Assembly: GCA_963674945.2 (NCBI GenBank)
Contig: CAXXWQ010000004.1
Location: forward strand, 672,001-736,000
Direction: 5' to 3'
Source of the DNA: an uncultured Desulfosarcina sp.
GTDB lineage: Bacteria > Desulfobacterota > Desulfobacteria > Desulfobacterales > Desulfosarcinaceae
Length of the DNA stretch: 64,000 nt
Part shown: piece by piece, positions 1 to 64,000 of the stretch
Layout of the letters: each line of letters opens with the position of its first letter
Numbering within the stretch: position 1 is the stretch's first letter
Made by a program: the position numbers and the translations under genes
Notes under the pieces: generated by a model
What the model was told of the DNA's origin: nothing
What the model saw: the letters and a program-made list of their open reading frames with translations, nothing else
Database searches by the model: none

Positions 1-792
1 CTCTTCGATGAGGTAAAGCGCAAAAAATCCGGAAGGCGATCGGTCACCAGATCCGATACCGGGCGATATGTCAGGGCCGAGATACCCAAAGAGAGGGTTA
101 CGGATCTGGCCCTCGACGCTACCATCAGAGCCGCCGCACCCTATCAGCGTTCCCGAAAGGCCTCCGGCAATGAAAACATGGCTCTGTGTATCGAAAAACA
201 CGATTTGCGTCAGAAGATTCGTGAGAAAAAAATCGGGAATCTGATTATTTTCGTTCTCGATCACAGCGGATCCATGGCACGAGAGGTCGAAGCCACCAAG
301 GCTGCGATTCTCTCTCTCTTACTGGACGCCTACCAGCGGCGTGATCATATCGGGCTTGTCTACTTCGGCGGAATCGGGGCCGGACTCGTCCTGGCACCAA
401 CCAAGAGTGTGGACCTTGCACAGAAAAAACTTCCGGATTTGTATTTGGGCGGACGCTCACCATTGACCCATGGACTCGAAATAGCGCTCAGAGTGATAAA
501 GGAACAGACGCATCGCAAACAGGAATTGGTGCCCCTTCTGGTTCTTATCTCCGACGGGAAGGGAAACGTCAGCAGGTATGGCGGAAAACCCGAGGATGAA
601 GTCATGGTTGTCGCCAAAGAAATACGCGAAGCCAAGATCTGCTCCATCTGCATCGATACGGTAAGGAAGGGCGTTTTGGGGCCGATGATGGGAATTGCCA
701 AAGCAATGGATGCATTGTACCTGCATCCGGAAGATCTCAAAGCCGACGCCATAACCAGTGTGGTGAAAAACCAGTTGAGATACAAACGGTAA
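1..792 (+). CDS. Mg/Co-chelatase subunit D-like protein, C-terminal VWA domain (5'-partial)
   Basis: Frame 1 is open from base 1. It reads GRYVRA..DLALDATIRAAAPYQR (typical ChlD/BchD linker), followed by the VWA MIDAS-like motif FVLDHSGSM and LISDG. Confidence 0.85.
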   Translation, partial: LFDEVKRKKSGRRSVTRSDTGRYVRAEIPKERVTDLALDATIRAAAPYQRSRKASGNENMALCIEKHDLRQKIREKKIGNLIIFVLDHSGSMAREVEATKAAILSLLLDAYQRRDHIGLVYFGGIGAGLVLAPTKSVDLAQKKLPDLYLGGRSPLTHGLEIALRVIKEQTHRKQELVPLLVLISDGKGNVSRYGGKPEDEVMVVAKEIREAKICSICIDTVRKGVLGPMMGIAKAMDALYLHPEDLKADAITSVVKNQLRYKR

Positions 793-818
793 ATCTAAAC
801 AACAGATCAGGAAAAAAG

Positions 819-1358
819 ATGAAAAATCGTCAGGACCTTGAATCCGTATTCGAAAAATATGAAGTTACCGATTTCAAATGGATTAATCCAAAAGATATCG
901 TGACGGCACAATGGGTCAGATTCAAATGTATGTTCGGTTGCAAGAATTACGGAAGGCATGCATGCTGCCCTCCCAATGTACCCTCGGTTTCAGAGTGCAG
1001 GCAGTTGTTCGACGAATTTGAGATCGGTGTGATAATCCATTTTGATATCGCAATAGAGGATCCGGATGATCGGCACTTCTGGATAAATGAAACGAACCAG
1101 ACGCTGGTGTTTCTGGAAAGAGAAATCTTCTTGCGGGGATATCAGAAAGCGCTGCTTCTGTCTATCGATCCCTGTCTGTTATGCGAAAAGTGCAAGGCGA
1201 CCAGGAAGGCTTGTGTTAATCCCAGATTGGCGCGACCCACACCCGAGGCGATGGCTGTCGATGTTTATTCCACAGTCAGGAAATACGATTTCCCCATTGA
1301 AGTGCTCATCCATCAGTCACAGACCATGAATAGATATGCGATTTTACTTATCGAATAG
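819..1358 (+). CDS. DUF2284 predicted metal-binding protein
   Basis: KCMFGC..YG..ACCPP, PCLLCEKC..C..P..ARPTPEAMAVDVY pattern. Confidence 0.8.
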   Translation: MKNRQDLESVFEKYEVTDFKWINPKDIVTAQWVRFKCMFGCKNYGRHACCPPNVPSVSECRQLFDEFEIGVIIHFDIAIEDPDDRHFWINETNQTLVFLEREIFLRGYQKALLLSIDPCLLCEKCKATRKACVNPRLARPTPEAMAVDVYSTVRKYDFPIEVLIHQSQTMNRYAILLIE

Positions 1359-1419
1359 GCATTCGGGTTGCTTATAAAGGGTTGGTTCACATGGCAACAC
1401 CGCCGTTTTCATCCTTTCG

Positions 1420-2235
1420 TTATTCGCCGACAGGTAATTCCTGTCGAAGATTATCGCCCAGCAGCGGTTTTAAATTATCTTTCAGAAAAACGGGCACACC
1501 AAACTTATCCGCCGCCTCGACGATGGCATGCACCCATTCGATTTTAGGTGGATGATAGGGTTTCGTCTGGCTTCCAATGACAACCCAGTCTGCTTTTTGC
1601 ATGATGCCTTCACCATATCCCCCCGGTATTTCCATTACATCGGCAAGCAGTGGCTCGAAGGAGATAAATTTCACCTTTGCTTTCACCGCACCGTCAAAAT
1701 AGTACCAATAGGCGTGCCACGACGTTCGTTTATCACAGACAGTTGATCCCAACCAGCAGTTATCGGGGAGCGGTGACCACTTGGCAATGTTCCAAGGTAT
1801 CTTTGTGAGAAAATAAAAACGATGCTGAGGGTTGGCTCTGATAACGCGAAATACCTCCCTTTGCCAATCAGCAGGCACCCAATCACCAAAGAAATCACAC
1901 ATATTGCAAGCAAAGATACCTTTGGGTTTCGCCGTCCTCTGTCGATTGACGCTGGGTTTTCTCTCTTTGGCATTCCACGGTTTTATTTTTTCCAGTTCCT
2001 TTAACCGTTCAGGCCAGAACCGGGGATAAAACGGGTTTGCCAAATGCTTTTTGTGGTTCGGTTCATCGTCTGGAGGCAGATTGGTATTTGCCAGGAACCT
2101 GGATCGCAGTCGTCCATTGGCCAGTTTCCGTGCATAGCAGTATGCACATCCATTTAAACAACCCGTGATGGGATTCCAACTATAACCCTGGCTTCCATCA
2201 GGATTCTTGACCCACTCGACTTTCGTTCGATTCAT
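1420..2235 (-). CDS. DUF5131 (Gp37Gp68-like) radical-SAM-like protein
   Basis: SWNPITGCLNGCAYCYA, FLTK, KFISFEPLL, DWVVIG, VPVFLKDNL motifs. Confidence 0.85.
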   Translation of the reverse strand: MNRTKVEWVKNPDGSQGYSWNPITGCLNGCAYCYARKLANGRLRSRFLANTNLPPDDEPNHKKHLANPFYPRFWPERLKELEKIKPWNAKERKPSVNRQRTAKPKGIFACNMCDFFGDWVPADWQREVFRVIRANPQHRFYFLTKIPWNIAKWSPLPDNCWLGSTVCDKRTSWHAYWYYFDGAVKAKVKFISFEPLLADVMEIPGGYGEGIMQKADWVVIGSQTKPYHPPKIEWVHAIVEAADKFGVPVFLKDNLKPLLGDNLRQELPVGE

Positions 2236-2350
2236 TTTTTCTCCTCATCTCTGTTTCCACTTCTTTTTATAGACGGATTTGGCCTTTTATGATTTTTTAC
2301 CTGCCTTAACAAGAATGTCCTTTTTTCTACCTACCCTATTTTGCTGTTTG

Positions 2351-2478
2351 GTGTCTATCCAGAAATCGGCTAATTTTGTTCGAGATCTCCAGCGAGAATC
2401 CCGGCGTGGCAAGGGCACGCACGAGTAATTTTTGATTTAAGACAACCGAAGTCAGAACCTTTGGCGTATGGATGGCAC
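2351..2478. repeat. Possible degenerate MITE-like element with imperfect terminal inverted repeats
   Basis: GTGTCTATCCA (2351-2361) and TGGATGGCAC (2469-2478) are imperfectly complementary and bound about 128 bp of intergenic DNA. Only one copy is seen in this window. Confidence 0.3.
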
Positions 2479-2616
2479 ATATTTCGAGTTGACAGATTGT
2501 CTTTGTTTGTATAGTAACAATTATTTTAACTATTTTTTATTATTAATTCAATATGTTCTTTACATTTTTCGTTCCCCTTCTGAGAACAAATTGCTTCTAT
2601 TTCAAAGGAGATTACA

Positions 2617-3123
2617 ATGGCGGATTTTTCGGACTTCGCGGATATGATGTCACGTTCAATTAACAATGGTGGCGGGTGTGCCGTTGGCGTCGCCTGGGAC
2701 ATCAATTCCGGTTGCGAGGTGTATGTTAGAAACCAGGCTCCTTTTGGCGTTGATACGCCCATCCAACACGGTGGTCGCGGAATAAAACCCTGCCCCCATG
2801 AACTTCTTTTGTCTGCTGTGGGAAGCTGCTTTATTGGAACATTTCAGGTTTTTCAAAGCCAGCTTCGTGTGGAGATCGTTGATATTCGGACCTTTGTAAC
2901 AGGCTGCCTTGAATTGGGGACAGAAGGCGAGAACGAAAGCAAGTACGATTTGTCCGGAATCGATGTGTTTGTTAAGGTCAAGGTCAAAGGTGAAGATGAA
3001 TTTGACAAAGAAATCGTGGGAGATATCCTGAGGATGACGAAAAACCATTGCCCGACGACGCGGGCGTTGGCGAAAGCCTGCCCGATAAACATTATCAGCG
3101 AAATCGAAATGACGCCCGAATGA
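2617..3123 (+). CDS. OsmC/Ohr-family protein
   Basis: GG.G..PCP.ELL..AVGSCF and HCPT motifs; RBS AAGGAG; close paralogue at 29908-30405. Confidence 0.85.
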   Translation: MADFSDFADMMSRSINNGGGCAVGVAWDINSGCEVYVRNQAPFGVDTPIQHGGRGIKPCPHELLLSAVGSCFIGTFQVFQSQLRVEIVDIRTFVTGCLELGTEGENESKYDLSGIDVFVKVKVKGEDEFDKEIVGDILRMTKNHCPTTRALAKACPINIISEIEMTPE

Positions 3124-3141
3124 TTGGATAATGTAACGAAT

Positions 3142-3675
3142 ATGAACCATTCTTCATCTTTGGTAAGAGAAAAATTGTCCGACCTCGTTCGGCAATGGCA
3201 AGTCGATGGAACTCCTTCAAAGTACGCGTTTGAATTCATTGTTTCCGACCTGTTCGAATGGAGACAGGAGCGCCGCATTTCTTCAGGTCTATGGATCGAT
3301 CCACCAACGATGATTACCGCCACTCTCGATGATTTTGTCGGTCAAGGCATCGAAACCATCGAATTTTTTGCAAAATTCGCCGGAATGGAAGTGACGTCCC
3401 TTGGCGTTATGCAGCCTGCCGAGACAATCGTCGAGAAATGCTCAGAGCAACGTCCAACACTTCTCGGACTGACGGTTCTGCGGACATTCGCATTCGAAGA
3501 TCTGATATACATCGGCCAGAATATTCCCTCAAGCACGCTTCTCATCGTCGGGGGAGGACCTTGCCTGCAATCTGAACCGGAAATCGCCACGCAAGCCAAT
3601 TTGCACTTGGTTGCCAAGGATGTTAAGGACTTCATTGAATTCATGTTGAATTTCCAACCCACGAAATTTTCGTGA
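3142..3675 (+). CDS. Cobalamin-binding-domain-like protein lacking the DxHxxG histidine
   Basis: ATLDDFVGQG, GMEVTSLG, LLGLTVL, LIVGGG Rossmann-like pattern. The start is moved from TTG 3124 to ATG 3142 as an inference. Confidence 0.65.
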   Translation: MNHSSSLVREKLSDLVRQWQVDGTPSKYAFEFIVSDLFEWRQERRISSGLWIDPPTMITATLDDFVGQGIETIEFFAKFAGMEVTSLGVMQPAETIVEKCSEQRPTLLGLTVLRTFAFEDLIYIGQNIPSSTLLIVGGGPCLQSEPEIATQANLHLVAKDVKDFIEFMLNFQPTKFS

Positions 3676-3710
3676 TTGTAATCTTTTTCATATTCTTTGA
3701 GAGGTGATAG

Positions 3711-4115
3711 ATGGTTGAAATCTATACCAACGGTAGCTGCTTGAGCAATCGCGGTCCAGGCGGCTGGGCTGCAATTATCGTAACGGAAAAAGGCAGGGCG
3801 GTTCTTAAGGGTAGCGCACAGGAAACGACAATCAATCGGATAGAATTAACTGCGGCCCTCGAAGGTCTGGCGTGCGCGCTTCCAAAATCCGATGTTCGTC
3901 TTCACACCAACAGCCAGTATCTTCGGCAAATCCTGACCCAAGAGAAAGAACGTGACGACAACCTCGATCTTTGGAAAAACATGGACCGGATGCTGCGAAG
4001 ACGCGCGGTAGAGTGGATTTGGGCGCAAGGGCCCGACAAGCAAGCGGAGGATGATAACGCCGCGGAAATTGCAGTATCGATGATTCCCGAAAGCCCGGGG
4101 GCGCAGGAAACGTAG
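3711..4115 (+). CDS. RNase HI-fold protein, probably catalytically inactive
   Basis: EIYTNGSCLSNRGPGGW, TTINRIELTAA, HTNSQY, NLDLW match RNase HI, but two catalytic Asp positions are Asn. Confidence 0.8.
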   Translation: MVEIYTNGSCLSNRGPGGWAAIIVTEKGRAVLKGSAQETTINRIELTAALEGLACALPKSDVRLHTNSQYLRQILTQEKERDDNLDLWKNMDRMLRRRAVEWIWAQGPDKQAEDDNAAEIAVSMIPESPGAQET

Positions 4116-4180
4116 CCACCGCCTTCTACCGCCCCCTTTATGGAAATTTGGAAATGGTAACAGTGACGCAATAACCATAC

Positions 4181-4230
4181 AAAAAACCCCCTAATCAACG
4201 ATACGAATGGTTGGCATTAGGGGGCCTTTT
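4181..4230 (-). terminator. Rho-independent terminator for the FadL gene, possibly bidirectional
   Basis: CCCCTAAT...ATTAGGGG stem with an A6 tract on the left (U-tract on the minus strand). Confidence 0.6.
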
Positions 4231-4257
4231 CACCGATGAAATGATAACTGGCCGTAA

Positions 4258-5508
4258 TTAAAAACTTATATTGAAACCTAAGGCGAATGTCTGAATATTC
4301 TGTTTCAGTTTTTGTGTAGATCCAAGAGAGCCTTCAGGGTTTACGACTTCGTCGTCCCACATGTAAATATAGGCAACCGTCACATCGAGTGTCGGCTTGA
4401 AATAGTAGGTAGCGCCGAATCCAACGGAATATGAATCGATTTTAGCACTCACGTCGGTTTGCAATTCATCCGGCATTCCTTTTTTGGAATAGAGATATCC
4501 AATACTTGTCAGCAATTTGTCCGGCACTGCGGCATACTCGATGCCGACACCGGCTTCCCATCCATTCTCGATACCAGGCCCCCTCTCATCGGACCAGTCT
4601 GTCCCCTCATTATAATAAAAGATGAAACTGGTCTCGACTCTCCACCGCCGCGTAATATCGTAAGACACCCCAAGTGCAAAATCCTGCGGGATCGTATTGT
4701 CCGCTTTTTGTCCATCTCGTTCTGCAAAAGCACCATAAAGATCTTTGCCATCGTGAATCTCTTGTTCCAGCTCCATTTTCGTATAGTACGAATACCGAAG
4801 GCCGATATTCAACTCTTGAGTTGGTGCGATATTCGCGCTAAGTACGAATCCAAGGCAGTCTCCGGACAGCGTCATATCAAGTTCTTCGGTGGGTTGCTCC
4901 ACACCATTGAGAAACGGCGTTATCGTTGCGGAATTACCGCCGAAGGTGTAGACATAACGCAATTGACCGGCGACGGAAAACATGTCGTTGATGGCATACG
5001 CCGCGCCGACTGAAAAGCCGGCTCCGGCAAAATAGCCGCTAAATTCAGATTTCGCGTCATCGCCCCCCCCAAGTGCAATTCCGATAAAGTCGGAGAATGG
5101 AAGTCCATCTTCGTGTGTGCCGGTACCGCCGCCGGTTATTAAATCGAAACCGAACATGTAGGCCAGGTCGTCTTTTTTATGGGCGATGTGTAAATTGGGA
5201 AACACGGGGGATACTACGTAGGATGAATATTCGTCGCGATTCAGCAAGGGATTGTTATCATGAAACCAGAATTTCTTGTAAGTCGACTGGTTACTGAATC
5301 CGATATGGGTACCATCTGTCAACTTCACCGTTCCCGCGGGATTGAAAAAAACTGCGTCGACGCCGGTCGATGCATATCTGTTCAACGTCCTGATCCATTC
5401 AGGACTTTGGTTGGGGTTTGAAACGATGCCGCCGGGCCCTGCCGCAAAAAGGTCTGTGGCAATGAACAATGCAAAAAGAGCCGCCGGTATTAGAACTTTT
5501 TTGAACAT
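4258..5508 (-). CDS. OmpP1/FadL/TodX family outer-membrane transporter
   Basis: Signal peptide, DAVFFNPAG motif, amphipathic beta-strands, C-terminal Phe. Confidence 0.85.
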   Translation of the reverse strand: MFKKVLIPAALFALFIATDLFAAGPGGIVSNPNQSPEWIRTLNRYASTGVDAVFFNPAGTVKLTDGTHIGFSNQSTYKKFWFHDNNPLLNRDEYSSYVVSPVFPNLHIAHKKDDLAYMFGFDLITGGGTGTHEDGLPFSDFIGIALGGGDDAKSEFSGYFAGAGFSVGAAYAINDMFSVAGQLRYVYTFGGNSATITPFLNGVEQPTEELDMTLSGDCLGFVLSANIAPTQELNIGLRYSYYTKMELEQEIHDGKDLYGAFAERDGQKADNTIPQDFALGVSYDITRRWRVETSFIFYYNEGTDWSDERGPGIENGWEAGVGIEYAAVPDKLLTSIGYLYSKKGMPDELQTDVSAKIDSYSVGFGATYYFKPTLDVTVAYIYMWDDEVVNPEGSLGSTQKLKQNIQTFALGFNISF

Positions 5509-6026
5509 ACGATCTCTCCCTTTCTATCTCTAATCAAATCGTAAAAAAAGACGTCGGCATGCGTTTTTTACAATCGAACAATAAATAATCTTAAAATTGT
5601 CACAGTACCGAAAATCTGATATTTTGACCTTTTGGAGGATGCCGTGTATCCTTTTGCAAAAAATTAATTTAAAAACAGTTCATTACAATCCAGTTGCCAT
5701 AAGAGAAGAATCATTAGCAGTTCAGAAATATTGTGTCAAGCGGTTTGGTTCTCACACTTGCGGAGATGAGCTATCGAACGCTGATGGGAGGGAAATACTG
5801 AAGCGAGAAAAAGGAAGATGTGTCTTACTAATTTCTCGGCAAGGATTGTGCCATAAATAGGGATGTCACAAAAAAACGAGAGTCATTGGGAAAGACACTC
5901 GTCTGGCTTGACTTCGAACATTTCATGGTGCTCAACGTTGAATCGAATTCTCATTTCCAATCTTCTGAATAGCAGAATGACACTTTTTCAATTTGAATTT
6001 ACGGATGAGGATCCTCTTTTTTCTTT

Positions 6027-6911
6027 TTACACATATTGTTCTTTGAGAAGTTCTCCTGATTTGTAGGAGCTTCGAACAAAGGGCGCCGATGCGATGGCAC
6101 GGAATCCCATTTTTTTGCCTTCGGCTTCCAGTTCTTGGAATTCCTCCGGGGGAATGAACCTTACGACCGGGGCATGATTTTCCGATGGACGCAGATATTG
6201 ACCGATGGTGAGAAAATCACAGTCGACGCGCCGTAGATCTTCCATTACGGCAAGAAGCTCCTGCCTGGTTTCACCCAGCCCGACCATCAGCCCTGACTTG
6301 GTGATCACCTCTTTTTCCATCTGCTTGACATCGGAAAGGATTGTGAGAGATCGCCGGTAGTTGGCCTTTGGTCGCACTTCCTGATACAGACGGGGTATGG
6401 TCTCCAGGTTGTGGTTGAAAACATCCGGCTTTTCTCCAGCTACCATTTCCACGGATTCTTTGGACCCTTGAAAATCCGGTACCAGCACTTCGACGGTTAT
6501 CTTTTTTCCGATTTCGCGAATGGCGCGGATGGTCCGGACAAAGTGATCCGCCCCGCCATCCGGCAAATCATCCCTTGTCACGGATGTGACCACCACATGG
6601 GCCAGCCCCAACTCATACGATGCCGTTGCGATCCGCTCCGGTTCATCCGGGTCCAGGAGCCCGGGACATCCGCCCTCTACCGCACAGAACCGGCAGTTCC
6701 GGGTGCAGACGTCGCCCATGATCATGAAGGTGGCCGTTCTCTTGGAAAAACACTCACTTTGATTGGGGCAAAGGGCGCTCTGGCACACGGTGTGAAGTTT
6801 AAGCCGCGAAAGGGTCCGGCGCACCTCATTAAAATGCTTGCCCTGGCAGATTGGTCTGACCAGCCAGCCCGGCAATCGTTGCGATTGATCTTGTAACGTA
6901 TCTCGATCCAT
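6027..6911 (-). CDS. lipA: Lipoyl synthase
   Basis: CQSALCPNQSEC (CX4CX5C), CTRNCRFC (CX3CX2C), VRSSY motifs. Confidence 0.97.
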   Translation of the reverse strand: MDRDTLQDQSQRLPGWLVRPICQGKHFNEVRRTLSRLKLHTVCQSALCPNQSECFSKRTATFMIMGDVCTRNCRFCAVEGGCPGLLDPDEPERIATASYELGLAHVVVTSVTRDDLPDGGADHFVRTIRAIREIGKKITVEVLVPDFQGSKESVEMVAGEKPDVFNHNLETIPRLYQEVRPKANYRRSLTILSDVKQMEKEVITKSGLMVGLGETRQELLAVMEDLRRVDCDFLTIGQYLRPSENHAPVVRFIPPEEFQELEAEGKKMGFRAIASAPFVRSSYKSGELLKEQYV

Positions 6912-6913
6912 AT

Positions 6914-7735
6914 CTATCCTGCCTTTAACGGGGCAGTGGGATTGTACTTCTCTTCGAGCAATGTCCTGCTTACATCTTCCTCATATGAAGATAAGGTATC
7001 TTCGAAGAATCGAATCCCAAACGCGTCTTGAAAACCCTGGAAAAGGGCTTCTTTCATCTCTTGCCGGTCGACCTTCCTGCCTAACAATTCGGTAATGCCG
7101 GTGGCTCTTTTTCTGAATACGGCCACTGCCCTTTCCCTTCTCTTGCTGGAAGAGAAATTCAAAACGGAAAAGATAAGTGGCACATCGAGGGTGATGGGAA
7201 GCGAGCCGTGTTGCAGCAGCACATCGCCCCTTCGGTACTGTGCGCTTCCAGCCACCTTTCGGCCCCGACACGTCAGATCGCCGAAGCTGGCAGCATTAAA
7301 ACAGGCTGCCGGGGCAGAATCTTCGCGATGGGGGGCGAGGCTGACATCCAGACCCAAAATCTTGTATGCGGCGATCAGTCCCTGACTGATTGCCTTATAA
7401 GATTTTGATACGCCATAGGGGAAACCACACTTTCCGGAAGCCACGACGCTGTAAGTGACTTCATCTTTATGCAAAACAGATCGCCCACCGGTTGCCCGGC
7501 GGACGATGTCGATGCCGTTTTCAAGACATTTCTGCTCGTCGATATCCTTTTTTATATTCTGAAAGTAGCCCACTGTCAGCGCAGCGGGCTCCCACTCGTA
7601 TACCCGCAACGTCGGCGGCGTCATGTCCAGTTCATGGACGCGAAACATCGCCTCGTCGATCGCCATATTGGTGAATCCATCGTTGATTCCAGTGTCGATA
7701 AAACGCCATTTCGTCTGCAGTGCTTTTTGAACCAT
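6914..7735 (-). CDS. Lipoate-protein ligase A family / octanoyltransferase (LipM-like, single domain)
   Basis: NMAIDEA, VRRATGGRSVLH, EVTYS, KVAGSAQ, LQHGS motifs. Confidence 0.9.
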   Translation of the reverse strand: MVQKALQTKWRFIDTGINDGFTNMAIDEAMFRVHELDMTPPTLRVYEWEPAALTVGYFQNIKKDIDEQKCLENGIDIVRRATGGRSVLHKDEVTYSVVASGKCGFPYGVSKSYKAISQGLIAAYKILGLDVSLAPHREDSAPAACFNAASFGDLTCRGRKVAGSAQYRRGDVLLQHGSLPITLDVPLIFSVLNFSSSKRRERAVAVFRKRATGITELLGRKVDRQEMKEALFQGFQDAFGIRFFEDTLSSYEEDVSRTLLEEKYNPTAPLKAG

Positions 7736-7796
7736 GGTGTTATCTTCTGTGTACCAACAGGCTTTCGGGTTTCCTGTTCGCTCCTTTTGTGAAATC

Positions 7797-9182
7797 CTAC
7801 GATGTATGAATCGCCTTTCCCAAGGCGGCTTCTGCCGCTTCCATGATGCCTTCCGCCAATGTCGGGTGGGCGTGAATCGTCGCGCCGATCTGTTCGGCGG
7901 TCAGGCCCCATCTTACCGCCAGGGCCACTTCGGCGATCAGGTCTGTGGCGTGAGGGCCTAAAATCTGTGCGCCGAGAACACGTTCGGTGCCTTCCTCCAC
8001 CACCACCTGCACGAATCCCACATCCTCGCCAATGGTCAGCGCCTTTCCGCAAGCGGCAAAGGGAAATTTGCCGATCTTGACTTTCTTGCCGGCCGCTTCG
8101 GCCTTGGCCATGGTCAGGCCCACGCTGGCCACTTCCGGTGTGGTGTAGACGCAGGCCGGCACGGCGCTGTAGTCCATGGTTGACGCATGACCCGCGGCGT
8201 TTTCCGCGGCCACGATTCCCTCGTCCGAGGCCACATGGGCCAGCATGATTCCGCCCACCGCATCGCCAATGGCATAAATGCCGGAAACATTGGTTTCCAT
8301 TTTGTCGTTAACGATAATATTGCCTGCCGGGCCCATCTCGACGCCCAGCTCTTCCAGCCCCATGCCGGAGGTGCAAGGCCGCCTGCCGATGGAGACCAGC
8401 ATCTTTTCGGCAACGATTTCGTCACCGGTGCTCAAGGCGGCGGTGATTCCATCCGGGCGGTACTCTTTGATTCCTTCCACCTTGGTCTCCAGGTGGAATA
8501 CCACTCCCCTTCGTTCCAGAATTCGCTGCATCTGGTCCGCAACACTTTTCTCTTCCAGCGGCAAGGCCTGGTTCATCATCTCCACGACGGTGATTTTGGT
8601 TCCCAGGGAGCTGAAAACACAGGCGAACTCAAGGCCGATGACGCCTGCCCCGACAATGAGAAGGCTCTTGGGCGGCGCTTCGAGTTTCAGTGCCTCGTCA
8701 CTGGTGATCACCGCTTCCTGAGTATAATCGAAAAACGGGGGTTTGGCTACAACAGAACCCGTTGCGATGATGATCTTTTCGGCCTCGATCTCCTGGGTCC
8801 CTTTCTTGCCTTCCACCCTGACCCTGTTGGAATCAAGCAGTGTCGCGGTTCCTTTGATGGATTTGATCTTGTTTGCCTTGAGAAGCATCTTAATGCCCTG
8901 ACGAAGCTCGCCCACCACCTGCTTTTTGCGCTCCATCATTTGAGAAAAGTTGGGCTTGACGTCCCCGACCTCGACACCGAATTCCTTGGCGTCTCTTATG
9001 ATGTCGAGGATATGAGTGGAAGCCAACAGGCACTTGGTGGGAATACAACCACGATTCAAGCATGTACCACCCACCGCCTTTTTTTCCACCAGCGCCACAC
9101 TGGCGCCAAGTTGCGCTGCCCTGATGGCGGCTACATACCCTCCAGGGCCTCCGCCGATAACGAGTACTTGCACTTTTTCCAT
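7797..9182 (-). CDS. lpdA: Dihydrolipoamide dehydrogenase (E3/L-protein)
   Basis: GGGPGGYVAAIRAAQLG, GGTCLNRGCIPTK, HAHPTLAE motifs. Confidence 0.97.
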   Translation of the reverse strand: MEKVQVLVIGGGPGGYVAAIRAAQLGASVALVEKKAVGGTCLNRGCIPTKCLLASTHILDIIRDAKEFGVEVGDVKPNFSQMMERKKQVVGELRQGIKMLLKANKIKSIKGTATLLDSNRVRVEGKKGTQEIEAEKIIIATGSVVAKPPFFDYTQEAVITSDEALKLEAPPKSLLIVGAGVIGLEFACVFSSLGTKITVVEMMNQALPLEEKSVADQMQRILERRGVVFHLETKVEGIKEYRPDGITAALSTGDEIVAEKMLVSIGRRPCTSGMGLEELGVEMGPAGNIIVNDKMETNVSGIYAIGDAVGGIMLAHVASDEGIVAAENAAGHASTMDYSAVPACVYTTPEVASVGLTMAKAEAAGKKVKIGKFPFAACGKALTIGEDVGFVQVVVEEGTERVLGAQILGPHATDLIAEVALAVRWGLTAEQIGATIHAHPTLAEGIMEAAEAALGKAIHTS

Positions 9183-9187
9183 AAATC

Positions 9188-11023
9188 TTATCCTCTGCTA
9201 TCTTTCCAATTCGTTTCCGGAGAAAACCGGAGGGCTTGTGCAAACACTTTTGGATATCCCGGAAAACTCGTTAGTTCCACATAATTCACCCGACGGGCGA
9301 TATCCATCGACATACGGCGCTGCGACTTGGATATCAATGCCTGTTTCGCACCCACGCCTGCCGCGTTTCCCACCTGAGAATAACGGTCAAGGTCAAGCGG
9401 TGGCAGCATCCCGATACGGATCGCGCTGGCCACATCAATATAGTTGCCGAAGGCGCCGGCGATGATCACCTCCTCGACGTCTTGCCAATGGACGCCGGCT
9501 TGCTCCAGAAGGATATTCATCCCGGAACCGATGGCACCTTTGGCCAGTTGAATTTCACTCAAGTCCTTGCCGGTAAGCGTGATGTCCTTTCCGGTACCGC
9601 TTTGTTCACCACTGGCAAGGACGAACTCTTTCCCTTTTTCGGAATCACGGATACAGGGATGGGCGTTCATTCTGCCCTTGGCATTGATGATTCCCGTTTC
9701 CAACAATTGCGCTGCTGCATCGAGAATGCCCGAGCCGCACAAACCGATGGGCGGTTTGCCGTCGATGGTCTGCAAGATAACGGAATCGCCGTTGATCTTG
9801 ACCTTTTCGATGGCGCCGGCCATGGCACGCATGCCATTTTTGATATGCGCTCCCTCAAAAGCCGGTCCCGAAGCACAGGAACAGCAGCTTAGCTTCCCAT
9901 TGGCCACCAACGTGATCTCGGTGTTCGTTCCGATGTCGATGCCGATGACGGTTTTGTCGCTGTCGGCGATACCCGTGGCCAGGAGCATGGATACGTGGTC
10001 GGCACCCACGAAACCGGCGATGTTGGGCATCGTGTATACATATGCTCCGGGGGCGACGGCAAGGCCGATATCCCTGGCTTTCGTGTAAAGTGAACCTGAG
10101 GCGATGGGGGTGTACGGCGCCATGATCAACTGTTTAACGGGAAGACCGAGAAAGAGGTGATGCATGGCCGTGTTGCCCACCAGCACCACTTCCACGATAC
10201 TATCCGGGTCCTGGCCCGTATCGGCGCACGCCCCTTTGACGATCTTGTTGATGCCTTCCACCACTACCTTGCGCAGTGTATCCCCATCATTTTCGATGGC
10301 ATAGGAGATACGGCTCACGATATCTTCGCCGTAGGCGATCTGGGGGTTCATCACACCCTTGGCCGTCAGGACTTCTCCCGTCTCCAGGTCGGTCAGGTAC
10401 GCGGCAATGGAGGTCGTTCCCAAATCCACGGCAAGCCCAAGCACCCGATCATCGGCTTTTCCTGCGGAAACCACCTCGTTTCCATGCAGACCGATTTTTG
10501 CATGCCACTCATTGTCCCGCAGGATCGTTGACAATCGACGTTGTGCATAAAGATCTAAACGGATATCTTTTTTGTCGCAATGCGCAGCCAGATAGTCGGC
10601 GATTCTGAGTTGATCCGATCGGTTGTCGTCCTTTCCCGGGCGCGACAGTTGGATATCAACGATCTCGACAACCGGATCGTTCAGAGTACTCTTTTCATCA
10701 CCGACAAGATGTACCCGTTGGGAATCTTCAAGCGACTCCAACGGAACTTCGACCTTGACGTCTCCGTATATCCTGGTCAGGCACGCAAGCCGATATCCTT
10801 GACCGATCTCTTCACCGCTCAAAGACTTCTTTTCTCTTTCGTCCGGGGGCGACACTTCGCCGGACAAGATGCGAACTTTGCATTTGCCGCAAGTCCCTTT
10901 GCCGCCGCAAAGGGACGCCAGGCCTATGCCATAGTCTCGAGCCGCCTGAAATATCGTCGTCTCGTAGTCGGCACTGATCCGCCTGCCGATTGGCTGTAAA
11001 TCGATTCTGCACTTTTCATACAT
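9188..11023 (-). CDS. ATP-dependent reductive activator of corrinoid proteins (RACo/AcsV type; 2Fe-2S plus ASKHA domains)
   Basis: CGGKGTCGKC..RLAC ferredoxin domain, VDLGTT, NPQIAYGED, DIGTNTE, ASGPAFEG, GLCGSG motifs. Confidence 0.93.
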   Translation of the reverse strand: MYEKCRIDLQPIGRRISADYETTIFQAARDYGIGLASLCGGKGTCGKCKVRILSGEVSPPDEREKKSLSGEEIGQGYRLACLTRIYGDVKVEVPLESLEDSQRVHLVGDEKSTLNDPVVEIVDIQLSRPGKDDNRSDQLRIADYLAAHCDKKDIRLDLYAQRRLSTILRDNEWHAKIGLHGNEVVSAGKADDRVLGLAVDLGTTSIAAYLTDLETGEVLTAKGVMNPQIAYGEDIVSRISYAIENDGDTLRKVVVEGINKIVKGACADTGQDPDSIVEVVLVGNTAMHHLFLGLPVKQLIMAPYTPIASGSLYTKARDIGLAVAPGAYVYTMPNIAGFVGADHVSMLLATGIADSDKTVIGIDIGTNTEITLVANGKLSCCSCASGPAFEGAHIKNGMRAMAGAIEKVKINGDSVILQTIDGKPPIGLCGSGILDAAAQLLETGIINAKGRMNAHPCIRDSEKGKEFVLASGEQSGTGKDITLTGKDLSEIQLAKGAIGSGMNILLEQAGVHWQDVEEVIIAGAFGNYIDVASAIRIGMLPPLDLDRYSQVGNAAGVGAKQALISKSQRRMSMDIARRVNYVELTSFPGYPKVFAQALRFSPETNWKDSRG

Positions 11024-11162
11024 TGTCAGGTTCCATACTTTGTCATGTTTTTATCGAAAACAAAACGAACGTAAGTTTCGCATCATACGCTGCATCCAAT
11101 ATCCCGTAAATAGCTCAGGTTCACTTTCACACAAAAAAAAGGAATAAAAACGACAATAATTT

Positions 11163-12062
11163 TTAGAAAATCTTAAACAGCGGGTGATCCGGACCGGGTC
11201 GCAGCCCCATGTTCATTCCGCCGTAGGCCAGCATGGCATCCACCGCCCCTGCCGCCGGATAAAACCATTTTGCGTTTCGGGTCGGACCGTAAAAGATGAA
11301 GCTGCCCCCCCAGCAAAGCGGCAATGCGTAAACAACGGATGCGGTGGCTTCGAAGGCCGGTGTGCCGCGGTCACGCAGTTTCTTCCACAGATAAATGGCG
11401 TTCGATGGTGCACAGCCCCACGGCAAACCAAGCTCATTTTTCACCAGCTGGGCGGCCTGGGTGGCCCAACCGACGCTGGGGATATCCAGTATGCCAAGGT
11501 CGATCAGAAAGTTTTCCAGCCCGGCTTTCTTCGCCGCGGGATACATGTTCTCCTTGAGCAGTTTGAACCTGGCTTTCGGCTTGATCGCCTTCGTGGTCAG
11601 GGGAAGAATCACCACGCTCTTGATACCGCATTCGGCGATACACTCCATTTCATCTTCTTTATAGTGCCCCTCCATGGAATTGTAGATCAGACGGGGGATA
11701 AGCTCGCTTCCGGCAAAATGCCGGATGGCCTCCATCCGTGCCTTGGGAAGCGCAGAATCCACCAGGATGGGGGAGGTGGTATTGGCCGCCACCCACTCGA
11801 TATAGTTGATCAATGCCTCACCGGTATCTCCGATGACATCGATGATGCGCGGATTGCCGGTACTCAGCGACAATTCTTCTTCTTTGTCCAGCAATGCCTT
11901 GGCTTTGTCCTTATCGAAGATTCCTTTATCGGTATCCTTGACGATCTTGTGACCGCGGAAGAACATGCTGCCGATCATGACGGAAGGGTTCTCTCCGGGC
12001 TTGCCGCCGACTTTGACGCCGGCGATATCGAATACTTTCTGTTCCGTAGCGAATTCAAACAT
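11163..12062 (-). CDS. MtrH/MtgA-family methylcorrinoid:pterin (THF) methyltransferase
   Basis: N-terminus MFEF..EQKVFDIAGVKVGGKPGENP...GSMF..GH, plus YNS, GCAPSN and FYGP, as in the MtrH family. Confidence 0.9.
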   Translation of the reverse strand: MFEFATEQKVFDIAGVKVGGKPGENPSVMIGSMFFRGHKIVKDTDKGIFDKDKAKALLDKEEELSLSTGNPRIIDVIGDTGEALINYIEWVAANTTSPILVDSALPKARMEAIRHFAGSELIPRLIYNSMEGHYKEDEMECIAECGIKSVVILPLTTKAIKPKARFKLLKENMYPAAKKAGLENFLIDLGILDIPSVGWATQAAQLVKNELGLPWGCAPSNAIYLWKKLRDRGTPAFEATASVVYALPLCWGGSFIFYGPTRNAKWFYPAAGAVDAMLAYGGMNMGLRPGPDHPLFKIF

Positions 12063-12112
12063 GTAATGGTAACCCCTTTTCTTTATAATTCTCCGAATCG
12101 GTAATGGCCGAC

Positions 12113-12583
12113 CTAATCATCATCGTCCTCGTCTTCATCCATCAATGGCACATTTTCTTCTATCATCTCGTTGATCCATGCCTTGGTATCCTCATCCGCC
12201 CCCTTCTTCAGTGCCTTTACTTCACTGTCATCGGCGGTTTCAACTTCCATCACCCAGCCGTTGCCATACGGATCCATCTGGATGGGATTGGCGTTTCCCT
12301 TGGTAAGGGGCGGATTGATTGCAGCTACGGTCCCACTTACGGGGGCGATGATCTCCCAGACACCCTTGCTGGTTTCCACATGCCCGACTGGCTTCCCCTT
12401 GGTGATTTGCGCACCCTCTTTGGCAACGATCTTGACATGCGCCAATTTTTTTACCGCTTTGACACCAAGGTCTGATATGCCGATTTGAACCTTGTTTCCA
12501 CCCAGGTCCTTGACCCAGATAAACTCTTCCGAATAATATATGTCCTCGGGGAATTTGAGTTCCTTGCCATACATGTTCTTCAT
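12113..12583 (-). CDS. Lipoyl-carrier protein (GcvH-like) 1
   Basis: IGISD, VETSK (lipoyl-Lys), APVSG, DPYGNGW; acidic C-terminal tail. Confidence 0.92.
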   Translation of the reverse strand: MKNMYGKELKFPEDIYYSEEFIWVKDLGGNKVQIGISDLGVKAVKKLAHVKIVAKEGAQITKGKPVGHVETSKGVWEIIAPVSGTVAAINPPLTKGNANPIQMDPYGNGWVMEVETADDSEVKALKKGADEDTKAWINEMIEENVPLMDEDEDDDD

Positions 12584-12631
12584 CTGAATTTTTCTCCTTA
12601 ATTATCTAATTATTTTTATTGATGTTATCTA

Positions 12632-12985
12632 TCATTCAGGTGGTTCGATAACCGGTATTAATACCAGGGCAAGGCCGTCTAATGCCTTACTTGGTACCAT
12701 CGTTCCCTCGGCCTTTGCCTGCGACGCATTAATATCACCATTAAGTATTCCGAGGAGTATGTCGCTATTCGCTTCGATAACACTGGTAGCGGCTTCTTCA
12801 TCTATTTTCTCTTCAAGGCTTTCCACGGTGCCGTCCGGGGCCATCTGCATGAACCAGCCCGTGTTCAGGTCAGGCACTTTGAAAAGAATGCTTCCACCCC
12901 AGTCGTCCACTACGTCCGGTCCGATATCATTGAGCCTCTCAACCGCTTGGTCCAATCGTTTCTGCAATGCTTCCTTGTCTGCCAT
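12632..12985 (-). CDS. SCP2 (sterol-carrier)-like lipid-binding domain protein
   Basis: 117 aa. The ATSVIEANSDILLGILNGDINASQAKAEG segment matches the SCP2 C-terminal pattern. Confidence 0.65.
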   Translation of the reverse strand: MADKEALQKRLDQAVERLNDIGPDVVDDWGGSILFKVPDLNTGWFMQMAPDGTVESLEEKIDEEAATSVIEANSDILLGILNGDINASQAKAEGTMVPSKALDGLALVLIPVIEPPE

Positions 12986-13004
12986 TTCACTCTCCTTCCA
13001 GCTT

Positions 13005-14222
13005 TCATTTAAGTTTGCCGTGGTTTCTGGCCGCCGATACGGCAGCAGAAAAATTCTCCGGTGGGGTTAAGTAGTCAACAGCTGCAATTCCGATGGAAAA
13101 TTTATTGTACGACTTTCCATAGTTGCACAGTTTTTCTACCTCTTCTTCAATTACCGAGGCTGGCCCGTTGGAAAGAATCGCATCGGATAGTGCACAGCAG
13201 CAGTATACATCATTTTCCCGGGAGCAATCGACTGCTTTTCTATAGTCCATTTCGGCGCAGAACCATCCTTGTAAACTGCCGGGTCCAACCGCCCTTTGTG
13301 CACGCATCTCCGGAAACCAATCAAGAGCTCCTTCATACGTCATTGCGTACCAACACGGTAATTTTGATCCAAGCACTTTTCCTAATCTCTCGTAATAACT
13401 AAGTATCCATTCATTTCCCTTTAGTGGGGCAAATCCGATTTGGCTGCATAGGATCAGGCAGTCCGCACCTGCCTCAATCGCGGCCAGACCCGTCTTTATC
13501 GTCCATTCTGTGGCCAGATTCATACTACGTTGGCATAATTCGGAGTCCTTGCGCAAAGCCCTCATATATCCGGTCCATCCCATCATGAACATACCGACGG
13601 TTCCCAAGGGGTCGTTGCCAATACATACCGACAAAGGCATGATTTTGTCGAGTTCTTGGTCTACCAATAGGCGCTTGATTTCTCGGCAAGCCCAGAGATA
13701 ACCGGTGTATAGGCCCGTATGACAGGGATCGGGAATATCGAACCCTTCCAGATCCGCAAGTGACTTGATTGGAAACCCCTTGACCTGAGCCGGATTGCCG
13801 TAATCCACCATCTGTGCATCCGCTCCCCAAATTTCCTGCGTATAGCTGATGGGGTAAAGGATGGGAAGATCGAGTCCATACTTTGCTACCGTGGCCAGAT
13901 GAGCCTTGACCAACAGTTTCGGATCTCTACAAACATCTCCGGGTTTCCAGCGCTGTCCATGCGGGTCCAACGTACGAACAGCATATGGATTAAAGTAGTA
14001 GGACTCGAGAAACAGCCGATCTTTTTCCCTGCCTTTCAATGTGGCATGCAGTCTCTCAAAAGAAGTAAGCGTATCTCCCGAGTCTTCGATATTGCGATGA
14101 ATTTGCTGGCAGTACCCTCTCAGTTCTCGTTGTTCCGCCTCTGACCATGAAAAATCCAGCTCATCCAGCGGTATACCATACCAATATGGGGCGCCTGCCA
14201 GCGTTCCATGTTTTAGCGTCAA
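13005..14222 (-). CDS. URO-D/MtaA-fold methyltransferase paralogue C (Cys form)
   Basis: Aligns with the other paralogues (APYWYGIPL, ERL, NPYAVR, YTGYLWACRE, DYLTP). Start inferred at TTG 14222 (405 aa) because the ORF-track start at 14357 overlaps the upstream gene. Confidence 0.85.
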   Translation of the reverse strand: MTLKHGTLAGAPYWYGIPLDELDFSWSEAEQRELRGYCQQIHRNIEDSGDTLTSFERLHATLKGREKDRLFLESYYFNPYAVRTLDPHGQRWKPGDVCRDPKLLVKAHLATVAKYGLDLPILYPISYTQEIWGADAQMVDYGNPAQVKGFPIKSLADLEGFDIPDPCHTGLYTGYLWACREIKRLLVDQELDKIMPLSVCIGNDPLGTVGMFMMGWTGYMRALRKDSELCQRSMNLATEWTIKTGLAAIEAGADCLILCSQIGFAPLKGNEWILSYYERLGKVLGSKLPCWYAMTYEGALDWFPEMRAQRAVGPGSLQGWFCAEMDYRKAVDCSRENDVYCCCALSDAILSNGPASVIEEEVEKLCNYGKSYNKFSIGIAAVDYLTPPENFSAAVSAARNHGKLK

Positions 14223-14247
14223 ACCGTACGAAGTGTCTTTCCGGTTA

Positions 14248-14937
14248 CTATTTGTTTCTCTCGATCCACCGGGCCATCTTGCCGTCCAAGATCGCCTTGA
14301 CCTTTTCCAGTGCATCGAAGGCACTCTCGCCAAAGGTATCGGCGCCGACTTCGTCACACCACTCAGGCGTCATGCCCCAGCCGCCGGTGATAAAGATCAC
14401 GTCGTCCCTGACGCCGGCTTCGACCATGGCCTTGTGGATGACACCGCAATACGGCGTAACCGGTCCGATGATGGCAGAGGCGCCCACGATATCGGGCTTG
14501 TACTTCTTGATCGCTGCAACAAAATTATCGGCCGACACGTTCTCTCCGATGTCGATGGCCTTGATGCCTGCACCGGAAAAGAAGGCGGAGACGATTCTTT
14601 TGCCGACGTTGTGAAGATCACCTTCCACTGTGCCGATGATCATCACCTTATCCTCCGGCTTCCGATTCATGATGGAGGCTTCGACATCCGCTGTCGGCAG
14701 CAACTTCTCCATGGCGTCGTTCATGATCTGTCCCGAGATCATCAGGTCGCTCATGAACCGGTCATTGGCCTCGTACTCATCGCCAATGATGGTCAAGCCG
14801 GGACTCAACCCCTTAACAATGACGTCCAGGGCAGGAATTTTGGCATCCATGCATTCCTGAACCAACTGGGCGACCAAATCATCATCCAGATCGATAATCG
14901 CCTCTTTTAATTTTTCCAGTATTTCGTCGTTCGCCAT
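14248..14937 (-). CDS. Methyltransferase cognate corrinoid protein (MtaC-like) 2
   Basis: Cap domain plus GTVEGDLHNVGK (DxHxxG), VGASA, TGG. Confidence 0.93.
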   Translation of the reverse strand: MANDEILEKLKEAIIDLDDDLVAQLVQECMDAKIPALDVIVKGLSPGLTIIGDEYEANDRFMSDLMISGQIMNDAMEKLLPTADVEASIMNRKPEDKVMIIGTVEGDLHNVGKRIVSAFFSGAGIKAIDIGENVSADNFVAAIKKYKPDIVGASAIIGPVTPYCGVIHKAMVEAGVRDDVIFITGGWGMTPEWCDEVGADTFGESAFDALEKVKAILDGKMARWIERNK

Positions 14938-14994
14938 TTGGACCAGCCTCCTTTACTTGCACGAAAAAGTTTATGTGCCAATTGAACCCATTAC

Positions 14995-16248
14995 CTACTC
15001 ATATCTACCGTATTTTTTAAGCGCGGCGACTCCGATATCAATGTTCTCTGCAGTCGTCCAGTATGTCGGTTTAAATGACGGACCGAACTTGGGCTTGTTC
15101 TTATGGCGCATCACCTGCGTCTTTATCGCTTCTTCGATCTCGCTCGGGGAGCCGAACTCGATGATGTGGTCGTCGATGGTGTAGCTCATGTACAGTTCAT
15201 GATCATGGTGCCAGTCCGCAGCATAATCCAGGTCCACTGCGCCGCTTCCGCCGGTTCCGCCGTTGAAGGTCTTTCCGATCGGTCCTAAGCCCCCATGCTC
15301 ATACATCACTTCAAACCACTCCTGTGCCTTGCCCAGGTACGCATATCCATAGCCCATGGAAAGTTCTTTGTTCAATTTGTCCTTACTGTACTGACAGATG
15401 GTTTCGCCAACGATTCTGAAGTGATCAGCAATCCAGATGTTTTTGTCGTTTCCCAACGGGAAACCGCCATCCTGACTTCACATCGTTATCCCATCGGGTT
15501 GGGCCTCCTCTATCATCGCCTTGCCGAAGCTGCAAAGCCATTGTACGGCGATTTCGCTGCACGCCTTGACAAGGTCCGGTTTCTTGCGAAGACCGATACT
15601 GAACTCGGTCCAGCCCATCATCCCCATCATCACCATCAGTGGTGGTCCGGGGCAAATCGATGTCCATACCGGAATGGGAAGCTTGTATTTCTCAACGATC
15701 CGCCTGTATTCCCGGCAAGCCCAAAGATAACCCGGATACAGCCCGTCTTTCCGGGCATCGGGCAGCGGCATGCCTTCCAGGTCTTCCATGCTCTGGATGG
15801 GAGGTTTGCCTTTGATAATCGGGTTGCCGTACTCGATCATCGATGACAGGCCGCCCCACATATCCTCGCCGTAATTGATGTTGTGGATGCAGCTGTAATC
15901 GAGACCGAACCGTGCCATCATCGACAAGTGGGCCTTTACATACAGCTTGGGAAATTGGTACACGTCGATCGGCTTGTAGGCATCGGCGGAGTGATCCAGC
16001 ATCTTCACCGTATATGGGTTGTTATGCGGTATTCCCATGAACATACGGTCTTTGTCCTTGCCCCACATGGCAGCCTGAAAGCGCTCCAGCGGGGTCATGC
16101 CCCCCTCTTCCTCGATATTCTTGAGGATCTTCTCACAAATGCGCTCTATTTCCCGTGTCTCTTCGGGAGACCACTCAAAATCAAGTTTATCGAGCGGTGT
16201 GTTGTACCAGTAAGGCGCATTTTCAAGTGGCTGTCTTCCTTTAAACAT
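14995..16248 (-). CDS. Selenocysteine-containing URO-D/MtaA-fold methyltransferase (417 aa, Sec257), copy 1
   Basis: ORFs 15478-16248 and 14995-15456 are in frame and separated only by the TGA at 15478-15480. The read-through sequence PDGITM-U-SQDGGFP aligns with PDGLYM-C-SFMGSFP and ADCLIL-C-SQIGFAP. A SECIS-like hairpin follows. Confidence 0.88.
15430..15477 (-). promoter_or_regulatory. Bacterial SECIS-like element, copy 1
   Basis: mRNA UGA-AGUCAGGAUG-GCG-GUUUCCC-GUU-GGGAAAC-GACAAAAA-CAUCUGGAUU: a 7-bp upper stem with a GUU loop beginning 21 nt after the UGA, plus a lower stem. Confidence 0.8.
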
Positions 16249-16295
16249 AGCCAGTTGCCTCCTTGTGTACTACCTGTTTCTTAAATTACCGTGCC

Positions 16296-16378
16296 GGCAA
16301 AACCACGAAACCGATCGCGTGAAATAGCCATTTTCGCTCTATTTACCCCCTCCCCGATTCGGTTTCGTGGCTGATGCC
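16296..16378 (-). promoter_or_regulatory. Large intergenic stem-loop upstream of the Sec gene (also at 19755-19837)
   Basis: CCACGAAACCGA (16303-16314) and TCGGTTTCGTGG (16359-16370) form a perfect 12-bp inverted repeat with an inner AAATAG/CTATTT helix. Confidence 0.6.
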
Positions 16379-16416
16379 ACACAGAGCAAATAATCAAGGC
16401 TGCCAGTGTAACCCTT

Positions 16417-17067
16417 CTACCCCCTGGCGGCTACGATCGCCTTGACTTTCTCGATGGCTTCATTGGCGGTGTCGCCATAGGCATCGGCGCAAACCTTGTC
16501 GCACCACTCCTGCGTCATGCCCCAGCCACCGATGATGTATATCACCTGGTCCCTGATGCCCGCTTCCACCAGCGCATCATGAATCACCTTGCAGTACGGC
16601 TTCTGGGGGCCTAAAATCGCAGAAGCGCCAACGACCTTGGCATTGTACTCCTTGGCCGCCGCGACAAAGGCATCCGCCGTCTGGTTCTCACCGATGTCGA
16701 TCACATTGTAACCGGCCGCGGTAAACACCGAGGCCACGACACGCTTGCCCACGCAGTGCTCGTCGCCTTCCACCGTGCCGATCACCATGTTCTGGCCCAC
16801 ACCCGTGGATCCTTTTTCCATCACCGGCTTCAACCTGGTGATCACATCGTTTAACAGCTCGCCGGCCAGAACCAGGTCGCTGGTGAATCGCGTATGGGCA
16901 TCGAAGCCCTCACCGATGATGGTCAGACCCGGTTGAAGCCCTTCGATGATGATCTCCATGGGATCCATGCCCGCCTCCAACGCTTCGTCGACCAGATCCA
17001 TTACATCGTCGTCTTCGATCTCAACGGTGGCTTCCGTTAATTTCTTAAGGATTTCCTCTTTAGACAT
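16417..17067 (-). CDS. Methyltransferase cognate corrinoid protein 1, copy 1
   Basis: GTVEGDEHCVGK (DxHxxG), VGASA, IGGW. Confidence 0.93.
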   Translation of the reverse strand: MSKEEILKKLTEATVEIEDDDVMDLVDEALEAGMDPMEIIIEGLQPGLTIIGEGFDAHTRFTSDLVLAGELLNDVITRLKPVMEKGSTGVGQNMVIGTVEGDEHCVGKRVVASVFTAAGYNVIDIGENQTADAFVAAAKEYNAKVVGASAILGPQKPYCKVIHDALVEAGIRDQVIYIIGGWGMTQEWCDKVCADAYGDTANEAIEKVKAIVAARG

Positions 17068-17109
17068 TCGCTCTTTTCTCCTTACTATTGGGTATAGACT
17101 TGAGAATGG

Positions 17110-18357
17110 TTAGAACCTTGCCATTTTCTTGGTCATATCAAACAGCTTGTCCACATACTCCATGGGAGTCCAGTAGTCGAGAACACCGAGGGCCTGGAAG
17201 TGCTTGGGATATTTCTTGGCTTCGGCAACGCGCACTTTCAGTTCCGCTTCCACGGCGTCAAAATCGCCATCCAGAACGATATGGTCATCCACACTGCACC
17301 CGCAGTACAAATCCTTTTCCCTGGCATAGGCATGGATAAAGGCGGGATCCATCTCAGGGCCGACCCACCAGCCGTCGAAACTGCCCGGACCGACAGCGCC
17401 ATGGGGATAGTAATGCTCCTGCCAGTGTTCCCATCCGTTTGCGCCCAGGGTATGCCACATGGGAATATCCTTGCCCAGATGAGACTTGATCGTCTTTCCC
17501 ACGTCCGCATACACATCCATGATGAACGTATTGTCCAGTTTTTTCGTCTTCGGAGGAAATGATCCCATGAAAGAGCACATGTACAATCCATCCGGGCCGG
17601 TCTCCTTGCACGCCTTGCCGAATGCCTTCTGGAACTCCGCCGCCTTCCACATGCACGCCTGGAACAGCTCGGGATTTTTCTTCATCATCACCGTGCCGGG
17701 ACCAAAACCGGTCATGCCCAAAAACATGGTGCCCAAAGGATCTCCGCAGAACGACAGCTCCACAGGCAACTTATCGGCAACACCGTATCTTTTCATGATC
17801 GTTTTTATCTCTTTGGCCGCCCAGAGGTATCCGGGATACAGGCTGTGCTTCTTCGGATCGGCCGGCAATACGCTCTCCAAATCCTCCATCGTCTTGATCG
17901 GCGGCTCGCCCACCATCTGCGGGGTCCCGTAGTCGATCATCCGCCCGTTGCCGCCCCAGCACTCTTCCGTATAGTGGATCACGTAAATGTTGATGATATC
18001 CAGCTTGAAACGCGCGGCCATGGCCAGATGACCCATGATGTGAAGCTTGGGCCGCTGATATAAGTCACCGGGCTTTATGGCGTCCGCCCAGGAATCAAGA
18101 CAGCGAACGGCATACGGGACATTGTACTTGCATTCGATGTGAAGACGGTCCTTGTCTTTCTTCTCGAAGGTAGCCCGAAATCGCTCCATCGGCGTCATCT
18201 CTTCCTCTTCACAGTTCTCGCCGATCTTTTCGCACAACCGCTTGAGGATCAGTTCCTCCTCCACACTCCACTCAAAATGCTGATCCTCCAGCGGTACGCC
18301 GTACCAGTCGGATGGAGCATTTTCCATGTGTCCAATTTTTACCTGTGGTTCCGCCAT
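17110..18357 (-). CDS. URO-D/MtaA-fold methyltransferase paralogue A (Cys form), copy 1
   Basis: MTPMERF, DR, PPIKTMEDLE, LDYWTP pattern; next to a corrinoid protein gene; RBS AGGAGG. Confidence 0.88.
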   Translation of the reverse strand: MAEPQVKIGHMENAPSDWYGVPLEDQHFEWSVEEELILKRLCEKIGENCEEEEMTPMERFRATFEKKDKDRLHIECKYNVPYAVRCLDSWADAIKPGDLYQRPKLHIMGHLAMAARFKLDIINIYVIHYTEECWGGNGRMIDYGTPQMVGEPPIKTMEDLESVLPADPKKHSLYPGYLWAAKEIKTIMKRYGVADKLPVELSFCGDPLGTMFLGMTGFGPGTVMMKKNPELFQACMWKAAEFQKAFGKACKETGPDGLYMCSFMGSFPPKTKKLDNTFIMDVYADVGKTIKSHLGKDIPMWHTLGANGWEHWQEHYYPHGAVGPGSFDGWWVGPEMDPAFIHAYAREKDLYCGCSVDDHIVLDGDFDAVEAELKVRVAEAKKYPKHFQALGVLDYWTPMEYVDKLFDMTKKMARF

Positions 18358-18453
18358 TATGAGTTCCTCCTATTTTTAGGTGATCGTATCTCAGCCTACT
18401 TCCTATATCGTTTATGCAGTTGTATGGCATAGGGTCAATGCAGAACCCATTAC

Positions 18454-19707
18454 CTACTCATATCTACCGTATTTTTTAAGCGCGGCGACTCCGATATCAA
18501 TGTTCTCTGCAGTCGTCCAGTATGTCGGTTTAAATGACGGACCGAACTTGGGCTTGTTCTTATGGCGCATCACCTGCGTCTTTATCGCTTCTTCGATCTC
18601 GCTCGGGGAGCCGAACTCGATGATGTGGTCGTCGATGGTGTAGCTCATGTACAGTTCATGATCATGGTGCCAGTCCGCAGCATAATCCAGGTCCACTGCG
18701 CCGCTTCCGCCGGTTCCGCCGTTGAAGGTCTTTCCGATCGGTCCTAAGCCCCCATGCTCATACATCACTTCAAACCACTCCTGTGCCTTGCCCAGGTACG
18801 CATATCCATAGCCCATGGAAAGTTCTTTGTTCAATTTGTCCTTACTGTACTGACAGATGGTTTCGCCAACGATTCTGAAGTGATCAGCAATCCAGATGTT
18901 TTTGTCGTTTCCCAACGGGAAACCGCCATCCTGACTTCACATCGTTATCCCATCGGGTTGGGCCTCCTCTATCATCGCCTTGCCGAAGCTGCAAAGCCAT
19001 TGTACGGCGATTTCGCTGCACGCCTTGACAAGGTCCGGTTTCTTGCGAAGACCGATACTGAACTCGGTCCAGCCCATCATCCCCATCATCACCATCAGTG
19101 GTGGTCCGGGGCAAATCGATGTCCATACCGGAATGGGAAGCTTGTATTTCTCAACGATCCGCCTGTATTCCCGGCAAGCCCAAAGATAACCCGGATACAG
19201 CCCGTCTTTCCGGGCATCGGGCAGCGGCATGCCTTCCAGGTCTTCCATGCTCTGGATGGGAGGTTTGCCTTTGATAATCGGGTTGCCGTACTCGATCATC
19301 GATGACAGGCCGCCCCACATATCCTCGCCGTAATTGATGTTGTGGATGCAGCTGTAATCGAGACCGAACCGTGCCATCATCGACAAGTGGGCCTTTACAT
19401 ACAGCTTGGGAAATTGGTACACGTCGATCGGCTTGTAGGCATCGGCGGAGTGATCCAGCATCTTCACCGTATATGGGTTGTTATGCGGTATTCCCATGAA
19501 CATACGGTCTTTGTCCTTGCCCCACATGGCAGCCTGAAAGCGCTCCAGCGGGGTCATGCCCCCCTCTTCCTCGATATTCTTGAGGATCTTCTCACAAATG
19601 CGCTCTATTTCCCGTGTCTCTTCGGGAGACCACTCAAAATCAAGTTTATCGAGCGGTGTGTTGTACCAGTAAGGCGCATTTTCAAGTGGCTGTCTTCCTT
19701 TAAACAT
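18454..19707 (-). CDS. Selenocysteine-containing URO-D/MtaA-fold methyltransferase, copy 2
   Basis: Identical to copy 1; in-frame TGA at 18937-18939. Confidence 0.88.
18889..18936 (-). promoter_or_regulatory. Bacterial SECIS-like element, copy 2
   Basis: Identical to 15430-15477. Confidence 0.8.
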
Positions 19708-19875
19708 AGCCAGTTGCCTCCTTGTGTACTACCTGTTTCTTAAATTACCGTGCCGGCAAAACCACGAAACCGATCGCGTGAAATAGCCATTTTCGCTCTA
19801 TTTACCCCCTCCCCGATTCGGTTTCGTGGCTGATGCCACACAGAGCAAATAATCAAGGCTGCCAGTGTAACCCTT

Positions 19876-20526
19876 CTACCCCCTGGCGGCTACGATCGCC
19901 TTGACTTTCTCGATGGCTTCATTGGCGGTGTCGCCATAGGCATCGGCGCAAACCTTGTCGCACCACTCCTGCGTCATGCCCCAGCCACCGATGATGTATA
20001 TCACCTGGTCCCTGATGCCCGCTTCCACCAGCGCATCATGAATCACCTTGCAGTACGGCTTCTGGGGGCCTAAAATCGCAGAAGCGCCAACGACCTTGGC
20101 ATTGTACTCCTTGGCCGCCGCGACAAAGGCATCCGCCGTCTGGTTCTCACCGATGTCGATCACATTGTAACCGGCCGCGGTAAACACCGAGGCCACGACA
20201 CGCTTGCCCACGCAGTGCTCGTCGCCTTCCACCGTGCCGATCACCATGTTCTGGCCCACACCCGTGGATCCTTTTTCCATCACCGGCTTCAACCTGGTGA
20301 TCACATCGTTTAACAGCTCGCCGGCCAGAACCAGGTCGCTGGTGAATCGCGTATGGGCATCGAAGCCCTCACCGATGATGGTCAGACCCGGTTGAAGCCC
20401 TTCGATGATGATCTCCATGGGATCCATGCCCGCCTCCAACGCTTCGTCGACCAGATCCATTACATCGTCGTCTTCGATCTCAACGGTGGCTTCCGTTAAT
20501 TTCTTAAGGATTTCCTCTTTAGACAT
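19876..20526 (-). CDS. Methyltransferase cognate corrinoid protein 1, copy 2
   Basis: Identical to 16417-17067. Confidence 0.93.
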   Translation of the reverse strand: MSKEEILKKLTEATVEIEDDDVMDLVDEALEAGMDPMEIIIEGLQPGLTIIGEGFDAHTRFTSDLVLAGELLNDVITRLKPVMEKGSTGVGQNMVIGTVEGDEHCVGKRVVASVFTAAGYNVIDIGENQTADAFVAAAKEYNAKVVGASAILGPQKPYCKVIHDALVEAGIRDQVIYIIGGWGMTQEWCDKVCADAYGDTANEAIEKVKAIVAARG

Positions 20527-20568
20527 TCGCTCTTTTCTCCTTACTATTGGGTATAGACTTGAGAATGG

Positions 20569-21816
20569 TTAGAACCTTGCCATTTTCTTGGTCATATCAA
20601 ACAGCTTGTCCACATACTCCATGGGAGTCCAGTAGTCGAGAACACCGAGGGCCTGGAAGTGCTTGGGATATTTCTTGGCTTCGGCAACGCGCACTTTCAG
20701 TTCCGCTTCCACGGCGTCAAAATCGCCATCCAGAACGATATGGTCATCCACACTGCACCCGCAGTACAAATCCTTTTCCCTGGCATAGGCATGGATAAAG
20801 GCGGGATCCATCTCAGGGCCGACCCACCAGCCGTCGAAACTGCCCGGACCGACAGCGCCATGGGGATAGTAATGCTCCTGCCAGTGTTCCCATCCGTTTG
20901 CGCCCAGGGTATGCCACATGGGAATATCCTTGCCCAGATGAGACTTGATCGTCTTTCCCACGTCCGCATACACATCCATGATGAACGTATTGTCCAGTTT
21001 TTTCGTCTTCGGAGGAAATGATCCCATGAAAGAGCACATGTACAATCCATCCGGGCCGGTCTCCTTGCACGCCTTGCCGAATGCCTTCTGGAACTCCGCC
21101 GCCTTCCACATGCACGCCTGGAACAGCTCGGGATTTTTCTTCATCATCACCGTGCCGGGACCAAAACCGGTCATGCCCAAAAACATGGTGCCCAAAGGAT
21201 CTCCGCAGAACGACAGCTCCACAGGCAACTTATCGGCAACACCGTATCTTTTCATGATCGTTTTTATCTCTTTGGCCGCCCAGAGGTATCCGGGATACAG
21301 GCTGTGCTTCTTCGGATCGGCCGGCAATACGCTCTCCAAATCCTCCATCGTCTTGATCGGCGGCTCGCCCACCATCTGCGGGGTCCCGTAGTCGATCATC
21401 CGCCCGTTGCCGCCCCAGCACTCTTCCGTATAGTGGATCACGTAAATGTTGATGATATCCAGCTTGAAACGCGCGGCCATGGCCAGATGACCCATGATGT
21501 GAAGCTTGGGCCGCTGATATAAGTCACCGGGCTTTATGGCGTCCGCCCAGGAATCAAGACAGCGAACGGCATACGGGACATTGTACTTGCATTCGATGTG
21601 AAGACGGTCCTTGTCTTTCTTCTCGAAGGTAGCCCGAAATCGCTCCATCGGCGTCATCTCTTCCTCTTCACAGTTCTCGCCGATCTTTTCGCACAACCGC
21701 TTGAGGATCAGTTCCTCCTCCACACTCCACTCAAAATGCTGATCCTCCAGCGGTACGCCGTACCAGTCGGATGGAGCATTTTCCATGTGTCCAATTTTTA
21801 CCTGTGGTTCCGCCAT
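20569..21816 (-). CDS. URO-D/MtaA-fold methyltransferase paralogue A, copy 2 (first gene of the operon)
   Basis: Identical to 17110-18357. Confidence 0.88.
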   Translation of the reverse strand: MAEPQVKIGHMENAPSDWYGVPLEDQHFEWSVEEELILKRLCEKIGENCEEEEMTPMERFRATFEKKDKDRLHIECKYNVPYAVRCLDSWADAIKPGDLYQRPKLHIMGHLAMAARFKLDIINIYVIHYTEECWGGNGRMIDYGTPQMVGEPPIKTMEDLESVLPADPKKHSLYPGYLWAAKEIKTIMKRYGVADKLPVELSFCGDPLGTMFLGMTGFGPGTVMMKKNPELFQACMWKAAEFQKAFGKACKETGPDGLYMCSFMGSFPPKTKKLDNTFIMDVYADVGKTIKSHLGKDIPMWHTLGANGWEHWQEHYYPHGAVGPGSFDGWWVGPEMDPAFIHAYAREKDLYCGCSVDDHIVLDGDFDAVEAELKVRVAEAKKYPKHFQALGVLDYWTPMEYVDKLFDMTKKMARF

Positions 21817-22012
21817 TATGAGTTCCTCCTATTAAAATTATTCGCTGCGGGACGATTTGGGTGATAACCTTCAAGAAGCGTCAAAACAATGATTCCCGGT
21901 ATCAATACCCTATTATAATAAACCCAACAATCGCCGTCTCATTATGGATGTTCCAAAGCCATTGCACTTACGGATGTTAGAGGTCACGTAATTTATGAAC
22001 CAAGTGATTCGG

Positions 22013-22195
22013 AATTAACATTTTCATTTCCATGTTGTCAATTTTTTTATGCAAAACAAATAAAAGACCTAAATAACTGAATTTGATATCATTATTATCA
22101 TACCTGCAAAAAACCATCAAACTGTCTTGAAAATAATATTGATTTATACCAATATAAATTGTAATGCAAACACATTGTCAAGTTTTTTATGCAAA
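22013..22195 (-). promoter_or_regulatory. Tandem candidate sigma70 promoters for the methyltransferase operon
   Basis: Two copies of TTTGCATAAAAAA(A/C)TTGACA on the minus strand, with TTGACA at 22036-22041 and 22176-22181. The -10 boxes are weak. Confidence 0.45.
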
Positions 22196-22327
22196 GTCAA
22201 GGTAATTTTTTATTATATTGATATTATTAATAATTTAAAACATACTTGAACCAAAAAGACTTTTGGTAAAAAAAATTATCCAATTTTTATGTTGAAAATA
22301 ATATTGTTATAGTTGAAAATAATATTG
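22127..22327. promoter_or_regulatory. Repeated operator-like motif TTGAAAATAATATTG (three copies)
   Basis: Exact copies at 22127-22141, 22292-22306 and 22313-22327; inverted 14-bp copy at 23634-23647. Confidence 0.65.
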
Positions 22328-22339
22328 TCGGATAATTCA

Positions 22340-22368
22340 TTGACACAATTTTGATGAACGTGTAGTTT
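22340..22368 (+). promoter_or_regulatory. Candidate sigma70 promoter for marR
   Basis: TTGACA-17 nt-TAGTTT. Confidence 0.5.
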
Positions 22369-22570
22369 GCTAGATTTTTAAAAACTACGATTCGAAGTAG
22401 TTGGAACTTTTTACCGTGCCATCTATATCGATAATGGGCAAAGGAAATTCCAAAGACTCCTACTTCATTTTCACCAACAGCCAACAAAAGGAACATCCTA
22501 CCTTAATATAATACGTCAACCCATTTAACCGAAGCATATGAATAGGGTGAACATTAGGGGTGAATCAACT

Positions 22571-23119
22571 ATGATAGATGACGCAGAGAGAAAAGAGGCT
22601 GTTAAAAATGTGACACAATTTATTTCGAAGAATTTACTGGAAATTTGGAAATTAATCGATAAGATGCTGCCCGAGCAACTGGATCCAATCAGGGACGGAC
22701 TAAAACGACGTTACGGCAAATCCGGCCAGGGAGCCGGACTTACCACCAATTTTTTCATGTTCCTGTGCGTCGCCGGTGTTCTTTATCGGGACGGAATCAT
22801 GACAATGGGTCAGCTCAGCCGGGCGACATCTATTCCTCACGCTACGATCACCCGTATGGTTCGTTGGATGGTCGATAATGGATATGTCGTTCGAAACCTG
22901 GATGCGCAGGACAAGCGCATAACAAACATCCGCCTGACGGACAGCGGCCTGGAGCTTCTTCTTGCCGCCAAGGAACAATTGAAAGATTTTGCCATAATGC
23001 TCTTGGAAGGCCTTCCAAAGGTGCAACGGATGGTATTTATATTGAGTATATCCGATGTCTTCAGCGCATGGCAGACCGTCATGGAGCGGCAAAACGACCC
23101 GGACTATCATTCAAGATAG
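22571..23119 (+). CDS. MarR-family transcriptional regulator
   Basis: MTMGQLS..HATITRMV..MVDNGYV.R..D.QDKR..IRLTDSG winged helix. The start could instead be 22538. Confidence 0.9.
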   Translation: MIDDAERKEAVKNVTQFISKNLLEIWKLIDKMLPEQLDPIRDGLKRRYGKSGQGAGLTTNFFMFLCVAGVLYRDGIMTMGQLSRATSIPHATITRMVRWMVDNGYVVRNLDAQDKRITNIRLTDSGLELLLAAKEQLKDFAIMLLEGLPKVQRMVFILSISDVFSAWQTVMERQNDPDYHSR

Positions 23120-23760
23120 GGCATATCTGTACATAGCAAATAATGAAGTAAATCATACCATTCTGCGAAACATTGCACTCTATTGCGCCCATCTCGTTAT
23201 TTCGTCTACTTCGTTTCCAGATGATTTCAATATCGACCATCCCGCAATAAGCCGGTAGTCAAGTTGCAATCAATTGACAACCGAAAAAGATATAACATTC
23301 CTGGATTATTGATTATTCTATGTTTCCCGATCAGCGGGATCTATGAACAGTGTCAAATTCTTTACCCCATGGGCGACACTATACCAAAGACATTTTCCGC
23401 TATATCTTCGGCAAGTTCGACAATGGGCCTGTTTCAGGCAAAGCCACGTTTATCGGGTGTATGATTTCAGCACCCGTTCTGTTGTTCGACAGGCGCCTTT
23501 TCCTACCGGAATAGATGAAATTATTTTCAACTTATTTTAATTTATTTTCAAATATGAGGCGCAAATTTTTATCGACAAATGCTTATACATCTGTATTTAT
23601 TGTTTTTATATGATTCACCAATGTTTGTATAATCAATATTATTTTCACCAATTGCAAAATTTGCCTTGATTTTACCAAAAAAAGTTGACATTCTCGGTGA
23701 TAAATATGTTGGCGACACATTCTTGAGACACACAACTTTTCACACACAGGAGGTACTTGT

Positions 23761-25197
23761 ATGGCAACCTTTCGTAAAGCACATCACCCGTTATACTATG
23801 ACCTAGCGGGGATAGTCGGGCCGCAATACGCTTCCGACCAGGATCACGTGCTGGAAACTTACAGCAGGGATACCAGTCTGCTGCCACCCAACAAGCAGGG
23901 TGTAGTTGTGCGACCAGGCAGCACCGATGAGGTACAGGATATCGTCAGACTGGCGAATGCAACCAAAATTCCCATCGTGCCCAGCGGTGGAAGGGCGTCG
24001 TTTTTCGGTACCCCCAAGGGAATGCATGGAAGAGGTATCGTGGTCGATATGACCCGTATGAATAAGATGATAAAAATCGACGAAACCAACCTGTCGGCAA
24101 CTGCCGAAGCGGGTATGAACACGGCGGAACTGACCACCAAATTATGGGATGTCGGATGGGATGTACATACCGCTTTCCAACCCTGGTACTCCGATACGCT
24201 GGGCGGTCAGATTGCCGGTTTCGCCGGTGCCGGCGCCGGTTATGAATTGCCTTCGGCGGGACACAACGCCGTGCATATCCCCGGACTGAAGGTCGTACTC
24301 GGAAACGGCGACGTCGTCCAAACCGGAGCCGGTCGGGGATTCAACATCAATGCCAAAGGAATCTACGATCCCTACCCCGGATTTGCCAATCTCGGCGGGA
24401 TGTTCATGGGCTCCTCCGGTACGTTCGGCATCATCACCGAAGCGACCTACAGGATGTACAGATTTTCTCCCATAAGAAAGGCTCAGTCTTACTATTTTAA
24501 AGACTTTGACCATGCATGGGAGTGCGCATGCGATATGAGTACGATTGAACCGCTTCCGTATTATTTCATCGTCATCATTCCGCCCACGGATTTCACCCGG
24601 TCCATGGGGCAGGAATCCCATATGATCATTACCATCGCCAAAGGCAACACGGAAAAGGAAGTGGATGCCAAGGTGGAGATTATCGAAGAATGCTATGCCA
24701 AGCACAAAGCGTGGCTCGCAGAAGGCCCCCAGCCGGAAGACTGGAAAGCCGCTTCCGTAGAAGGCAGACGTCACCGGGAGATGGGTGAGTTCGCTACTCC
24801 GGGGTACTGGAGCTTCTTTGAGTATTACACCGGTCGCGAGCAGATACCGGATTGCCATTATACCATGGCCCCATGGATTTATGAACAACTGGAAAAGAGG
24901 GGTGTTGAATACCGGTCCAACGAAGGCTGTGTCGCCACCGGCTCGACCTGCTGGATCATTACCACCATCATCTTCATCAAGGGTGATGACCCACACGCTA
25001 GGCAGGTGGTTGGAGAGGTCTTCGCCGAAGGCGCGGAACTGGCAGCTTCCAATGGATGGACCCCGGATTGCCATCAGGGGTGGGGTACCCGCTGCATGGC
25101 CAAGTACTGGCCCAAAGAGCATTACCAGTTCGTCAAGACGCTCAAAGGGGCATTGGACCCGAACAATATCATGAACCCCGGAATCTGGGATCTATAA
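23761..25197 (+). CDS. FAD-binding oxidoreductase (GlcD / D-lactate dehydrogenase / alkyl-DHAP synthase family) 1
   Basis: VVRPGSTDEV, DMTRMN, EAG, TLGG, GSSGTFGIITE, ALDPNNIMNPG. Confidence 0.9.
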   Translation: MATFRKAHHPLYYDLAGIVGPQYASDQDHVLETYSRDTSLLPPNKQGVVVRPGSTDEVQDIVRLANATKIPIVPSGGRASFFGTPKGMHGRGIVVDMTRMNKMIKIDETNLSATAEAGMNTAELTTKLWDVGWDVHTAFQPWYSDTLGGQIAGFAGAGAGYELPSAGHNAVHIPGLKVVLGNGDVVQTGAGRGFNINAKGIYDPYPGFANLGGMFMGSSGTFGIITEATYRMYRFSPIRKAQSYYFKDFDHAWECACDMSTIEPLPYYFIVIIPPTDFTRSMGQESHMIITIAKGNTEKEVDAKVEIIEECYAKHKAWLAEGPQPEDWKAASVEGRRHREMGEFATPGYWSFFEYYTGREQIPDCHYTMAPWIYEQLEKRGVEYRSNEGCVATGSTCWIITTIIFIKGDDPHARQVVGEVFAEGAELAASNGWTPDCHQGWGTRCMAKYWPKEHYQFVKTLKGALDPNNIMNPGIWDL

Positions 25198-25219
25198 GGG
25201 TTATCCAATAAAGCGAGAG

Positions 25220-26428
25220 GTGAAGAGAATGGAATTAGAAAAACATAAGAGAGGTATTTATAGTTGCGTCCGGTGCGGTGTGTGCGTGTTCAAGTATAAT
25301 CCCTGGGGAACAAAAAAGGTATGCCCCATCCGTGAGCACACCGAAGGCTTTGAAACCCGTGCAAACCGGGGAAGGGTCCAAGTTGCCAGGGGCGTGCTGG
25401 AAGGAACCATCGAAATCACACCCGATCTGGCGGAAGTGGCTTACTCCTGTCTGCTGTGCGGCAACTGCCGTCAGGCATGTGGTGCACTGGACCTGGAGAA
25501 CAACCTGAAACCACTGATCATTCAACCCCACATCAACAAGGCGTTGCGGGCGGATTTATATGAGTCCGGCATTGAACTTCCCGATGCGGTACACCAGTTT
25601 TGCGATACCGTTGAGAAGACCCAGAATGTCATGGGGTATGCGAATGAAGATAGGGCCGAATGGGCCGAAGAGGAAGATATAAAACTCGATCCCAATGCCG
25701 ACCTCATTTATTTTGTCGGTTGTCTGACGAGCTTTCGGGAAGTTGAAATCGCCCAGGCGGTGGGTAAGATTCTCAACATCCTGGACATCCCCTTCAACAT
25801 CCTGGGAGAGGAAGAGCACTGCTGCGGCAATCCCATGCTGATGATGGGCAACCTGTTTCTGGCCAAGGATTTGATGCGGCACAACTATGAGCTGATGAAG
25901 GGCAAGAAAGTCGTTGCCTCCTGTGCCGGCTGCTATCGCATCCTTCTTCAGGATTACCCCAAGATGCTGAAGCTGGAAGGCGATGATTATAAGATCGAAC
26001 CCATACACATCGTGCAGCTGCTGGCCGAACAGATCGAACAGGGCAAGGTGAAGTTCACCAAAGAGATCAACAAGACCGTAGTCTATCACGATCCTTGCGA
26101 ACTGGGTCGGGACACGCAGACCTACGATGCGCCGCGACAGATTCTCGAGGCCATTCCCGGGCTCAAACTCGTGGAGTTCGAGGCCAATAAGGAACAGACT
26201 TGGTGCTGCGGCGGCGGCGGCGGTGTGAAAGGCACGAACTATGACCTTGCTGTGGAGATTGGATCCGACAAAGTCAAACAGGCCAACGACGTCGGCGCTG
26301 AGATGATCGTATCCGCCTGCCCTTCCTGCAAGAGAAACATCATCGACGGCATCAATCTCGTTGGATCTGATCTGGATACGCTGGACGTTCTGGAACTGTG
26401 TATTGAAGCTGGGATCACAAAAGCATAA
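25220..26428 (+). CDS. HdrD/GlcF-like Fe-S oxidoreductase (ferredoxin-type clusters plus two CCG domains) 1
   Basis: CVRCGVC, CLLCGNCRQAC, EEHCCG, YHDPCELGR, CCGGGGG, SACPSC. Confidence 0.92.
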   Translation: MKRMELEKHKRGIYSCVRCGVCVFKYNPWGTKKVCPIREHTEGFETRANRGRVQVARGVLEGTIEITPDLAEVAYSCLLCGNCRQACGALDLENNLKPLIIQPHINKALRADLYESGIELPDAVHQFCDTVEKTQNVMGYANEDRAEWAEEEDIKLDPNADLIYFVGCLTSFREVEIAQAVGKILNILDIPFNILGEEEHCCGNPMLMMGNLFLAKDLMRHNYELMKGKKVVASCAGCYRILLQDYPKMLKLEGDDYKIEPIHIVQLLAEQIEQGKVKFTKEINKTVVYHDPCELGRDTQTYDAPRQILEAIPGLKLVEFEANKEQTWCCGGGGGVKGTNYDLAVEIGSDKVKQANDVGAEMIVSACPSCKRNIIDGINLVGSDLDTLDVLELCIEAGITKA

Positions 26429-26445
26429 TGTAAGGAGAATGAAAT

Positions 26446-26892
26446 ATGCCGAAGATTGGTAAGTATTGGGTAGACAAGGATCTTTACTACTGGCCCCATG
26501 ACACCGCGCACAGCTGGGCGAAAAATGAAGACGGTAAAATCAGAGTGGGCGTCGACGACTTTGCTCAGAAGCAGGCCGGAGAACTCAAGTTTATGAGACT
26601 TTTCCCCGCCGGTAAGAAAGTGAAGCAGGGAAAACGGTTCGGAACCCTGGAGACGGCCAAGTGGGTCGGCCCATTGTTGTCGCCTGTAAACGGAACGATC
26701 GTAGAGACCAACCAGGCGGTTCTGGACCAGCCGACGCTGGTCAACGAAGACCCTTATGGCGATGGCTGGCTGGTGATTATCGAGCCGTCCGACATAGATG
26801 ATGATATGACCCGGCTGGTGAAGGGAGACTCACCCGAAGCTGCCGAATGGATGAAGAAAGACATCACTGAGATCGCCAAGGAAAATGTGTAA
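26446..26892 (+). CDS. Lipoyl-carrier protein 2 (GcvH/LbpA-like)
   Basis: LETAKWVGP lipoyl-Lys motif (KWVG type), SPVNG, NEDPYGDGW. Confidence 0.92.
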   Translation: MPKIGKYWVDKDLYYWPHDTAHSWAKNEDGKIRVGVDDFAQKQAGELKFMRLFPAGKKVKQGKRFGTLETAKWVGPLLSPVNGTIVETNQAVLDQPTLVNEDPYGDGWLVIIEPSDIDDDMTRLVKGDSPEAAEWMKKDITEIAKENV

Positions 26893-26902
26893 TAACGTAC
26901 TT

Positions 26903-26949
26903 CACCTGCACCGCAGGTGGTAATAAAAAGCCCCCTCGAAAGAGGGGGC
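26903..26949. terminator. Two hairpins after the lipoyl carrier gene
   Basis: CACCTGC-ACC-GCAGGTG and GCCCCCTC-GAAA-GAGGGGGC. The A-tract lies on the left, so a U-tract exists only on the minus strand. Confidence 0.5.
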
Positions 26950-27267
26950 AATAAAACGGCGGCATACACAATCCCAACGATCGTGGCATAAATTTCGCCA
27001 TTTATCTATAGGTTCTTCCTCCATTTTCGTCCTTTTGGCTTTTCGGAGGGAGAGCCTATTTATGCTCATAGGATCGGCAGAACCGTATGCGTCCACGACG
27101 AAACGTGGGTGGCGAATGCCTGACGGTAAGAGCCTCGATATTATACTAACGGGAGCCCATAATAGCATCCGCACCTTACTGTTCGCAGCTCATGGGAAGT
27201 GTAAGAAGTATTACAGGCAAAGGGCTTCAGGGGCTGATGCTACTTGTTCATAATGAAGAGGGATAGA

Positions 27268-28704
27268 ATGGAGAAAAACATCAATTCGCAACTGTCCAAG
27301 ATCGTAGGAGAGGAAGATATCGCTACCGATGCTTTTGAGAGAATGCTCTACAGCCACGACATAGCGCCTCTTCCGAGCCTTCTATCATCAGTATTCAAGA
27401 CCATTCCGGATGCTATTGCCCGACCCGAAAGCAGCCAGGAGCTGGCGCAAATAATGCGCTTGGCTTCACAGCACGAGGTGCCGGTGGTCCCGAGAGCTGC
27501 CGCATCGTGGGCTTTGGGTGGCGTCATCCCTACGAAAGGCGGCATTGTTCTGGATCTGGTAAAGTTAAACAGAATTATCGCATTGTCCGTCGACGAATCA
27601 TGGGTCGAAGTCGAAGCCGGCGTCATATTCAAGAATCTGATGACCTACCTGTCGGATAAGGGGATGGCCGTATTGTCCTGTCCGACCAGCGCACCTTCTT
27701 CTACCATTGGCGGCTGGGTCAGCACCGGTGGCAACGGCCTAGGTTCATTGAAATATGGGCCGATCCGTGAACAGGTGATGGAGCTTGAGATCGTCACGCC
27801 CACAGGTGAAATCAGGAGGGTTTCCAGGGACTCCACGGGTCCGAACATCGATTGGTTTTTTGGAACGGAAGGCCAGTTTGGTGTAATTACCAAGGTGAAG
27901 CTGAAAATACGCAAAAAGCCCGAAAAACAAATTGTCCGCGGTTTGTATACGACGGGACACAAAGAGCTGGCACAGTTGGTAGCTGAATTAAAAGGGCTTC
28001 CATATGTTCTGATAGCTCTCGATTCGGATCTGATGTCCTTCAAGGATAAACTGCACGACAGAAAAACAAAAGGGAAAAATCTGTTGCTGGCTGTCTTTGA
28101 AGGGACTGAAAAGGATGTCGATTCCGCTGTGAGTGCCTTCGACGGCATTGTCCAGAAAAGAGGACTGCAAGACATCGGGGAACATCTTGCCATGGAAGAG
28201 TGGGAAGAAAGGTATCAACCGATGAGAGTCGGCAAGCTGGGCCCCACGCTCCTTTCAGGAGAGTTCAGTGTCCCGATTGATCAACTGCAGCCTGTGCTTG
28301 ACAAAATCAAAGTGCTTCAAAAGAAAAGCGGCATGAAAATCGGGGTGGAGGTACAGGTAATTTCCCAAAAATCGGCGTTGGTATTGGCGATGTACCTTAC
28401 TGACGAGAGAAAGCCGATCAGGTATTTAATCCATATGGGACTCGTTGCAGATATAAACAATATCGGATTCTCCCACGGAGGGCAACCTTACGGAATGGGC
28501 ATATGGAATTCCTTCTCCCTGAAAAAGCTTTACAGCAGGGAGCAAATAAAGAAACTGAAACGTGCAAAGAAAGAACTCGATCCGAAGGGGATAATGAATC
28601 CCGGTAAGTTTTTCAAAGCCGAAACCCAGTTCGGAATATCCATTCCCCCGATACTTTTTGACACCTCAATGAAGGCTCTGAGCGTTGCCCGACGATTCCT
28701 GTAG
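27268..28704 (+). CDS. FAD-binding oxidoreductase (GlcD family) 2
   Basis: PDAIARP, EAG, STIGGW, GTEGQFGVIT, LDPKGIMNPGK. Start ATG 27268 is inferred. Confidence 0.9.
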   Translation: MEKNINSQLSKIVGEEDIATDAFERMLYSHDIAPLPSLLSSVFKTIPDAIARPESSQELAQIMRLASQHEVPVVPRAAASWALGGVIPTKGGIVLDLVKLNRIIALSVDESWVEVEAGVIFKNLMTYLSDKGMAVLSCPTSAPSSTIGGWVSTGGNGLGSLKYGPIREQVMELEIVTPTGEIRRVSRDSTGPNIDWFFGTEGQFGVITKVKLKIRKKPEKQIVRGLYTTGHKELAQLVAELKGLPYVLIALDSDLMSFKDKLHDRKTKGKNLLLAVFEGTEKDVDSAVSAFDGIVQKRGLQDIGEHLAMEEWEERYQPMRVGKLGPTLLSGEFSVPIDQLQPVLDKIKVLQKKSGMKIGVEVQVISQKSALVLAMYLTDERKPIRYLIHMGLVADINNIGFSHGGQPYGMGIWNSFSLKKLYSREQIKKLKRAKKELDPKGIMNPGKFFKAETQFGISIPPILFDTSMKALSVARRFL

Positions 28705-28715
28705 GAGAGACAGAC

Positions 28716-29888
28716 ATGGAAATTTCAGATCTCAAGAAATATAGCATTGATATTGACCCTTTGGTTTGTGTCCAGTGTGGTTATTGCCGCACCGTTTGCC
28801 CCATATTCGAGCAAATTCCCTGGGAGTCGGCTTCACCTCGAGGAAAGCTTTTTTATTTGAAGGAGCTTGTTCGAAAAGGCGCCTCAGAGCTTGATGAAGA
28901 CTTTGCCAATCGCCTGTTCCAATGCACGCTGTGCGGTCGTTGCGAGGAGGTGTGTCAGCTTGCCATTAAAACCGAGGATATGTGGCGAAAGGTCAGAGCT
29001 GCCGTATATGAAGCCGGCAAGAGCCCCGAGCCGATCATGGCGATGGACGGGGGACTTGCGGAAAAACAGAACCCATATGGTTCGGACTCATTTTTACGTG
29101 ACATGTGGACCGACTTTATGGATGATGACGAAATTCCGGATAAGGAAACGGCACACACCATATTCTTTGTCGGCTGCACGTCGGCCCTCAAAGCGCAGAC
29201 CCAGGATATTCCCGCGGCAGCGGCGCGTATTCTTAATTGCGCCGGTGAGGATTGGACGTTTTTAGGTGAGGACGAGGTGTGCTGCGGTTCACCCAATATG
29301 ATGGTAGGCAATCTGGAAAAAGCGAAAGATCTTGCCAGACAGAATACGGAGCAATTTGAAGCAAGGGGCGCCAAGAGAATTGTAACGAATTGTCCCGGCT
29401 GTTACCGGGCCCTGGAGAAATATTCGGAGATGCTCGGGCGTAAGCTTGACTTTGAAGTACTTCACCTTACCGAGCTTGTCAGTCGATATCTGAAGGAAGG
29501 GCGTATTAAAGTAAAAGAGAAGTATAAGGAAAAAATCATCTATCATGATCCTTGCGAGCTGGGACGCCTGAGCGGCATATGCGAAGACCCCAGAGCGATT
29601 CTGAAGGCAATCACGGACCAGCCCGTTGACTTTCCGGAGAACAGGGCAGACAGCCAGTGTTGTGGTGGAGGCGGATTGCTTATGGCGGTAGACGGTGATT
29701 TGCGTCTTCGGATCGGAGAGAACAAAGCCAAAGTGGCAAAAAAGATGGGCGCCGATATCATCACATCGGCCTGTCCGTCCTGCAAAATGGTACTTGACGA
29801 TGCCGCAAAGAGCTTGAAAACCGGCGCAAAGGTGCTCGACATAATGGAGCTCTTGGCTGAAAAACTGGAAGACCCTGCTGAAGAGTAG
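28716..29888 (+). CDS. HdrD/GlcF-like Fe-S oxidoreductase 2
   Basis: CVQCGYCRTVCP, CTLCGRCEEVC, EVCCG, YHDPCELGR, CCGGGG, SACPSC. Confidence 0.92.
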   Translation: MEISDLKKYSIDIDPLVCVQCGYCRTVCPIFEQIPWESASPRGKLFYLKELVRKGASELDEDFANRLFQCTLCGRCEEVCQLAIKTEDMWRKVRAAVYEAGKSPEPIMAMDGGLAEKQNPYGSDSFLRDMWTDFMDDDEIPDKETAHTIFFVGCTSALKAQTQDIPAAAARILNCAGEDWTFLGEDEVCCGSPNMMVGNLEKAKDLARQNTEQFEARGAKRIVTNCPGCYRALEKYSEMLGRKLDFEVLHLTELVSRYLKEGRIKVKEKYKEKIIYHDPCELGRLSGICEDPRAILKAITDQPVDFPENRADSQCCGGGGLLMAVDGDLRLRIGENKAKVAKKMGADIITSACPSCKMVLDDAAKSLKTGAKVLDIMELLAEKLEDPAEE

Positions 29889-29907
29889 GTGCCACAAAGG
29901 AGATACC

Positions 29908-30405
29908 ATGGTGGATTTCTCGGATTTTGGTGAGATCGCATGCGCCATCGACAATGATGGTTCGTATAGTGTTGGTGTTGCCTGGGACAAGAAAACCGGT
30001 TGCGCGTCGTATGTTCGGGACCGGCCTGCTTTCGGCGTGGATATGCCCGTGGCCCACGGCGGGACCGGCGTCAATCCCTGTCCCGGCGAACTGCTTTCGA
30101 CCGCGGTCGGCAGTTGCTTTATCGGGACGTTTCTGGTATTTCAAAGACAGCTTCAAGTCGAGCTGCTCGATATGCGGGCCTTTGTTCGGGGTACTCTCGA
30201 ACTGGGAACCGAGGGGGATAACGAAGGCAAATACGATATCACCAAAGTCGACGTGCATGTGAAGGTGAAAGTGGAAGGCGATGATTTTGAAAAGGAAGTT
30301 GTGGAGGATTGCCTCAGAATGACCAGGATGCATTGCCCCACCACACGGCTTCTGGAAAAATCCATTCCTGTAAACGTTACCACTGAAATCGAAATGGTGG
30401 AATAA
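29908..30405 (+). CDS. OsmC/Ohr-family protein
   Basis: PCPGELL..AVGSCF and HCPT; paralogue of 2617-3123. Confidence 0.85.
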   Translation: MVDFSDFGEIACAIDNDGSYSVGVAWDKKTGCASYVRDRPAFGVDMPVAHGGTGVNPCPGELLSTAVGSCFIGTFLVFQRQLQVELLDMRAFVRGTLELGTEGDNEGKYDITKVDVHVKVKVEGDDFEKEVVEDCLRMTRMHCPTTRLLEKSIPVNVTTEIEMVE

Positions 30406-30450
30406 TCACCCGGGTCCATAAGGACCCGGGTTTCTAGTAAGGAATCAGAA

Positions 30451-31584
30451 ATGAGTACGAGTGTTGCCAAAACAATTGAACCGTCCGATAAGGTCGTTGA
30501 ATCGCCTGATTACGTAAGAGTCAGTTCGGCAGCCGCCATGACCCTCGGACTCATGCCGGGCAGGTTTCTTCGTGGTGCGAAACTGTATTGCATCAACCTT
30601 CTTCTCATGTACGATAGCGGCTGTGCCGGAAAGTGCGCCTATTGTGGGCTGGAGAGGGCCAGGCAGTCCGATAAGTCCTGGGAAGATCGCAGTTTCATTC
30701 GGGTACCTTGGCCGGTTGTCAGTCTGGATGAAGTCATCGAGAGAATGGGACATGACTATTGTTCCCACGTGCAGCGTGTCTGTGTCTCCATGGTGACCAA
30801 CGGCAGAGCAAAGGGAGACACCCTTGAGATCGTGAGACGACTGAGCAAAAAGACGGATTCCATATCGGGACTGATCGCTCCCACCATCATTGATAAGAAT
30901 TGGCTGATAGACTTGAAAGAAGCCGGTGCCGACTGGTTGGGAGTGGCTGTGGATGCGGCGACCCCCGAGCTGTTTGATCAACTGCGGGGCAAGGGTGTGG
31001 GCGGACCGCATCGTTGGGATCGTTACTGGAAGACAGTAGAACAAGGAGTGGAGGTATTTGGGAAATACAAGGTCGGTATTCACCTGATCGTCGGTGTGGG
31101 AGAAACCGAGCAGGAGTTTCTCAGCACAGTTCAAAAAGCCTACGATATGGGATCGTTGACCCATCTTTTCTCCTTTTTCCCCGAAGCAGGGTCCGCGATG
31201 ACGGATTGCACCCAGCCGCCTGTAGGACAATACCGGCGCTCCCAACTCGCAAGGTATCTGATCAACAAGGGGTTGGGCAGATTTGAAGATATGTCCTTCG
31301 ATGAGAATGGAAAACTGACGGACTTCGGCGTGCCGAAATCTTTACTCGATGAGACCATCGACAGCGGCGTGCCGTTCATGACCTCCGGGTGTGACGGCAA
31401 AACCAGGACAAACGTTTGCAATCGCCCGTTTTCCAATTGTACGCCGTATCAGGCATATATGGGAGAACTCAGAAACTATCCCTTTACCCCAATTGCCGAC
31501 GACATCGTGGTGATACGGAAACAACTTGAAGACTATTCCGATATTCCGACGAAAGAGTGGAAGGAAGGTCTTGGGTGTGGATGA
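30451..31584 (+). CDS. lipS2: Radical SAM lipoyl synthase subunit, LipS2-like
   Basis: CAGKCAYC radical-SAM motif and TSGC...CNRP, a variant of the TxGCPxC(N/D)RP motif; adjacent to LipS1, ligase and LipT. Confidence 0.75.
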   Translation: MSTSVAKTIEPSDKVVESPDYVRVSSAAAMTLGLMPGRFLRGAKLYCINLLLMYDSGCAGKCAYCGLERARQSDKSWEDRSFIRVPWPVVSLDEVIERMGHDYCSHVQRVCVSMVTNGRAKGDTLEIVRRLSKKTDSISGLIAPTIIDKNWLIDLKEAGADWLGVAVDAATPELFDQLRGKGVGGPHRWDRYWKTVEQGVEVFGKYKVGIHLIVGVGETEQEFLSTVQKAYDMGSLTHLFSFFPEAGSAMTDCTQPPVGQYRRSQLARYLINKGLGRFEDMSFDENGKLTDFGVPKSLLDETIDSGVPFMTSGCDGKTRTNVCNRPFSNCTPYQAYMGELRNYPFTPIADDIVVIRKQLEDYSDIPTKEWKEGLGCG

Positions 31585-31596
31585 TAGGTATAACCG

Positions 31597-32631
31597 ATGG
31601 TAAAAAGTAGAGCAGGCACAAGCTCCGGAAGCCTGTCTGTTGACGAGTTACTGAAAAAGTGTTTCGAAGAACCGCTTGACAGTCTGGAATCGTTGTTCGA
31701 TCAAGGGCGCAAAATCGCCGACGATCGTTTCGAAAAAGCACTACACTGTTATGTGCCGGGCATGGTGCATTACAATACGCCGTACTTTAGATCGACCCCC
31801 CAATGCTTTCCCAGTATCTCCGTGACCGGAACCGAATGCCGCCTCAATTGCAAACATTGTCGCGGCAAACTGCTCGAACGGATGACCGCGGCGACAACCC
31901 CCCAGGCGTTATACGAAGCATGCATTGAAATAAAACAATCGGGCGCAACGGGATGTCTGATCAGCGGCGGGAGCCTTACGGACGGCAGCGTTCCACTGAT
32001 GGATTTCATTCCCGAGATCAAACGGGCCAAGCAGGAACTCGGCCTGAAAGTCGTTGTTCACACGGGAATCGTCTATCCTGAAATTGCCGAAGCCCTGGCC
32101 GATACCGGAATCGATGCGGCGATGTTCGATATCATCGGTGCCAATGAGACCGCCAGACAGGTCTACCATCTCGAATGCGATATCAGTGCATTCGACGAGT
32201 CCATATCTCTTCTCGAGGAGAAAAAGATACCGGTTGTCCCCCATATCATCGTCGGACTTCATTATGGCCAATTGAAGGGGGAGAAAGAAGCGTTGGCCAT
32301 GCTTTCCAGGCATCGTGCCGCAGCGGTGGTGATCGTTGCGTTTATGCCCCTTGAAGGGACGCCGATGCATGGAACCGAGCCCTCATCGCCGGAAGACATC
32401 ACGCGCGTGACCCTTGCCACCAGATTGTTGATGCCCGAGACACCACTTTTGCTTGGTTGTGCCCGACCGGCGGGCATGCATAAAATCGAGACGGACATCT
32501 GGTCCATCAAGGCAGGTGTGGATGGCATCGCCTTTCCCAGCGAAGATGCGTGCGAGTTTGCCGAAGATCTCGGGCTCGACATCCGGTTTCACCAGGAGTG
32601 CTGCTGTTTGCTATGGCAGGAAGCATCGTAA
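31597..32631 (+). CDS. lipS1: Radical SAM lipoyl synthase subunit, LipS1-like
   Basis: SVTG..CRLNCKHC, LISGG, LGCARP (GC(M/A)R) and C-terminal CC(C). Confidence 0.78.
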   Translation: MVKSRAGTSSGSLSVDELLKKCFEEPLDSLESLFDQGRKIADDRFEKALHCYVPGMVHYNTPYFRSTPQCFPSISVTGTECRLNCKHCRGKLLERMTAATTPQALYEACIEIKQSGATGCLISGGSLTDGSVPLMDFIPEIKRAKQELGLKVVVHTGIVYPEIAEALADTGIDAAMFDIIGANETARQVYHLECDISAFDESISLLEEKKIPVVPHIIVGLHYGQLKGEKEALAMLSRHRAAAVVIVAFMPLEGTPMHGTEPSSPEDITRVTLATRLLMPETPLLLGCARPAGMHKIETDIWSIKAGVDGIAFPSEDACEFAEDLGLDIRFHQECCCLLWQEAS

Positions 32632-32654
32632 AAGGCAATCATAAGAGGCAATCA

Positions 32655-34229
32655 ATGGAACAGTGGCGATTTATCGATACGGGTTACCTGAGTGCGGCAG
32701 AGAATATGGCCTTGGATGAAGTACTGGTGGAATCCCGTGCCAAAGACCTGATTCCCAATACCATCCGCCTTTTGTGGTTCGATCCTCCCGCCGTGGTGGT
32801 GGGCTATCATCAGGACATCGAACAGGAGATTCGCCTGGAATACGTGCAGCCGCGCGAGATCGATATCAACCGTCGAATCACCGGCGGCGGAGCGATTTTC
32901 TTCGACAGATACAGCATGGGGTGGGAAGTCATCGCGTCCAAGGCCGCCATCGATTCGGGTAGTCCCGAACAAATGTTCGAGCTCATGTGCAGTGGTGTGG
33001 TGCAAGCTCTCAATACCTTGGGTGTCAATGCGGAATTTCGTCCACAAAACGATATCGAGGTCAACGGCAAGAAGATTTCAGGAACCGGTGGAACGGAGCG
33101 TGGGGCCGCCTTTCTTTTTCAGGGTACCCTGCTGCTCGATTTCGATGTGGACACCATGGTGCGGTCCCTTAAAATACCCATCGAAAAACTGAAAGACAAA
33201 GAACTGGAATCTGCCAAGGACAGAGTCACCTGGGTCAAGCGGGAGTTAGGGCGCCTTCCATCCTACGAAGAGTTAATCGCCGCCCTGATGGCAGGATTTG
33301 AACAAGCCCTTGGTATTCGGCTTTCCCAAGGCAGCTTATCTGCTGTTGAGAAAGAACTTCTCAAAGATAAATTGCCTGAATTTCAATCCGACGACTGGAT
33401 CTATCTCGATCGCCGTCCCCTGGATGAAGCGGTCGTCGTACGTACCCTCGGGAAGACACCCGGCGGTATCGTTCGGATTTCTGCGGCCATCGACCGCAGC
33501 GTGAATATCATCAAAAGTATTCTCATTAACGGCGATTTCTTCGTGTTTCCATCCCGCGGCATACTGGACTTGGAAGCGGCGCTTAAATTTTCATCTTGTA
33601 AAGAGGAATCGATCCGAAAAAGGGTTGCCGATTTTTTCGGAGCCAATCCGGTCGAGATCCCCGGACTGGATCCTGATGATCTGGCGGACCTGATCATCGA
33701 GGCGACGGATAGGGCGACATTTGACAATCTCGATATCAGCTTTACCGAGGCCAACAGCATCTACGCCGTAGGCAAGCGTATTCGGGACCTTCTGAGCTAC
33801 GACTATGATCACCTTCTGTTGCCTTACTGCTCCAAGCTGATCGAATGTGAATTCCGGCGAAAGGAAGGGTGCATCCGATGCGGTGAATGCTCCATCGGAC
33901 AGGCGTATGACGATGCCGAGGCAGCAGGATTGATTCCTTTGACAATTCAGTCCTTCGAGCATCTGATGGATACGTTGCGTGCTATGAAGAAAAAAGGTGC
34001 GAGAGGTTACATCGGCTGCTGCTGTGAGGCATTTTATGCCAAGCATCGGGATGAGATGGAGGAAACCGGCGTTCCGGGACTGATCATCGATATCGATAAT
34101 ACCACCTGCTATGATCTGGGAAAAGAAGATGAAGCATACGTAGGCAGCTTCGAAAGCCAGACGTGTGTCAAGACCGAATTGCTCTCAAAGGTTTTGAACA
34201 TTATTCAAAACCAGAAAACAGCGGCGTAA
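32655..34229 (+). CDS. Lipoate-protein ligase (catalytic plus accessory domain) fused to a Cys-rich C-terminal domain (DUF116-like)
   Basis: NMALDE, RRITGGGAIF, NDIEVNGKKISGTG, GDFF; tail LPYC..C..CIRCGEC..GCCC. Start ATG 32655 is inferred. Confidence 0.88.
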   Translation: MEQWRFIDTGYLSAAENMALDEVLVESRAKDLIPNTIRLLWFDPPAVVVGYHQDIEQEIRLEYVQPREIDINRRITGGGAIFFDRYSMGWEVIASKAAIDSGSPEQMFELMCSGVVQALNTLGVNAEFRPQNDIEVNGKKISGTGGTERGAAFLFQGTLLLDFDVDTMVRSLKIPIEKLKDKELESAKDRVTWVKRELGRLPSYEELIAALMAGFEQALGIRLSQGSLSAVEKELLKDKLPEFQSDDWIYLDRRPLDEAVVVRTLGKTPGGIVRISAAIDRSVNIIKSILINGDFFVFPSRGILDLEAALKFSSCKEESIRKRVADFFGANPVEIPGLDPDDLADLIIEATDRATFDNLDISFTEANSIYAVGKRIRDLLSYDYDHLLLPYCSKLIECEFRRKEGCIRCGECSIGQAYDDAEAAGLIPLTIQSFEHLMDTLRAMKKKGARGYIGCCCEAFYAKHRDEMEETGVPGLIIDIDNTTCYDLGKEDEAYVGSFESQTCVKTELLSKVLNIIQNQKTAA

Positions 34230-34230
34230 T

Positions 34231-35304
34231 ATGATGTCCGTCGATGTCATCATCGTAGGCGGCGGCCCGGCCGGTGCATCCTGTGCCATTACCTGCGCCA
34301 GGCAGGGCCAGCGCACCGTACTCTTGGAAAAGGGGAAGCCCGGCCGGCACAAGGTCTGCGGCGGAGTCATGCCGTCTGTCTGCAATCTTATTCTTGAAGA
34401 TGACCTGGAACTCAAAATACCGGACGATGTGCTTTGCTCTCCGTCAACCTTAGGGCTTTACTACGTTCCGCCAAGTGGCAGAACGTCCGGCGCCGCCATG
34501 TCCAACTATCGACTGATCAATGTCAACAGGGATCGATTCGACCGCTGGCTTTGCCAGGAAGCGGAGAAGGCGGGCGCAACTGTATTATATGAAACACGAT
34601 TCTTCGAGTTTACCCAGGATGATTCGATTACGGTTCGTGCAAAAAAACGAGACAACCCCGTCGAAATAAAATCCCGATTTCTCATCGGCGCAGACGGTGT
34701 ATTTTCGAAGGTTCGAAAACAGCTCTATCCCGGCTCCAAACGAAATATCATGACGGCACTGCAGGAGTGCTGGAAGGCAGAGGGTGAGTTCGACGATCAT
34801 TTTTATACCTTTCTGAGACAAGAAGTAACGCCAACCTATGGGTACGTTATTCCCAAAGACGGCCTTTTCTTGATCGGCACAGGAACGATTACAGGCGCCG
34901 CCGTCTCCCTTTCCGAAAACATGCGGCGTTTTAAACAGTGGCTGAATGCGGAATTTCAATTCGCACCTGAATCATTGGTAAGCAGAGAAGGAGGGGTGAT
35001 CCCCTATCATTCTTTGTTTGGCGGTGAACACAATGTGATTCTGGTCGGCGATGCGGCGGGTTTTTGCAATCCCTTTTCCGGAGAAGGGATCCGGCTCGGT
35101 ATGGAAAGTGGAATCATGGCCGCGGAATCGCTACAGCAGGCGATTGACAACGATACCGAACTTTCCCCATTATATCATCGGCAAGTTAAGGGAATCGGCG
35201 ATTTTGTCTCCAGCACCTATCAGTTTGCCGCTTCATTGACGGATGAAGAGATGGAGAAATTCGTCAAGACGGAACTGCAACGCAGGTCATTTGTGCAATC
35301 GTAG
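34231..35304 (+). CDS. FAD/NAD-dependent oxidoreductase, geranylgeranyl-reductase family (LipT-like by context)
   Basis: VIIVGGGPAG, KVCGG, IGADG, VGDAAG..NPFSGEGI. Confidence 0.8.
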   Translation: MMSVDVIIVGGGPAGASCAITCARQGQRTVLLEKGKPGRHKVCGGVMPSVCNLILEDDLELKIPDDVLCSPSTLGLYYVPPSGRTSGAAMSNYRLINVNRDRFDRWLCQEAEKAGATVLYETRFFEFTQDDSITVRAKKRDNPVEIKSRFLIGADGVFSKVRKQLYPGSKRNIMTALQECWKAEGEFDDHFYTFLRQEVTPTYGYVIPKDGLFLIGTGTITGAAVSLSENMRRFKQWLNAEFQFAPESLVSREGGVIPYHSLFGGEHNVILVGDAAGFCNPFSGEGIRLGMESGIMAAESLQQAIDNDTELSPLYHRQVKGIGDFVSSTYQFAASLTDEEMEKFVKTELQRRSFVQS

Positions 35305-35353
35305 GAAGGTTGTATTTCCAGGTGCCAATCGTTTGGAAACATGAAATTTTCAA

Positions 35354-35398
35354 AACAGGACGGTTAATTGGGATCTAACCGTCCTGTTCTGCTTTTTT
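35354..35398 (+). terminator. Rho-independent terminator
   Basis: AACAGGACGGTTA/TAACCGTCCTGTT 13-bp stem followed by CTGCTTTTTT. Confidence 0.7.
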
Positions 35399-35583
35399 AC
35401 GCAATCTTTTTTTTAATGTCTCCGGACCGGGAGTGATAAACCATCGAGGATTGGGGCTGTCCGTTTCACCTATTTCGCTTATATTTCGGACAGATGTGAA
35501 TTTCAGGCAATGCAAGCCATATATATAACGTAAGAAAATGATCAACTGATGTCATTTACTACACATCGTCATTTGAAGATATC

Positions 35584-35790
35584 TTACACCGCTTTCACCC
35601 GCTTTGATTCAACTGTTACCGTGTTTCGCCCCATGAATGGCTCTATCAGTTTAACCGTAATATTCTGAGAAGAATCATCAACCGAAGTAACCTTTCCAGA
35701 CAAATGAACACCGTCGCTTACGACAACTCCAGTTGCTTGAAATCCCGACATGTCTACCGATACGCGTTGTCCGACTTTCACCTCTGCCAT
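35584..35790 (-). CDS. Small beta-rich protein, KOW/SH3-like (resembles the NusG C-terminal domain)
   Basis: Strong RBS AGGAGG. Sequence VGQRVSV..GKVTSVD....ITVKL..FMGRNTVTV....VK. Confidence 0.65.
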   Translation of the reverse strand: MAEVKVGQRVSVDMSGFQATGVVVSDGVHLSGKVTSVDDSSQNITVKLIEPFMGRNTVTVESKRVKAV

Positions 35791-36652
35791 AATAACCTCC
35801 TATTGTGTAAATCATCATTAATATGCCACATGCATTTACTGCTTAGCTGGGAAAAGTAAATATTAAAAAATCGATTTTCATGAGTCAAGTTATTTTTATT
35901 GAAAAAGGAAAAATCAAGCCTCTATAATGTAAATTCTTTACTCATACGGAGAAGGATTCTTCACATGCAGTAGAACGGATTCTATTTTTGTGGCTACATA
36001 TATGGCTACGTACGATCATATCGCAAGGACAAAGATAGGGAATCAGTCAGACGAATTTAGCTACTTTTTGTTCCTGTTTTTTCTTTTGATCTTCCTTATT
36101 CAATCCTACTTGAATTTCAGAACATGGTGCAGATGAAATGAAGTTGGTGTACAGACACACCTTGGATACAAATCCCAGTCGAATCCTTGCCAGTTGGTGA
36201 TTTTAGCAATTTTCACCTAATTTCCGATAGCATAAATCGATGATTCTGTGCACCATGAATTATGTTTATTTATTAAGAAAAAAAGCTTTTCAAATAAGCA
36301 ATACACCGTTATCACAACTAAAATAGTCTCAGGCACCTACTTTGCATGTAAATATTCAACCTGCTTCATTTACAGAATCATATTCAATTTAAAATAGGCG
36401 CAATCGTGCTGCCTTCGGCAATAGTTTTTGTTGCCGATTTTTTTGCTCTTTACCATACGACACATCTCGGTGTATGCTGAAAAAGCAATACAGTTGTCGA
36501 GCTCTTGCTGGGGACACGACTCGACAATCTCTTTCGTTCGAAAATGAAGTCTTATTTATATACATCCGATAATATTCCACTTTATTCAATTCTGTGCGGA
36601 GAAGCCGTACATCTTTTGACTCTATGCTACATTTAAAACGGGAGGAGGAGGA

Positions 36653-36772
36653 ATGAGTATTACGATGGGAAAGGGTCGCGCATTGACCATGGCAGCAATT
36701 GTACCACTATCCGGCAATGCTATTTCAGGATCGGGTACCAGGAGCATTTCGACCAAGAGTACGTATTGGTAA
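36653..36772 (+). CDS. Unannotated small ORF (39 aa)
   Basis: GGAGGAGGAGGA directly before ATG; MSITMGKGRALTMAAIVPLSGNAISGSGTRSISTKSTYW*. Confidence 0.4.
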   Translation: MSITMGKGRALTMAAIVPLSGNAISGSGTRSISTKSTYW

Positions 36773-36934
36773 CATTTTTCTCCCCTTTTTATTCACCAGA
36801 CCTCAAGTCTAAAGAGCCGTCCTGGATCCATAACAAAGGGAACGCTGTCTATCGCTATGTTATTCATGCAAAGAATCGACGTATAATTTGTGGGCACTGA
36901 TGTGGACTATCAATCTTTAAAGGAGGAGAGGAAG

Positions 36935-38488
36935 ATGAGGCATTTGAAAAGTCAAAGGAACATTTTGATAACGATGGCATGCATTCTTGGCGTGTTTTCG
37001 TTTCTTGGATCTGCGGATGCGGCGAAATGGTATTTGGGATCCGACACACAACTACTTATGGACGTTTCACTCACCTACGGGACTGGAATAAGGGTGTCTG
37101 ACCGGGACGCCGAATTACTGGCCGATGTCATCAAAGATGACAGCAACCGGAATTTCGACCAGTGGGACTTTTTCAACAACAAGATCACCGCCCTTGCGGA
37201 CATCGAATTCATCTATAAGGACTTTGGCGTATTCGTCCGGCCCAAGGCGTTTTATGACTATGTGTACATGTCAGACAACTCCAATGACGGTTCCAGCAAT
37301 GCCACCAACAGTGCCTATGTCGGCGGCCTCATCGATGAACCGGATCAATGGGCCGATGAGATCGAGGATATCCACGGCATGAACGCCGAAATCCTGGATC
37401 TTTTCGCATATTACGGATTCCGGCTGGGCGAAGTGCCCTTTGACCTCCGTGTGGGAAAACAGGTCATCGCCTGGGGCGAGAGCAGCTACATTCCGGGCAT
37501 GAATTCGGCCCAGGCCCCCATTGATGCTGCCGCCGCGGTCGCAGTGGGAACAGAGGTAAAAGAGATCTTTCTGCCCACGGGAGCGGTTTATCTTCAGACA
37601 GGCTTCTGGGATTTCGGACTGCGCGGTTACTATCAGTGGGAGTGGGAAAAAAACAGACTGATGGAAGGCGGGACCTTTCTTTCGTCTGCGGACATGCTCG
37701 ATGAAATCAAGGCGCCCCTTATAGCAGAATTAGGACCAGGGGCCTATATAAACTTGCCTCGGATAAAGGATGATGAACCCAGAGACGACGGACAGTTCGG
37801 TGTCGCGCTGTCATATATGCTGCCGTGGGCCGCAACGGAGATCGCGGGGTATTATCTCAACTATCACGAGAAGAGCCAGGCAATTATAGATGCCGGTGCT
37901 ACCGGGTATAAGATTATCTTTCCGGAAGACATCAAGCTGTATGGCTTCACCGTCAGTTCTGTGATCGGAGACACCCAGGTAGGCTTCGAAGTCACCTATC
38001 GAGACGACATCGTCTTCCAGGACGCCGAAGCACGGACGATTAATGAGGGTGGCTTCTGGCAGACACAGGCAAGTTTTACCTACCTCAAAAGCCCGGGATG
38101 GTTCAATGTGGCGGATCGAATTATCGTGTCCGGTGAAGCCGCGTACTGCGCCCAAGTCGACCTCAAGGGGATAGAGGGACGGCCGGAAGAAGGTATCGAT
38201 GGGAGAGAGGAGGAAGGTTTCAAGTATGTCGCCGTACTCAATTTTGATTGGTTCCAGGTGCTGCAAAGAACGGATTTCGGCTTCAACGTGAAATATTCCG
38301 AAATCCCCAAAGGGGACGATTATCTCAAACCGGTAGATTTTCAGGAAAATAAAAATGCCGTCTCCGTCGGTGTGGATATGGTTTTCAATGATGTCTGGGA
38401 AGCCGATCTTACCTATGAAAACCGATTGCACAACAATGATCTATCGGATCGCGATACGATTTCCTTTAAACTGTCATACGCATTCTAA
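36935..38488 (+). CDS. DUF1302 family outer-membrane protein
   Basis: DD.NRNF, GKQVIAWGES, VKEIFLP, YYQWEW, GQFG, C-terminal DRD..S...SY.F. Start ATG 36935 follows AGGAGGAG. Confidence 0.88.
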   Translation: MRHLKSQRNILITMACILGVFSFLGSADAAKWYLGSDTQLLMDVSLTYGTGIRVSDRDAELLADVIKDDSNRNFDQWDFFNNKITALADIEFIYKDFGVFVRPKAFYDYVYMSDNSNDGSSNATNSAYVGGLIDEPDQWADEIEDIHGMNAEILDLFAYYGFRLGEVPFDLRVGKQVIAWGESSYIPGMNSAQAPIDAAAAVAVGTEVKEIFLPTGAVYLQTGFWDFGLRGYYQWEWEKNRLMEGGTFLSSADMLDEIKAPLIAELGPGAYINLPRIKDDEPRDDGQFGVALSYMLPWAATEIAGYYLNYHEKSQAIIDAGATGYKIIFPEDIKLYGFTVSSVIGDTQVGFEVTYRDDIVFQDAEARTINEGGFWQTQASFTYLKSPGWFNVADRIIVSGEAAYCAQVDLKGIEGRPEEGIDGREEEGFKYVAVLNFDWFQVLQRTDFGFNVKYSEIPKGDDYLKPVDFQENKNAVSVGVDMVFNDVWEADLTYENRLHNNDLSDRDTISFKLSYAF

Positions 38489-38543
38489 ACTAGACATGAA
38501 GACATTCATTTTACATCAAGCATGAAAATGGGAGGAGAACTTC

Positions 38544-39917
38544 ATGAACAGTACCACGTGTAGAACTATATTGTCCGTGATGTTGGCGACCCTGCTGGTG
38601 TGTATGACAATGCCTGCTCTTGCGAAGGTAACTGCTGAAGAGGCAGCGAAACTGAAAACAGAATTAACTCCCGTTGGCGCCGAACGGGCGGGAAACAAAG
38701 AGGGGACCATCCCCGAATGGACCGGCGGACTTACCCAGATTCCCGAAGGCATCGATTATGTAGCCAAATCCGGGAATATCCACCCGGATCCGTTTGCCGG
38801 CGACAAGGTCCTGTTTACCATTACGGCACAGAATGTCGATCAATACAAAGACAAACTATCTGCGGGTATCGTGAAAATGTTCGAACTATACCCGGAGACC
38901 TTCAAGATCCATGTCTACCCCACCAGAAGATCTGCCGCATTTTCCCAAAAACATTATGAGAGTACCTATAACAACGCCCTGACGGCAGAAGTTGTCGATG
39001 AATACGGAAGCGTGACCAATTTCGGTATGGGGTTTCCGTTTCCCATTCCCAAGAGCGGCATGGAGGTCATGTTAAATTTCGTTTTCATACCCCATGGATC
39101 CAAAAATATAAAACAGACGTTTGGCGGCGGAATCATACAGGCAAGCGGCAAATTCAATGAGCAACATGCAACGAATTATCTTCTCTATAAAATTGAAAGC
39201 GGAGAACCATTTGATCCACAGGACTATGTCTTTGGAAAAATCGTTGAAATGACGATGCCCGGCCGCGTGGGCGAATTGTATCTCATGATGGACCCGGCAG
39301 ACTATACGAAAAATGACGCTGTGGGCTGGTCATATGTACCGGGTATGCGTCGTGTGCGCCGGAATCCCAACATGTTTTACGATGGCCTTGATTCTTCCGC
39401 CGGCGGGATTGGGGTCAGCGATGGATCGTGGATGTGGAAGGGAAAACTCGACCGGTTCGATTGGAAATTGGTCGGAAAAAAAGAGATGTACATCCCCTAC
39501 AACACGTATCAGACCGACCTGCCTCCCTCACAGGAGGTGATATTTACCCCCCATCATCCCAATCCGGAATATATCCGCTGGGAGCTTCACCGGGTATGGG
39601 TCGTCTCCCACACCCTCAAGGAAGGTTCGCGGCATGTTTACGGCGAACGGCATTATTATTTCGATGAAGACTCCTGGAATTGCGCTGCCATCGACAAATA
39701 CGACAAACGCGGAAGCCTGTGGCGAATGTCATTTGCACAAGGAAAACAATTTTATGACTTCCCTGTGTTCCGTCAGACGCAATACTATCATTTCGATTTC
39801 CAGGTGGACTTCTATGCTGCATTTAAGACAATGAATGGTTTCCCACCCGAATCTTACGATGATATACCAAACGACTTCTTCTCAGTTCAAAATTTACGAA
39901 AATTGGGCAAACGGTAA
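38544..39917 (+). CDS. DUF1329 family periplasmic protein
   Basis: LTPVGAERAGN..GTIP.WTGG, YPTRR, PFPIP, GMRRVRR, KEMYIPYN, WELHRVWVV, DEDSW. Confidence 0.92.
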   Translation: MNSTTCRTILSVMLATLLVCMTMPALAKVTAEEAAKLKTELTPVGAERAGNKEGTIPEWTGGLTQIPEGIDYVAKSGNIHPDPFAGDKVLFTITAQNVDQYKDKLSAGIVKMFELYPETFKIHVYPTRRSAAFSQKHYESTYNNALTAEVVDEYGSVTNFGMGFPFPIPKSGMEVMLNFVFIPHGSKNIKQTFGGGIIQASGKFNEQHATNYLLYKIESGEPFDPQDYVFGKIVEMTMPGRVGELYLMMDPADYTKNDAVGWSYVPGMRRVRRNPNMFYDGLDSSAGGIGVSDGSWMWKGKLDRFDWKLVGKKEMYIPYNTYQTDLPPSQEVIFTPHHPNPEYIRWELHRVWVVSHTLKEGSRHVYGERHYYFDEDSWNCAAIDKYDKRGSLWRMSFAQGKQFYDFPVFRQTQYYHFDFQVDFYAAFKTMNGFPPESYDDIPNDFFSVQNLRKLGKR

Positions 39918-39965
39918 TCGCAAGGTGATAGTCGGACGAAAGAACGCATGGGAAACACCAAAATG

Positions 39966-40003
39966 AGTGAGAAGGTCGGTATCCCGCCGACCTTCTCACT
40001 TTA
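39966..40003 (+). terminator. Intra-operonic hairpin (terminator or stabiliser)
   Basis: AGTGAGAAGGTCGG/CCGACCTTCTCACT 14-bp perfect stem. Confidence 0.6.
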
Positions 40004-40123
40004 CGAATCCGCTTGCACTTTCTCTACGAACGAACCTGAAAATCAATTAAATGAAAAAAGGTATAAAATTTCGTAACAGTTCTATGCCTTTTCTAACGAA
40101 ACGAAAAAGGTGAAATTGAAAAA

Positions 40124-41296
40124 ATGGAAAATCGATTCAGCGAGCATAAAAAAAACCAAAGAAAATACTTGGTTGTAATCGGTTGCATTCTGCTTTTCCT
40201 ATGCTCCGCAATGCCAACCTTTGGCGAGACCTTAGACATGCTGAAAGTGCCGGCGGAAAAAGCCGACTGGGCGCCATATTCAATGCTTATGGATGCAACG
40301 AAGGTGGATAACCGGCTGGTGGCAGTAGGTGAATGGGGGTACATCCTGTATTCGGATAACGAATGCGACGGTTGGAACCAGGCAGAAGTGCCGGTGAGCG
40401 TTACCCTGACAGCAGTCTATTTTCCGACCTATGATCAAGGATGGGTTGTCGGTCACGACGGTGTGGTGCTTCATACCGAAGACGGTGGTGAAACCTGGAA
40501 AAAGCAACTGGACGGCACGCAGATCGGCCAGATGGTATATGACCAGGTAAAGCATATGGTGAAAACCAACAGCGATCTTCTTTCCGACCAGGAATCCGGG
40601 CTGACTGAAGAAGAACGGGAGGAAATGGAAATAACGGCAGAGGACCTGGATTTTTTCCTGAAGGATGTGGAATTCTTTATGGAACAAGGTCCCGCTCAGC
40701 CGTTGATGGATGTTTGGTTCAAAAATGAGAAGGAGGGTATCATTATCGGCGCCTTCGGCTTCATCCTTTCCACGAAAGACGGCGGAAAGACATGGCAGCC
40801 CATTTTGGACCGCATCGATAATTTGGGAAACACCTTATACGCCATCACCCGCTCCGGCGACGACCTGTTCATTTCCGGGGAGGCTGGAATATTATACCGG
40901 TCAGAAGATTTCGGCCAGAGCTGGCAGCGTTTAGAATCTCCCTACGACGGGACCTTTTTCGGCATTGTCGGAGATCCATCCGGGGGTTTTGTATCGGCTT
41001 TCGGGATGGCGGGTCATATCTTTAATTCAACGGACCGGGGAGAAACCTGGACACCCTCGGAGACCAACCAAGGAGAACTTCTTTTCGGCGGTGCCTTCTT
41101 ATCGGATGGCTCCTTTTGCGTTGTGGGCCGTAACGGTGTCATTTTGAGGAGCATAGACCGGGGAAAAACCTTCACCCCCCTTGCCAATCGTTACCGCGGG
41201 CCTGGTATGGCCATTGTTGAGCTGCAAAAAGACGTTCTGGCGGTGGTGGGGCTCACAGGGGCTTCCCGGATTGAAATCAACAAACCAAGCAACTAA
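40124..41296 (+). CDS. YCF48-related / BNR (Asp-box) repeat protein
   Basis: Repeated TxDGGxTW / SxDxGxxW Asp-boxes. Confidence 0.88.
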   Translation: MENRFSEHKKNQRKYLVVIGCILLFLCSAMPTFGETLDMLKVPAEKADWAPYSMLMDATKVDNRLVAVGEWGYILYSDNECDGWNQAEVPVSVTLTAVYFPTYDQGWVVGHDGVVLHTEDGGETWKKQLDGTQIGQMVYDQVKHMVKTNSDLLSDQESGLTEEEREEMEITAEDLDFFLKDVEFFMEQGPAQPLMDVWFKNEKEGIIIGAFGFILSTKDGGKTWQPILDRIDNLGNTLYAITRSGDDLFISGEAGILYRSEDFGQSWQRLESPYDGTFFGIVGDPSGGFVSAFGMAGHIFNSTDRGETWTPSETNQGELLFGGAFLSDGSFCVVGRNGVILRSIDRGKTFTPLANRYRGPGMAIVELQKDVLAVVGLTGASRIEINKPSN

Positions 41297-41314
41297 AAAT
41301 AGAGGAAAATCAAG

Positions 41315-43666
41315 ATGACCCAGAAGAACGTATCTGCTGAAGTTGACGACTCATATCTAAATGACGCGTCGTTTTTGGAAAAATTTCTCTTTTCCAAACG
41401 TCCACTGGTAATGGCGGTCTATATCATCTTTACGATCTTTTTCGGCTATCAGACATTTCAGATGAGGCCCCAGGCCAGCTTCCTAAGAATGATTCCCACC
41501 TATCATCCTTTCATCAAAAATTATCTCGAATACCAGGATGAACTCAAGGAGATGGGCAACGTTGTCCGTATTTGCGTCGAAACGACCGAGGGGACGATTG
41601 TTTCCCAGGAATATCTCGAAGTGTTGAGAAAAATAACCGACGAAGTCTTTTATATTTCCGGTGTAAACCGGGCGGGATTGAAATCCCTGTGGACATCGAA
41701 TACCCGATGGCAAGAGGTGACCGAGCAGGGGTTTAAAGGGGATGTCGTCATCCCCGTCACCTTCTCCGGGACACCGGAAGACTTGCAACAGGTCCAGAGG
41801 AATATCTTAAAGGCCAATATTGTGGGAAGTCTGGTGGCAAACGATTTTAAGTCCAGTATTGTCCTGGTGCCTCTTCATGATATTGATCCGGAAACGAGAA
41901 AACCACTCGACTATCGTAATTTCTCGGAAAAAATAGAGGAAATTAGAACCAAGTTTCAGAATGACCATATCAAGATCCACATCACCGGATTTGCCAAAAT
42001 CGTGGGAGACCTCATCGATGGTTCCGCTCGAATTCTGCTGTTTTTTTTCATCGCCTTTGTGATTCTGCTGCTTTTGCTGTGGTGGAGTTCTCGGTGCCCG
42101 AAAAACACGGCCGTTAGGGCGATCTCCTCACTTACGGCGGTACTCTGGCAGTTGGGGATCATGAGGCTCTGCGGATACGGGTTGAATCCATATTCGATGC
42201 TGGTGCCTTTTCTCATGTTCGCTTTAGTCGTCAGCCACGGCATGCAGATGTTCAACGCCATGGGTTTGGAAATGATCGCCGGTTCGGACAAAGTGAAGGC
42301 GGCACGGTTGGGCTTTCGCCAGATTTTCACGCCAGGTCTGGCCGCGCTGTTTACCGACTTTATCGGTTTTGCCACCCTGTTGGTGATTCAGATCGGCGTA
42401 ATTCAGGACATTGCCGTCGGGGCAAGCATCGGCGTGGCCGTGGTGGCCATTACCAATCTGATATTTCTGCCTGTGTTGATGTCGTATTCCGGCATCAGTG
42501 ATAGAACCATAAAAAGGATGGAAAAAGCGAACGCCTCGACAGACCACCCCGTATGGACTTTTTTGACCCGATTCAGCGAGACGAAATGGGCCTATGGTAC
42601 GGTGGTGACGGCCGTCATCTTTCTGGTGGTCGGCATTTACCTCATGCAGGGTTTGAAAGTCGGTGACCTGGACCCCGGGGCCCCTGAATTGCGGCCGGAT
42701 TCCCGCTACAACAAGGACAACGCCTATATGAACGACCATTACTCATCCAGCAGTGATGTGTTCGTGGTGTTGCTCAAAGCCCCCGAAAGAGGTGTCAGCA
42801 GCTATCGGGCGATCGTGCTCACCGATATGCTGGACAAGAAGCTGACCCATGATGTTAAGGGCGTACAAGACGTTGTAAGCTTCACGGATGCGATGAAGGG
42901 CATGAATGCCGGTTTTATGGAAGGATTCCCGAAATGGATCGCTATCCCCAGAAGCGAGGTGCAACGTAACTTTTTACCTCATTTCATGCCGGAAATGTTT
43001 TACCAGCGTGAAGGTGCCTTTTCTCCCATTCTTGTCTTTTTGCATGACCATGAGGCTGACACCCTGGAACGGGTGGTGAATGCCATTGATGAATTTGCCG
43101 AAGAGTACAATACGGAGACCGTTCAGTTTCTCATGGGCGCCGGTAACGGAGGTATCGAGGCGGCCACCAATGTTGAGGTGGAAAAGGCGCTCATGAAATT
43201 GACCATTTTGGTATATTCAGTGGTGTTTTTCGTATGCCTTCTTACCTACCGAAATTTCAAGGCGGCCATATGCGTTGTTACGCCTCTGGCACTCACCTCG
43301 GTTCTATGCGAAGCTCTCATGGCCCAAATGGGTATCGGGATCAAGGTCGCCACGTTGCCCGTCGTTGCCGTGGGGGTTGGTATCGGTGTGGACTATGGTA
43401 TCTATATCTATAACAAGCTTGTTTATTACCGGGAAGAGCGTGGGCATAAATTGACACCGGCTTTCTACCGGACCCTGAACACAACAGGAAGAGCCGTCTC
43501 TTTTACCGGTATTACACTGTCCATCGGCGTCGCCACATGGGCCTTTTCACCCATCAAATTCCAGGCAGATATGGGATTTTTGTTGACCTTCATGTTTCTG
43601 TGGAACATGGTTGGTGCCATGGTGCTTTTGCCTGCCATTGCAAGAATTCTATGGAAGAAAAGGTAG
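41315..43666 (+). CDS. RND-superfamily (MMPL-like) transporter
   Basis: Two repeats of transmembrane bundles; GIGVDYGIY; FSPIKFQADMG. Confidence 0.9.
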   Translation: MTQKNVSAEVDDSYLNDASFLEKFLFSKRPLVMAVYIIFTIFFGYQTFQMRPQASFLRMIPTYHPFIKNYLEYQDELKEMGNVVRICVETTEGTIVSQEYLEVLRKITDEVFYISGVNRAGLKSLWTSNTRWQEVTEQGFKGDVVIPVTFSGTPEDLQQVQRNILKANIVGSLVANDFKSSIVLVPLHDIDPETRKPLDYRNFSEKIEEIRTKFQNDHIKIHITGFAKIVGDLIDGSARILLFFFIAFVILLLLLWWSSRCPKNTAVRAISSLTAVLWQLGIMRLCGYGLNPYSMLVPFLMFALVVSHGMQMFNAMGLEMIAGSDKVKAARLGFRQIFTPGLAALFTDFIGFATLLVIQIGVIQDIAVGASIGVAVVAITNLIFLPVLMSYSGISDRTIKRMEKANASTDHPVWTFLTRFSETKWAYGTVVTAVIFLVVGIYLMQGLKVGDLDPGAPELRPDSRYNKDNAYMNDHYSSSSDVFVVLLKAPERGVSSYRAIVLTDMLDKKLTHDVKGVQDVVSFTDAMKGMNAGFMEGFPKWIAIPRSEVQRNFLPHFMPEMFYQREGAFSPILVFLHDHEADTLERVVNAIDEFAEEYNTETVQFLMGAGNGGIEAATNVEVEKALMKLTILVYSVVFFVCLLTYRNFKAAICVVTPLALTSVLCEALMAQMGIGIKVATLPVVAVGVGIGVDYGIYIYNKLVYYREERGHKLTPAFYRTLNTTGRAVSFTGITLSIGVATWAFSPIKFQADMGFLLTFMFLWNMVGAMVLLPAIARILWKKR

Positions 43667-43762
43667 TTTCTTGGTATGGTTGGGATGTTCAACTACAATA
43701 TCGCCACTATAGTTGCTTGGCATCTTAAAAGCAAAATGCAATAAGGCAGAAGGAGGCTTGAC

Positions 43763-44254
43763 ATGTTGGGTTTCAAAAAAATCCTATTCCCTACCGATCT
43801 TACCGGAATAGGAACTACAATTATTCCCCATTTGAAAACAATCGCCGATCAATTTGGAGCCGAAGTCCGGCTGATGTACATTGCCAAAGTGAATGAATAT
43901 CATGTGGAGGGTGAGGAACCGGGAGATAGCATCAAGAAGAAAGTTGAAGAATTCAAAAACGAACACTTCAAAGATATTTCCAATATTCAGGTTGTTGTTG
44001 CGGACGGAGATCCTGCGGATGAAATTCTAAGCTATGTCGAAGCCGAAGACATGGACTTGGTTATCATTCCCACACGGGGACGTTCAGCCCTGGACAAGGC
44101 CCTTTTCGGATCCGTGGCCGCTAAAATTGCAAGGATCGCACCGGCCCCGGTGCTTCTTGTCAATCCCTTTAATGATAAATTTATTCGTCCGGAAATGCGT
44201 GATTTCTGTCTTCAGAGCGATGAAAAAAAATGCCGGGACTTGGAAAAGAAGTAA
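43763..44254 (+). CDS. Universal stress protein (UspA family)
   Basis: KKILFPTD, GDPADEIL, DLVII.TRGRS, FGSVA, APVL. Confidence 0.92.
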   Translation: MLGFKKILFPTDLTGIGTTIIPHLKTIADQFGAEVRLMYIAKVNEYHVEGEEPGDSIKKKVEEFKNEHFKDISNIQVVVADGDPADEILSYVEAEDMDLVIIPTRGRSALDKALFGSVAAKIARIAPAPVLLVNPFNDKFIRPEMRDFCLQSDEKKCRDLEKK

Positions 44255-44642
44255 TCTTGGCGCCAGTTCCCGGAATTTATGGACAATTGGCCAAAGCCCC
44301 ATTGTTCGAACGGATCTGGCCGCTGGATTGATCGGCAGAGGACCAAACATTGCTCTTTAGACGACTGCCAGCTTCGTTTTCAACATCGTTGGGAAACTGG
44401 CGGTGATTGCCAGGATGACATAACCATGGAGGTGCTCTTCAAAAATGGAGAGCACCTTTTCATTGGCAGGTAGGCTTCCGCCTTGCATGACGAGTGGGTC
44501 GATCTGCGCGTATACCCGCCTGCTCAAATCGCCGGGATGATTGATTGGATGTGTTCAAACAGGGTGCTTCGCGCCCGGTTTGAACCGTAACGATGGAAAC
44601 ACCGAATACAAAGGAAAACGCCGTTTTATTGTCCTCGCATTT

Positions 44643-45971
44643 TTACTCTTGCGTTCTCCCCACCGCTCTTTCCAGATCGGCAATGGCGATCATATACCCA
44701 TACAACGCCTGTAAATAATTTGAATCGGCCTGTGAATGAAAGGTTCTGGCATCCAACACGTCCGTTGAAGTTGCCACCTGCTGTTGAAATTGTAGCTTTG
44801 TCATTCGCCAGTTTTCACGGGCTTGCGCCAATGCACTTTTCGCCGTTGCAATGTTCCGCTCCGCGACCTTTGCTTGCAGGTAGGCGTTCTCCACTTCAAG
44901 GGTGATCCCGTCTTCTGCCAATTTCAGCTGCTCTTGAACGGCAGACTTCTGGCTTGCGTTCTTTTTTACGCTGTAAACATTTCGTCCCCATTGGAACAAG
45001 TTCCATTTCGCCTGTACCGAAACCAAGGAATTATATTGATTATTGTAATCATTTTCGTTTGCCAATAAGTCCTCACCCCTTTGTTGATACTGGCCAATAA
45101 GCGCTATCTGAGGAAAATACTCGCTTTTTGCAATTTTCACCTGACGATCCAGGATTTTTAAATGTACCCGCACCGCCAACAACTCGGGACGGTTTTCGAG
45201 TGCTTCCAAAATAAGCTCGTTCTTGAACAGATTAAGCGGGGTTACCGTATCGATGTCCTGTAATCGTAGCTCTCTATCCAACTCATAATTCAGCAATAGG
45301 TTCAACTGCGATGCGGCCAGTTTGCGATGCCCCAGGGCGCTGGTTTTCTGCTGTTCTGCATTTGCCAGCGCCACTTGGGCCCGCAGGAGGTCGTTTTGCG
45401 GAATCAGTCCCTGGTCATAATATTTTTGTGCATCTTCTTTATGGGCGGTAAGAGCCTCGACCGCCTCTTCGGCCACAGTCGATATCTTTTTTGCCAAAAG
45501 GACATTGTAATACGCCTTTTTCGTATCACGTGTTATATCCTGAATGGTAATTTCCTTGGCTAATTCCTTTGCTTCGATCCCGATTTTTGCGGTTTTATAC
45601 CCGTGATAGATGCCGAGATGAAACAAGGGTTGGGTCACTGTGACATCCCATTGAATATCTTGCTTTCCGTAAACGTTAACCGTTTGTCCATCGAAAGATT
45701 GATATGGGGTCTCACTCATCGCTGTCGCACCGTAGCTAGCCGAAACCTGTGGCAACATATAGGTCCGAGCGCTCTTCATTTCGTAATCCGCCCCCTTTAC
45801 TTCGTCTTCCGCGGCTTTAATACGATAGCTTTGTTCCCTTGCAATTTTTATCGCTTCGGATAGTGTCAATGGTATTGTATCCTTGTTTTCTTTCGCAGTT
45901 GATGGATGTGGCATGCCGCCGAGGATAAGAACAAAAAGTAAAATTAGTGTATAAAAACATTTCTTTCTCAT
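44643..45971 (-). CDS. TolC-family outer-membrane efflux protein
   Basis: Signal peptide, LTLSEAI, RPEL, duplicated OEP helices, DLERAVG. Confidence 0.9.
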   Translation of the reverse strand: MRKKCFYTLILLFVLILGGMPHPSTAKENKDTIPLTLSEAIKIAREQSYRIKAAEDEVKGADYEMKSARTYMLPQVSASYGATAMSETPYQSFDGQTVNVYGKQDIQWDVTVTQPLFHLGIYHGYKTAKIGIEAKELAKEITIQDITRDTKKAYYNVLLAKKISTVAEEAVEALTAHKEDAQKYYDQGLIPQNDLLRAQVALANAEQQKTSALGHRKLAASQLNLLLNYELDRELRLQDIDTVTPLNLFKNELILEALENRPELLAVRVHLKILDRQVKIAKSEYFPQIALIGQYQQRGEDLLANENDYNNQYNSLVSVQAKWNLFQWGRNVYSVKKNASQKSAVQEQLKLAEDGITLEVENAYLQAKVAERNIATAKSALAQARENWRMTKLQFQQQVATSTDVLDARTFHSQADSNYLQALYGYMIAIADLERAVGRTQE

Positions 45972-46024
45972 GGAAATAAACCCTTATTGAAATGATATGG
46001 ATTGTGACCGCTCACGACAGATAT

Positions 46025-49000
46025 CTATTCGCTTTTAACTTTAAAAAGTATTGAATACAAAACAGGTGCAATGATCAGCGTCAGGACCGTTCCGAATGCA
46101 AGCCCGGACATGATGGTAATGCTCATCCCCACATAAAACGGGTCCTTGAGAAGAGGTATCATTCCCAGAATCGTTGTTAACGATGCCATGAGAACCGGTC
46201 TGAAACGACTTACCGATGCGTCTAAAATAGCCGTATATCTGCGTTTTCCGGATTGTATGTCGATATCGATCTGGTCAAGAAGCACAACGACGTTTTTGAT
46301 CAGCATGCCTGACAATCCAAGAAAACCCAGAATACACATAAATCCGAAGGGCTCTCCTGTAGCAAGTAGTCCGGCGGTTACGCCAATTGTTGCCAGCGGA
46401 AGGCACAGGAACACGATTATCGTCTGTCTGAGTGCATTGAAGAGCATTATGACAACAAAGACCATTGCCATGCCGAATATGGGTACCATTCTAAAAAGCG
46501 ACGCCTGCGCATTTGTAGAGTTTTCATATTCTCCGCCCCATTCAATCGTGTATCCTGCCGGCAGCTCCATAGATTCAATTTTCGGTCTCAACCGGTTGAA
46601 GAGCGCACTCGCATTGCCGGTGAGTTGATCACATTTAACGGTAATCGTCCGCATGCGGTTCCTTCTTCTGACAATGGGATCCTCCCAAGTGGATTCTATT
46701 GATGAAACAACCTGTTTTAGCGGAACGACACCACCTGCAACAGGACTGATAAGCTGAACATCGTGAAGTGTCTCAACGGATTTTCTCTCCTCTTCCGGAA
46801 GTCGCATGATAATGGGCATAAGGGTGTTTTCCTCACGATACAGCCCGATGGTCTTGCCCGAAAAAGATGCGGACAGGGAGTCTGCAACCATTGGTCTCGA
46901 AATGCCGAGGCGTCTTGCAGCAGCATCATTCACGATCGGCCGAAGAACCAGTACTCTCTGTCTCCAGTCATCGTGTAGATTAATGGCGTTCTTATCCAAC
47001 GCCATAATCTGTTTTGCCTGCTCTGACAGTCCCCTTAAAACATCAGGATCATCTCCTTTAAACCGCACTTCAATATTCGCGCCCCCTCCCGGCCCGTAAA
47101 CAAGTCTCTGGAATTTTGTTTCTGCTTCCGGAAAATTACTTGCCATATAGGGTCTCAATCGATCGATCAAGCCATCGATCATCTCAAAATTTTTTACATT
47201 CACCACCAATTGGCCGTAGCTTGTGGACGGCATTTCAGGCTCGTATGTATGAAGGAATCGCAAAGCGCCCTGCCCCACAAAGGTTGCGACGGATTCCACC
47301 TCATCAAATGTCGCAAGATACTTTTCAATTTCTTTCAAGTCGTCTGAAGTCGTCTGGATGTGTGTACCTTCTGTTTTCCAGTAGTCAATTAAAAACATGG
47401 GGGTTTTCGAATTGGGGAAAAAACTGTTTTCAATGCGGGTAAACCCATAAAAGGAAACAATCAGCACGATCAACAGGGCAGCGCACGTAATGATCCTGTT
47501 GCGAAGACAGATGTCGAGGAATCTTCTATAGGACGTGAAAAAAAAGCCATCATACGCATCTTTTGTATTGGATTTTGGTTTGGGTAAATATCGGATGCAA
47601 AACAACGGTGTAATCGTGATCGCCAGAATCCAGCTTAATCCGAGCGAAACAGCCGGTACGGTAAAAAGACTGTTTAAGATTTCTCCGATTTCATCTTTTG
47701 AAGTCCCGATGGCGGCAAACGCCAGTATGGCCACGAGAGTTGCGCCCAAAAGGGGCCATGCCGTCTGTGAAACCGTTTCCATGGCTGCCTTTTTTTTGGG
47801 AACCCCTTTTTGAACCTGCACCAGGATACCTTCCGTGACGACGATCGCGTTATCCACCAGCATCCCCAATGACAGGATCAACGCCCCCAGAGAGATGAGC
47901 TGGAAACTGACACCCATTACATTCATGGCCATGAAGGTCCCCAGGATCGTAACGAGCAGGATCCCTCCCATTATCGCCCCACTGTAAAACCCCATGGAGA
48001 TGAAAAGAACAACATTGACAATAACGATCGCCTGGATCAAATTCATGATGAATGTCTTAATGGATTTCGTAACGACCTCCGACTGGTAGTAGATGTTACC
48101 AATCTCCATTCCAGGAGGTGTTTTTGATTCCAGAGATGTAATCTTTTTCTTTACTGCCTTGCCCATCTCCACCACGTTGCCATTGGCTGTTGTGGAAATC
48201 CCCAGTCCCAGCGAAGGCTTGCCATTGTAACGCATCAACCATCTCGGTGGATCTGCATACGCCTTTTTTATCTGCATAACATCTTTAAGATAGATGAGAT
48301 TTCCCGATCGACTGCTGCGGATGACGAGTTCTTCCATATCTTTCACGGATGCAAAAGTGCCGGTGGGATTCAGGCGCACATAGTCGTCTCCCACTTTGAC
48401 ACTGCCGGATGGTGTCACCTGCCCCTGCAGATTAATCGTCTGCAGGATATCCTGAATGGAGAAACCCAGTGCTTTCATTCTCGACTTTGAAACTTCAGCA
48501 TAGACAACCTCCTGCTGGTCTCCCCATATCTCGACACTGGCCACGTTTTTGACAAGCAGCAGCTCCTTTTTGAGCATATCCGCATAGTCTTTTATCTCTT
48601 CATAGGTATACCCTTCGCCTGTAATACCAAAAAAAACGCCATATACGTCACCATGGTCATCATTTACAATGGATGGTCCGGATCTAGGAGGAAGCCGAAC
48701 CTGTGCATCCGAGACCTTTCGCCTCAGTTCATCCCATATTTGCGGGACCTGTGCATTAAGATAATCGTCCTTGATTTCGACGAATATATGGGAAATGCCG
48801 GCTTTTGAGATGGACCAGACATTATCTATCTGTGCAAGTTTTTGGATGGCGGTTTCCAATGGATCGGTAATTTCCTGCTCCACCTCCAGCGGTGAGGCGC
48901 CGGGATATGTCGTGGAAACGACGGCCAGTCGAATCACGAATTCGGGAAATTCCAACTTCCCCAATTTCTGATACGAAATGAATCCCCCTACAATCAACAC

Positions 49001-49057
49001 CAAGACAAAGATGTAAGAAATCGTCTTTTTCTCTAACACCCATTCAGTAAGCTTCAT
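46025..49057 (-). CDS. RND efflux permease (AcrB family)
   Basis: YPGASPLEVE, LGMLVDNAIVV, SRFRPVLM; 1010 aa. Confidence 0.95.
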   Translation of the reverse strand: MKLTEWVLEKKTISYIFVLVLIVGGFISYQKLGKLEFPEFVIRLAVVSTTYPGASPLEVEQEITDPLETAIQKLAQIDNVWSISKAGISHIFVEIKDDYLNAQVPQIWDELRRKVSDAQVRLPPRSGPSIVNDDHGDVYGVFFGITGEGYTYEEIKDYADMLKKELLLVKNVASVEIWGDQQEVVYAEVSKSRMKALGFSIQDILQTINLQGQVTPSGSVKVGDDYVRLNPTGTFASVKDMEELVIRSSRSGNLIYLKDVMQIKKAYADPPRWLMRYNGKPSLGLGISTTANGNVVEMGKAVKKKITSLESKTPPGMEIGNIYYQSEVVTKSIKTFIMNLIQAIVIVNVVLFISMGFYSGAIMGGILLVTILGTFMAMNVMGVSFQLISLGALILSLGMLVDNAIVVTEGILVQVQKGVPKKKAAMETVSQTAWPLLGATLVAILAFAAIGTSKDEIGEILNSLFTVPAVSLGLSWILAITITPLFCIRYLPKPKSNTKDAYDGFFFTSYRRFLDICLRNRIITCAALLIVLIVSFYGFTRIENSFFPNSKTPMFLIDYWKTEGTHIQTTSDDLKEIEKYLATFDEVESVATFVGQGALRFLHTYEPEMPSTSYGQLVVNVKNFEMIDGLIDRLRPYMASNFPEAETKFQRLVYGPGGGANIEVRFKGDDPDVLRGLSEQAKQIMALDKNAINLHDDWRQRVLVLRPIVNDAAARRLGISRPMVADSLSASFSGKTIGLYREENTLMPIIMRLPEEERKSVETLHDVQLISPVAGGVVPLKQVVSSIESTWEDPIVRRRNRMRTITVKCDQLTGNASALFNRLRPKIESMELPAGYTIEWGGEYENSTNAQASLFRMVPIFGMAMVFVVIMLFNALRQTIIVFLCLPLATIGVTAGLLATGEPFGFMCILGFLGLSGMLIKNVVVLLDQIDIDIQSGKRRYTAILDASVSRFRPVLMASLTTILGMIPLLKDPFYVGMSITIMSGLAFGTVLTLIIAPVLYSILFKVKSE

Positions 49058-49077
49058 TGCGACTCCTTTGATTTGCC

Positions 49078-50364
49078 CTATTTCATCAGCCGGACGTGCT
49101 GGCCTTCCCGCAAGAATCTGGCGCCGGCGGTTACAATCATGTCTCCTTCATCCAACTCGGATTCAATTCGAATCAAGTCGCCATAAAGCTCTCCTTGCTT
49201 CACAGAGGTTTTATGTATCGTCATTTTCTCCGGATCGATTTTCCAAACACTCGGCGTTCCGGCTGGATCTGAAAAAACGGCCGCAAGGGGTATGAGAAAT
49301 CCTTGGCTTTCACGATCACTGGTTTTCACATCAACAAATACATCGGCCGCCATGCCGGGACGAACTGTCATATCATCCGGGATATTCATGACAACCGTCA
49401 GAGGATAGCTCTGCGTTGAATCGGTGGTGTTCAGGCCAATCTCTTTAAATTGTGCATCAAAGACGCGATCGGGCAACGAAGGCAGTTTGCAGTAATATCT
49501 GACAACGGCGTCCTTATGGATAAGCAGCTCTTCCGGAATAGAGATGGTAATTTCCACTTGCCGGAAATCAAGAATCGAAACGATGGGCTGACCCGGGCCC
49601 ACTGTTTCAAAATTTTCAACAAACTTTTTATTCACGACACCATCGAAAGGGGCTTTAAGTTTTGTATCTTCAAGCATATTTTTTGCAGACCGCAGTTCAA
49701 CATGAAGACCTTTGATTTTTGCCTCCATGGCCTCTATTTCTTCTGGTCTCGCTCCGGTTCTTGCCTTCTCCAAGGACTTCTCGGCGGCCGCCACGCCTGC
49801 TTTTGCAAGTTCATAGCCTGTTTTCGCACGGTCAAACGCAGATCCAGCCGCGGCTTTTTGTTCATGTAATGCTTCAAACCGCTTATAATTCGCCGCTGCT
49901 TCCGCAAGCTGGGCTTGAGCCGCTGCAAGTTGCGACTCGAGAAGTGCGATATCCTCTTTTCTTGCACCTTTACGCATGGCTTTAAGTCCGATCTTCGCTT
50001 CGGATAGTCCGGCCTCAATGCGCGCGATGGCGATTTCATAATCTCTGGGATCGATTTGCGCCAGTATATCCCCTTCTTTGACCTTTTGACCGATATTCAC
50101 ATCAAAGGAAATCAGGGGGCCACCTACTCTGAACGCCAGTTTGGATTCTTTGGCAGCCTTCACGACACCGGGAAAAGATCGGGTTTTATAAGATGGCAGA
50201 CTTGAGAGCTTTTTTGCTTTTACGGGTCTTACAGAAATCCTTTCTATACTTTCTTTATGATTTTGAGGATTTGTCAATCCCATGATCCCGAATCCGCTCA
50301 GTAACACAATCCCCACTATTGCGACGGTGATAAGGATGCTTTTAATGCCAAGCTTTATCTTCAT
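49078..50364 (-). CDS. RND efflux membrane-fusion protein
   Basis: LAFRVGG, long coiled coil, LKAPFDG, RPGM. Confidence 0.93.
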   Translation of the reverse strand: MKIKLGIKSILITVAIVGIVLLSGFGIMGLTNPQNHKESIERISVRPVKAKKLSSLPSYKTRSFPGVVKAAKESKLAFRVGGPLISFDVNIGQKVKEGDILAQIDPRDYEIAIARIEAGLSEAKIGLKAMRKGARKEDIALLESQLAAAQAQLAEAAANYKRFEALHEQKAAAGSAFDRAKTGYELAKAGVAAAEKSLEKARTGARPEEIEAMEAKIKGLHVELRSAKNMLEDTKLKAPFDGVVNKKFVENFETVGPGQPIVSILDFRQVEITISIPEELLIHKDAVVRYYCKLPSLPDRVFDAQFKEIGLNTTDSTQSYPLTVVMNIPDDMTVRPGMAADVFVDVKTSDRESQGFLIPLAAVFSDPAGTPSVWKIDPEKMTIHKTSVKQGELYGDLIRIESELDEGDMIVTAGARFLREGQHVRLMK

Positions 50365-50495
50365 TTATTTTTCTCCTCGTAATAACTTTTCACACAACGA
50401 TACTGCAAGTTGCGATAATGAGAAATGTTTTAACCAATCGGCACCGTTTTATATGAATCCGTTTTTTGACATATGATTTGATGTGCTGTCATGAT

Positions 50496-50786
50496 TTACT
50501 CCTTTTTCTCTACTGAGAGTTCTTTGCATACAATGTGATGAATTCGCCCGAACCTTTCCAGCAAGGCAACCAGATGCAATCCAAAGATACTTTTTGCATT
50601 TTCATCGCCTTTTTGCCACTGGATAAGGATTCTAAGGTCATTATCCAGAAAAATATCCTGCAAAAGTTTTACTGCTTTGATCCCTTTATTGAATTTCGGA
50701 AAATTGAGTTGGGAGAATACGCTCATCGCTTCCTCCCTATCTTTCCGATTGAACAAGCGGATATGGATAATTTCATACCATTCCAT
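50496..50786 (-). CDS. Small hypothetical protein
   Basis: RBS AAGGAGG before ATG 50786 (96 aa); first gene after the sigma54 promoter. Confidence 0.65.
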   Translation of the reverse strand: MEWYEIIHIRLFNRKDREEAMSVFSQLNFPKFNKGIKAVKLLQDIFLDNDLRILIQWQKGDENAKSIFGLHLVALLERFGRIHHIVCKELSVEKKE

Positions 50787-50836
50787 CTGGTCCTCCTTCG
50801 AAATACGATCAAAAGTATACGGCACGATTTTTACTC

Positions 50837-50852
50837 AGCAAACCTCATGCCA
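50837..50852 (-). promoter_or_regulatory. Sigma54 (-24/-12) promoter
   Basis: TGGCAT-GAGGT-TTGCT on the minus strand, divergent from a sigma54 activator. Confidence 0.8.
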
Positions 50853-51011
50853 CATTAATATCCTTTTATTTCAATTTGTTAAAAATGGACACCATTGAAT
50901 TCTGTTAATTTTAACAGTTTTAGCTGTTATACTTGACGGATAAGGATAGGGGCTGTTATATATGATAGAATAAAAAGGATAACGGATTGCACATAGGAAA
51001 AAACAAATCAC

Positions 51012-52565
51012 ATGATAGATGAAAATGAATTTTTCAACAAAGCGACGTTGCTCATATGCAGCAGCTTGAACGTGGACACCGCGTTGGAGCGTTTCATGAC
51101 CTATGTTAAGAGCATCATGCCGATATCAGGCATTATCATGGGTGTATATGATCCGACAATGAATCTTGGATATTTGCTATCTGCAATTTGGCCGCCGAAA
51201 TGGAAAAAACCACCCGAGATCATATCCTTTTCAAAGGATATGGGTGAGTATATGAGAACGATCTGGGATAGAAATGAAAAAATATTAATCATCAATGATA
51301 TTGAAAATGAGATGCCTGCGAGCCGCACAATCTTGAGCGCCTTTTTTCCGGACGATTCCTCACAGATAAGTTTGAAACTCGAACTCGATGATGAACATCT
51401 TGGCGCGGTTAATTTTCTATCCGAGGGCAAACACTGCTTTACTGAAAATCACGGGAGACTGCTTACACTGCTTCATGATCCACTTGCCGTAGCGATATCC
51501 AACGTTCTGCAGTATCGTGAAATATCAAGGCTCAGAGATTTGCTAGCGGAAGACAACCGCGATCTGCGGCGCAAACTCCGCTCTGTTTCCTATGACCAGA
51601 TCATCGGATCCGAGTTCGGATTGAAAGATGTGATGCAAATGGTCCAGCAGGTTTCGCGCTTGAACAGCCCGGTATTGATTTTGGGAGAAACCGGTGTCGG
51701 AAAAGAAGTGATTGCCAATGCCATCCATGAAAACTCGGAGCGGAGAGACAAGCCTTTTGTCAAGGTAAATTGCGGCGCCATTCCAGAGAATCTGATTGAC
51801 AGCGAACTTTTCGGCCATGAAAAGGGTGCATTTACAGGTGCCATCTCACAGAGACTGGGCTTTTTCGAGAGAGCCCACACGGGTACAATATTTCTGGATG
51901 AGATCGGCGAACTCCCCGTGGCCGCTCAAGTGAGGCTGCTACGTGTTCTGCAGCATCAGGAGCTCGAACGTATCGGCGGATCAAGAACGATTCATGTGGA
52001 CGTCCGAATTATCAGTGCCACCCATCAGAACATAGCCCTTTTGGCCCAAAAAGGGCAGTTTAGAGAAGACCTTTGGTTTCGTTTGAATGTCTTCCCGATC
52101 AATATCCCACCGCTTCGCGCTCGCCCGGAAGATATCCCGGCGTTGTTCCACTACTTCGTCGAAAAAAAATGTCAGGAATTGAATATACGCAATTTACCAT
52201 CGCTTGATATGGGAACCATGGATCAACTCCAGAGTTACAGTTGGCCGGGGAATATCAGGGAACTTGAGAACCTGGTGGAAAGATTTTTGATCCGCAGCCA
52301 GACATCGGTTGGAAATCGTATATTAAAAATTGACGAACTGATAGTGGCGCACGACAGCACAACGAACCAATCCACCCAAGGGGGAATACATGGTATCCGC
52401 CCTTTGGATGAAGTCATGTCCGAGCATATCAAAATGGCCCTCAACGTAACGAATGGAAAAGTGGAAGGAGAAGATGGCGCCGCGAAAGCATTGGGCATCC
52501 ATCCGAGCACCCTGCGCGCACGTATGCGCAAATTGGGTATTGCATATGGGAAAAGGTCAAGATAA
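51012..52565 (+). CDS. Sigma54-dependent activator (GAF-like domain, AAA+, HTH)
   Basis: GETGVGKE, ELFGHEKGAFTGA, FLDEIGE, WPGNIREL, C-terminal HTH. Confidence 0.95.
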   Translation: MIDENEFFNKATLLICSSLNVDTALERFMTYVKSIMPISGIIMGVYDPTMNLGYLLSAIWPPKWKKPPEIISFSKDMGEYMRTIWDRNEKILIINDIENEMPASRTILSAFFPDDSSQISLKLELDDEHLGAVNFLSEGKHCFTENHGRLLTLLHDPLAVAISNVLQYREISRLRDLLAEDNRDLRRKLRSVSYDQIIGSEFGLKDVMQMVQQVSRLNSPVLILGETGVGKEVIANAIHENSERRDKPFVKVNCGAIPENLIDSELFGHEKGAFTGAISQRLGFFERAHTGTIFLDEIGELPVAAQVRLLRVLQHQELERIGGSRTIHVDVRIISATHQNIALLAQKGQFREDLWFRLNVFPINIPPLRARPEDIPALFHYFVEKKCQELNIRNLPSLDMGTMDQLQSYSWPGNIRELENLVERFLIRSQTSVGNRILKIDELIVAHDSTTNQSTQGGIHGIRPLDEVMSEHIKMALNVTNGKVEGEDGAAKALGIHPSTLRARMRKLGIAYGKRSR

Positions 52566-52644
52566 GCTTTATCTGGCGTAGCGTCCGGGAAGTTTTTACG
52601 CCCATTGCAGCGGGCCGTGTGTGTGTTAAATCGCAGAAAGGAGG

Positions 52645-53703
52645 ATGCCAATGAGCCAGAAGAATTCCCTTCCGTCCAAAAATTACCGGGTTGTGCAATG
52701 GACCACGGGAAATGTCGGTGCACATGCGCTGCGCGCGATTATCAAACATCCGAAAATGACGCTTGCCGGGGTTTTCGCTTACTCCGAAGAGAAGACGGGG
52801 CTTGATGCGGGAGAACTTTGCGGGATCGATCCCGTCGGTATAAAAGCCATCGGAAACATCGACGAGATCATCGACCTCAAACCCGATTGCGTGGTGTACA
52901 TGCAGCAGGGGTGCAACGTAGACGACGTATGCAAACTGCTGGCATCGGGAGCGAACATCGTGACCACTTGCCTGAAATTTCATCACCCGGATCATCTCGA
53001 TCCGGTAGAGCGACAGCGAGTCGAAGAGGCATGCCGCCGCGGCAACACCTCGATTTACTGCAGTGGCAGCAGCCCCGGCTTCATTACGGAAGTCATCCCG
53101 CTGGCACTGCTATTCGTCATGCGAGGACTCGACTGCCTCACGATCAACGAATACGCCGACATGTCCCAATATCCGCACCCTGTCATGCTTTTTGACATAA
53201 TGGGGTATGGGCTCCCCCCCGACAATTATGTGGAATTCAAGGATCATGTACTCGATAATTTCAGCCCTTCGCTTTCTCTCGTAGCCGACGCCATTTCGAA
53301 GCCGATAGACGCATTCGAAGTAAACGAAGAGGTGGCGACCGTACGCAAAAAGACCCGTATCGTCGCCGGTATTCTGGAGGCGGGCACGATCGCCGCGCGT
53401 CGAATCACCATCACGGGCATCCGAGACGGCCGCCCGATGATTCGTTTTTGCCCAACCTGGTACGTCAGCACCGACATCGATGCATCCTGGGAACTTCGAG
53501 AATCCGGCTGGCATGTGCTGGCCGAAGGAGATCCGCCGTTTGATGTAAGCATTCGCTTTCCCATACCCGCCGAACAATACGAAGATGTATCACCCGGCTA
53601 CACCGCATATGGCCCGATCAATGCCATTCCCTACGTTTGCGCCGCACCTTCGGGGATTCGCACGACCATCGACCTTCCGCACATCGTTCCTTATCTCGGA
53701 TGA
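52645..53703 (+). CDS. NAD(P)-dependent oxidoreductase, dihydrodipicolinate-reductase-like / amine dehydrogenase family
   Basis: RVVQWTTGNVG, G.DAGELCG, SG..PGF, NAIPYVCAA..GI.T..DLP. Confidence 0.8.
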   Translation: MPMSQKNSLPSKNYRVVQWTTGNVGAHALRAIIKHPKMTLAGVFAYSEEKTGLDAGELCGIDPVGIKAIGNIDEIIDLKPDCVVYMQQGCNVDDVCKLLASGANIVTTCLKFHHPDHLDPVERQRVEEACRRGNTSIYCSGSSPGFITEVIPLALLFVMRGLDCLTINEYADMSQYPHPVMLFDIMGYGLPPDNYVEFKDHVLDNFSPSLSLVADAISKPIDAFEVNEEVATVRKKTRIVAGILEAGTIAARRITITGIRDGRPMIRFCPTWYVSTDIDASWELRESGWHVLAEGDPPFDVSIRFPIPAEQYEDVSPGYTAYGPINAIPYVCAAPSGIRTTIDLPHIVPYLG

Positions 53704-53779
53704 GCGTGCGAGGGTGCATCCAATGCAACGTATTCGTTTCGATGAATAAAGTGCCTACAGATCGGTAATTGGAGGAAAT

Positions 53780-53812
53780 AAAAAAAGGAGATATGACAGC
53801 ATATCTCCTTTT
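53780..53812. terminator. Bidirectional terminator between convergent genes
   Basis: AAAAGGAGATATG-ACAG-CATATCTCCTTTT. Confidence 0.8.
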
Positions 53813-53870
53813 GTATGTTATTCCAATCCTCCCATAATTGGGGGGATTCTTTATTTACAGTAAAAAATTC

Positions 53871-55094
53871 TTAGAAATACATTTTTACACCCATTACATT
53901 GCCAAGCAACGTCTTTTGGTATGTGTTGCCAACCGGATCGGTCTCTTTCTCTGAATGGTAATAATAGGTGTTGAAAACGGCCTCGATCTTTTCCGTAATC
54001 TTATAACCAAAGCCTATGGCAAAATTATAATAGCTCAAATCCGTACCGCCCGAAGCAACCGTTTTATCTTTGGATTCTACTGCGTGGGTGGTATAGGAGA
54101 TGCCCCCACTAGTGTACAACTTCGGGGAAAGCTCATATTTTATACCGAGTCCGAGCGTCCAACTGTCTACCCAATTTGTCGGGGACGCACTCTTTTGTGG
54201 ACCATTAAACATTTCAACTTCAGACTCCTTGAATTCCACATCACCCCACCATCGGTACGCATATTCAGCGGTGATGAGCATCTTCGGTGTTACTTGATAA
54301 CTGACACCGGTTAACAAATACCAGGGTATATCGACGGTGTAGGTAGCCGATCCGTCGTCTGCAAGTACAAAACCGGGAGGAAGCGGTCCATCAACCACGG
54401 TCATTTTCACATCACCTTCATATTTCAATGACGTCGGGCTTTTTGCGGTAACGCCGATTCGTACATCGGTGACAGGCTTGTACATGATGCCGAACACGGC
54501 CCTATACCCGGTATTTATCGCTAAGTATTCTTGTTCCATGTCGATGATGACACCACGATCTTCGTATCTCGAACCCTTTACTTCCAGCATGCCCAGAGCC
54601 GTCTCTCCGGTGAACCCAAGGTACAGTTTCGGCGATACCTCGTAGGCGATGCTTAGACCCAAGGAAAAACCGCCCCCCGCAGTAGTAAAATCTCCAAGAC
54701 CCGGAACATTATCCAAAACTGCCGACCCAGCGCCGTATGACGCGTAGAAGCCCGCTCCGTATGCCAGCTTTCCCCTTCTCGTGGCACCAAACATGCTTGG
54801 CGCACCAAACGGATCCGTGCTGCTGTAATCCTGCCCGGTGGTTGCATCGTGATAGGTGTAGTCCGGAAGGATTCCGGTATAAAATTCAAAGTTGCAGTCG
54901 ATCACACCTTCGGGAATCTGGACGAGGCCTGCGGGATTCCAGAAAACCGCCGATGAGTCATCGGCGACACCGGTATAAATATTTGAAAGCCCCGCCGCCC
55001 GAAGCCCCACGTAATCGCTGTTCCAGCCTACTGCATAAACATTTCCGACCGATAGAAAAAATACAAACAGCACACTCACGATTCTACTTCTCAT
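53871..55094 (-). CDS. OmpP1/FadL family outer-membrane transporter 2
   Basis: Signal peptide, ADDSSAVFWNPAGL, C-terminal Phe. Confidence 0.88.
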   Translation of the reverse strand: MRSRIVSVLFVFFLSVGNVYAVGWNSDYVGLRAAGLSNIYTGVADDSSAVFWNPAGLVQIPEGVIDCNFEFYTGILPDYTYHDATTGQDYSSTDPFGAPSMFGATRRGKLAYGAGFYASYGAGSAVLDNVPGLGDFTTAGGGFSLGLSIAYEVSPKLYLGFTGETALGMLEVKGSRYEDRGVIIDMEQEYLAINTGYRAVFGIMYKPVTDVRIGVTAKSPTSLKYEGDVKMTVVDGPLPPGFVLADDGSATYTVDIPWYLLTGVSYQVTPKMLITAEYAYRWWGDVEFKESEVEMFNGPQKSASPTNWVDSWTLGLGIKYELSPKLYTSGGISYTTHAVESKDKTVASGGTDLSYYNFAIGFGYKITEKIEAVFNTYYYHSEKETDPVGNTYQKTLLGNVMGVKMYF

Positions 55095-55622
55095 TTAGAA
55101 CTCTCCTTCATGAACCAATTTGGCGACCTCGTAAAAAGTCGAAGTTCTCATCCTCTGGCTCTGTGATCGATTGAAGATACATCTTGGCAAATTGCAGAAA
55201 TAGCATATAAACGACTTTTTACGAGTTCACCAAATTGTCAAAAAATAGCACCGGGTTCTGCGAAATTGCTTTCTTCAACGCTGATAATGAAAGAAAAATT
55301 AAGCTTTTCTTGTCCACAGCAAGCCTTTTGTCCAGTGGGCCTAAGTATACAAACCGGAACAGTCTGTCAACCATAAATGCATCCATCTCCGCCATGTTGA
55401 TATCCATATCCAAACGAAAGAAAACGCAATAAAAATTGCCAGCGTCAGGCAAATCCCCCCCCCCCGATCTGGTTGATCCTTTTATTGATAAACATATCTT
55501 CACATTACATTCAACGGCAACAAAGGTAAAGTTAATTTCATTTTTTATTTACATATATTGCCTCATCTGATAGATTTATAGAGCCCATTTTATTAATCTC
55601 GATTTATTAATCGATGTTTACA

Positions 55623-55639
55623 TTTGACAACCCGTCAAA
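55623..55639. promoter_or_regulatory. Palindrome TTTGAC-N5-GTCAAA just upstream of the GRE ribosome-binding site
   Basis: Perfect 6-bp inverted repeat; could be an operator or an RNA hairpin. Confidence 0.35.
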
Positions 55640-55655
55640 CAAAGGGAGGACGAAA

Positions 55656-58211
55656 ATGACAGCCACGGCAAAACAAGTTAAAACAAAGGAACCTCCGGTC
55701 ATAAAGGGTAAAATCAACATCGAGGCGATCAACAAAACAAACCCGTTACCCACCAGAATCAAGGCGATGCGGGATCGGTACCTGAAGGAAATTTCCAAGG
55801 TGTCCAGCGACAGGCCGTGGTACATGTATCAGTCATATCTGAAGACCGAGGGCGAGCATCCCGCAGTTCGCAGGGCCAAGGCGCTGGCCAATGTCTGGGA
55901 GAACAAGGCCATTGCGGTTCATGATCTCGATCTGATCATGGGCAACTTTACCGATGCCATCCGCGGTGCCCATCCGCCGCTGGAGTATTATCCTGAACAG
56001 ATGCGGCGTTTGCTGGAAGCAAACGAGGCGAACTGGACCAACTCCCAGCAGTGTCAGGCGGATCTCTCCAAAGAAGACTTCGAAAAAATCATGGAGGCCG
56101 CCAAGTACTGGGAGAACCACTGGCCCACCCCGGAGATGCGAGAGCGCTGGGACAAACTGATCGCCGTGATCGATCCGAATGACTATCAGAGAGACTTGCA
56201 GTACACCGGGGTCAACTGGGCCCCCGAGTACCTCCCAAGAGAGAAGCGAGTCAAAAAGACGCCTCTGGTACCGCGCCCGCAGGCCACCGGCGCAGATTTC
56301 GAGAAGGCACTGAAGGTCGGTTACAAGACCTTGATCAAAAATGCCAACGATCATATCGACAGGATACAGGGAATCGCCAGAGGACGGGATTTCACCGATG
56401 ATGAAAAAGAAAAGCTGGCGGTCCTGGAGGCGATGGTCATTGCTCTGAAGGCGGTGATTCGCTATGCGAATCGCTATGCTGCCATGGCGGAGGAGAAGGC
56501 AGCAACAGAGAAGGATCCGCAGAGAAAGGCGGAACTTCTGAAGGCGGCGGAGGCTTGCCGTTGGGTGCCGGAAAATCCCCCCAGGACCTTCTTTGAAGCA
56601 GTGCACTCCTTCTGGTTCACGGCAATGGGTGTTTATATGGACAAGTGCCAGCCCAACGTATTTGCAGGTCGATTCGACCAGTACATGTATCCGTACTATG
56701 AGGCCGACATCAACGAAGGCCGCATGACCCGCCAGGAGGCCGTGGAGCTTTTCGGTTGCCTGATCATGAAGCTATGTGCACTCGAACCCTATATGACCCC
56801 GGAGCACCGGGCCGTCTCCCAGGGCACCAATTATGAAAACATCACCATCGGTGGCTGCGATATCCATGGCAAAGATGCCTCCAATGAGCTGTCTTGCATC
56901 GTTCTGCATGTAGCCGCAGAAACCAAGACGCATCAGCCCTATATTTCGCTGCGCTACGATCGTCAGATAGCTCCCGAGTTAATGGAGAAGGCACTCGAGT
57001 GCAACCGTAAGCACGGGGCAGGGATTCCCGCCTTTTTCGGCGATCGTGTGAACATCGAGTATATGCTGAGCCGGGGCCATACCCTGGAACATGCCCGGGA
57101 TCATGCCATTGCCGGATGTGTGAACTGCGTGTACCCGAAGTGCTTCGCCTGGATACGCATGCCCATCACCACAAACAACGAAGCCAAGATGCTGGAGGTA
57201 TTCCTTCACAGAGGCCTCGATCCCCGCACGGGTATCCAGATCGGAAATGACTATGGCGATCCGGGGGACATGACGTTTGATGAACTGGTGGAAAATTATA
57301 AAAAAGAGGTTGCCTACTTCATCAATTGGCAGATTACCCAGTCAGATGCCTGGGACAGGGCCGTGAATTTCACTACGCACGATGCATGGTTCTTTCCCTT
57401 CGTATCTGCCAATATGGAAGGTTGCATCGAAAGCGGCAAGGATATCAGCAGACTGGGTGGCGTGACGGCCATAGACGATGCCAATTACGGCCTCGACCGT
57501 TTCATCCAGGATGCGGCGGATTCGCTCATGGCCATTAAAAAGCTTGTCTATGAGCAGAAAAAGTACACCATGGACGACTTTCTTAAGGCGATGGATGCCA
57601 ACTGGGAAGGATACGATCAAATGCGCGCCGACGCCTTGACGCAACCGAAATACGGAAATGATGACGACGAGGCGGATGCATTGGTAGCCGACCTCTGGTC
57701 CTTTATCACCGATGTCAATATGGCGAGGAAGGATATGTTCGGCAGGCATTACACCGTCTACCGTCAGGGTTCATCCGTGGCAGCGTCCGCCGGCAAATGG
57801 ACAGGGGCACTTCCCAACGGCCGCAAGGCAGGCGAATGGCTCTCGGACGCTTCGCTGTCCCCGGTGCAGCAGGCGGATCAGAAGGGGCCCACGGCCGTCA
57901 TCAACTCGGTGACCAAGCTCGATTTCAGGCATATGGATGGCACGCTCTTGAACATGAAGCTCTGCCCGAGCCTGGTGGACAAACCCGGTGGAATGTTGAA
58001 ATTCAGACAGCTGGTGGAAACATACTTCGACAAGGGCGGCCAGGAAATTCAGTTCAATATCCTGGATAAGGATACGCTGCTGGATGCCCAGAAAAAGCCC
58101 GAGAATTATCGCGATCTGGTGGTACGGGTTGCCGGTTACAGTGCATTCTGGGTGGATCTGGAAACCCAGGTGCAAGATGAGATCATCAGACGAACCGAGC
58201 ACGCAATGTAA
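55656..58211 (+). CDS. Glycyl radical enzyme (non-PFL, function unknown)
   Basis: GRFDQY, KYGNDD, PNGRKAG, C-terminal LVVRVAGYS; Cys loop AGCVNC. Start ATG 55656 follows GGGAGGA (851 aa). Confidence 0.93.
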   Translation: MTATAKQVKTKEPPVIKGKINIEAINKTNPLPTRIKAMRDRYLKEISKVSSDRPWYMYQSYLKTEGEHPAVRRAKALANVWENKAIAVHDLDLIMGNFTDAIRGAHPPLEYYPEQMRRLLEANEANWTNSQQCQADLSKEDFEKIMEAAKYWENHWPTPEMRERWDKLIAVIDPNDYQRDLQYTGVNWAPEYLPREKRVKKTPLVPRPQATGADFEKALKVGYKTLIKNANDHIDRIQGIARGRDFTDDEKEKLAVLEAMVIALKAVIRYANRYAAMAEEKAATEKDPQRKAELLKAAEACRWVPENPPRTFFEAVHSFWFTAMGVYMDKCQPNVFAGRFDQYMYPYYEADINEGRMTRQEAVELFGCLIMKLCALEPYMTPEHRAVSQGTNYENITIGGCDIHGKDASNELSCIVLHVAAETKTHQPYISLRYDRQIAPELMEKALECNRKHGAGIPAFFGDRVNIEYMLSRGHTLEHARDHAIAGCVNCVYPKCFAWIRMPITTNNEAKMLEVFLHRGLDPRTGIQIGNDYGDPGDMTFDELVENYKKEVAYFINWQITQSDAWDRAVNFTTHDAWFFPFVSANMEGCIESGKDISRLGGVTAIDDANYGLDRFIQDAADSLMAIKKLVYEQKKYTMDDFLKAMDANWEGYDQMRADALTQPKYGNDDDEADALVADLWSFITDVNMARKDMFGRHYTVYRQGSSVAASAGKWTGALPNGRKAGEWLSDASLSPVQQADQKGPTAVINSVTKLDFRHMDGTLLNMKLCPSLVDKPGGMLKFRQLVETYFDKGGQEIQFNILDKDTLLDAQKKPENYRDLVVRVAGYSAFWVDLETQVQDEIIRRTEHAM

Positions 58212-58267
58212 AAAGGTATATCAGTGTTACCGGTGACCTTCACAATAACCGATCCGTTATCGTCTCT

Positions 58268-58302
58268 GCGGGCCGCCGCAATGTCTTTTGGGTGCGGCCC
58301 GC
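58268..58302 (+). other. GC-rich hairpin after the GRE gene
   Basis: GCGGGCCGC...GCGGCCCGC stem; no U-tract. Confidence 0.45.
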
Positions 58303-58397
58303 CATTGTTAAGGCAACGACAACATCAAACAGAAGAAGAACGAGTAACAAGGAGAAAAAACGATTGTTGCGAATAAAAATATAAAAGGAGAAATGCG

Positions 58398-59060
58398 TTG
58401 AAAGTAATGGCATTTAACGGCAGTCCACGCATGAAAGGATGGAATACGGTCACACTCTTGGAAAAGGCTTTGGAGGGAGCTGCGTCCACAGGTGCAAAGA
58501 CTGAACTTGTTCAGCTTTATGATCTGAATTTTTCTGGCTGTATCAGCTGCTTTTCATGCAAAAAAAGCGACCGGAAGGAGGACGGGGTTTGTGCAGTAAA
58601 GGACGATCTGACGCCCGTACTCCAACGGATCAAAGATGCCGATGCGCTGATTATCGGCACACCTTTGTATTACCTCACCGAATCAGCCGGAACGCGAGCG
58701 TTTTTTGAACGTCTCTGTTTCCCTTATTTACAATATACAAAAGACATGCGGTCTCTTTTTCCAAAACGCATCAATACAGCCTTGATTTACACAATGAACA
58801 TGAGTGAAGAAATGATCGAGGTGGTTGGGCTTAACCAGCGGCTATCCATGAACCAGACCCTCCTTTCCATGCATTTCGGAACATGCGAGTTGCTTCTCTC
58901 CACAGATACGCTTCAATTCAGCGACTATGACAAATACGAATCGGAAATGTTTGACAAAGAGGCCAAAACCAGACGCCATGAGGAAGTCTTCCCAGATGAC
59001 TGCCAGCGTGCTTTTGAATTGGGTGTCCGCATGGTCACCAATAAGGGTGGGGAGTCGTAG
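58398..59060 (+). CDS. Flavodoxin-like / iron-sulfur flavoprotein
   Basis: NGSPR..WNT, GCISCFSC...C.VKDDL. Confidence 0.88.
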   Translation: MKVMAFNGSPRMKGWNTVTLLEKALEGAASTGAKTELVQLYDLNFSGCISCFSCKKSDRKEDGVCAVKDDLTPVLQRIKDADALIIGTPLYYLTESAGTRAFFERLCFPYLQYTKDMRSLFPKRINTALIYTMNMSEEMIEVVGLNQRLSMNQTLLSMHFGTCELLLSTDTLQFSDYDKYESEMFDKEAKTRRHEEVFPDDCQRAFELGVRMVTNKGGES

Positions 59061-59098
59061 GCCATGGCACCTCGACCAGTTAACCAATATGTGGTGTA

Positions 59099-60034
59099 AT
59101 GATGAGCAATGAAGAAGATAGTGGCAATTTGAGGGGACGAATTTTCAACATCCAGCGCTACAGCACCGAGGACGGACCCGGCATCCGCTCGACCGTCTTT
59201 TTGAAGGGATGCCCGCTGACCTGTCTCTGGTGCGCCAACCCGGAATCGCAAAAGAGTTATCCCCAAGTCGGACACCGCGACGCGCTTTGCAAACAGTGCG
59301 GCAATTGTATGGCGGCCTGCACAGAAAAGGCGATTTCCTTTAACCCCGATGGAAAGGGAATCGTCATCGATCGAAATCTTTGCAATAACTGCGGCGAATG
59401 CACCAGAGTCTGCACCGAAGGCGCGTTGACCATGCATGGCAAGGATTATACACTGGAAGAGGTCTTCGAGGAGGTGAAACGGGATGAAATGTTCTACCGC
59501 AATACCGGCGGGGGGGTCACCTGTTCCGGCGGAGAGCCTCTGGCGCAACCCGCTTTCGTGGCGGCGCTTTTCGAAAGATGCCGGCAGGTTGGAATCCCCA
59601 CGGCACTGGATACGACCGGTCACGCATCCCGTTCGGCACTGGAGCAGGTCCTGGCCTATACGGATTTGTTTTTATTCGATTTGAAGTGCATGGACAGCGC
59701 CGACAGCCTTGCGTCCGTAGGGCAGTCCAACGAGCTCATGCTTGAAAATGCCGAACATGTGATGCAAAGCGGTGTTCCCATCATCATTCGGGTCCCGCTG
59801 ATCCCCGGAATCACGGAAAAAACGGAAAATCTTCAGAAAATCGCCGCGTTCGTCAAGCGGGTGAATCCGGAAACGCCCATCAACGTGCTGCCCTATCATC
59901 GTCTTGGCGTAAGCAAGTTCCGCATGATGGACATGACGTATAAACTGGACGACCTGGGGCCGATTCCACAAGAACGTCTGGATCAGATTGCCGAGATATT
60001 CGACTCCCATGGTCTGGTGTGCGAAATCGTATAG
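59099..60034 (+). CDS. Glycyl-radical activating enzyme with a 2[4Fe-4S] insertion
   Basis: DGPGIR..VFLKGCPLTCLWCANPESQ, two CxxCxxC...C motifs, SGGEP, LPYH. Confidence 0.95.
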   Translation: MMSNEEDSGNLRGRIFNIQRYSTEDGPGIRSTVFLKGCPLTCLWCANPESQKSYPQVGHRDALCKQCGNCMAACTEKAISFNPDGKGIVIDRNLCNNCGECTRVCTEGALTMHGKDYTLEEVFEEVKRDEMFYRNTGGGVTCSGGEPLAQPAFVAALFERCRQVGIPTALDTTGHASRSALEQVLAYTDLFLFDLKCMDSADSLASVGQSNELMLENAEHVMQSGVPIIIRVPLIPGITEKTENLQKIAAFVKRVNPETPINVLPYHRLGVSKFRMMDMTYKLDDLGPIPQERLDQIAEIFDSHGLVCEIV

Positions 60035-60079
60035 TATGGTAAAGGATTAGAAAAACACAGAAAAAACAGGAGACAGCTG

Positions 60080-60772
60080 ATGCCCGAGAGAGTATTTACA
60101 GATCAGGAACTGAAGGAGATGGGAACCTTGACCCTCGACCTCCTGAAACAGGCCATTGAATCCGGAGACAAGGAAAAAGCCAAGGCCCTGGCAGACCGAA
60201 TGTATCAGGAGAGCCTCCAGATGCATGATATGTATGTGGACTGGGCGGCCGGATTCATGGATTGGATCTACCGAAACTGCGGGGACGACGCCCTTCTCGA
60301 AGCGGAAAAGAGGGTTTTCGGCGATTTTATGGGCCTTGCGAGCCTGCCCGATATGCGTGATATCGACTTTAAACTCAGAGCGTTGGGAACGGTTAATTCG
60401 CTCAGAGGCCACCAACAACCCTTAAGGATCGAAGAAGATGACGAGAAGCTGAGCATTACCATGGTGCCCTGCGGCAGCGGCGAACGATTATACCAGAAAG
60501 GTCGTTTCGGGCCGCCGTGCAACCTGTCTCTGATTAACAAGGCGCAGCCCTTGACCGGCGGCAAGACGGACTATCCGGTGTATTGCACCCATGAGCCGGT
60601 TCTCGAACTGATCGCCATTGAGAACCTTGGCTACCCCATCACCGTCTGTTTTCCTTGTGAGAACGTGGCCAGAGAAGAGGGAGGCTGCACCTTCTGCGTC
60701 TATAAGGACTTCAAGAATATTCCCGAAAAAGTGTGGACCAGAGTGGGGAAAGAAAAGCCCAAAGATCTCTAA
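60080..60772 (+). CDS. Hypothetical Cys/His-containing protein
   Basis: RBS AGGAG; 230 aa with HD, PCGSG, YCTH and C..C motifs. Confidence 0.75.
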   Translation: MPERVFTDQELKEMGTLTLDLLKQAIESGDKEKAKALADRMYQESLQMHDMYVDWAAGFMDWIYRNCGDDALLEAEKRVFGDFMGLASLPDMRDIDFKLRALGTVNSLRGHQQPLRIEEDDEKLSITMVPCGSGERLYQKGRFGPPCNLSLINKAQPLTGGKTDYPVYCTHEPVLELIAIENLGYPITVCFPCENVAREEGGCTFCVYKDFKNIPEKVWTRVGKEKPKDL

Positions 60773-60984
60773 GACTCTTAAAAAGCCGAGCATCAGTACC
60801 CGGGAAATTGTATTGTTGGCAAAAATGCCCTTGGAAACGAAATCGTTTCCATAAAAGTATCGGCTGCGCCGATGCTCGGCCTCCTTTAAAAAAATTCGCA
60901 AGGCGTCATCGAATTGTTCTGTTTGCAGAAAAACGAATCCCGGAAGTTGCCTATGGATGAACAGTTTTCTTAGAAGGGAAAAAA

Positions 60985-61197
60985 ATGTCGCATATTGAAA
61001 AAAGCATCACGGAAGACATGATTCAAAGAGTGCAAAAAGCGCGAAATGTGAGTCGCGGGCAAGCAAAATGGATCATCGAATCACATGTGGAAACCCCGGA
61101 TGGGGTGCAATGTTGCAGCATACCGTACCAAGTCCAGAATCACGAATCAGTATCACTCGATGAAATCGTCGACCAAATTTGCAAAGAAGCAAAATAA
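60985..61197 (+). CDS. Small hypothetical protein (70 aa)
   Basis: AAGGG RBS; contains CC and a further Cys. Confidence 0.55.
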   Translation: MSHIEKSITEDMIQRVQKARNVSRGQAKWIIESHVETPDGVQCCSIPYQVQNHESVSLDEIVDQICKEAK

Positions 61198-61258
61198 AAA
61201 TCATCTCTGTGAAAATCGAATCGCAGCTCTTTTGTTTGTGGAAGAGAGACGGTAACGA

Positions 61259-62245
61259 TCAATAAATTTCGCTGGGTGAGTTACCGTCCCACGGACTCCT
61301 GATAACTTCGAGGTAAATCATCGTCTCAGTCTTGACGATACCCGGTATATTTCCAAGACCATCCCTAAGAAAATCCGAAAGCGCCAGAATTTCTGAAAAG
61401 TGTACACCGAGAAGAATGTCATAGTGCCCCAGGATTATGGTAACGAAATGCACGGAATTGAATGACGCCAGTTTATTCGCTACATCGTCAACCGCACCGG
61501 GAACGACCTTGATGCCGATCATTGCCGTCATTTCATACCCGAGGGATCCGGGTTCGGTAACGGCGATGATCTCTGTAATTCCTTCGGAAAGAAGCCGCTG
61601 TAATCTCTTTGCGGCGCTTACCCTGCTGACACCCAGTTTTTTTGCCAGTTCTACCACCGGCATCCTGCCGTCCTTCTGAAGTTCTTCAATAATTGTCATA
61701 TCCAGCTCATCCGGAACGTATCTCTTCATTGCTGATTTCTTTTGATGCGCTGGTTTGTATTTTTGCGGGGTGGCCGCGCTTATGGGATATGACAATACGT
61801 TCTTAATCGTCTCCATGTGAATCAAGGTTTCATTGCCGGTGATTCCGGGAATTTTTCCGATTTCATGCCGAAGAAAGGCGGAGAGTGCGTCAAGGCCTCT
61901 AAAAAAAGCCCAGGTCACGATATCATAAGGGCCGGTGGCAAGAGCCACCGAACGGAAATTGGGAAATGATGCAAGTTTCTCAGCGACTTTATGGATATCG
62001 TGCTCTGAATTCACGGTAAAACCAACCGTCACGCTGAGGTTTTGCTTTGAAAGCGGCAGGGCCGGCACGGCGACGACTTTAATGATGCGCTCGTCGATGA
62101 TTCTTTTCAGTCTGGCGCTGGCCGCACGCTGACTGATGCCGGTCTTGGTTGCCAGATGAACAACAGGCATTCGGCCGTCTCTGGCCAGTTCCTGAATCAT
62201 CGTCAGATCGATCTTATCAAGCTCAAAATTTGCGTGTTGCCGCAT
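61259..62245 (-). CDS. Tandem (two-unit) Lrp/AsnC-family regulator
   Basis: Two repeats of D..D..II.EL..DGRMPVV.LA...G...RL.R plus an AsnC C-terminal domain (G.YDI). Start ATG 62245 follows CAGGAG. Confidence 0.88.
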   Translation of the reverse strand: MRQHANFELDKIDLTMIQELARDGRMPVVHLATKTGISQRAASARLKRIIDERIIKVVAVPALPLSKQNLSVTVGFTVNSEHDIHKVAEKLASFPNFRSVALATGPYDIVTWAFFRGLDALSAFLRHEIGKIPGITGNETLIHMETIKNVLSYPISAATPQKYKPAHQKKSAMKRYVPDELDMTIIEELQKDGRMPVVELAKKLGVSRVSAAKRLQRLLSEGITEIIAVTEPGSLGYEMTAMIGIKVVPGAVDDVANKLASFNSVHFVTIILGHYDILLGVHFSEILALSDFLRDGLGNIPGIVKTETMIYLEVIRSPWDGNSPSEIY

Positions 62246-62611
62246 AGTCAGTCTCCTGTGCGATCCTGCTGAATCGGAACCAGCCATTTTCACGATTGAT
62301 GCTGCCCTGACCATCCTTTCACAACAGTTCTTGAACGGATGCCGAGATAAATTATAATATCAGTATATTAAAATAATTCAAATTTTTTCCTCCCAATCGA
62401 TTCAGAATTAATTGACAAATATGTTTATCTAATATACCTATTGGCATATTAAGTAAACACTCTACAAGGATATAATGAACATTTAGGATCATTAACCATA
62501 ATAAAATACAAATTTTATCAGTAACGACAGCGCCAAAAAAAAGATTTGCCGGATATATCAATGATTCAAAGATGATTTCTTACCATCATTACCAGCAAAG
62601 GAGTATACACA

Positions 62612-63376
62612 ATGTCACTGAAACTATTTGATTTGACGGGTAAGGTAGCGATGGTCACCGGCAGCACGCGGGGCTTGGGAGAGACCGCTGCCATGGCTTT
62701 GGCCAAAGCCGGCGCCGACGTGGCCGTATGCGGACGGAGTGTGGCGGATCTGAAAAGGGTTTCTTCCGCCATAAAGGCCTTGGGAAAGGATTCCGAAGGT
62801 TTTGTGCTGGATGTGACCGATAGTGAGAAAACCCGTGAAGGCGTGGAAAAAATCGTAGAACGGTTCGGGAAAGTGGATATTCTTTTCAACAATGCAGGCG
62901 TCAACCATCGCGTGCCCGTCCTCGAATATCCGGAAGAAGAGTGGGATCGCGTCATCAATACCAATTTAAAGGGGTATTACCTGGTTGCCCAGGCCGTGGT
63001 TCCCCAGATGATCGACCGCGGTTACGGAAAGGTCATCAACATGAGCTCGATTTTGGGGACGGTGGCGCTGCCCAACCAGCTTGCCTATGCCGCTTCCAAA
63101 GGCGGTGTAAATCAGATGACCAAGGTGATGGCGCTGGAATGGGCGCAAAAAGGAGTGTGTGTCAATGCCATCGGCCCCACTTATTTCGAGACGGAACTGG
63201 TGGCACAGCTGCGCAACGACCCGGAAAGGTTCAATTTCATCAACGAACGCACACCTGCAGGTCGCTGGGGGTATCCTCCCGAACTGGAGGGGATCGTTAT
63301 TTTCCTGGCATCAAAGGCCTCGGATTTCATTACCGGCCAGACAATCTATATCGACGGGGGATGGACGGCCTGGTAA
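62612..63376 (+). CDS. Short-chain dehydrogenase (gluconate 5-dehydrogenase / KduD-like)
   Basis: TGSTRGLG, NNAG, YAASK, DGGW. Confidence 0.92.
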   Translation: MSLKLFDLTGKVAMVTGSTRGLGETAAMALAKAGADVAVCGRSVADLKRVSSAIKALGKDSEGFVLDVTDSEKTREGVEKIVERFGKVDILFNNAGVNHRVPVLEYPEEEWDRVINTNLKGYYLVAQAVVPQMIDRGYGKVINMSSILGTVALPNQLAYAASKGGVNQMTKVMALEWAQKGVCVNAIGPTYFETELVAQLRNDPERFNFINERTPAGRWGYPPELEGIVIFLASKASDFITGQTIYIDGGWTAW

Positions 63377-63420
63377 TTTTACTCGACGTACTACCTTATT
63401 CCCCAACCAAGAGGAGAAAA

Positions 63421-64000
63421 ATGGAATCCATATACGAAAAAAGACCGTGGCTGAAAAATTATCCGCAAGATGTGCCACATGATATCGAGATACCTTCTTG
63501 CACCGCATTGGATGATTTTATGACATCTGCTTCTCGCAAGCCGGATGCGCCTGCGGTCTATTACTTTGATCACACGATTTCCTACGGCGCCATCGACCGG
63601 GCTTCGGACTGCCTTGCGGCTGCCTTTTCGGATTTCGGTCTCACCAGGGGAGACCGAATCTTGCTGATCATGCAAAACGTTCCCCAGTTTCTCGTGGCCA
63701 CCTATGCCGCCTGGAAGCTCGGGGCCATCGTGGTGCCGGTCAATCCCATGTACAAGGAAAAAGAACTGGATTACCTGGTACGCGATTCCGGGGCAAAAAT
63801 CGTGGTCACTCTCGATGAAATCGCAGCCAAACTTGACCTTTCCTTTACCAAAGACTCACCGGTTCAAAAGATTCTGACCACCTCGGCGACAAGCATGCTT
63901 CCCGCCGATGCCGAAATTCCTCCCGTGCTCGAAAATCTCAAAAAGTCCGGGTCGACCATGACGGTCGACATGGATGCGCTCATCGAAAGCAATGAGGGAC
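63421..64000 (+). CDS. Long-chain fatty acid-CoA ligase (AMP-binding family), 3'-partial
   Basis: RBS GAGGAG; reads MESIYEKRPWLKNYP...GDRILLIMQNVPQF...GAIVVPVNPMY and runs off the window. Confidence 0.9.
   Translation, partial: MESIYEKRPWLKNYPQDVPHDIEIPSCTALDDFMTSASRKPDAPAVYYFDHTISYGAIDRASDCLAAAFSDFGLTRGDRILLIMQNVPQFLVATYAAWKLGAIVVPVNPMYKEKELDYLVRDSGAKIVVTLDEIAAKLDLSFTKDSPVQKILTTSATSMLPADAEIPPVLENLKKSGSTMTVDMDALIESNEG

Follow-up and report, generated by a model that had tools for sequence, protein, structure and literature searches.

Does protein-bound lipoate take part in corrinoid-dependent methyl transfer? The question is raised by a locus of an uncultured Desulfosarcina sp. in which methyltransferase, corrinoid protein and lipoate genes stand together in one operon, within a stretch of 64,000 nucleotides (the window in what follows). 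The initial annotation of this DNA proposed that protein-bound dihydrolipoamide may replace coenzyme M (CoM) as the thiol carrier of methyl groups. The best explanation, which we hold only tentatively, is a different one: the operon would strip methyl groups from organic substrates and deliver them to tetrahydrofolate, for use in the Wood-Ljungdahl pathway, and the lipoyl carrier and its dihydrolipoamide dehydrogenase (E3) would act as redox partner of a Cys or Sec residue of the methyltransferases (MTs).

Architecture of the Operon

All the operon genes are on the minus strand (6027-21816), with intergenic gaps of 2-168 bp (Table 1). Every member of the gene set first described is present: three MT types, two corrinoid proteins, an MtrH/MtgA-type enzyme, the activator RACo, the carrier, E3, LplA/LipM and LipA. 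MT1, MT2 and MT3 are three distinct proteins of the URO-D/MtaA fold (pairwise identity 37-40%), and the corrinoid proteins Cor1 and Cor2 are 51% identical. The count of distinct types was thus correct, but not that of genes. Positions 14984-18374 recur base for base at 18443-21833, an exact tandem duplication with a period of 3,459 bp, so that the operon holds five MT and three corrinoid genes. An assembly artefact is unlikely to lie behind the duplication because the junction is unique and the repeated part has about two to three times the depth of single-copy MT3 in public contigs, whose runs may be the source sample; no listed contig piece spans the repeat.

A second lipoyl module (flavoenzyme, CCG, GcvH2, LipS1-S2) is found on the plus strand at 23761-35304. 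The MarR gene that precedes it is likewise placed between MT and FAD-oxidase genes in the genome G061. The earlier reading had overlooked this module as well as the duplication, the in-frame TGA with its hairpin, the loss of the zinc motif and the SCP2 gene.

Table 1. Features of the operon and of its surroundings in the window.
Feature	Position	Strand	Basis
FadL-type outer-membrane channel, 518 bp downstream of operon; membership uncertain	4258..5508	-	
Lipoyl synthase LipA	6027..6911	-	TIGR00510 367 bits, cut-off 310
LplA/LipM-type ligase or octanoyltransferase	6914..7735	-	
Dihydrolipoamide dehydrogenase E3	7797..9182	-	TIGR01350 575 bits, cut-off 409
RACo corrinoid activator	9188..11023	-	
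MtgA/MtrH-type methylcorrinoid:tetrahydrofolate methyltransferase (predicted)	11163..12062	-	
GcvH1 lipoyl carrier, Lys73	12113..12583	-	
SCP2-like lipid-binding protein	12632..12985	-	homologues, weak Pfam match
MT3, about 405 aa, likely TTG start (450-aa ORF would overlap Cor2)	13005..14222	-	
Cor2 corrinoid protein	14248..14937	-	
MT2 copy B, 417 aa if codon 257 is read as Sec (U257), barrel of the URO-D/MtaA type	14995..16248	-	
SECIS-like hairpin, 7 bp, GUU loop, begins 14 nt after TGA	15448..15464	-	MT2 copy B
Cor1 copy B, DxHxxG motif	16417..17067	-	
MT1 copy B	17110..18357	-	
Duplication junction, unique 68 bp	18375..18442		
MT2 copy A, in-frame TGA257, predicted selenocysteine	18454..19707	-	
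Cor1 copy A, corrinoid protein, identical to copy B	19876..20526	-	
MT1 copy A, URO-D/MtaA-fold methyltransferase, Cys261	20569..21816	-	profile match and alignment
MarR regulator	22538..23119	+	
First half of second lipoyl module: FAD-linked oxidoreductase, CCG (HdrD/TfrB-like) protein, GcvH2	23761..26892	+	
Second FAD-oxidoreductase/CCG pair and OsmC-like protein	27244..30405	+	
LipS2-like, LipS1, lipoate ligase and GGR-family (LipT-like) genes	30451..35304	+	compared with accessible part of PMC10332631

The Methyltransferases and Their Cys/Sec Residue

The URO-D-type barrel of the MTs is confirmed by PF01208 matches and by a predicted model (pLDDT 95) with Z scores of 31-32 to URO-D and MtaA. 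Comparison with the MtaA structure 4ay7 gave Z 31.4 and an rmsd of 2.6 over 326 aligned residues (18% identity), and the family also matches the MtaA profile (E 1.1e-5). MtaA relatives methylate or demethylate thiols (PMC7374477, accessible part). Both this chemistry and the shared fold, which at Z 31.4 is tied with URO-D, favour lipoate as a CoM surrogate: the MT would methylate dihydrolipoyl-GcvH1, and S-methyl-lipoyl would relay methyl or alkyl groups between the Cor2 and Cor1 systems and folate. This reading is possible but doubtful. In the MtaA/CmuA models TIGR01463/PRK06252, MT3 reaches 21-24 bits against cut-offs of 235/244, and MT1 and the MT2 fragments give no match. The zinc motif of MtaA-type CoM methyltransferases is HxC...C, its positions being taken here from the 4ay7 alignment. 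HxC near strand 6 is found in just 4 of 94 alignment rows and the last Cys of MtaA aligns to Gly, which counts against a CoM-like role; as judged from the alignment, the MT family has lost the MtaA zinc motif. An atypical zinc site, which would again support such a role, is possible with C204 (61/94 rows), D206 (71/94), H302 (46/94) and D394 (76/94) as candidate ligands.

A Cys occupies a near-invariant column of the alignment (93/94 rows), at the C-terminus of barrel strand 253-257 in the predicted model. In MT2, codon 257 is an in-frame TGA that divides the reading frame (15478-15480, minus strand, in copy B), and TGA stands in the Cys column in four distinct paralogues of the host genome (G000) and in other genomes. 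MT1 was not found in the 60 close relatives examined. Among 115 database matches, 15 end at precisely the Cys/TGA residue. A triloop hairpin accompanies nine of ten distinct TGA loci, with a variant form at the tenth. It is 92.9% paired, with double-sided changes in four of its seven pairs, a count of double-changed pairs reached by 201 of 500 shuffles; the folding of the 71-nt stretch 3' of the TGA does not stand out from that of shuffled sequences (z -1.25). The host genome contains selA and tRNA-Sec. A broken gene as the origin of the TGA was considered and rejected because the same column is hit at many loci, with a covarying hairpin. The MT2 clade is likely an uncatalogued selenoprotein family, which annotation pipelines truncate at 256 aa; URO-D, MtaA and uroporphyrinogen decarboxylase have no occurrence in the main text of a 2026 selenoproteome review (PMC13188914).

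The Cys/Sec residue suggests a redox role. Alternatively, it may bind zinc in an atypical site, and this would favour ordinary MtaA-like thiol chemistry. We know of no URO-D-family enzyme with a redox Cys or Sec.

A Dedicated Lipoyl Carrier

The lipoyl-Lys motif of GcvH1 is intact, with K73 invariant (76/76), and its score in the canonical GcvH model TIGR00527 is 68 bits against a cut-off of 116. GcvH1 forms a clade apart from other H proteins in a quick tree (SH-aLRT 100), and full-length members score at least 199 bits versus at most 92 for other H proteins. In the order, GcvH1 is present in 4 of 401 genomes, all of them among the six that carry an MT; in the Chloroflexota class it is present in 1 of 401, one of the two genomes with an MT. 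Across these 802 sampled genomes, it was found only in those bearing an MT.

Could the lipoate genes simply serve glycine cleavage or 2-oxoacid dehydrogenases elsewhere, and be placed here by co-regulation or chance? The initial annotation had noted no GcvP, GcvT or 2-oxoacid E1/E2 gene in the window. This holds for the scanned part of the window ORFs, but gcvT-H-P and two E2 genes are encoded elsewhere in the genome, in line with such a service, as is the finding of no E3 homologue on the gcv-cluster contig. Nonetheless, the gcv cluster (gcvT-H-P, contig C2) includes a separate H protein (TIGR00527 166 bits, cut-off 116) and a LipA of its own, three further E3 homologues exist in the host genome besides that of the operon, and the separate GcvH1 clade was not found in sampled genomes without an MT. 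On these grounds, a glycine-cleavage role is rejected as highly improbable; the fear, voiced at the outset, that the carrier serves a GcvP/T system elsewhere was not borne out.

Linkage Across Genomes

The linkage of MT, corrinoid, GcvH and lipoate genes, named in the initial annotation among the things to check, is conserved across phyla, so that this check did not refute the proposal. GcvH1 adjoins MT, Cor1 and/or MtgA in G061, G062, G063, G378, G256, G129 and G399, and likewise in the metagenome loci L030 and L036/L039. The module (a rare MT family, corrinoid, MtgA-type enzyme, RACo and GcvH1) is kept in this sulfate reducer, in a second genus of the order, in Chloroflexota and in Actinomycetota, the genomes concerned representing about five independent lineages. 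Against the best explanation, the G062 cluster is without E3, and five MT matches but no GcvH1 were found in G064, although this genome has only 1.2 Mb.

GcvH1 is co-duplicated with MT-corrinoid-MtgA units. For instance, the host genome has four copies of GcvH1 and three of MtgA, against a single operon-type E3 and a single Lpl, with one GcvH1 copy accompanied by SCP2 alone, and G378 has three Cor1-GcvH1 units. The smallest recurring unit, MT-Cor1-GcvH1-MtgA, is a further point for lipoate as a CoM surrogate.

This pattern bears also on another explanation, namely a conventional demethylase of the Mto/Cmu type in which the lipoyl carrier serves solely to pass electrons from NADH, by way of E3, to RACo or the neighbouring flavin/CCG enzymes and never contacts the MT. 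GcvH1 does adjoin RACo, or lies near it, in G000, G062, G063 and L039, and MT1, corrinoid, MtrH-like protein and activase make a complete system in Methermicoccus (PMC8630106, accessible part). However, the MT-Cor1-MtgA units with which GcvH1 is copied lack RACo and E3, the Wood-Ljungdahl RACo and the MttB system of the host genome have no adjoining lipoate genes, and the Cys/Sec is left unexplained. We consider this explanation rather unlikely.

Proposed Mechanism

The MtgA-type protein matches PF02007 (239 bits) and Desulfitobacterium hafniense MtgA (E 1e-103), and scores 386 bits in the MtgA glycine betaine equivalog NF047990, whose cut-off is 550. Its pterin-site residues D75, D102 and N221 are invariant in 77 alignment rows; mutations at the positions of D102 and N221 are present in entries 6sjo and 6sjp. 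Judging from its sequence, the enzyme can discharge the corrinoid straight to folate, and this speaks against a CoM-like relay. Moreover, transfer from S-methyl to folate (N5-methyl) is uphill by roughly 20-30 kJ/mol, so an S-methyl carrier would be a trap; the relay is energetically awkward in this sense. A pure relay also needs no E3 turnover, and no consumer such as MCR was found, the MCR alpha subunit being present in 0 of 10 genomes; an MCR-type methane step is rejected on the same count. The host genome has dsrA and Wood-Ljungdahl genes, and ACS is present in all five hosts tested.

In the preferred mechanism, an MT paralogue would transfer CH3 from its substrate to cob(I)amide on Cor1 or Cor2, MtgA would pass it to tetrahydrofolate for oxidation or acetyl-CoA synthesis, and RACo would re-reduce Co(II). 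The Cys/Sec at the barrel mouth would be left bonded to, or oxidised by, the heteroatom part of the substrate after turnover, a sulfur leaving group being the simplest case. Dihydrolipoyl-GcvH1 would then free the residue and E3 would recycle GcvH1 with NAD(H), while a second lipoyl route, made up of GcvH2 and the CCG proteins, may carry electrons in parallel to substrate-specific flavoenzymes. A precedent is provided by the lipoyl proteins and E3 that reduce Cys enzymes (Ohr/OsmC, AhpD). A substrate family of lipophilic methylated organics is hinted at by the large number of paralogues and by neighbours such as SCP2, FadL, DUF1329 and flavoenzyme genes. Steroid C-demethylation of the Emt/Abe type (PMC11912376, accessible part) was set aside and is a lead only: an MtmB-like pair stands beside MT1 only in L023, and the host genome gave no tblastn match.

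A broader version of the CoM proposal takes in the second module as well. TfrA/TfrB- and HdrD-type proteins use the CoM and CoB thiols in methanogens, and the TfrA/TfrB- and HdrD-like proteins that adjoin GcvH2 and the LipS genes lend the CoM proposal some support. Protein-bound lipoate might then be a bacterial stand-in for both coenzymes, GcvH1 carrying an S-methyl group that a Sec/Cys B12 methyltransferase installs or removes and GcvH2 being the dithiol substrate of Tfr/Hdr-like enzymes. This view is speculative and to be doubted; if it held, bacteria would have, with no need of free CoM, a thiol circuit for C1 and redox transfer like that of methanogens.

Comparison with Known Systems

To our knowledge, the known roles of lipoate are few: 2-oxoacid and acetoin dehydrogenases, glycine cleavage and, in the accessible part of the literature, sHdr sulfur oxidation. 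Under any of the three leading readings, which taken jointly are quite probable, a lipoyl carrier devoted to B12 methyl transfer would add a role to this list. Our literature search, to which most subscription journals were closed, found no such lipoyl-corrinoid methyltransferase system. The system is soluble and small enough for in vitro reconstitution, and may explain the anaerobic demethylation, in sediments, of substrates that are hard to attack, for example methyl sulfides or lipophilic natural products.

By gene content, the operon resembles MtoABCD of Methermicoccus shengliensis, where several paralogues of MT1 share a cluster with a corrinoid protein, an MtrH-like pterin methyltransferase and a RACo-type activase, but neither a lipoyl carrier nor E3 nor Sec is mentioned in the accessible text (PMC8630106). 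In CmuA/CmuB and the mec dichloromethane cassette (PMC9768040) there are again several MTs of the URO-D/MtaA family, with a corrinoid protein and an MTII of 299 aa that feeds folate; the operon MTs differ in falling far below the MtaA/CmuA cut-off and in carrying Cys/Sec, and "lipo" does not occur in the accessible part of that paper. The CoM methyltransferases MtaA, MtsA, MtsD/F/H and MtpA have the same fold, whereas the operon MTs lack HxC...C, show 18% identity, are extended N-terminally by about 50 aa and belong to hosts in which MCR was not found (0/10). Type 1 mlp clusters (PMC10418091), with a proposed methyl-S/Se role, likewise combine three URO-D-superfamily MTs, a corrinoid protein and RACo. 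In the accessible text, which has no occurrence of "lipo" or "GcvH", Mlps exceed 25% identity to CoM methyltransferases and the clusters described have no folate methyltransferase; here the identity is 18% (structural, to 4ay7) and MtgA is present.

On the lipoate side, the H-protein fold, the lipoyl Lys and E3 are shared with the glycine cleavage system, but the P and T partners are absent from the cluster and the carrier belongs to a separate clade. A parallel in organization is sHdr-LbpA with sLpl(AB)-LipS1/S2 (PMC10332631; bioRxiv 2026.10.01.755906; both in their accessible parts), in which a non-canonical pathway is served by an H-like lipoyl protein that stands alone and has lipoylation genes of its own; LipS1/S2 are also present in this window. 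LbpA serves sulfur oxidation and has conserved cysteines and basic surfaces, whereas GcvH1 has no conserved Cys, is acidic by sequence (net charge -2 to -14) and accompanies methyltransferases.

Organization of the Operon

The host, an uncultured Desulfosarcina sp., has a genome of 7.08 Mb in four contigs (98.7% complete, 5.7% contamination). The first three genes of its operon, separated like the rest by gaps of 2–168 bp, form an exact tandem duplicate of 3,391 identical bases, with a period of 3,459 and a unique 68-bp junction. Depth in the public contigs (run X1; the runs possibly represent the source sample) is ~29–38 over the repeated genes vs 12 over MT3, and a third MT1–Cor1 copy on contig C3 bears on how this depth is read. 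The initial annotation had counted three distinct methyltransferases and two distinct corrinoid proteins among the operon products, and comparison of the protein sequences agrees with it. The genes neighboring such loci are variable (KstD-like, OYE, CrtO-like, AOR, SCP2, and DUF1329) and point to no named substrate.

Position and gene content of the loci. MT, URO-D/MtaA-fold methyltransferase; Cor, corrinoid protein; GcvH1 and GcvH2, lipoyl carriers of the operon and of the second lipoyl module; MtgA, folate methyltransferase type; RACo, corrinoid activator; E3, dihydrolipoamide dehydrogenase; Lpl, LplA/LipM-type ligase; LipA, lipoyl synthase; CCG, HdrD/TfrB-like protein; G000, host; L, locus.
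Genome or locus	Position (strand)	Genes and remarks
Window	21816–6027 (-)	MT1-Cor1-MT2-MT1-Cor1-MT2-Cor2-MT3-SCP2-GcvH1-MtgA-RACo-E3-Lpl-LipA
Window	23761–35304 (+)	Second lipoyl module, divergent from the operon: FAD-oxidoreductase, CCG, GcvH2, second FAD-oxidoreductase/CCG pair; also OsmC, LipS2-like, LipS1, ligase, GGR-family protein
G000:C4	660583–668187	97.9% identical 5.1-kb copy of second module, just upstream of window; then identical RACo and lipA fragments
Window	36890–43666 (+)	DUF1302/DUF1329/YCF48/MMPL cluster; DUF1329 recurrent near MT loci in G000, G378
Window	819–1358, 2617–3123	DUF2284 and OsmC-like genes, recurrent near MT loci (also L014, L077)
Window	55614–60034	Unassigned glycyl radical enzyme, activase
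L084	1123–13213	Glycyl radical enzyme paralogue just past window, amid KstD-like, OYE, HpaB-like, two divergent PanB-like genes
G000:C3	572702–572793, 722697–722794	tRNA-Sec calls
L062 (genus g11)	16272–20000	Sister URO-D clade; also L063, L073
L076 (G399)	9167–10399	TGA in another MT clade
L047 (G064)	1232–10392	TfrA/TfrB-like genes; also L057 (G061)
L023 (G063)	174–5249	~5 kb upstream of MT1: flavoprotein, corrinoid protein, two MtmB-like genes; Emt/Abe-like arrangement
G062 (Chloroflexota)		MT1-Cor1-MT-Cor-MT3-MtgA-GcvH1-RACo-LipA-FAD2
G061		Cor2-SCP2-GcvH1-MtgA-MT; MT3-GcvH1-MtgA
G063 (Actinomycetota)		Cor1-MtgA-GcvH1-RACo
L039/L036 (metagenome)		MT-Cor-GcvH1-x-RACo-E3-Lpl-LipA-AAA-x-MT3; AAA/VWA-type pair after or inside lipoate genes in L036, L077
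G378		MT-Cor1-GcvH1-MtgA (twice); Cor1-GcvH1 (once)
G256		GcvH1 (contig-end fragment)-MtgA-Lpl-LipA-MT-E3-RACo

A Methyltransferase Family with a Cys or Predicted Sec Site

The AlphaFold model of MT2, made from a 93-row alignment (pLDDT 95.4), matches URO-D and Methanosarcina mazei MtaA equally (Z 31.4–31.8, structure search of 1,000 chains), with an rmsd of 2.6 over 326 residues and 18% identity to 4ay7. The family is small and discrete: a database search yielded 115 clusters at 90% identity, and among 1.84 billion there were 42 representatives with E no higher than 1e-30; the host has 15 full-length copies. The family has lost the zinc motif of MtaA: 4 of 94 rows show HxC near strand 6, and Gly stands where MtaA has its last Cys. 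What 93 of the 94 rows do share is a single Cys at the C-terminal end of a barrel strand. A divergent sister clade (~25% identity) in genus g11 is accompanied by a corrinoid protein, ETF, a membrane CCG protein, and an AcsE-like gene.

The MT2 codon at this near-invariant Cys column is TGA, as in four distinct host paralogues, two in G061, one in G399, and several metagenome loci; 15/115 database proteins end exactly at this residue. A stem with a 3-nt loop lies at ~+14 to +30 in nine of ten distinct TGA loci, the tenth having a variant. Pairing in this stem reaches 92.9%, and 4/7 pairs show double-sided changes; with relatedness among loci uncontrolled, no shuffle of 500 reached its pairing or covariation score, while 201 reached the double-changed-pair count. 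A longer 71-nt fold was not significant, and the hairpin of the G399 locus is weaker and different. The host also has selA and two tRNA-Sec calls. Taken together, the TGA position, the stop pattern, the hairpin, and the selenium genes make a predicted selenocysteine likely. The placing of the G399 TGA in a different clade suggests that selenocysteine may have been gained or lost more than once. This family goes unnamed in the main text of a selenoproteome review from 2026 (PMC13188914).

A Dedicated Lipoyl Carrier

Close homologues of GcvH1 number 78 (at least 48% identity); all 76 that were aligned share Lys73, Thr71, Trp76, and Trp136. A quick tree separates GcvH1 from both canonical GcvH and GcvH2, as a clade of its own (12 rows, SH-aLRT 100). 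The initial annotation had considered that the carrier might serve a GcvP/T system encoded elsewhere; in the host, the gcvT-H-P cluster comes with a separate H protein and LipA, and a role of GcvH1 in glycine cleavage is highly improbable. Of the four GcvH1 copies in the host, three adjoin MtgA together with an MT-Cor1 pair. E3 and Lpl of the operon type, by contrast, occur only once each, and a second, identical RACo gene lacks an accompanying GcvH1.

The proposed linkage of methyltransferase, corrinoid, and carrier genes across genomes held: GcvH1 lies with Cor, MT, and/or MtgA in several genomes; the G062 cluster lacks E3. Among 401 genomes of the host's order, six have MT and four of these a full-length GcvH1; the others are G256 (contig-end fragments) and G221 (split MT only, no GcvH1). 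In 401 genomes of G064's class, MT occurs in two and GcvH1 in one, the exception being the 1.2-Mb G064. No sampled genome of either set without MT contained GcvH1; the co-occurrence represents about five independent lineages.

The Folate End

The MtgA-type protein matches Desulfitobacterium hafniense MtgA (E 1e-103) and retains the Asp and Asn mutated in deposited variants. The host has dsrA and a Wood–Ljungdahl cluster; ACS is present in 5/5 hosts tested, dsrA exceeds its cut-off in 6/10, and MCR was found in none of ten genomes. By this homology and gene content, a putative methyl flow between corrinoid and THF is the best-supported step.

Role of the Lipoyl Arm

Our tentative preference is a redox role, in which the dihydrolipoyl carrier, with E3, would reset the methyltransferase Cys/Sec or take off a heteroatom fragment; this fits E3, the Cys/Sec site, and the co-duplication. 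The original proposal, that lipoyl sulfur carries the methyl group in place of coenzyme M, seems rather unlikely. S-methyl to folate transfer is uphill by ~20–30 kJ/mol, so such a relay would face an uphill step ahead of folate, and it would leave E3 without turnover. Its strongest argument comes from gene neighborhoods. The MtaA, Tfr, and HdrD families use CoM or CoB thiols in methanogens, and here they repeatedly adjoin bacterial lipoyl carriers: MtaA-fold proteins beside carriers, and Tfr/HdrD-like genes by GcvH2/LipS sets. Sets resembling the second lipoyl module occur in G378 (L071), G061, and G064, in the last two with TfrA/TfrB-like (thiol:fumarate reductase) genes adjoining GcvH2 or LipS1/S2 genes; a lipoyl-dependent Tfr is possible in these Chloroflexota. 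An atypical zinc site using the Cys/Sec is conceivable and would also shift weight toward methyl carriage. Less probable than carriage, and again favored less than the redox role, is a supply of electrons by the lipoyl arm to RACo or flavoenzymes. The weight left belongs to unforeseen explanations.

Comparison with Known Systems

The methyl-transfer core is of a known kind. A targeted literature search, covering few subscription journals, found no account in which such a core is joined by a dedicated lipoyl carrier and has Cys or Sec in the active site, and the mlp clusters, in the available text of PMC10418091, differ from this operon. In the available accounts, the full demethylase of Methermicoccus consists of a methyltransferase, a corrinoid protein, an MtrH-like protein, and an activase (PMC8630106); the mec cassette resembles it in makeup (PMC9768040). 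Since such sets of components suffice there, the lipoyl arm is something extra, whose presence calls for a separate explanation.
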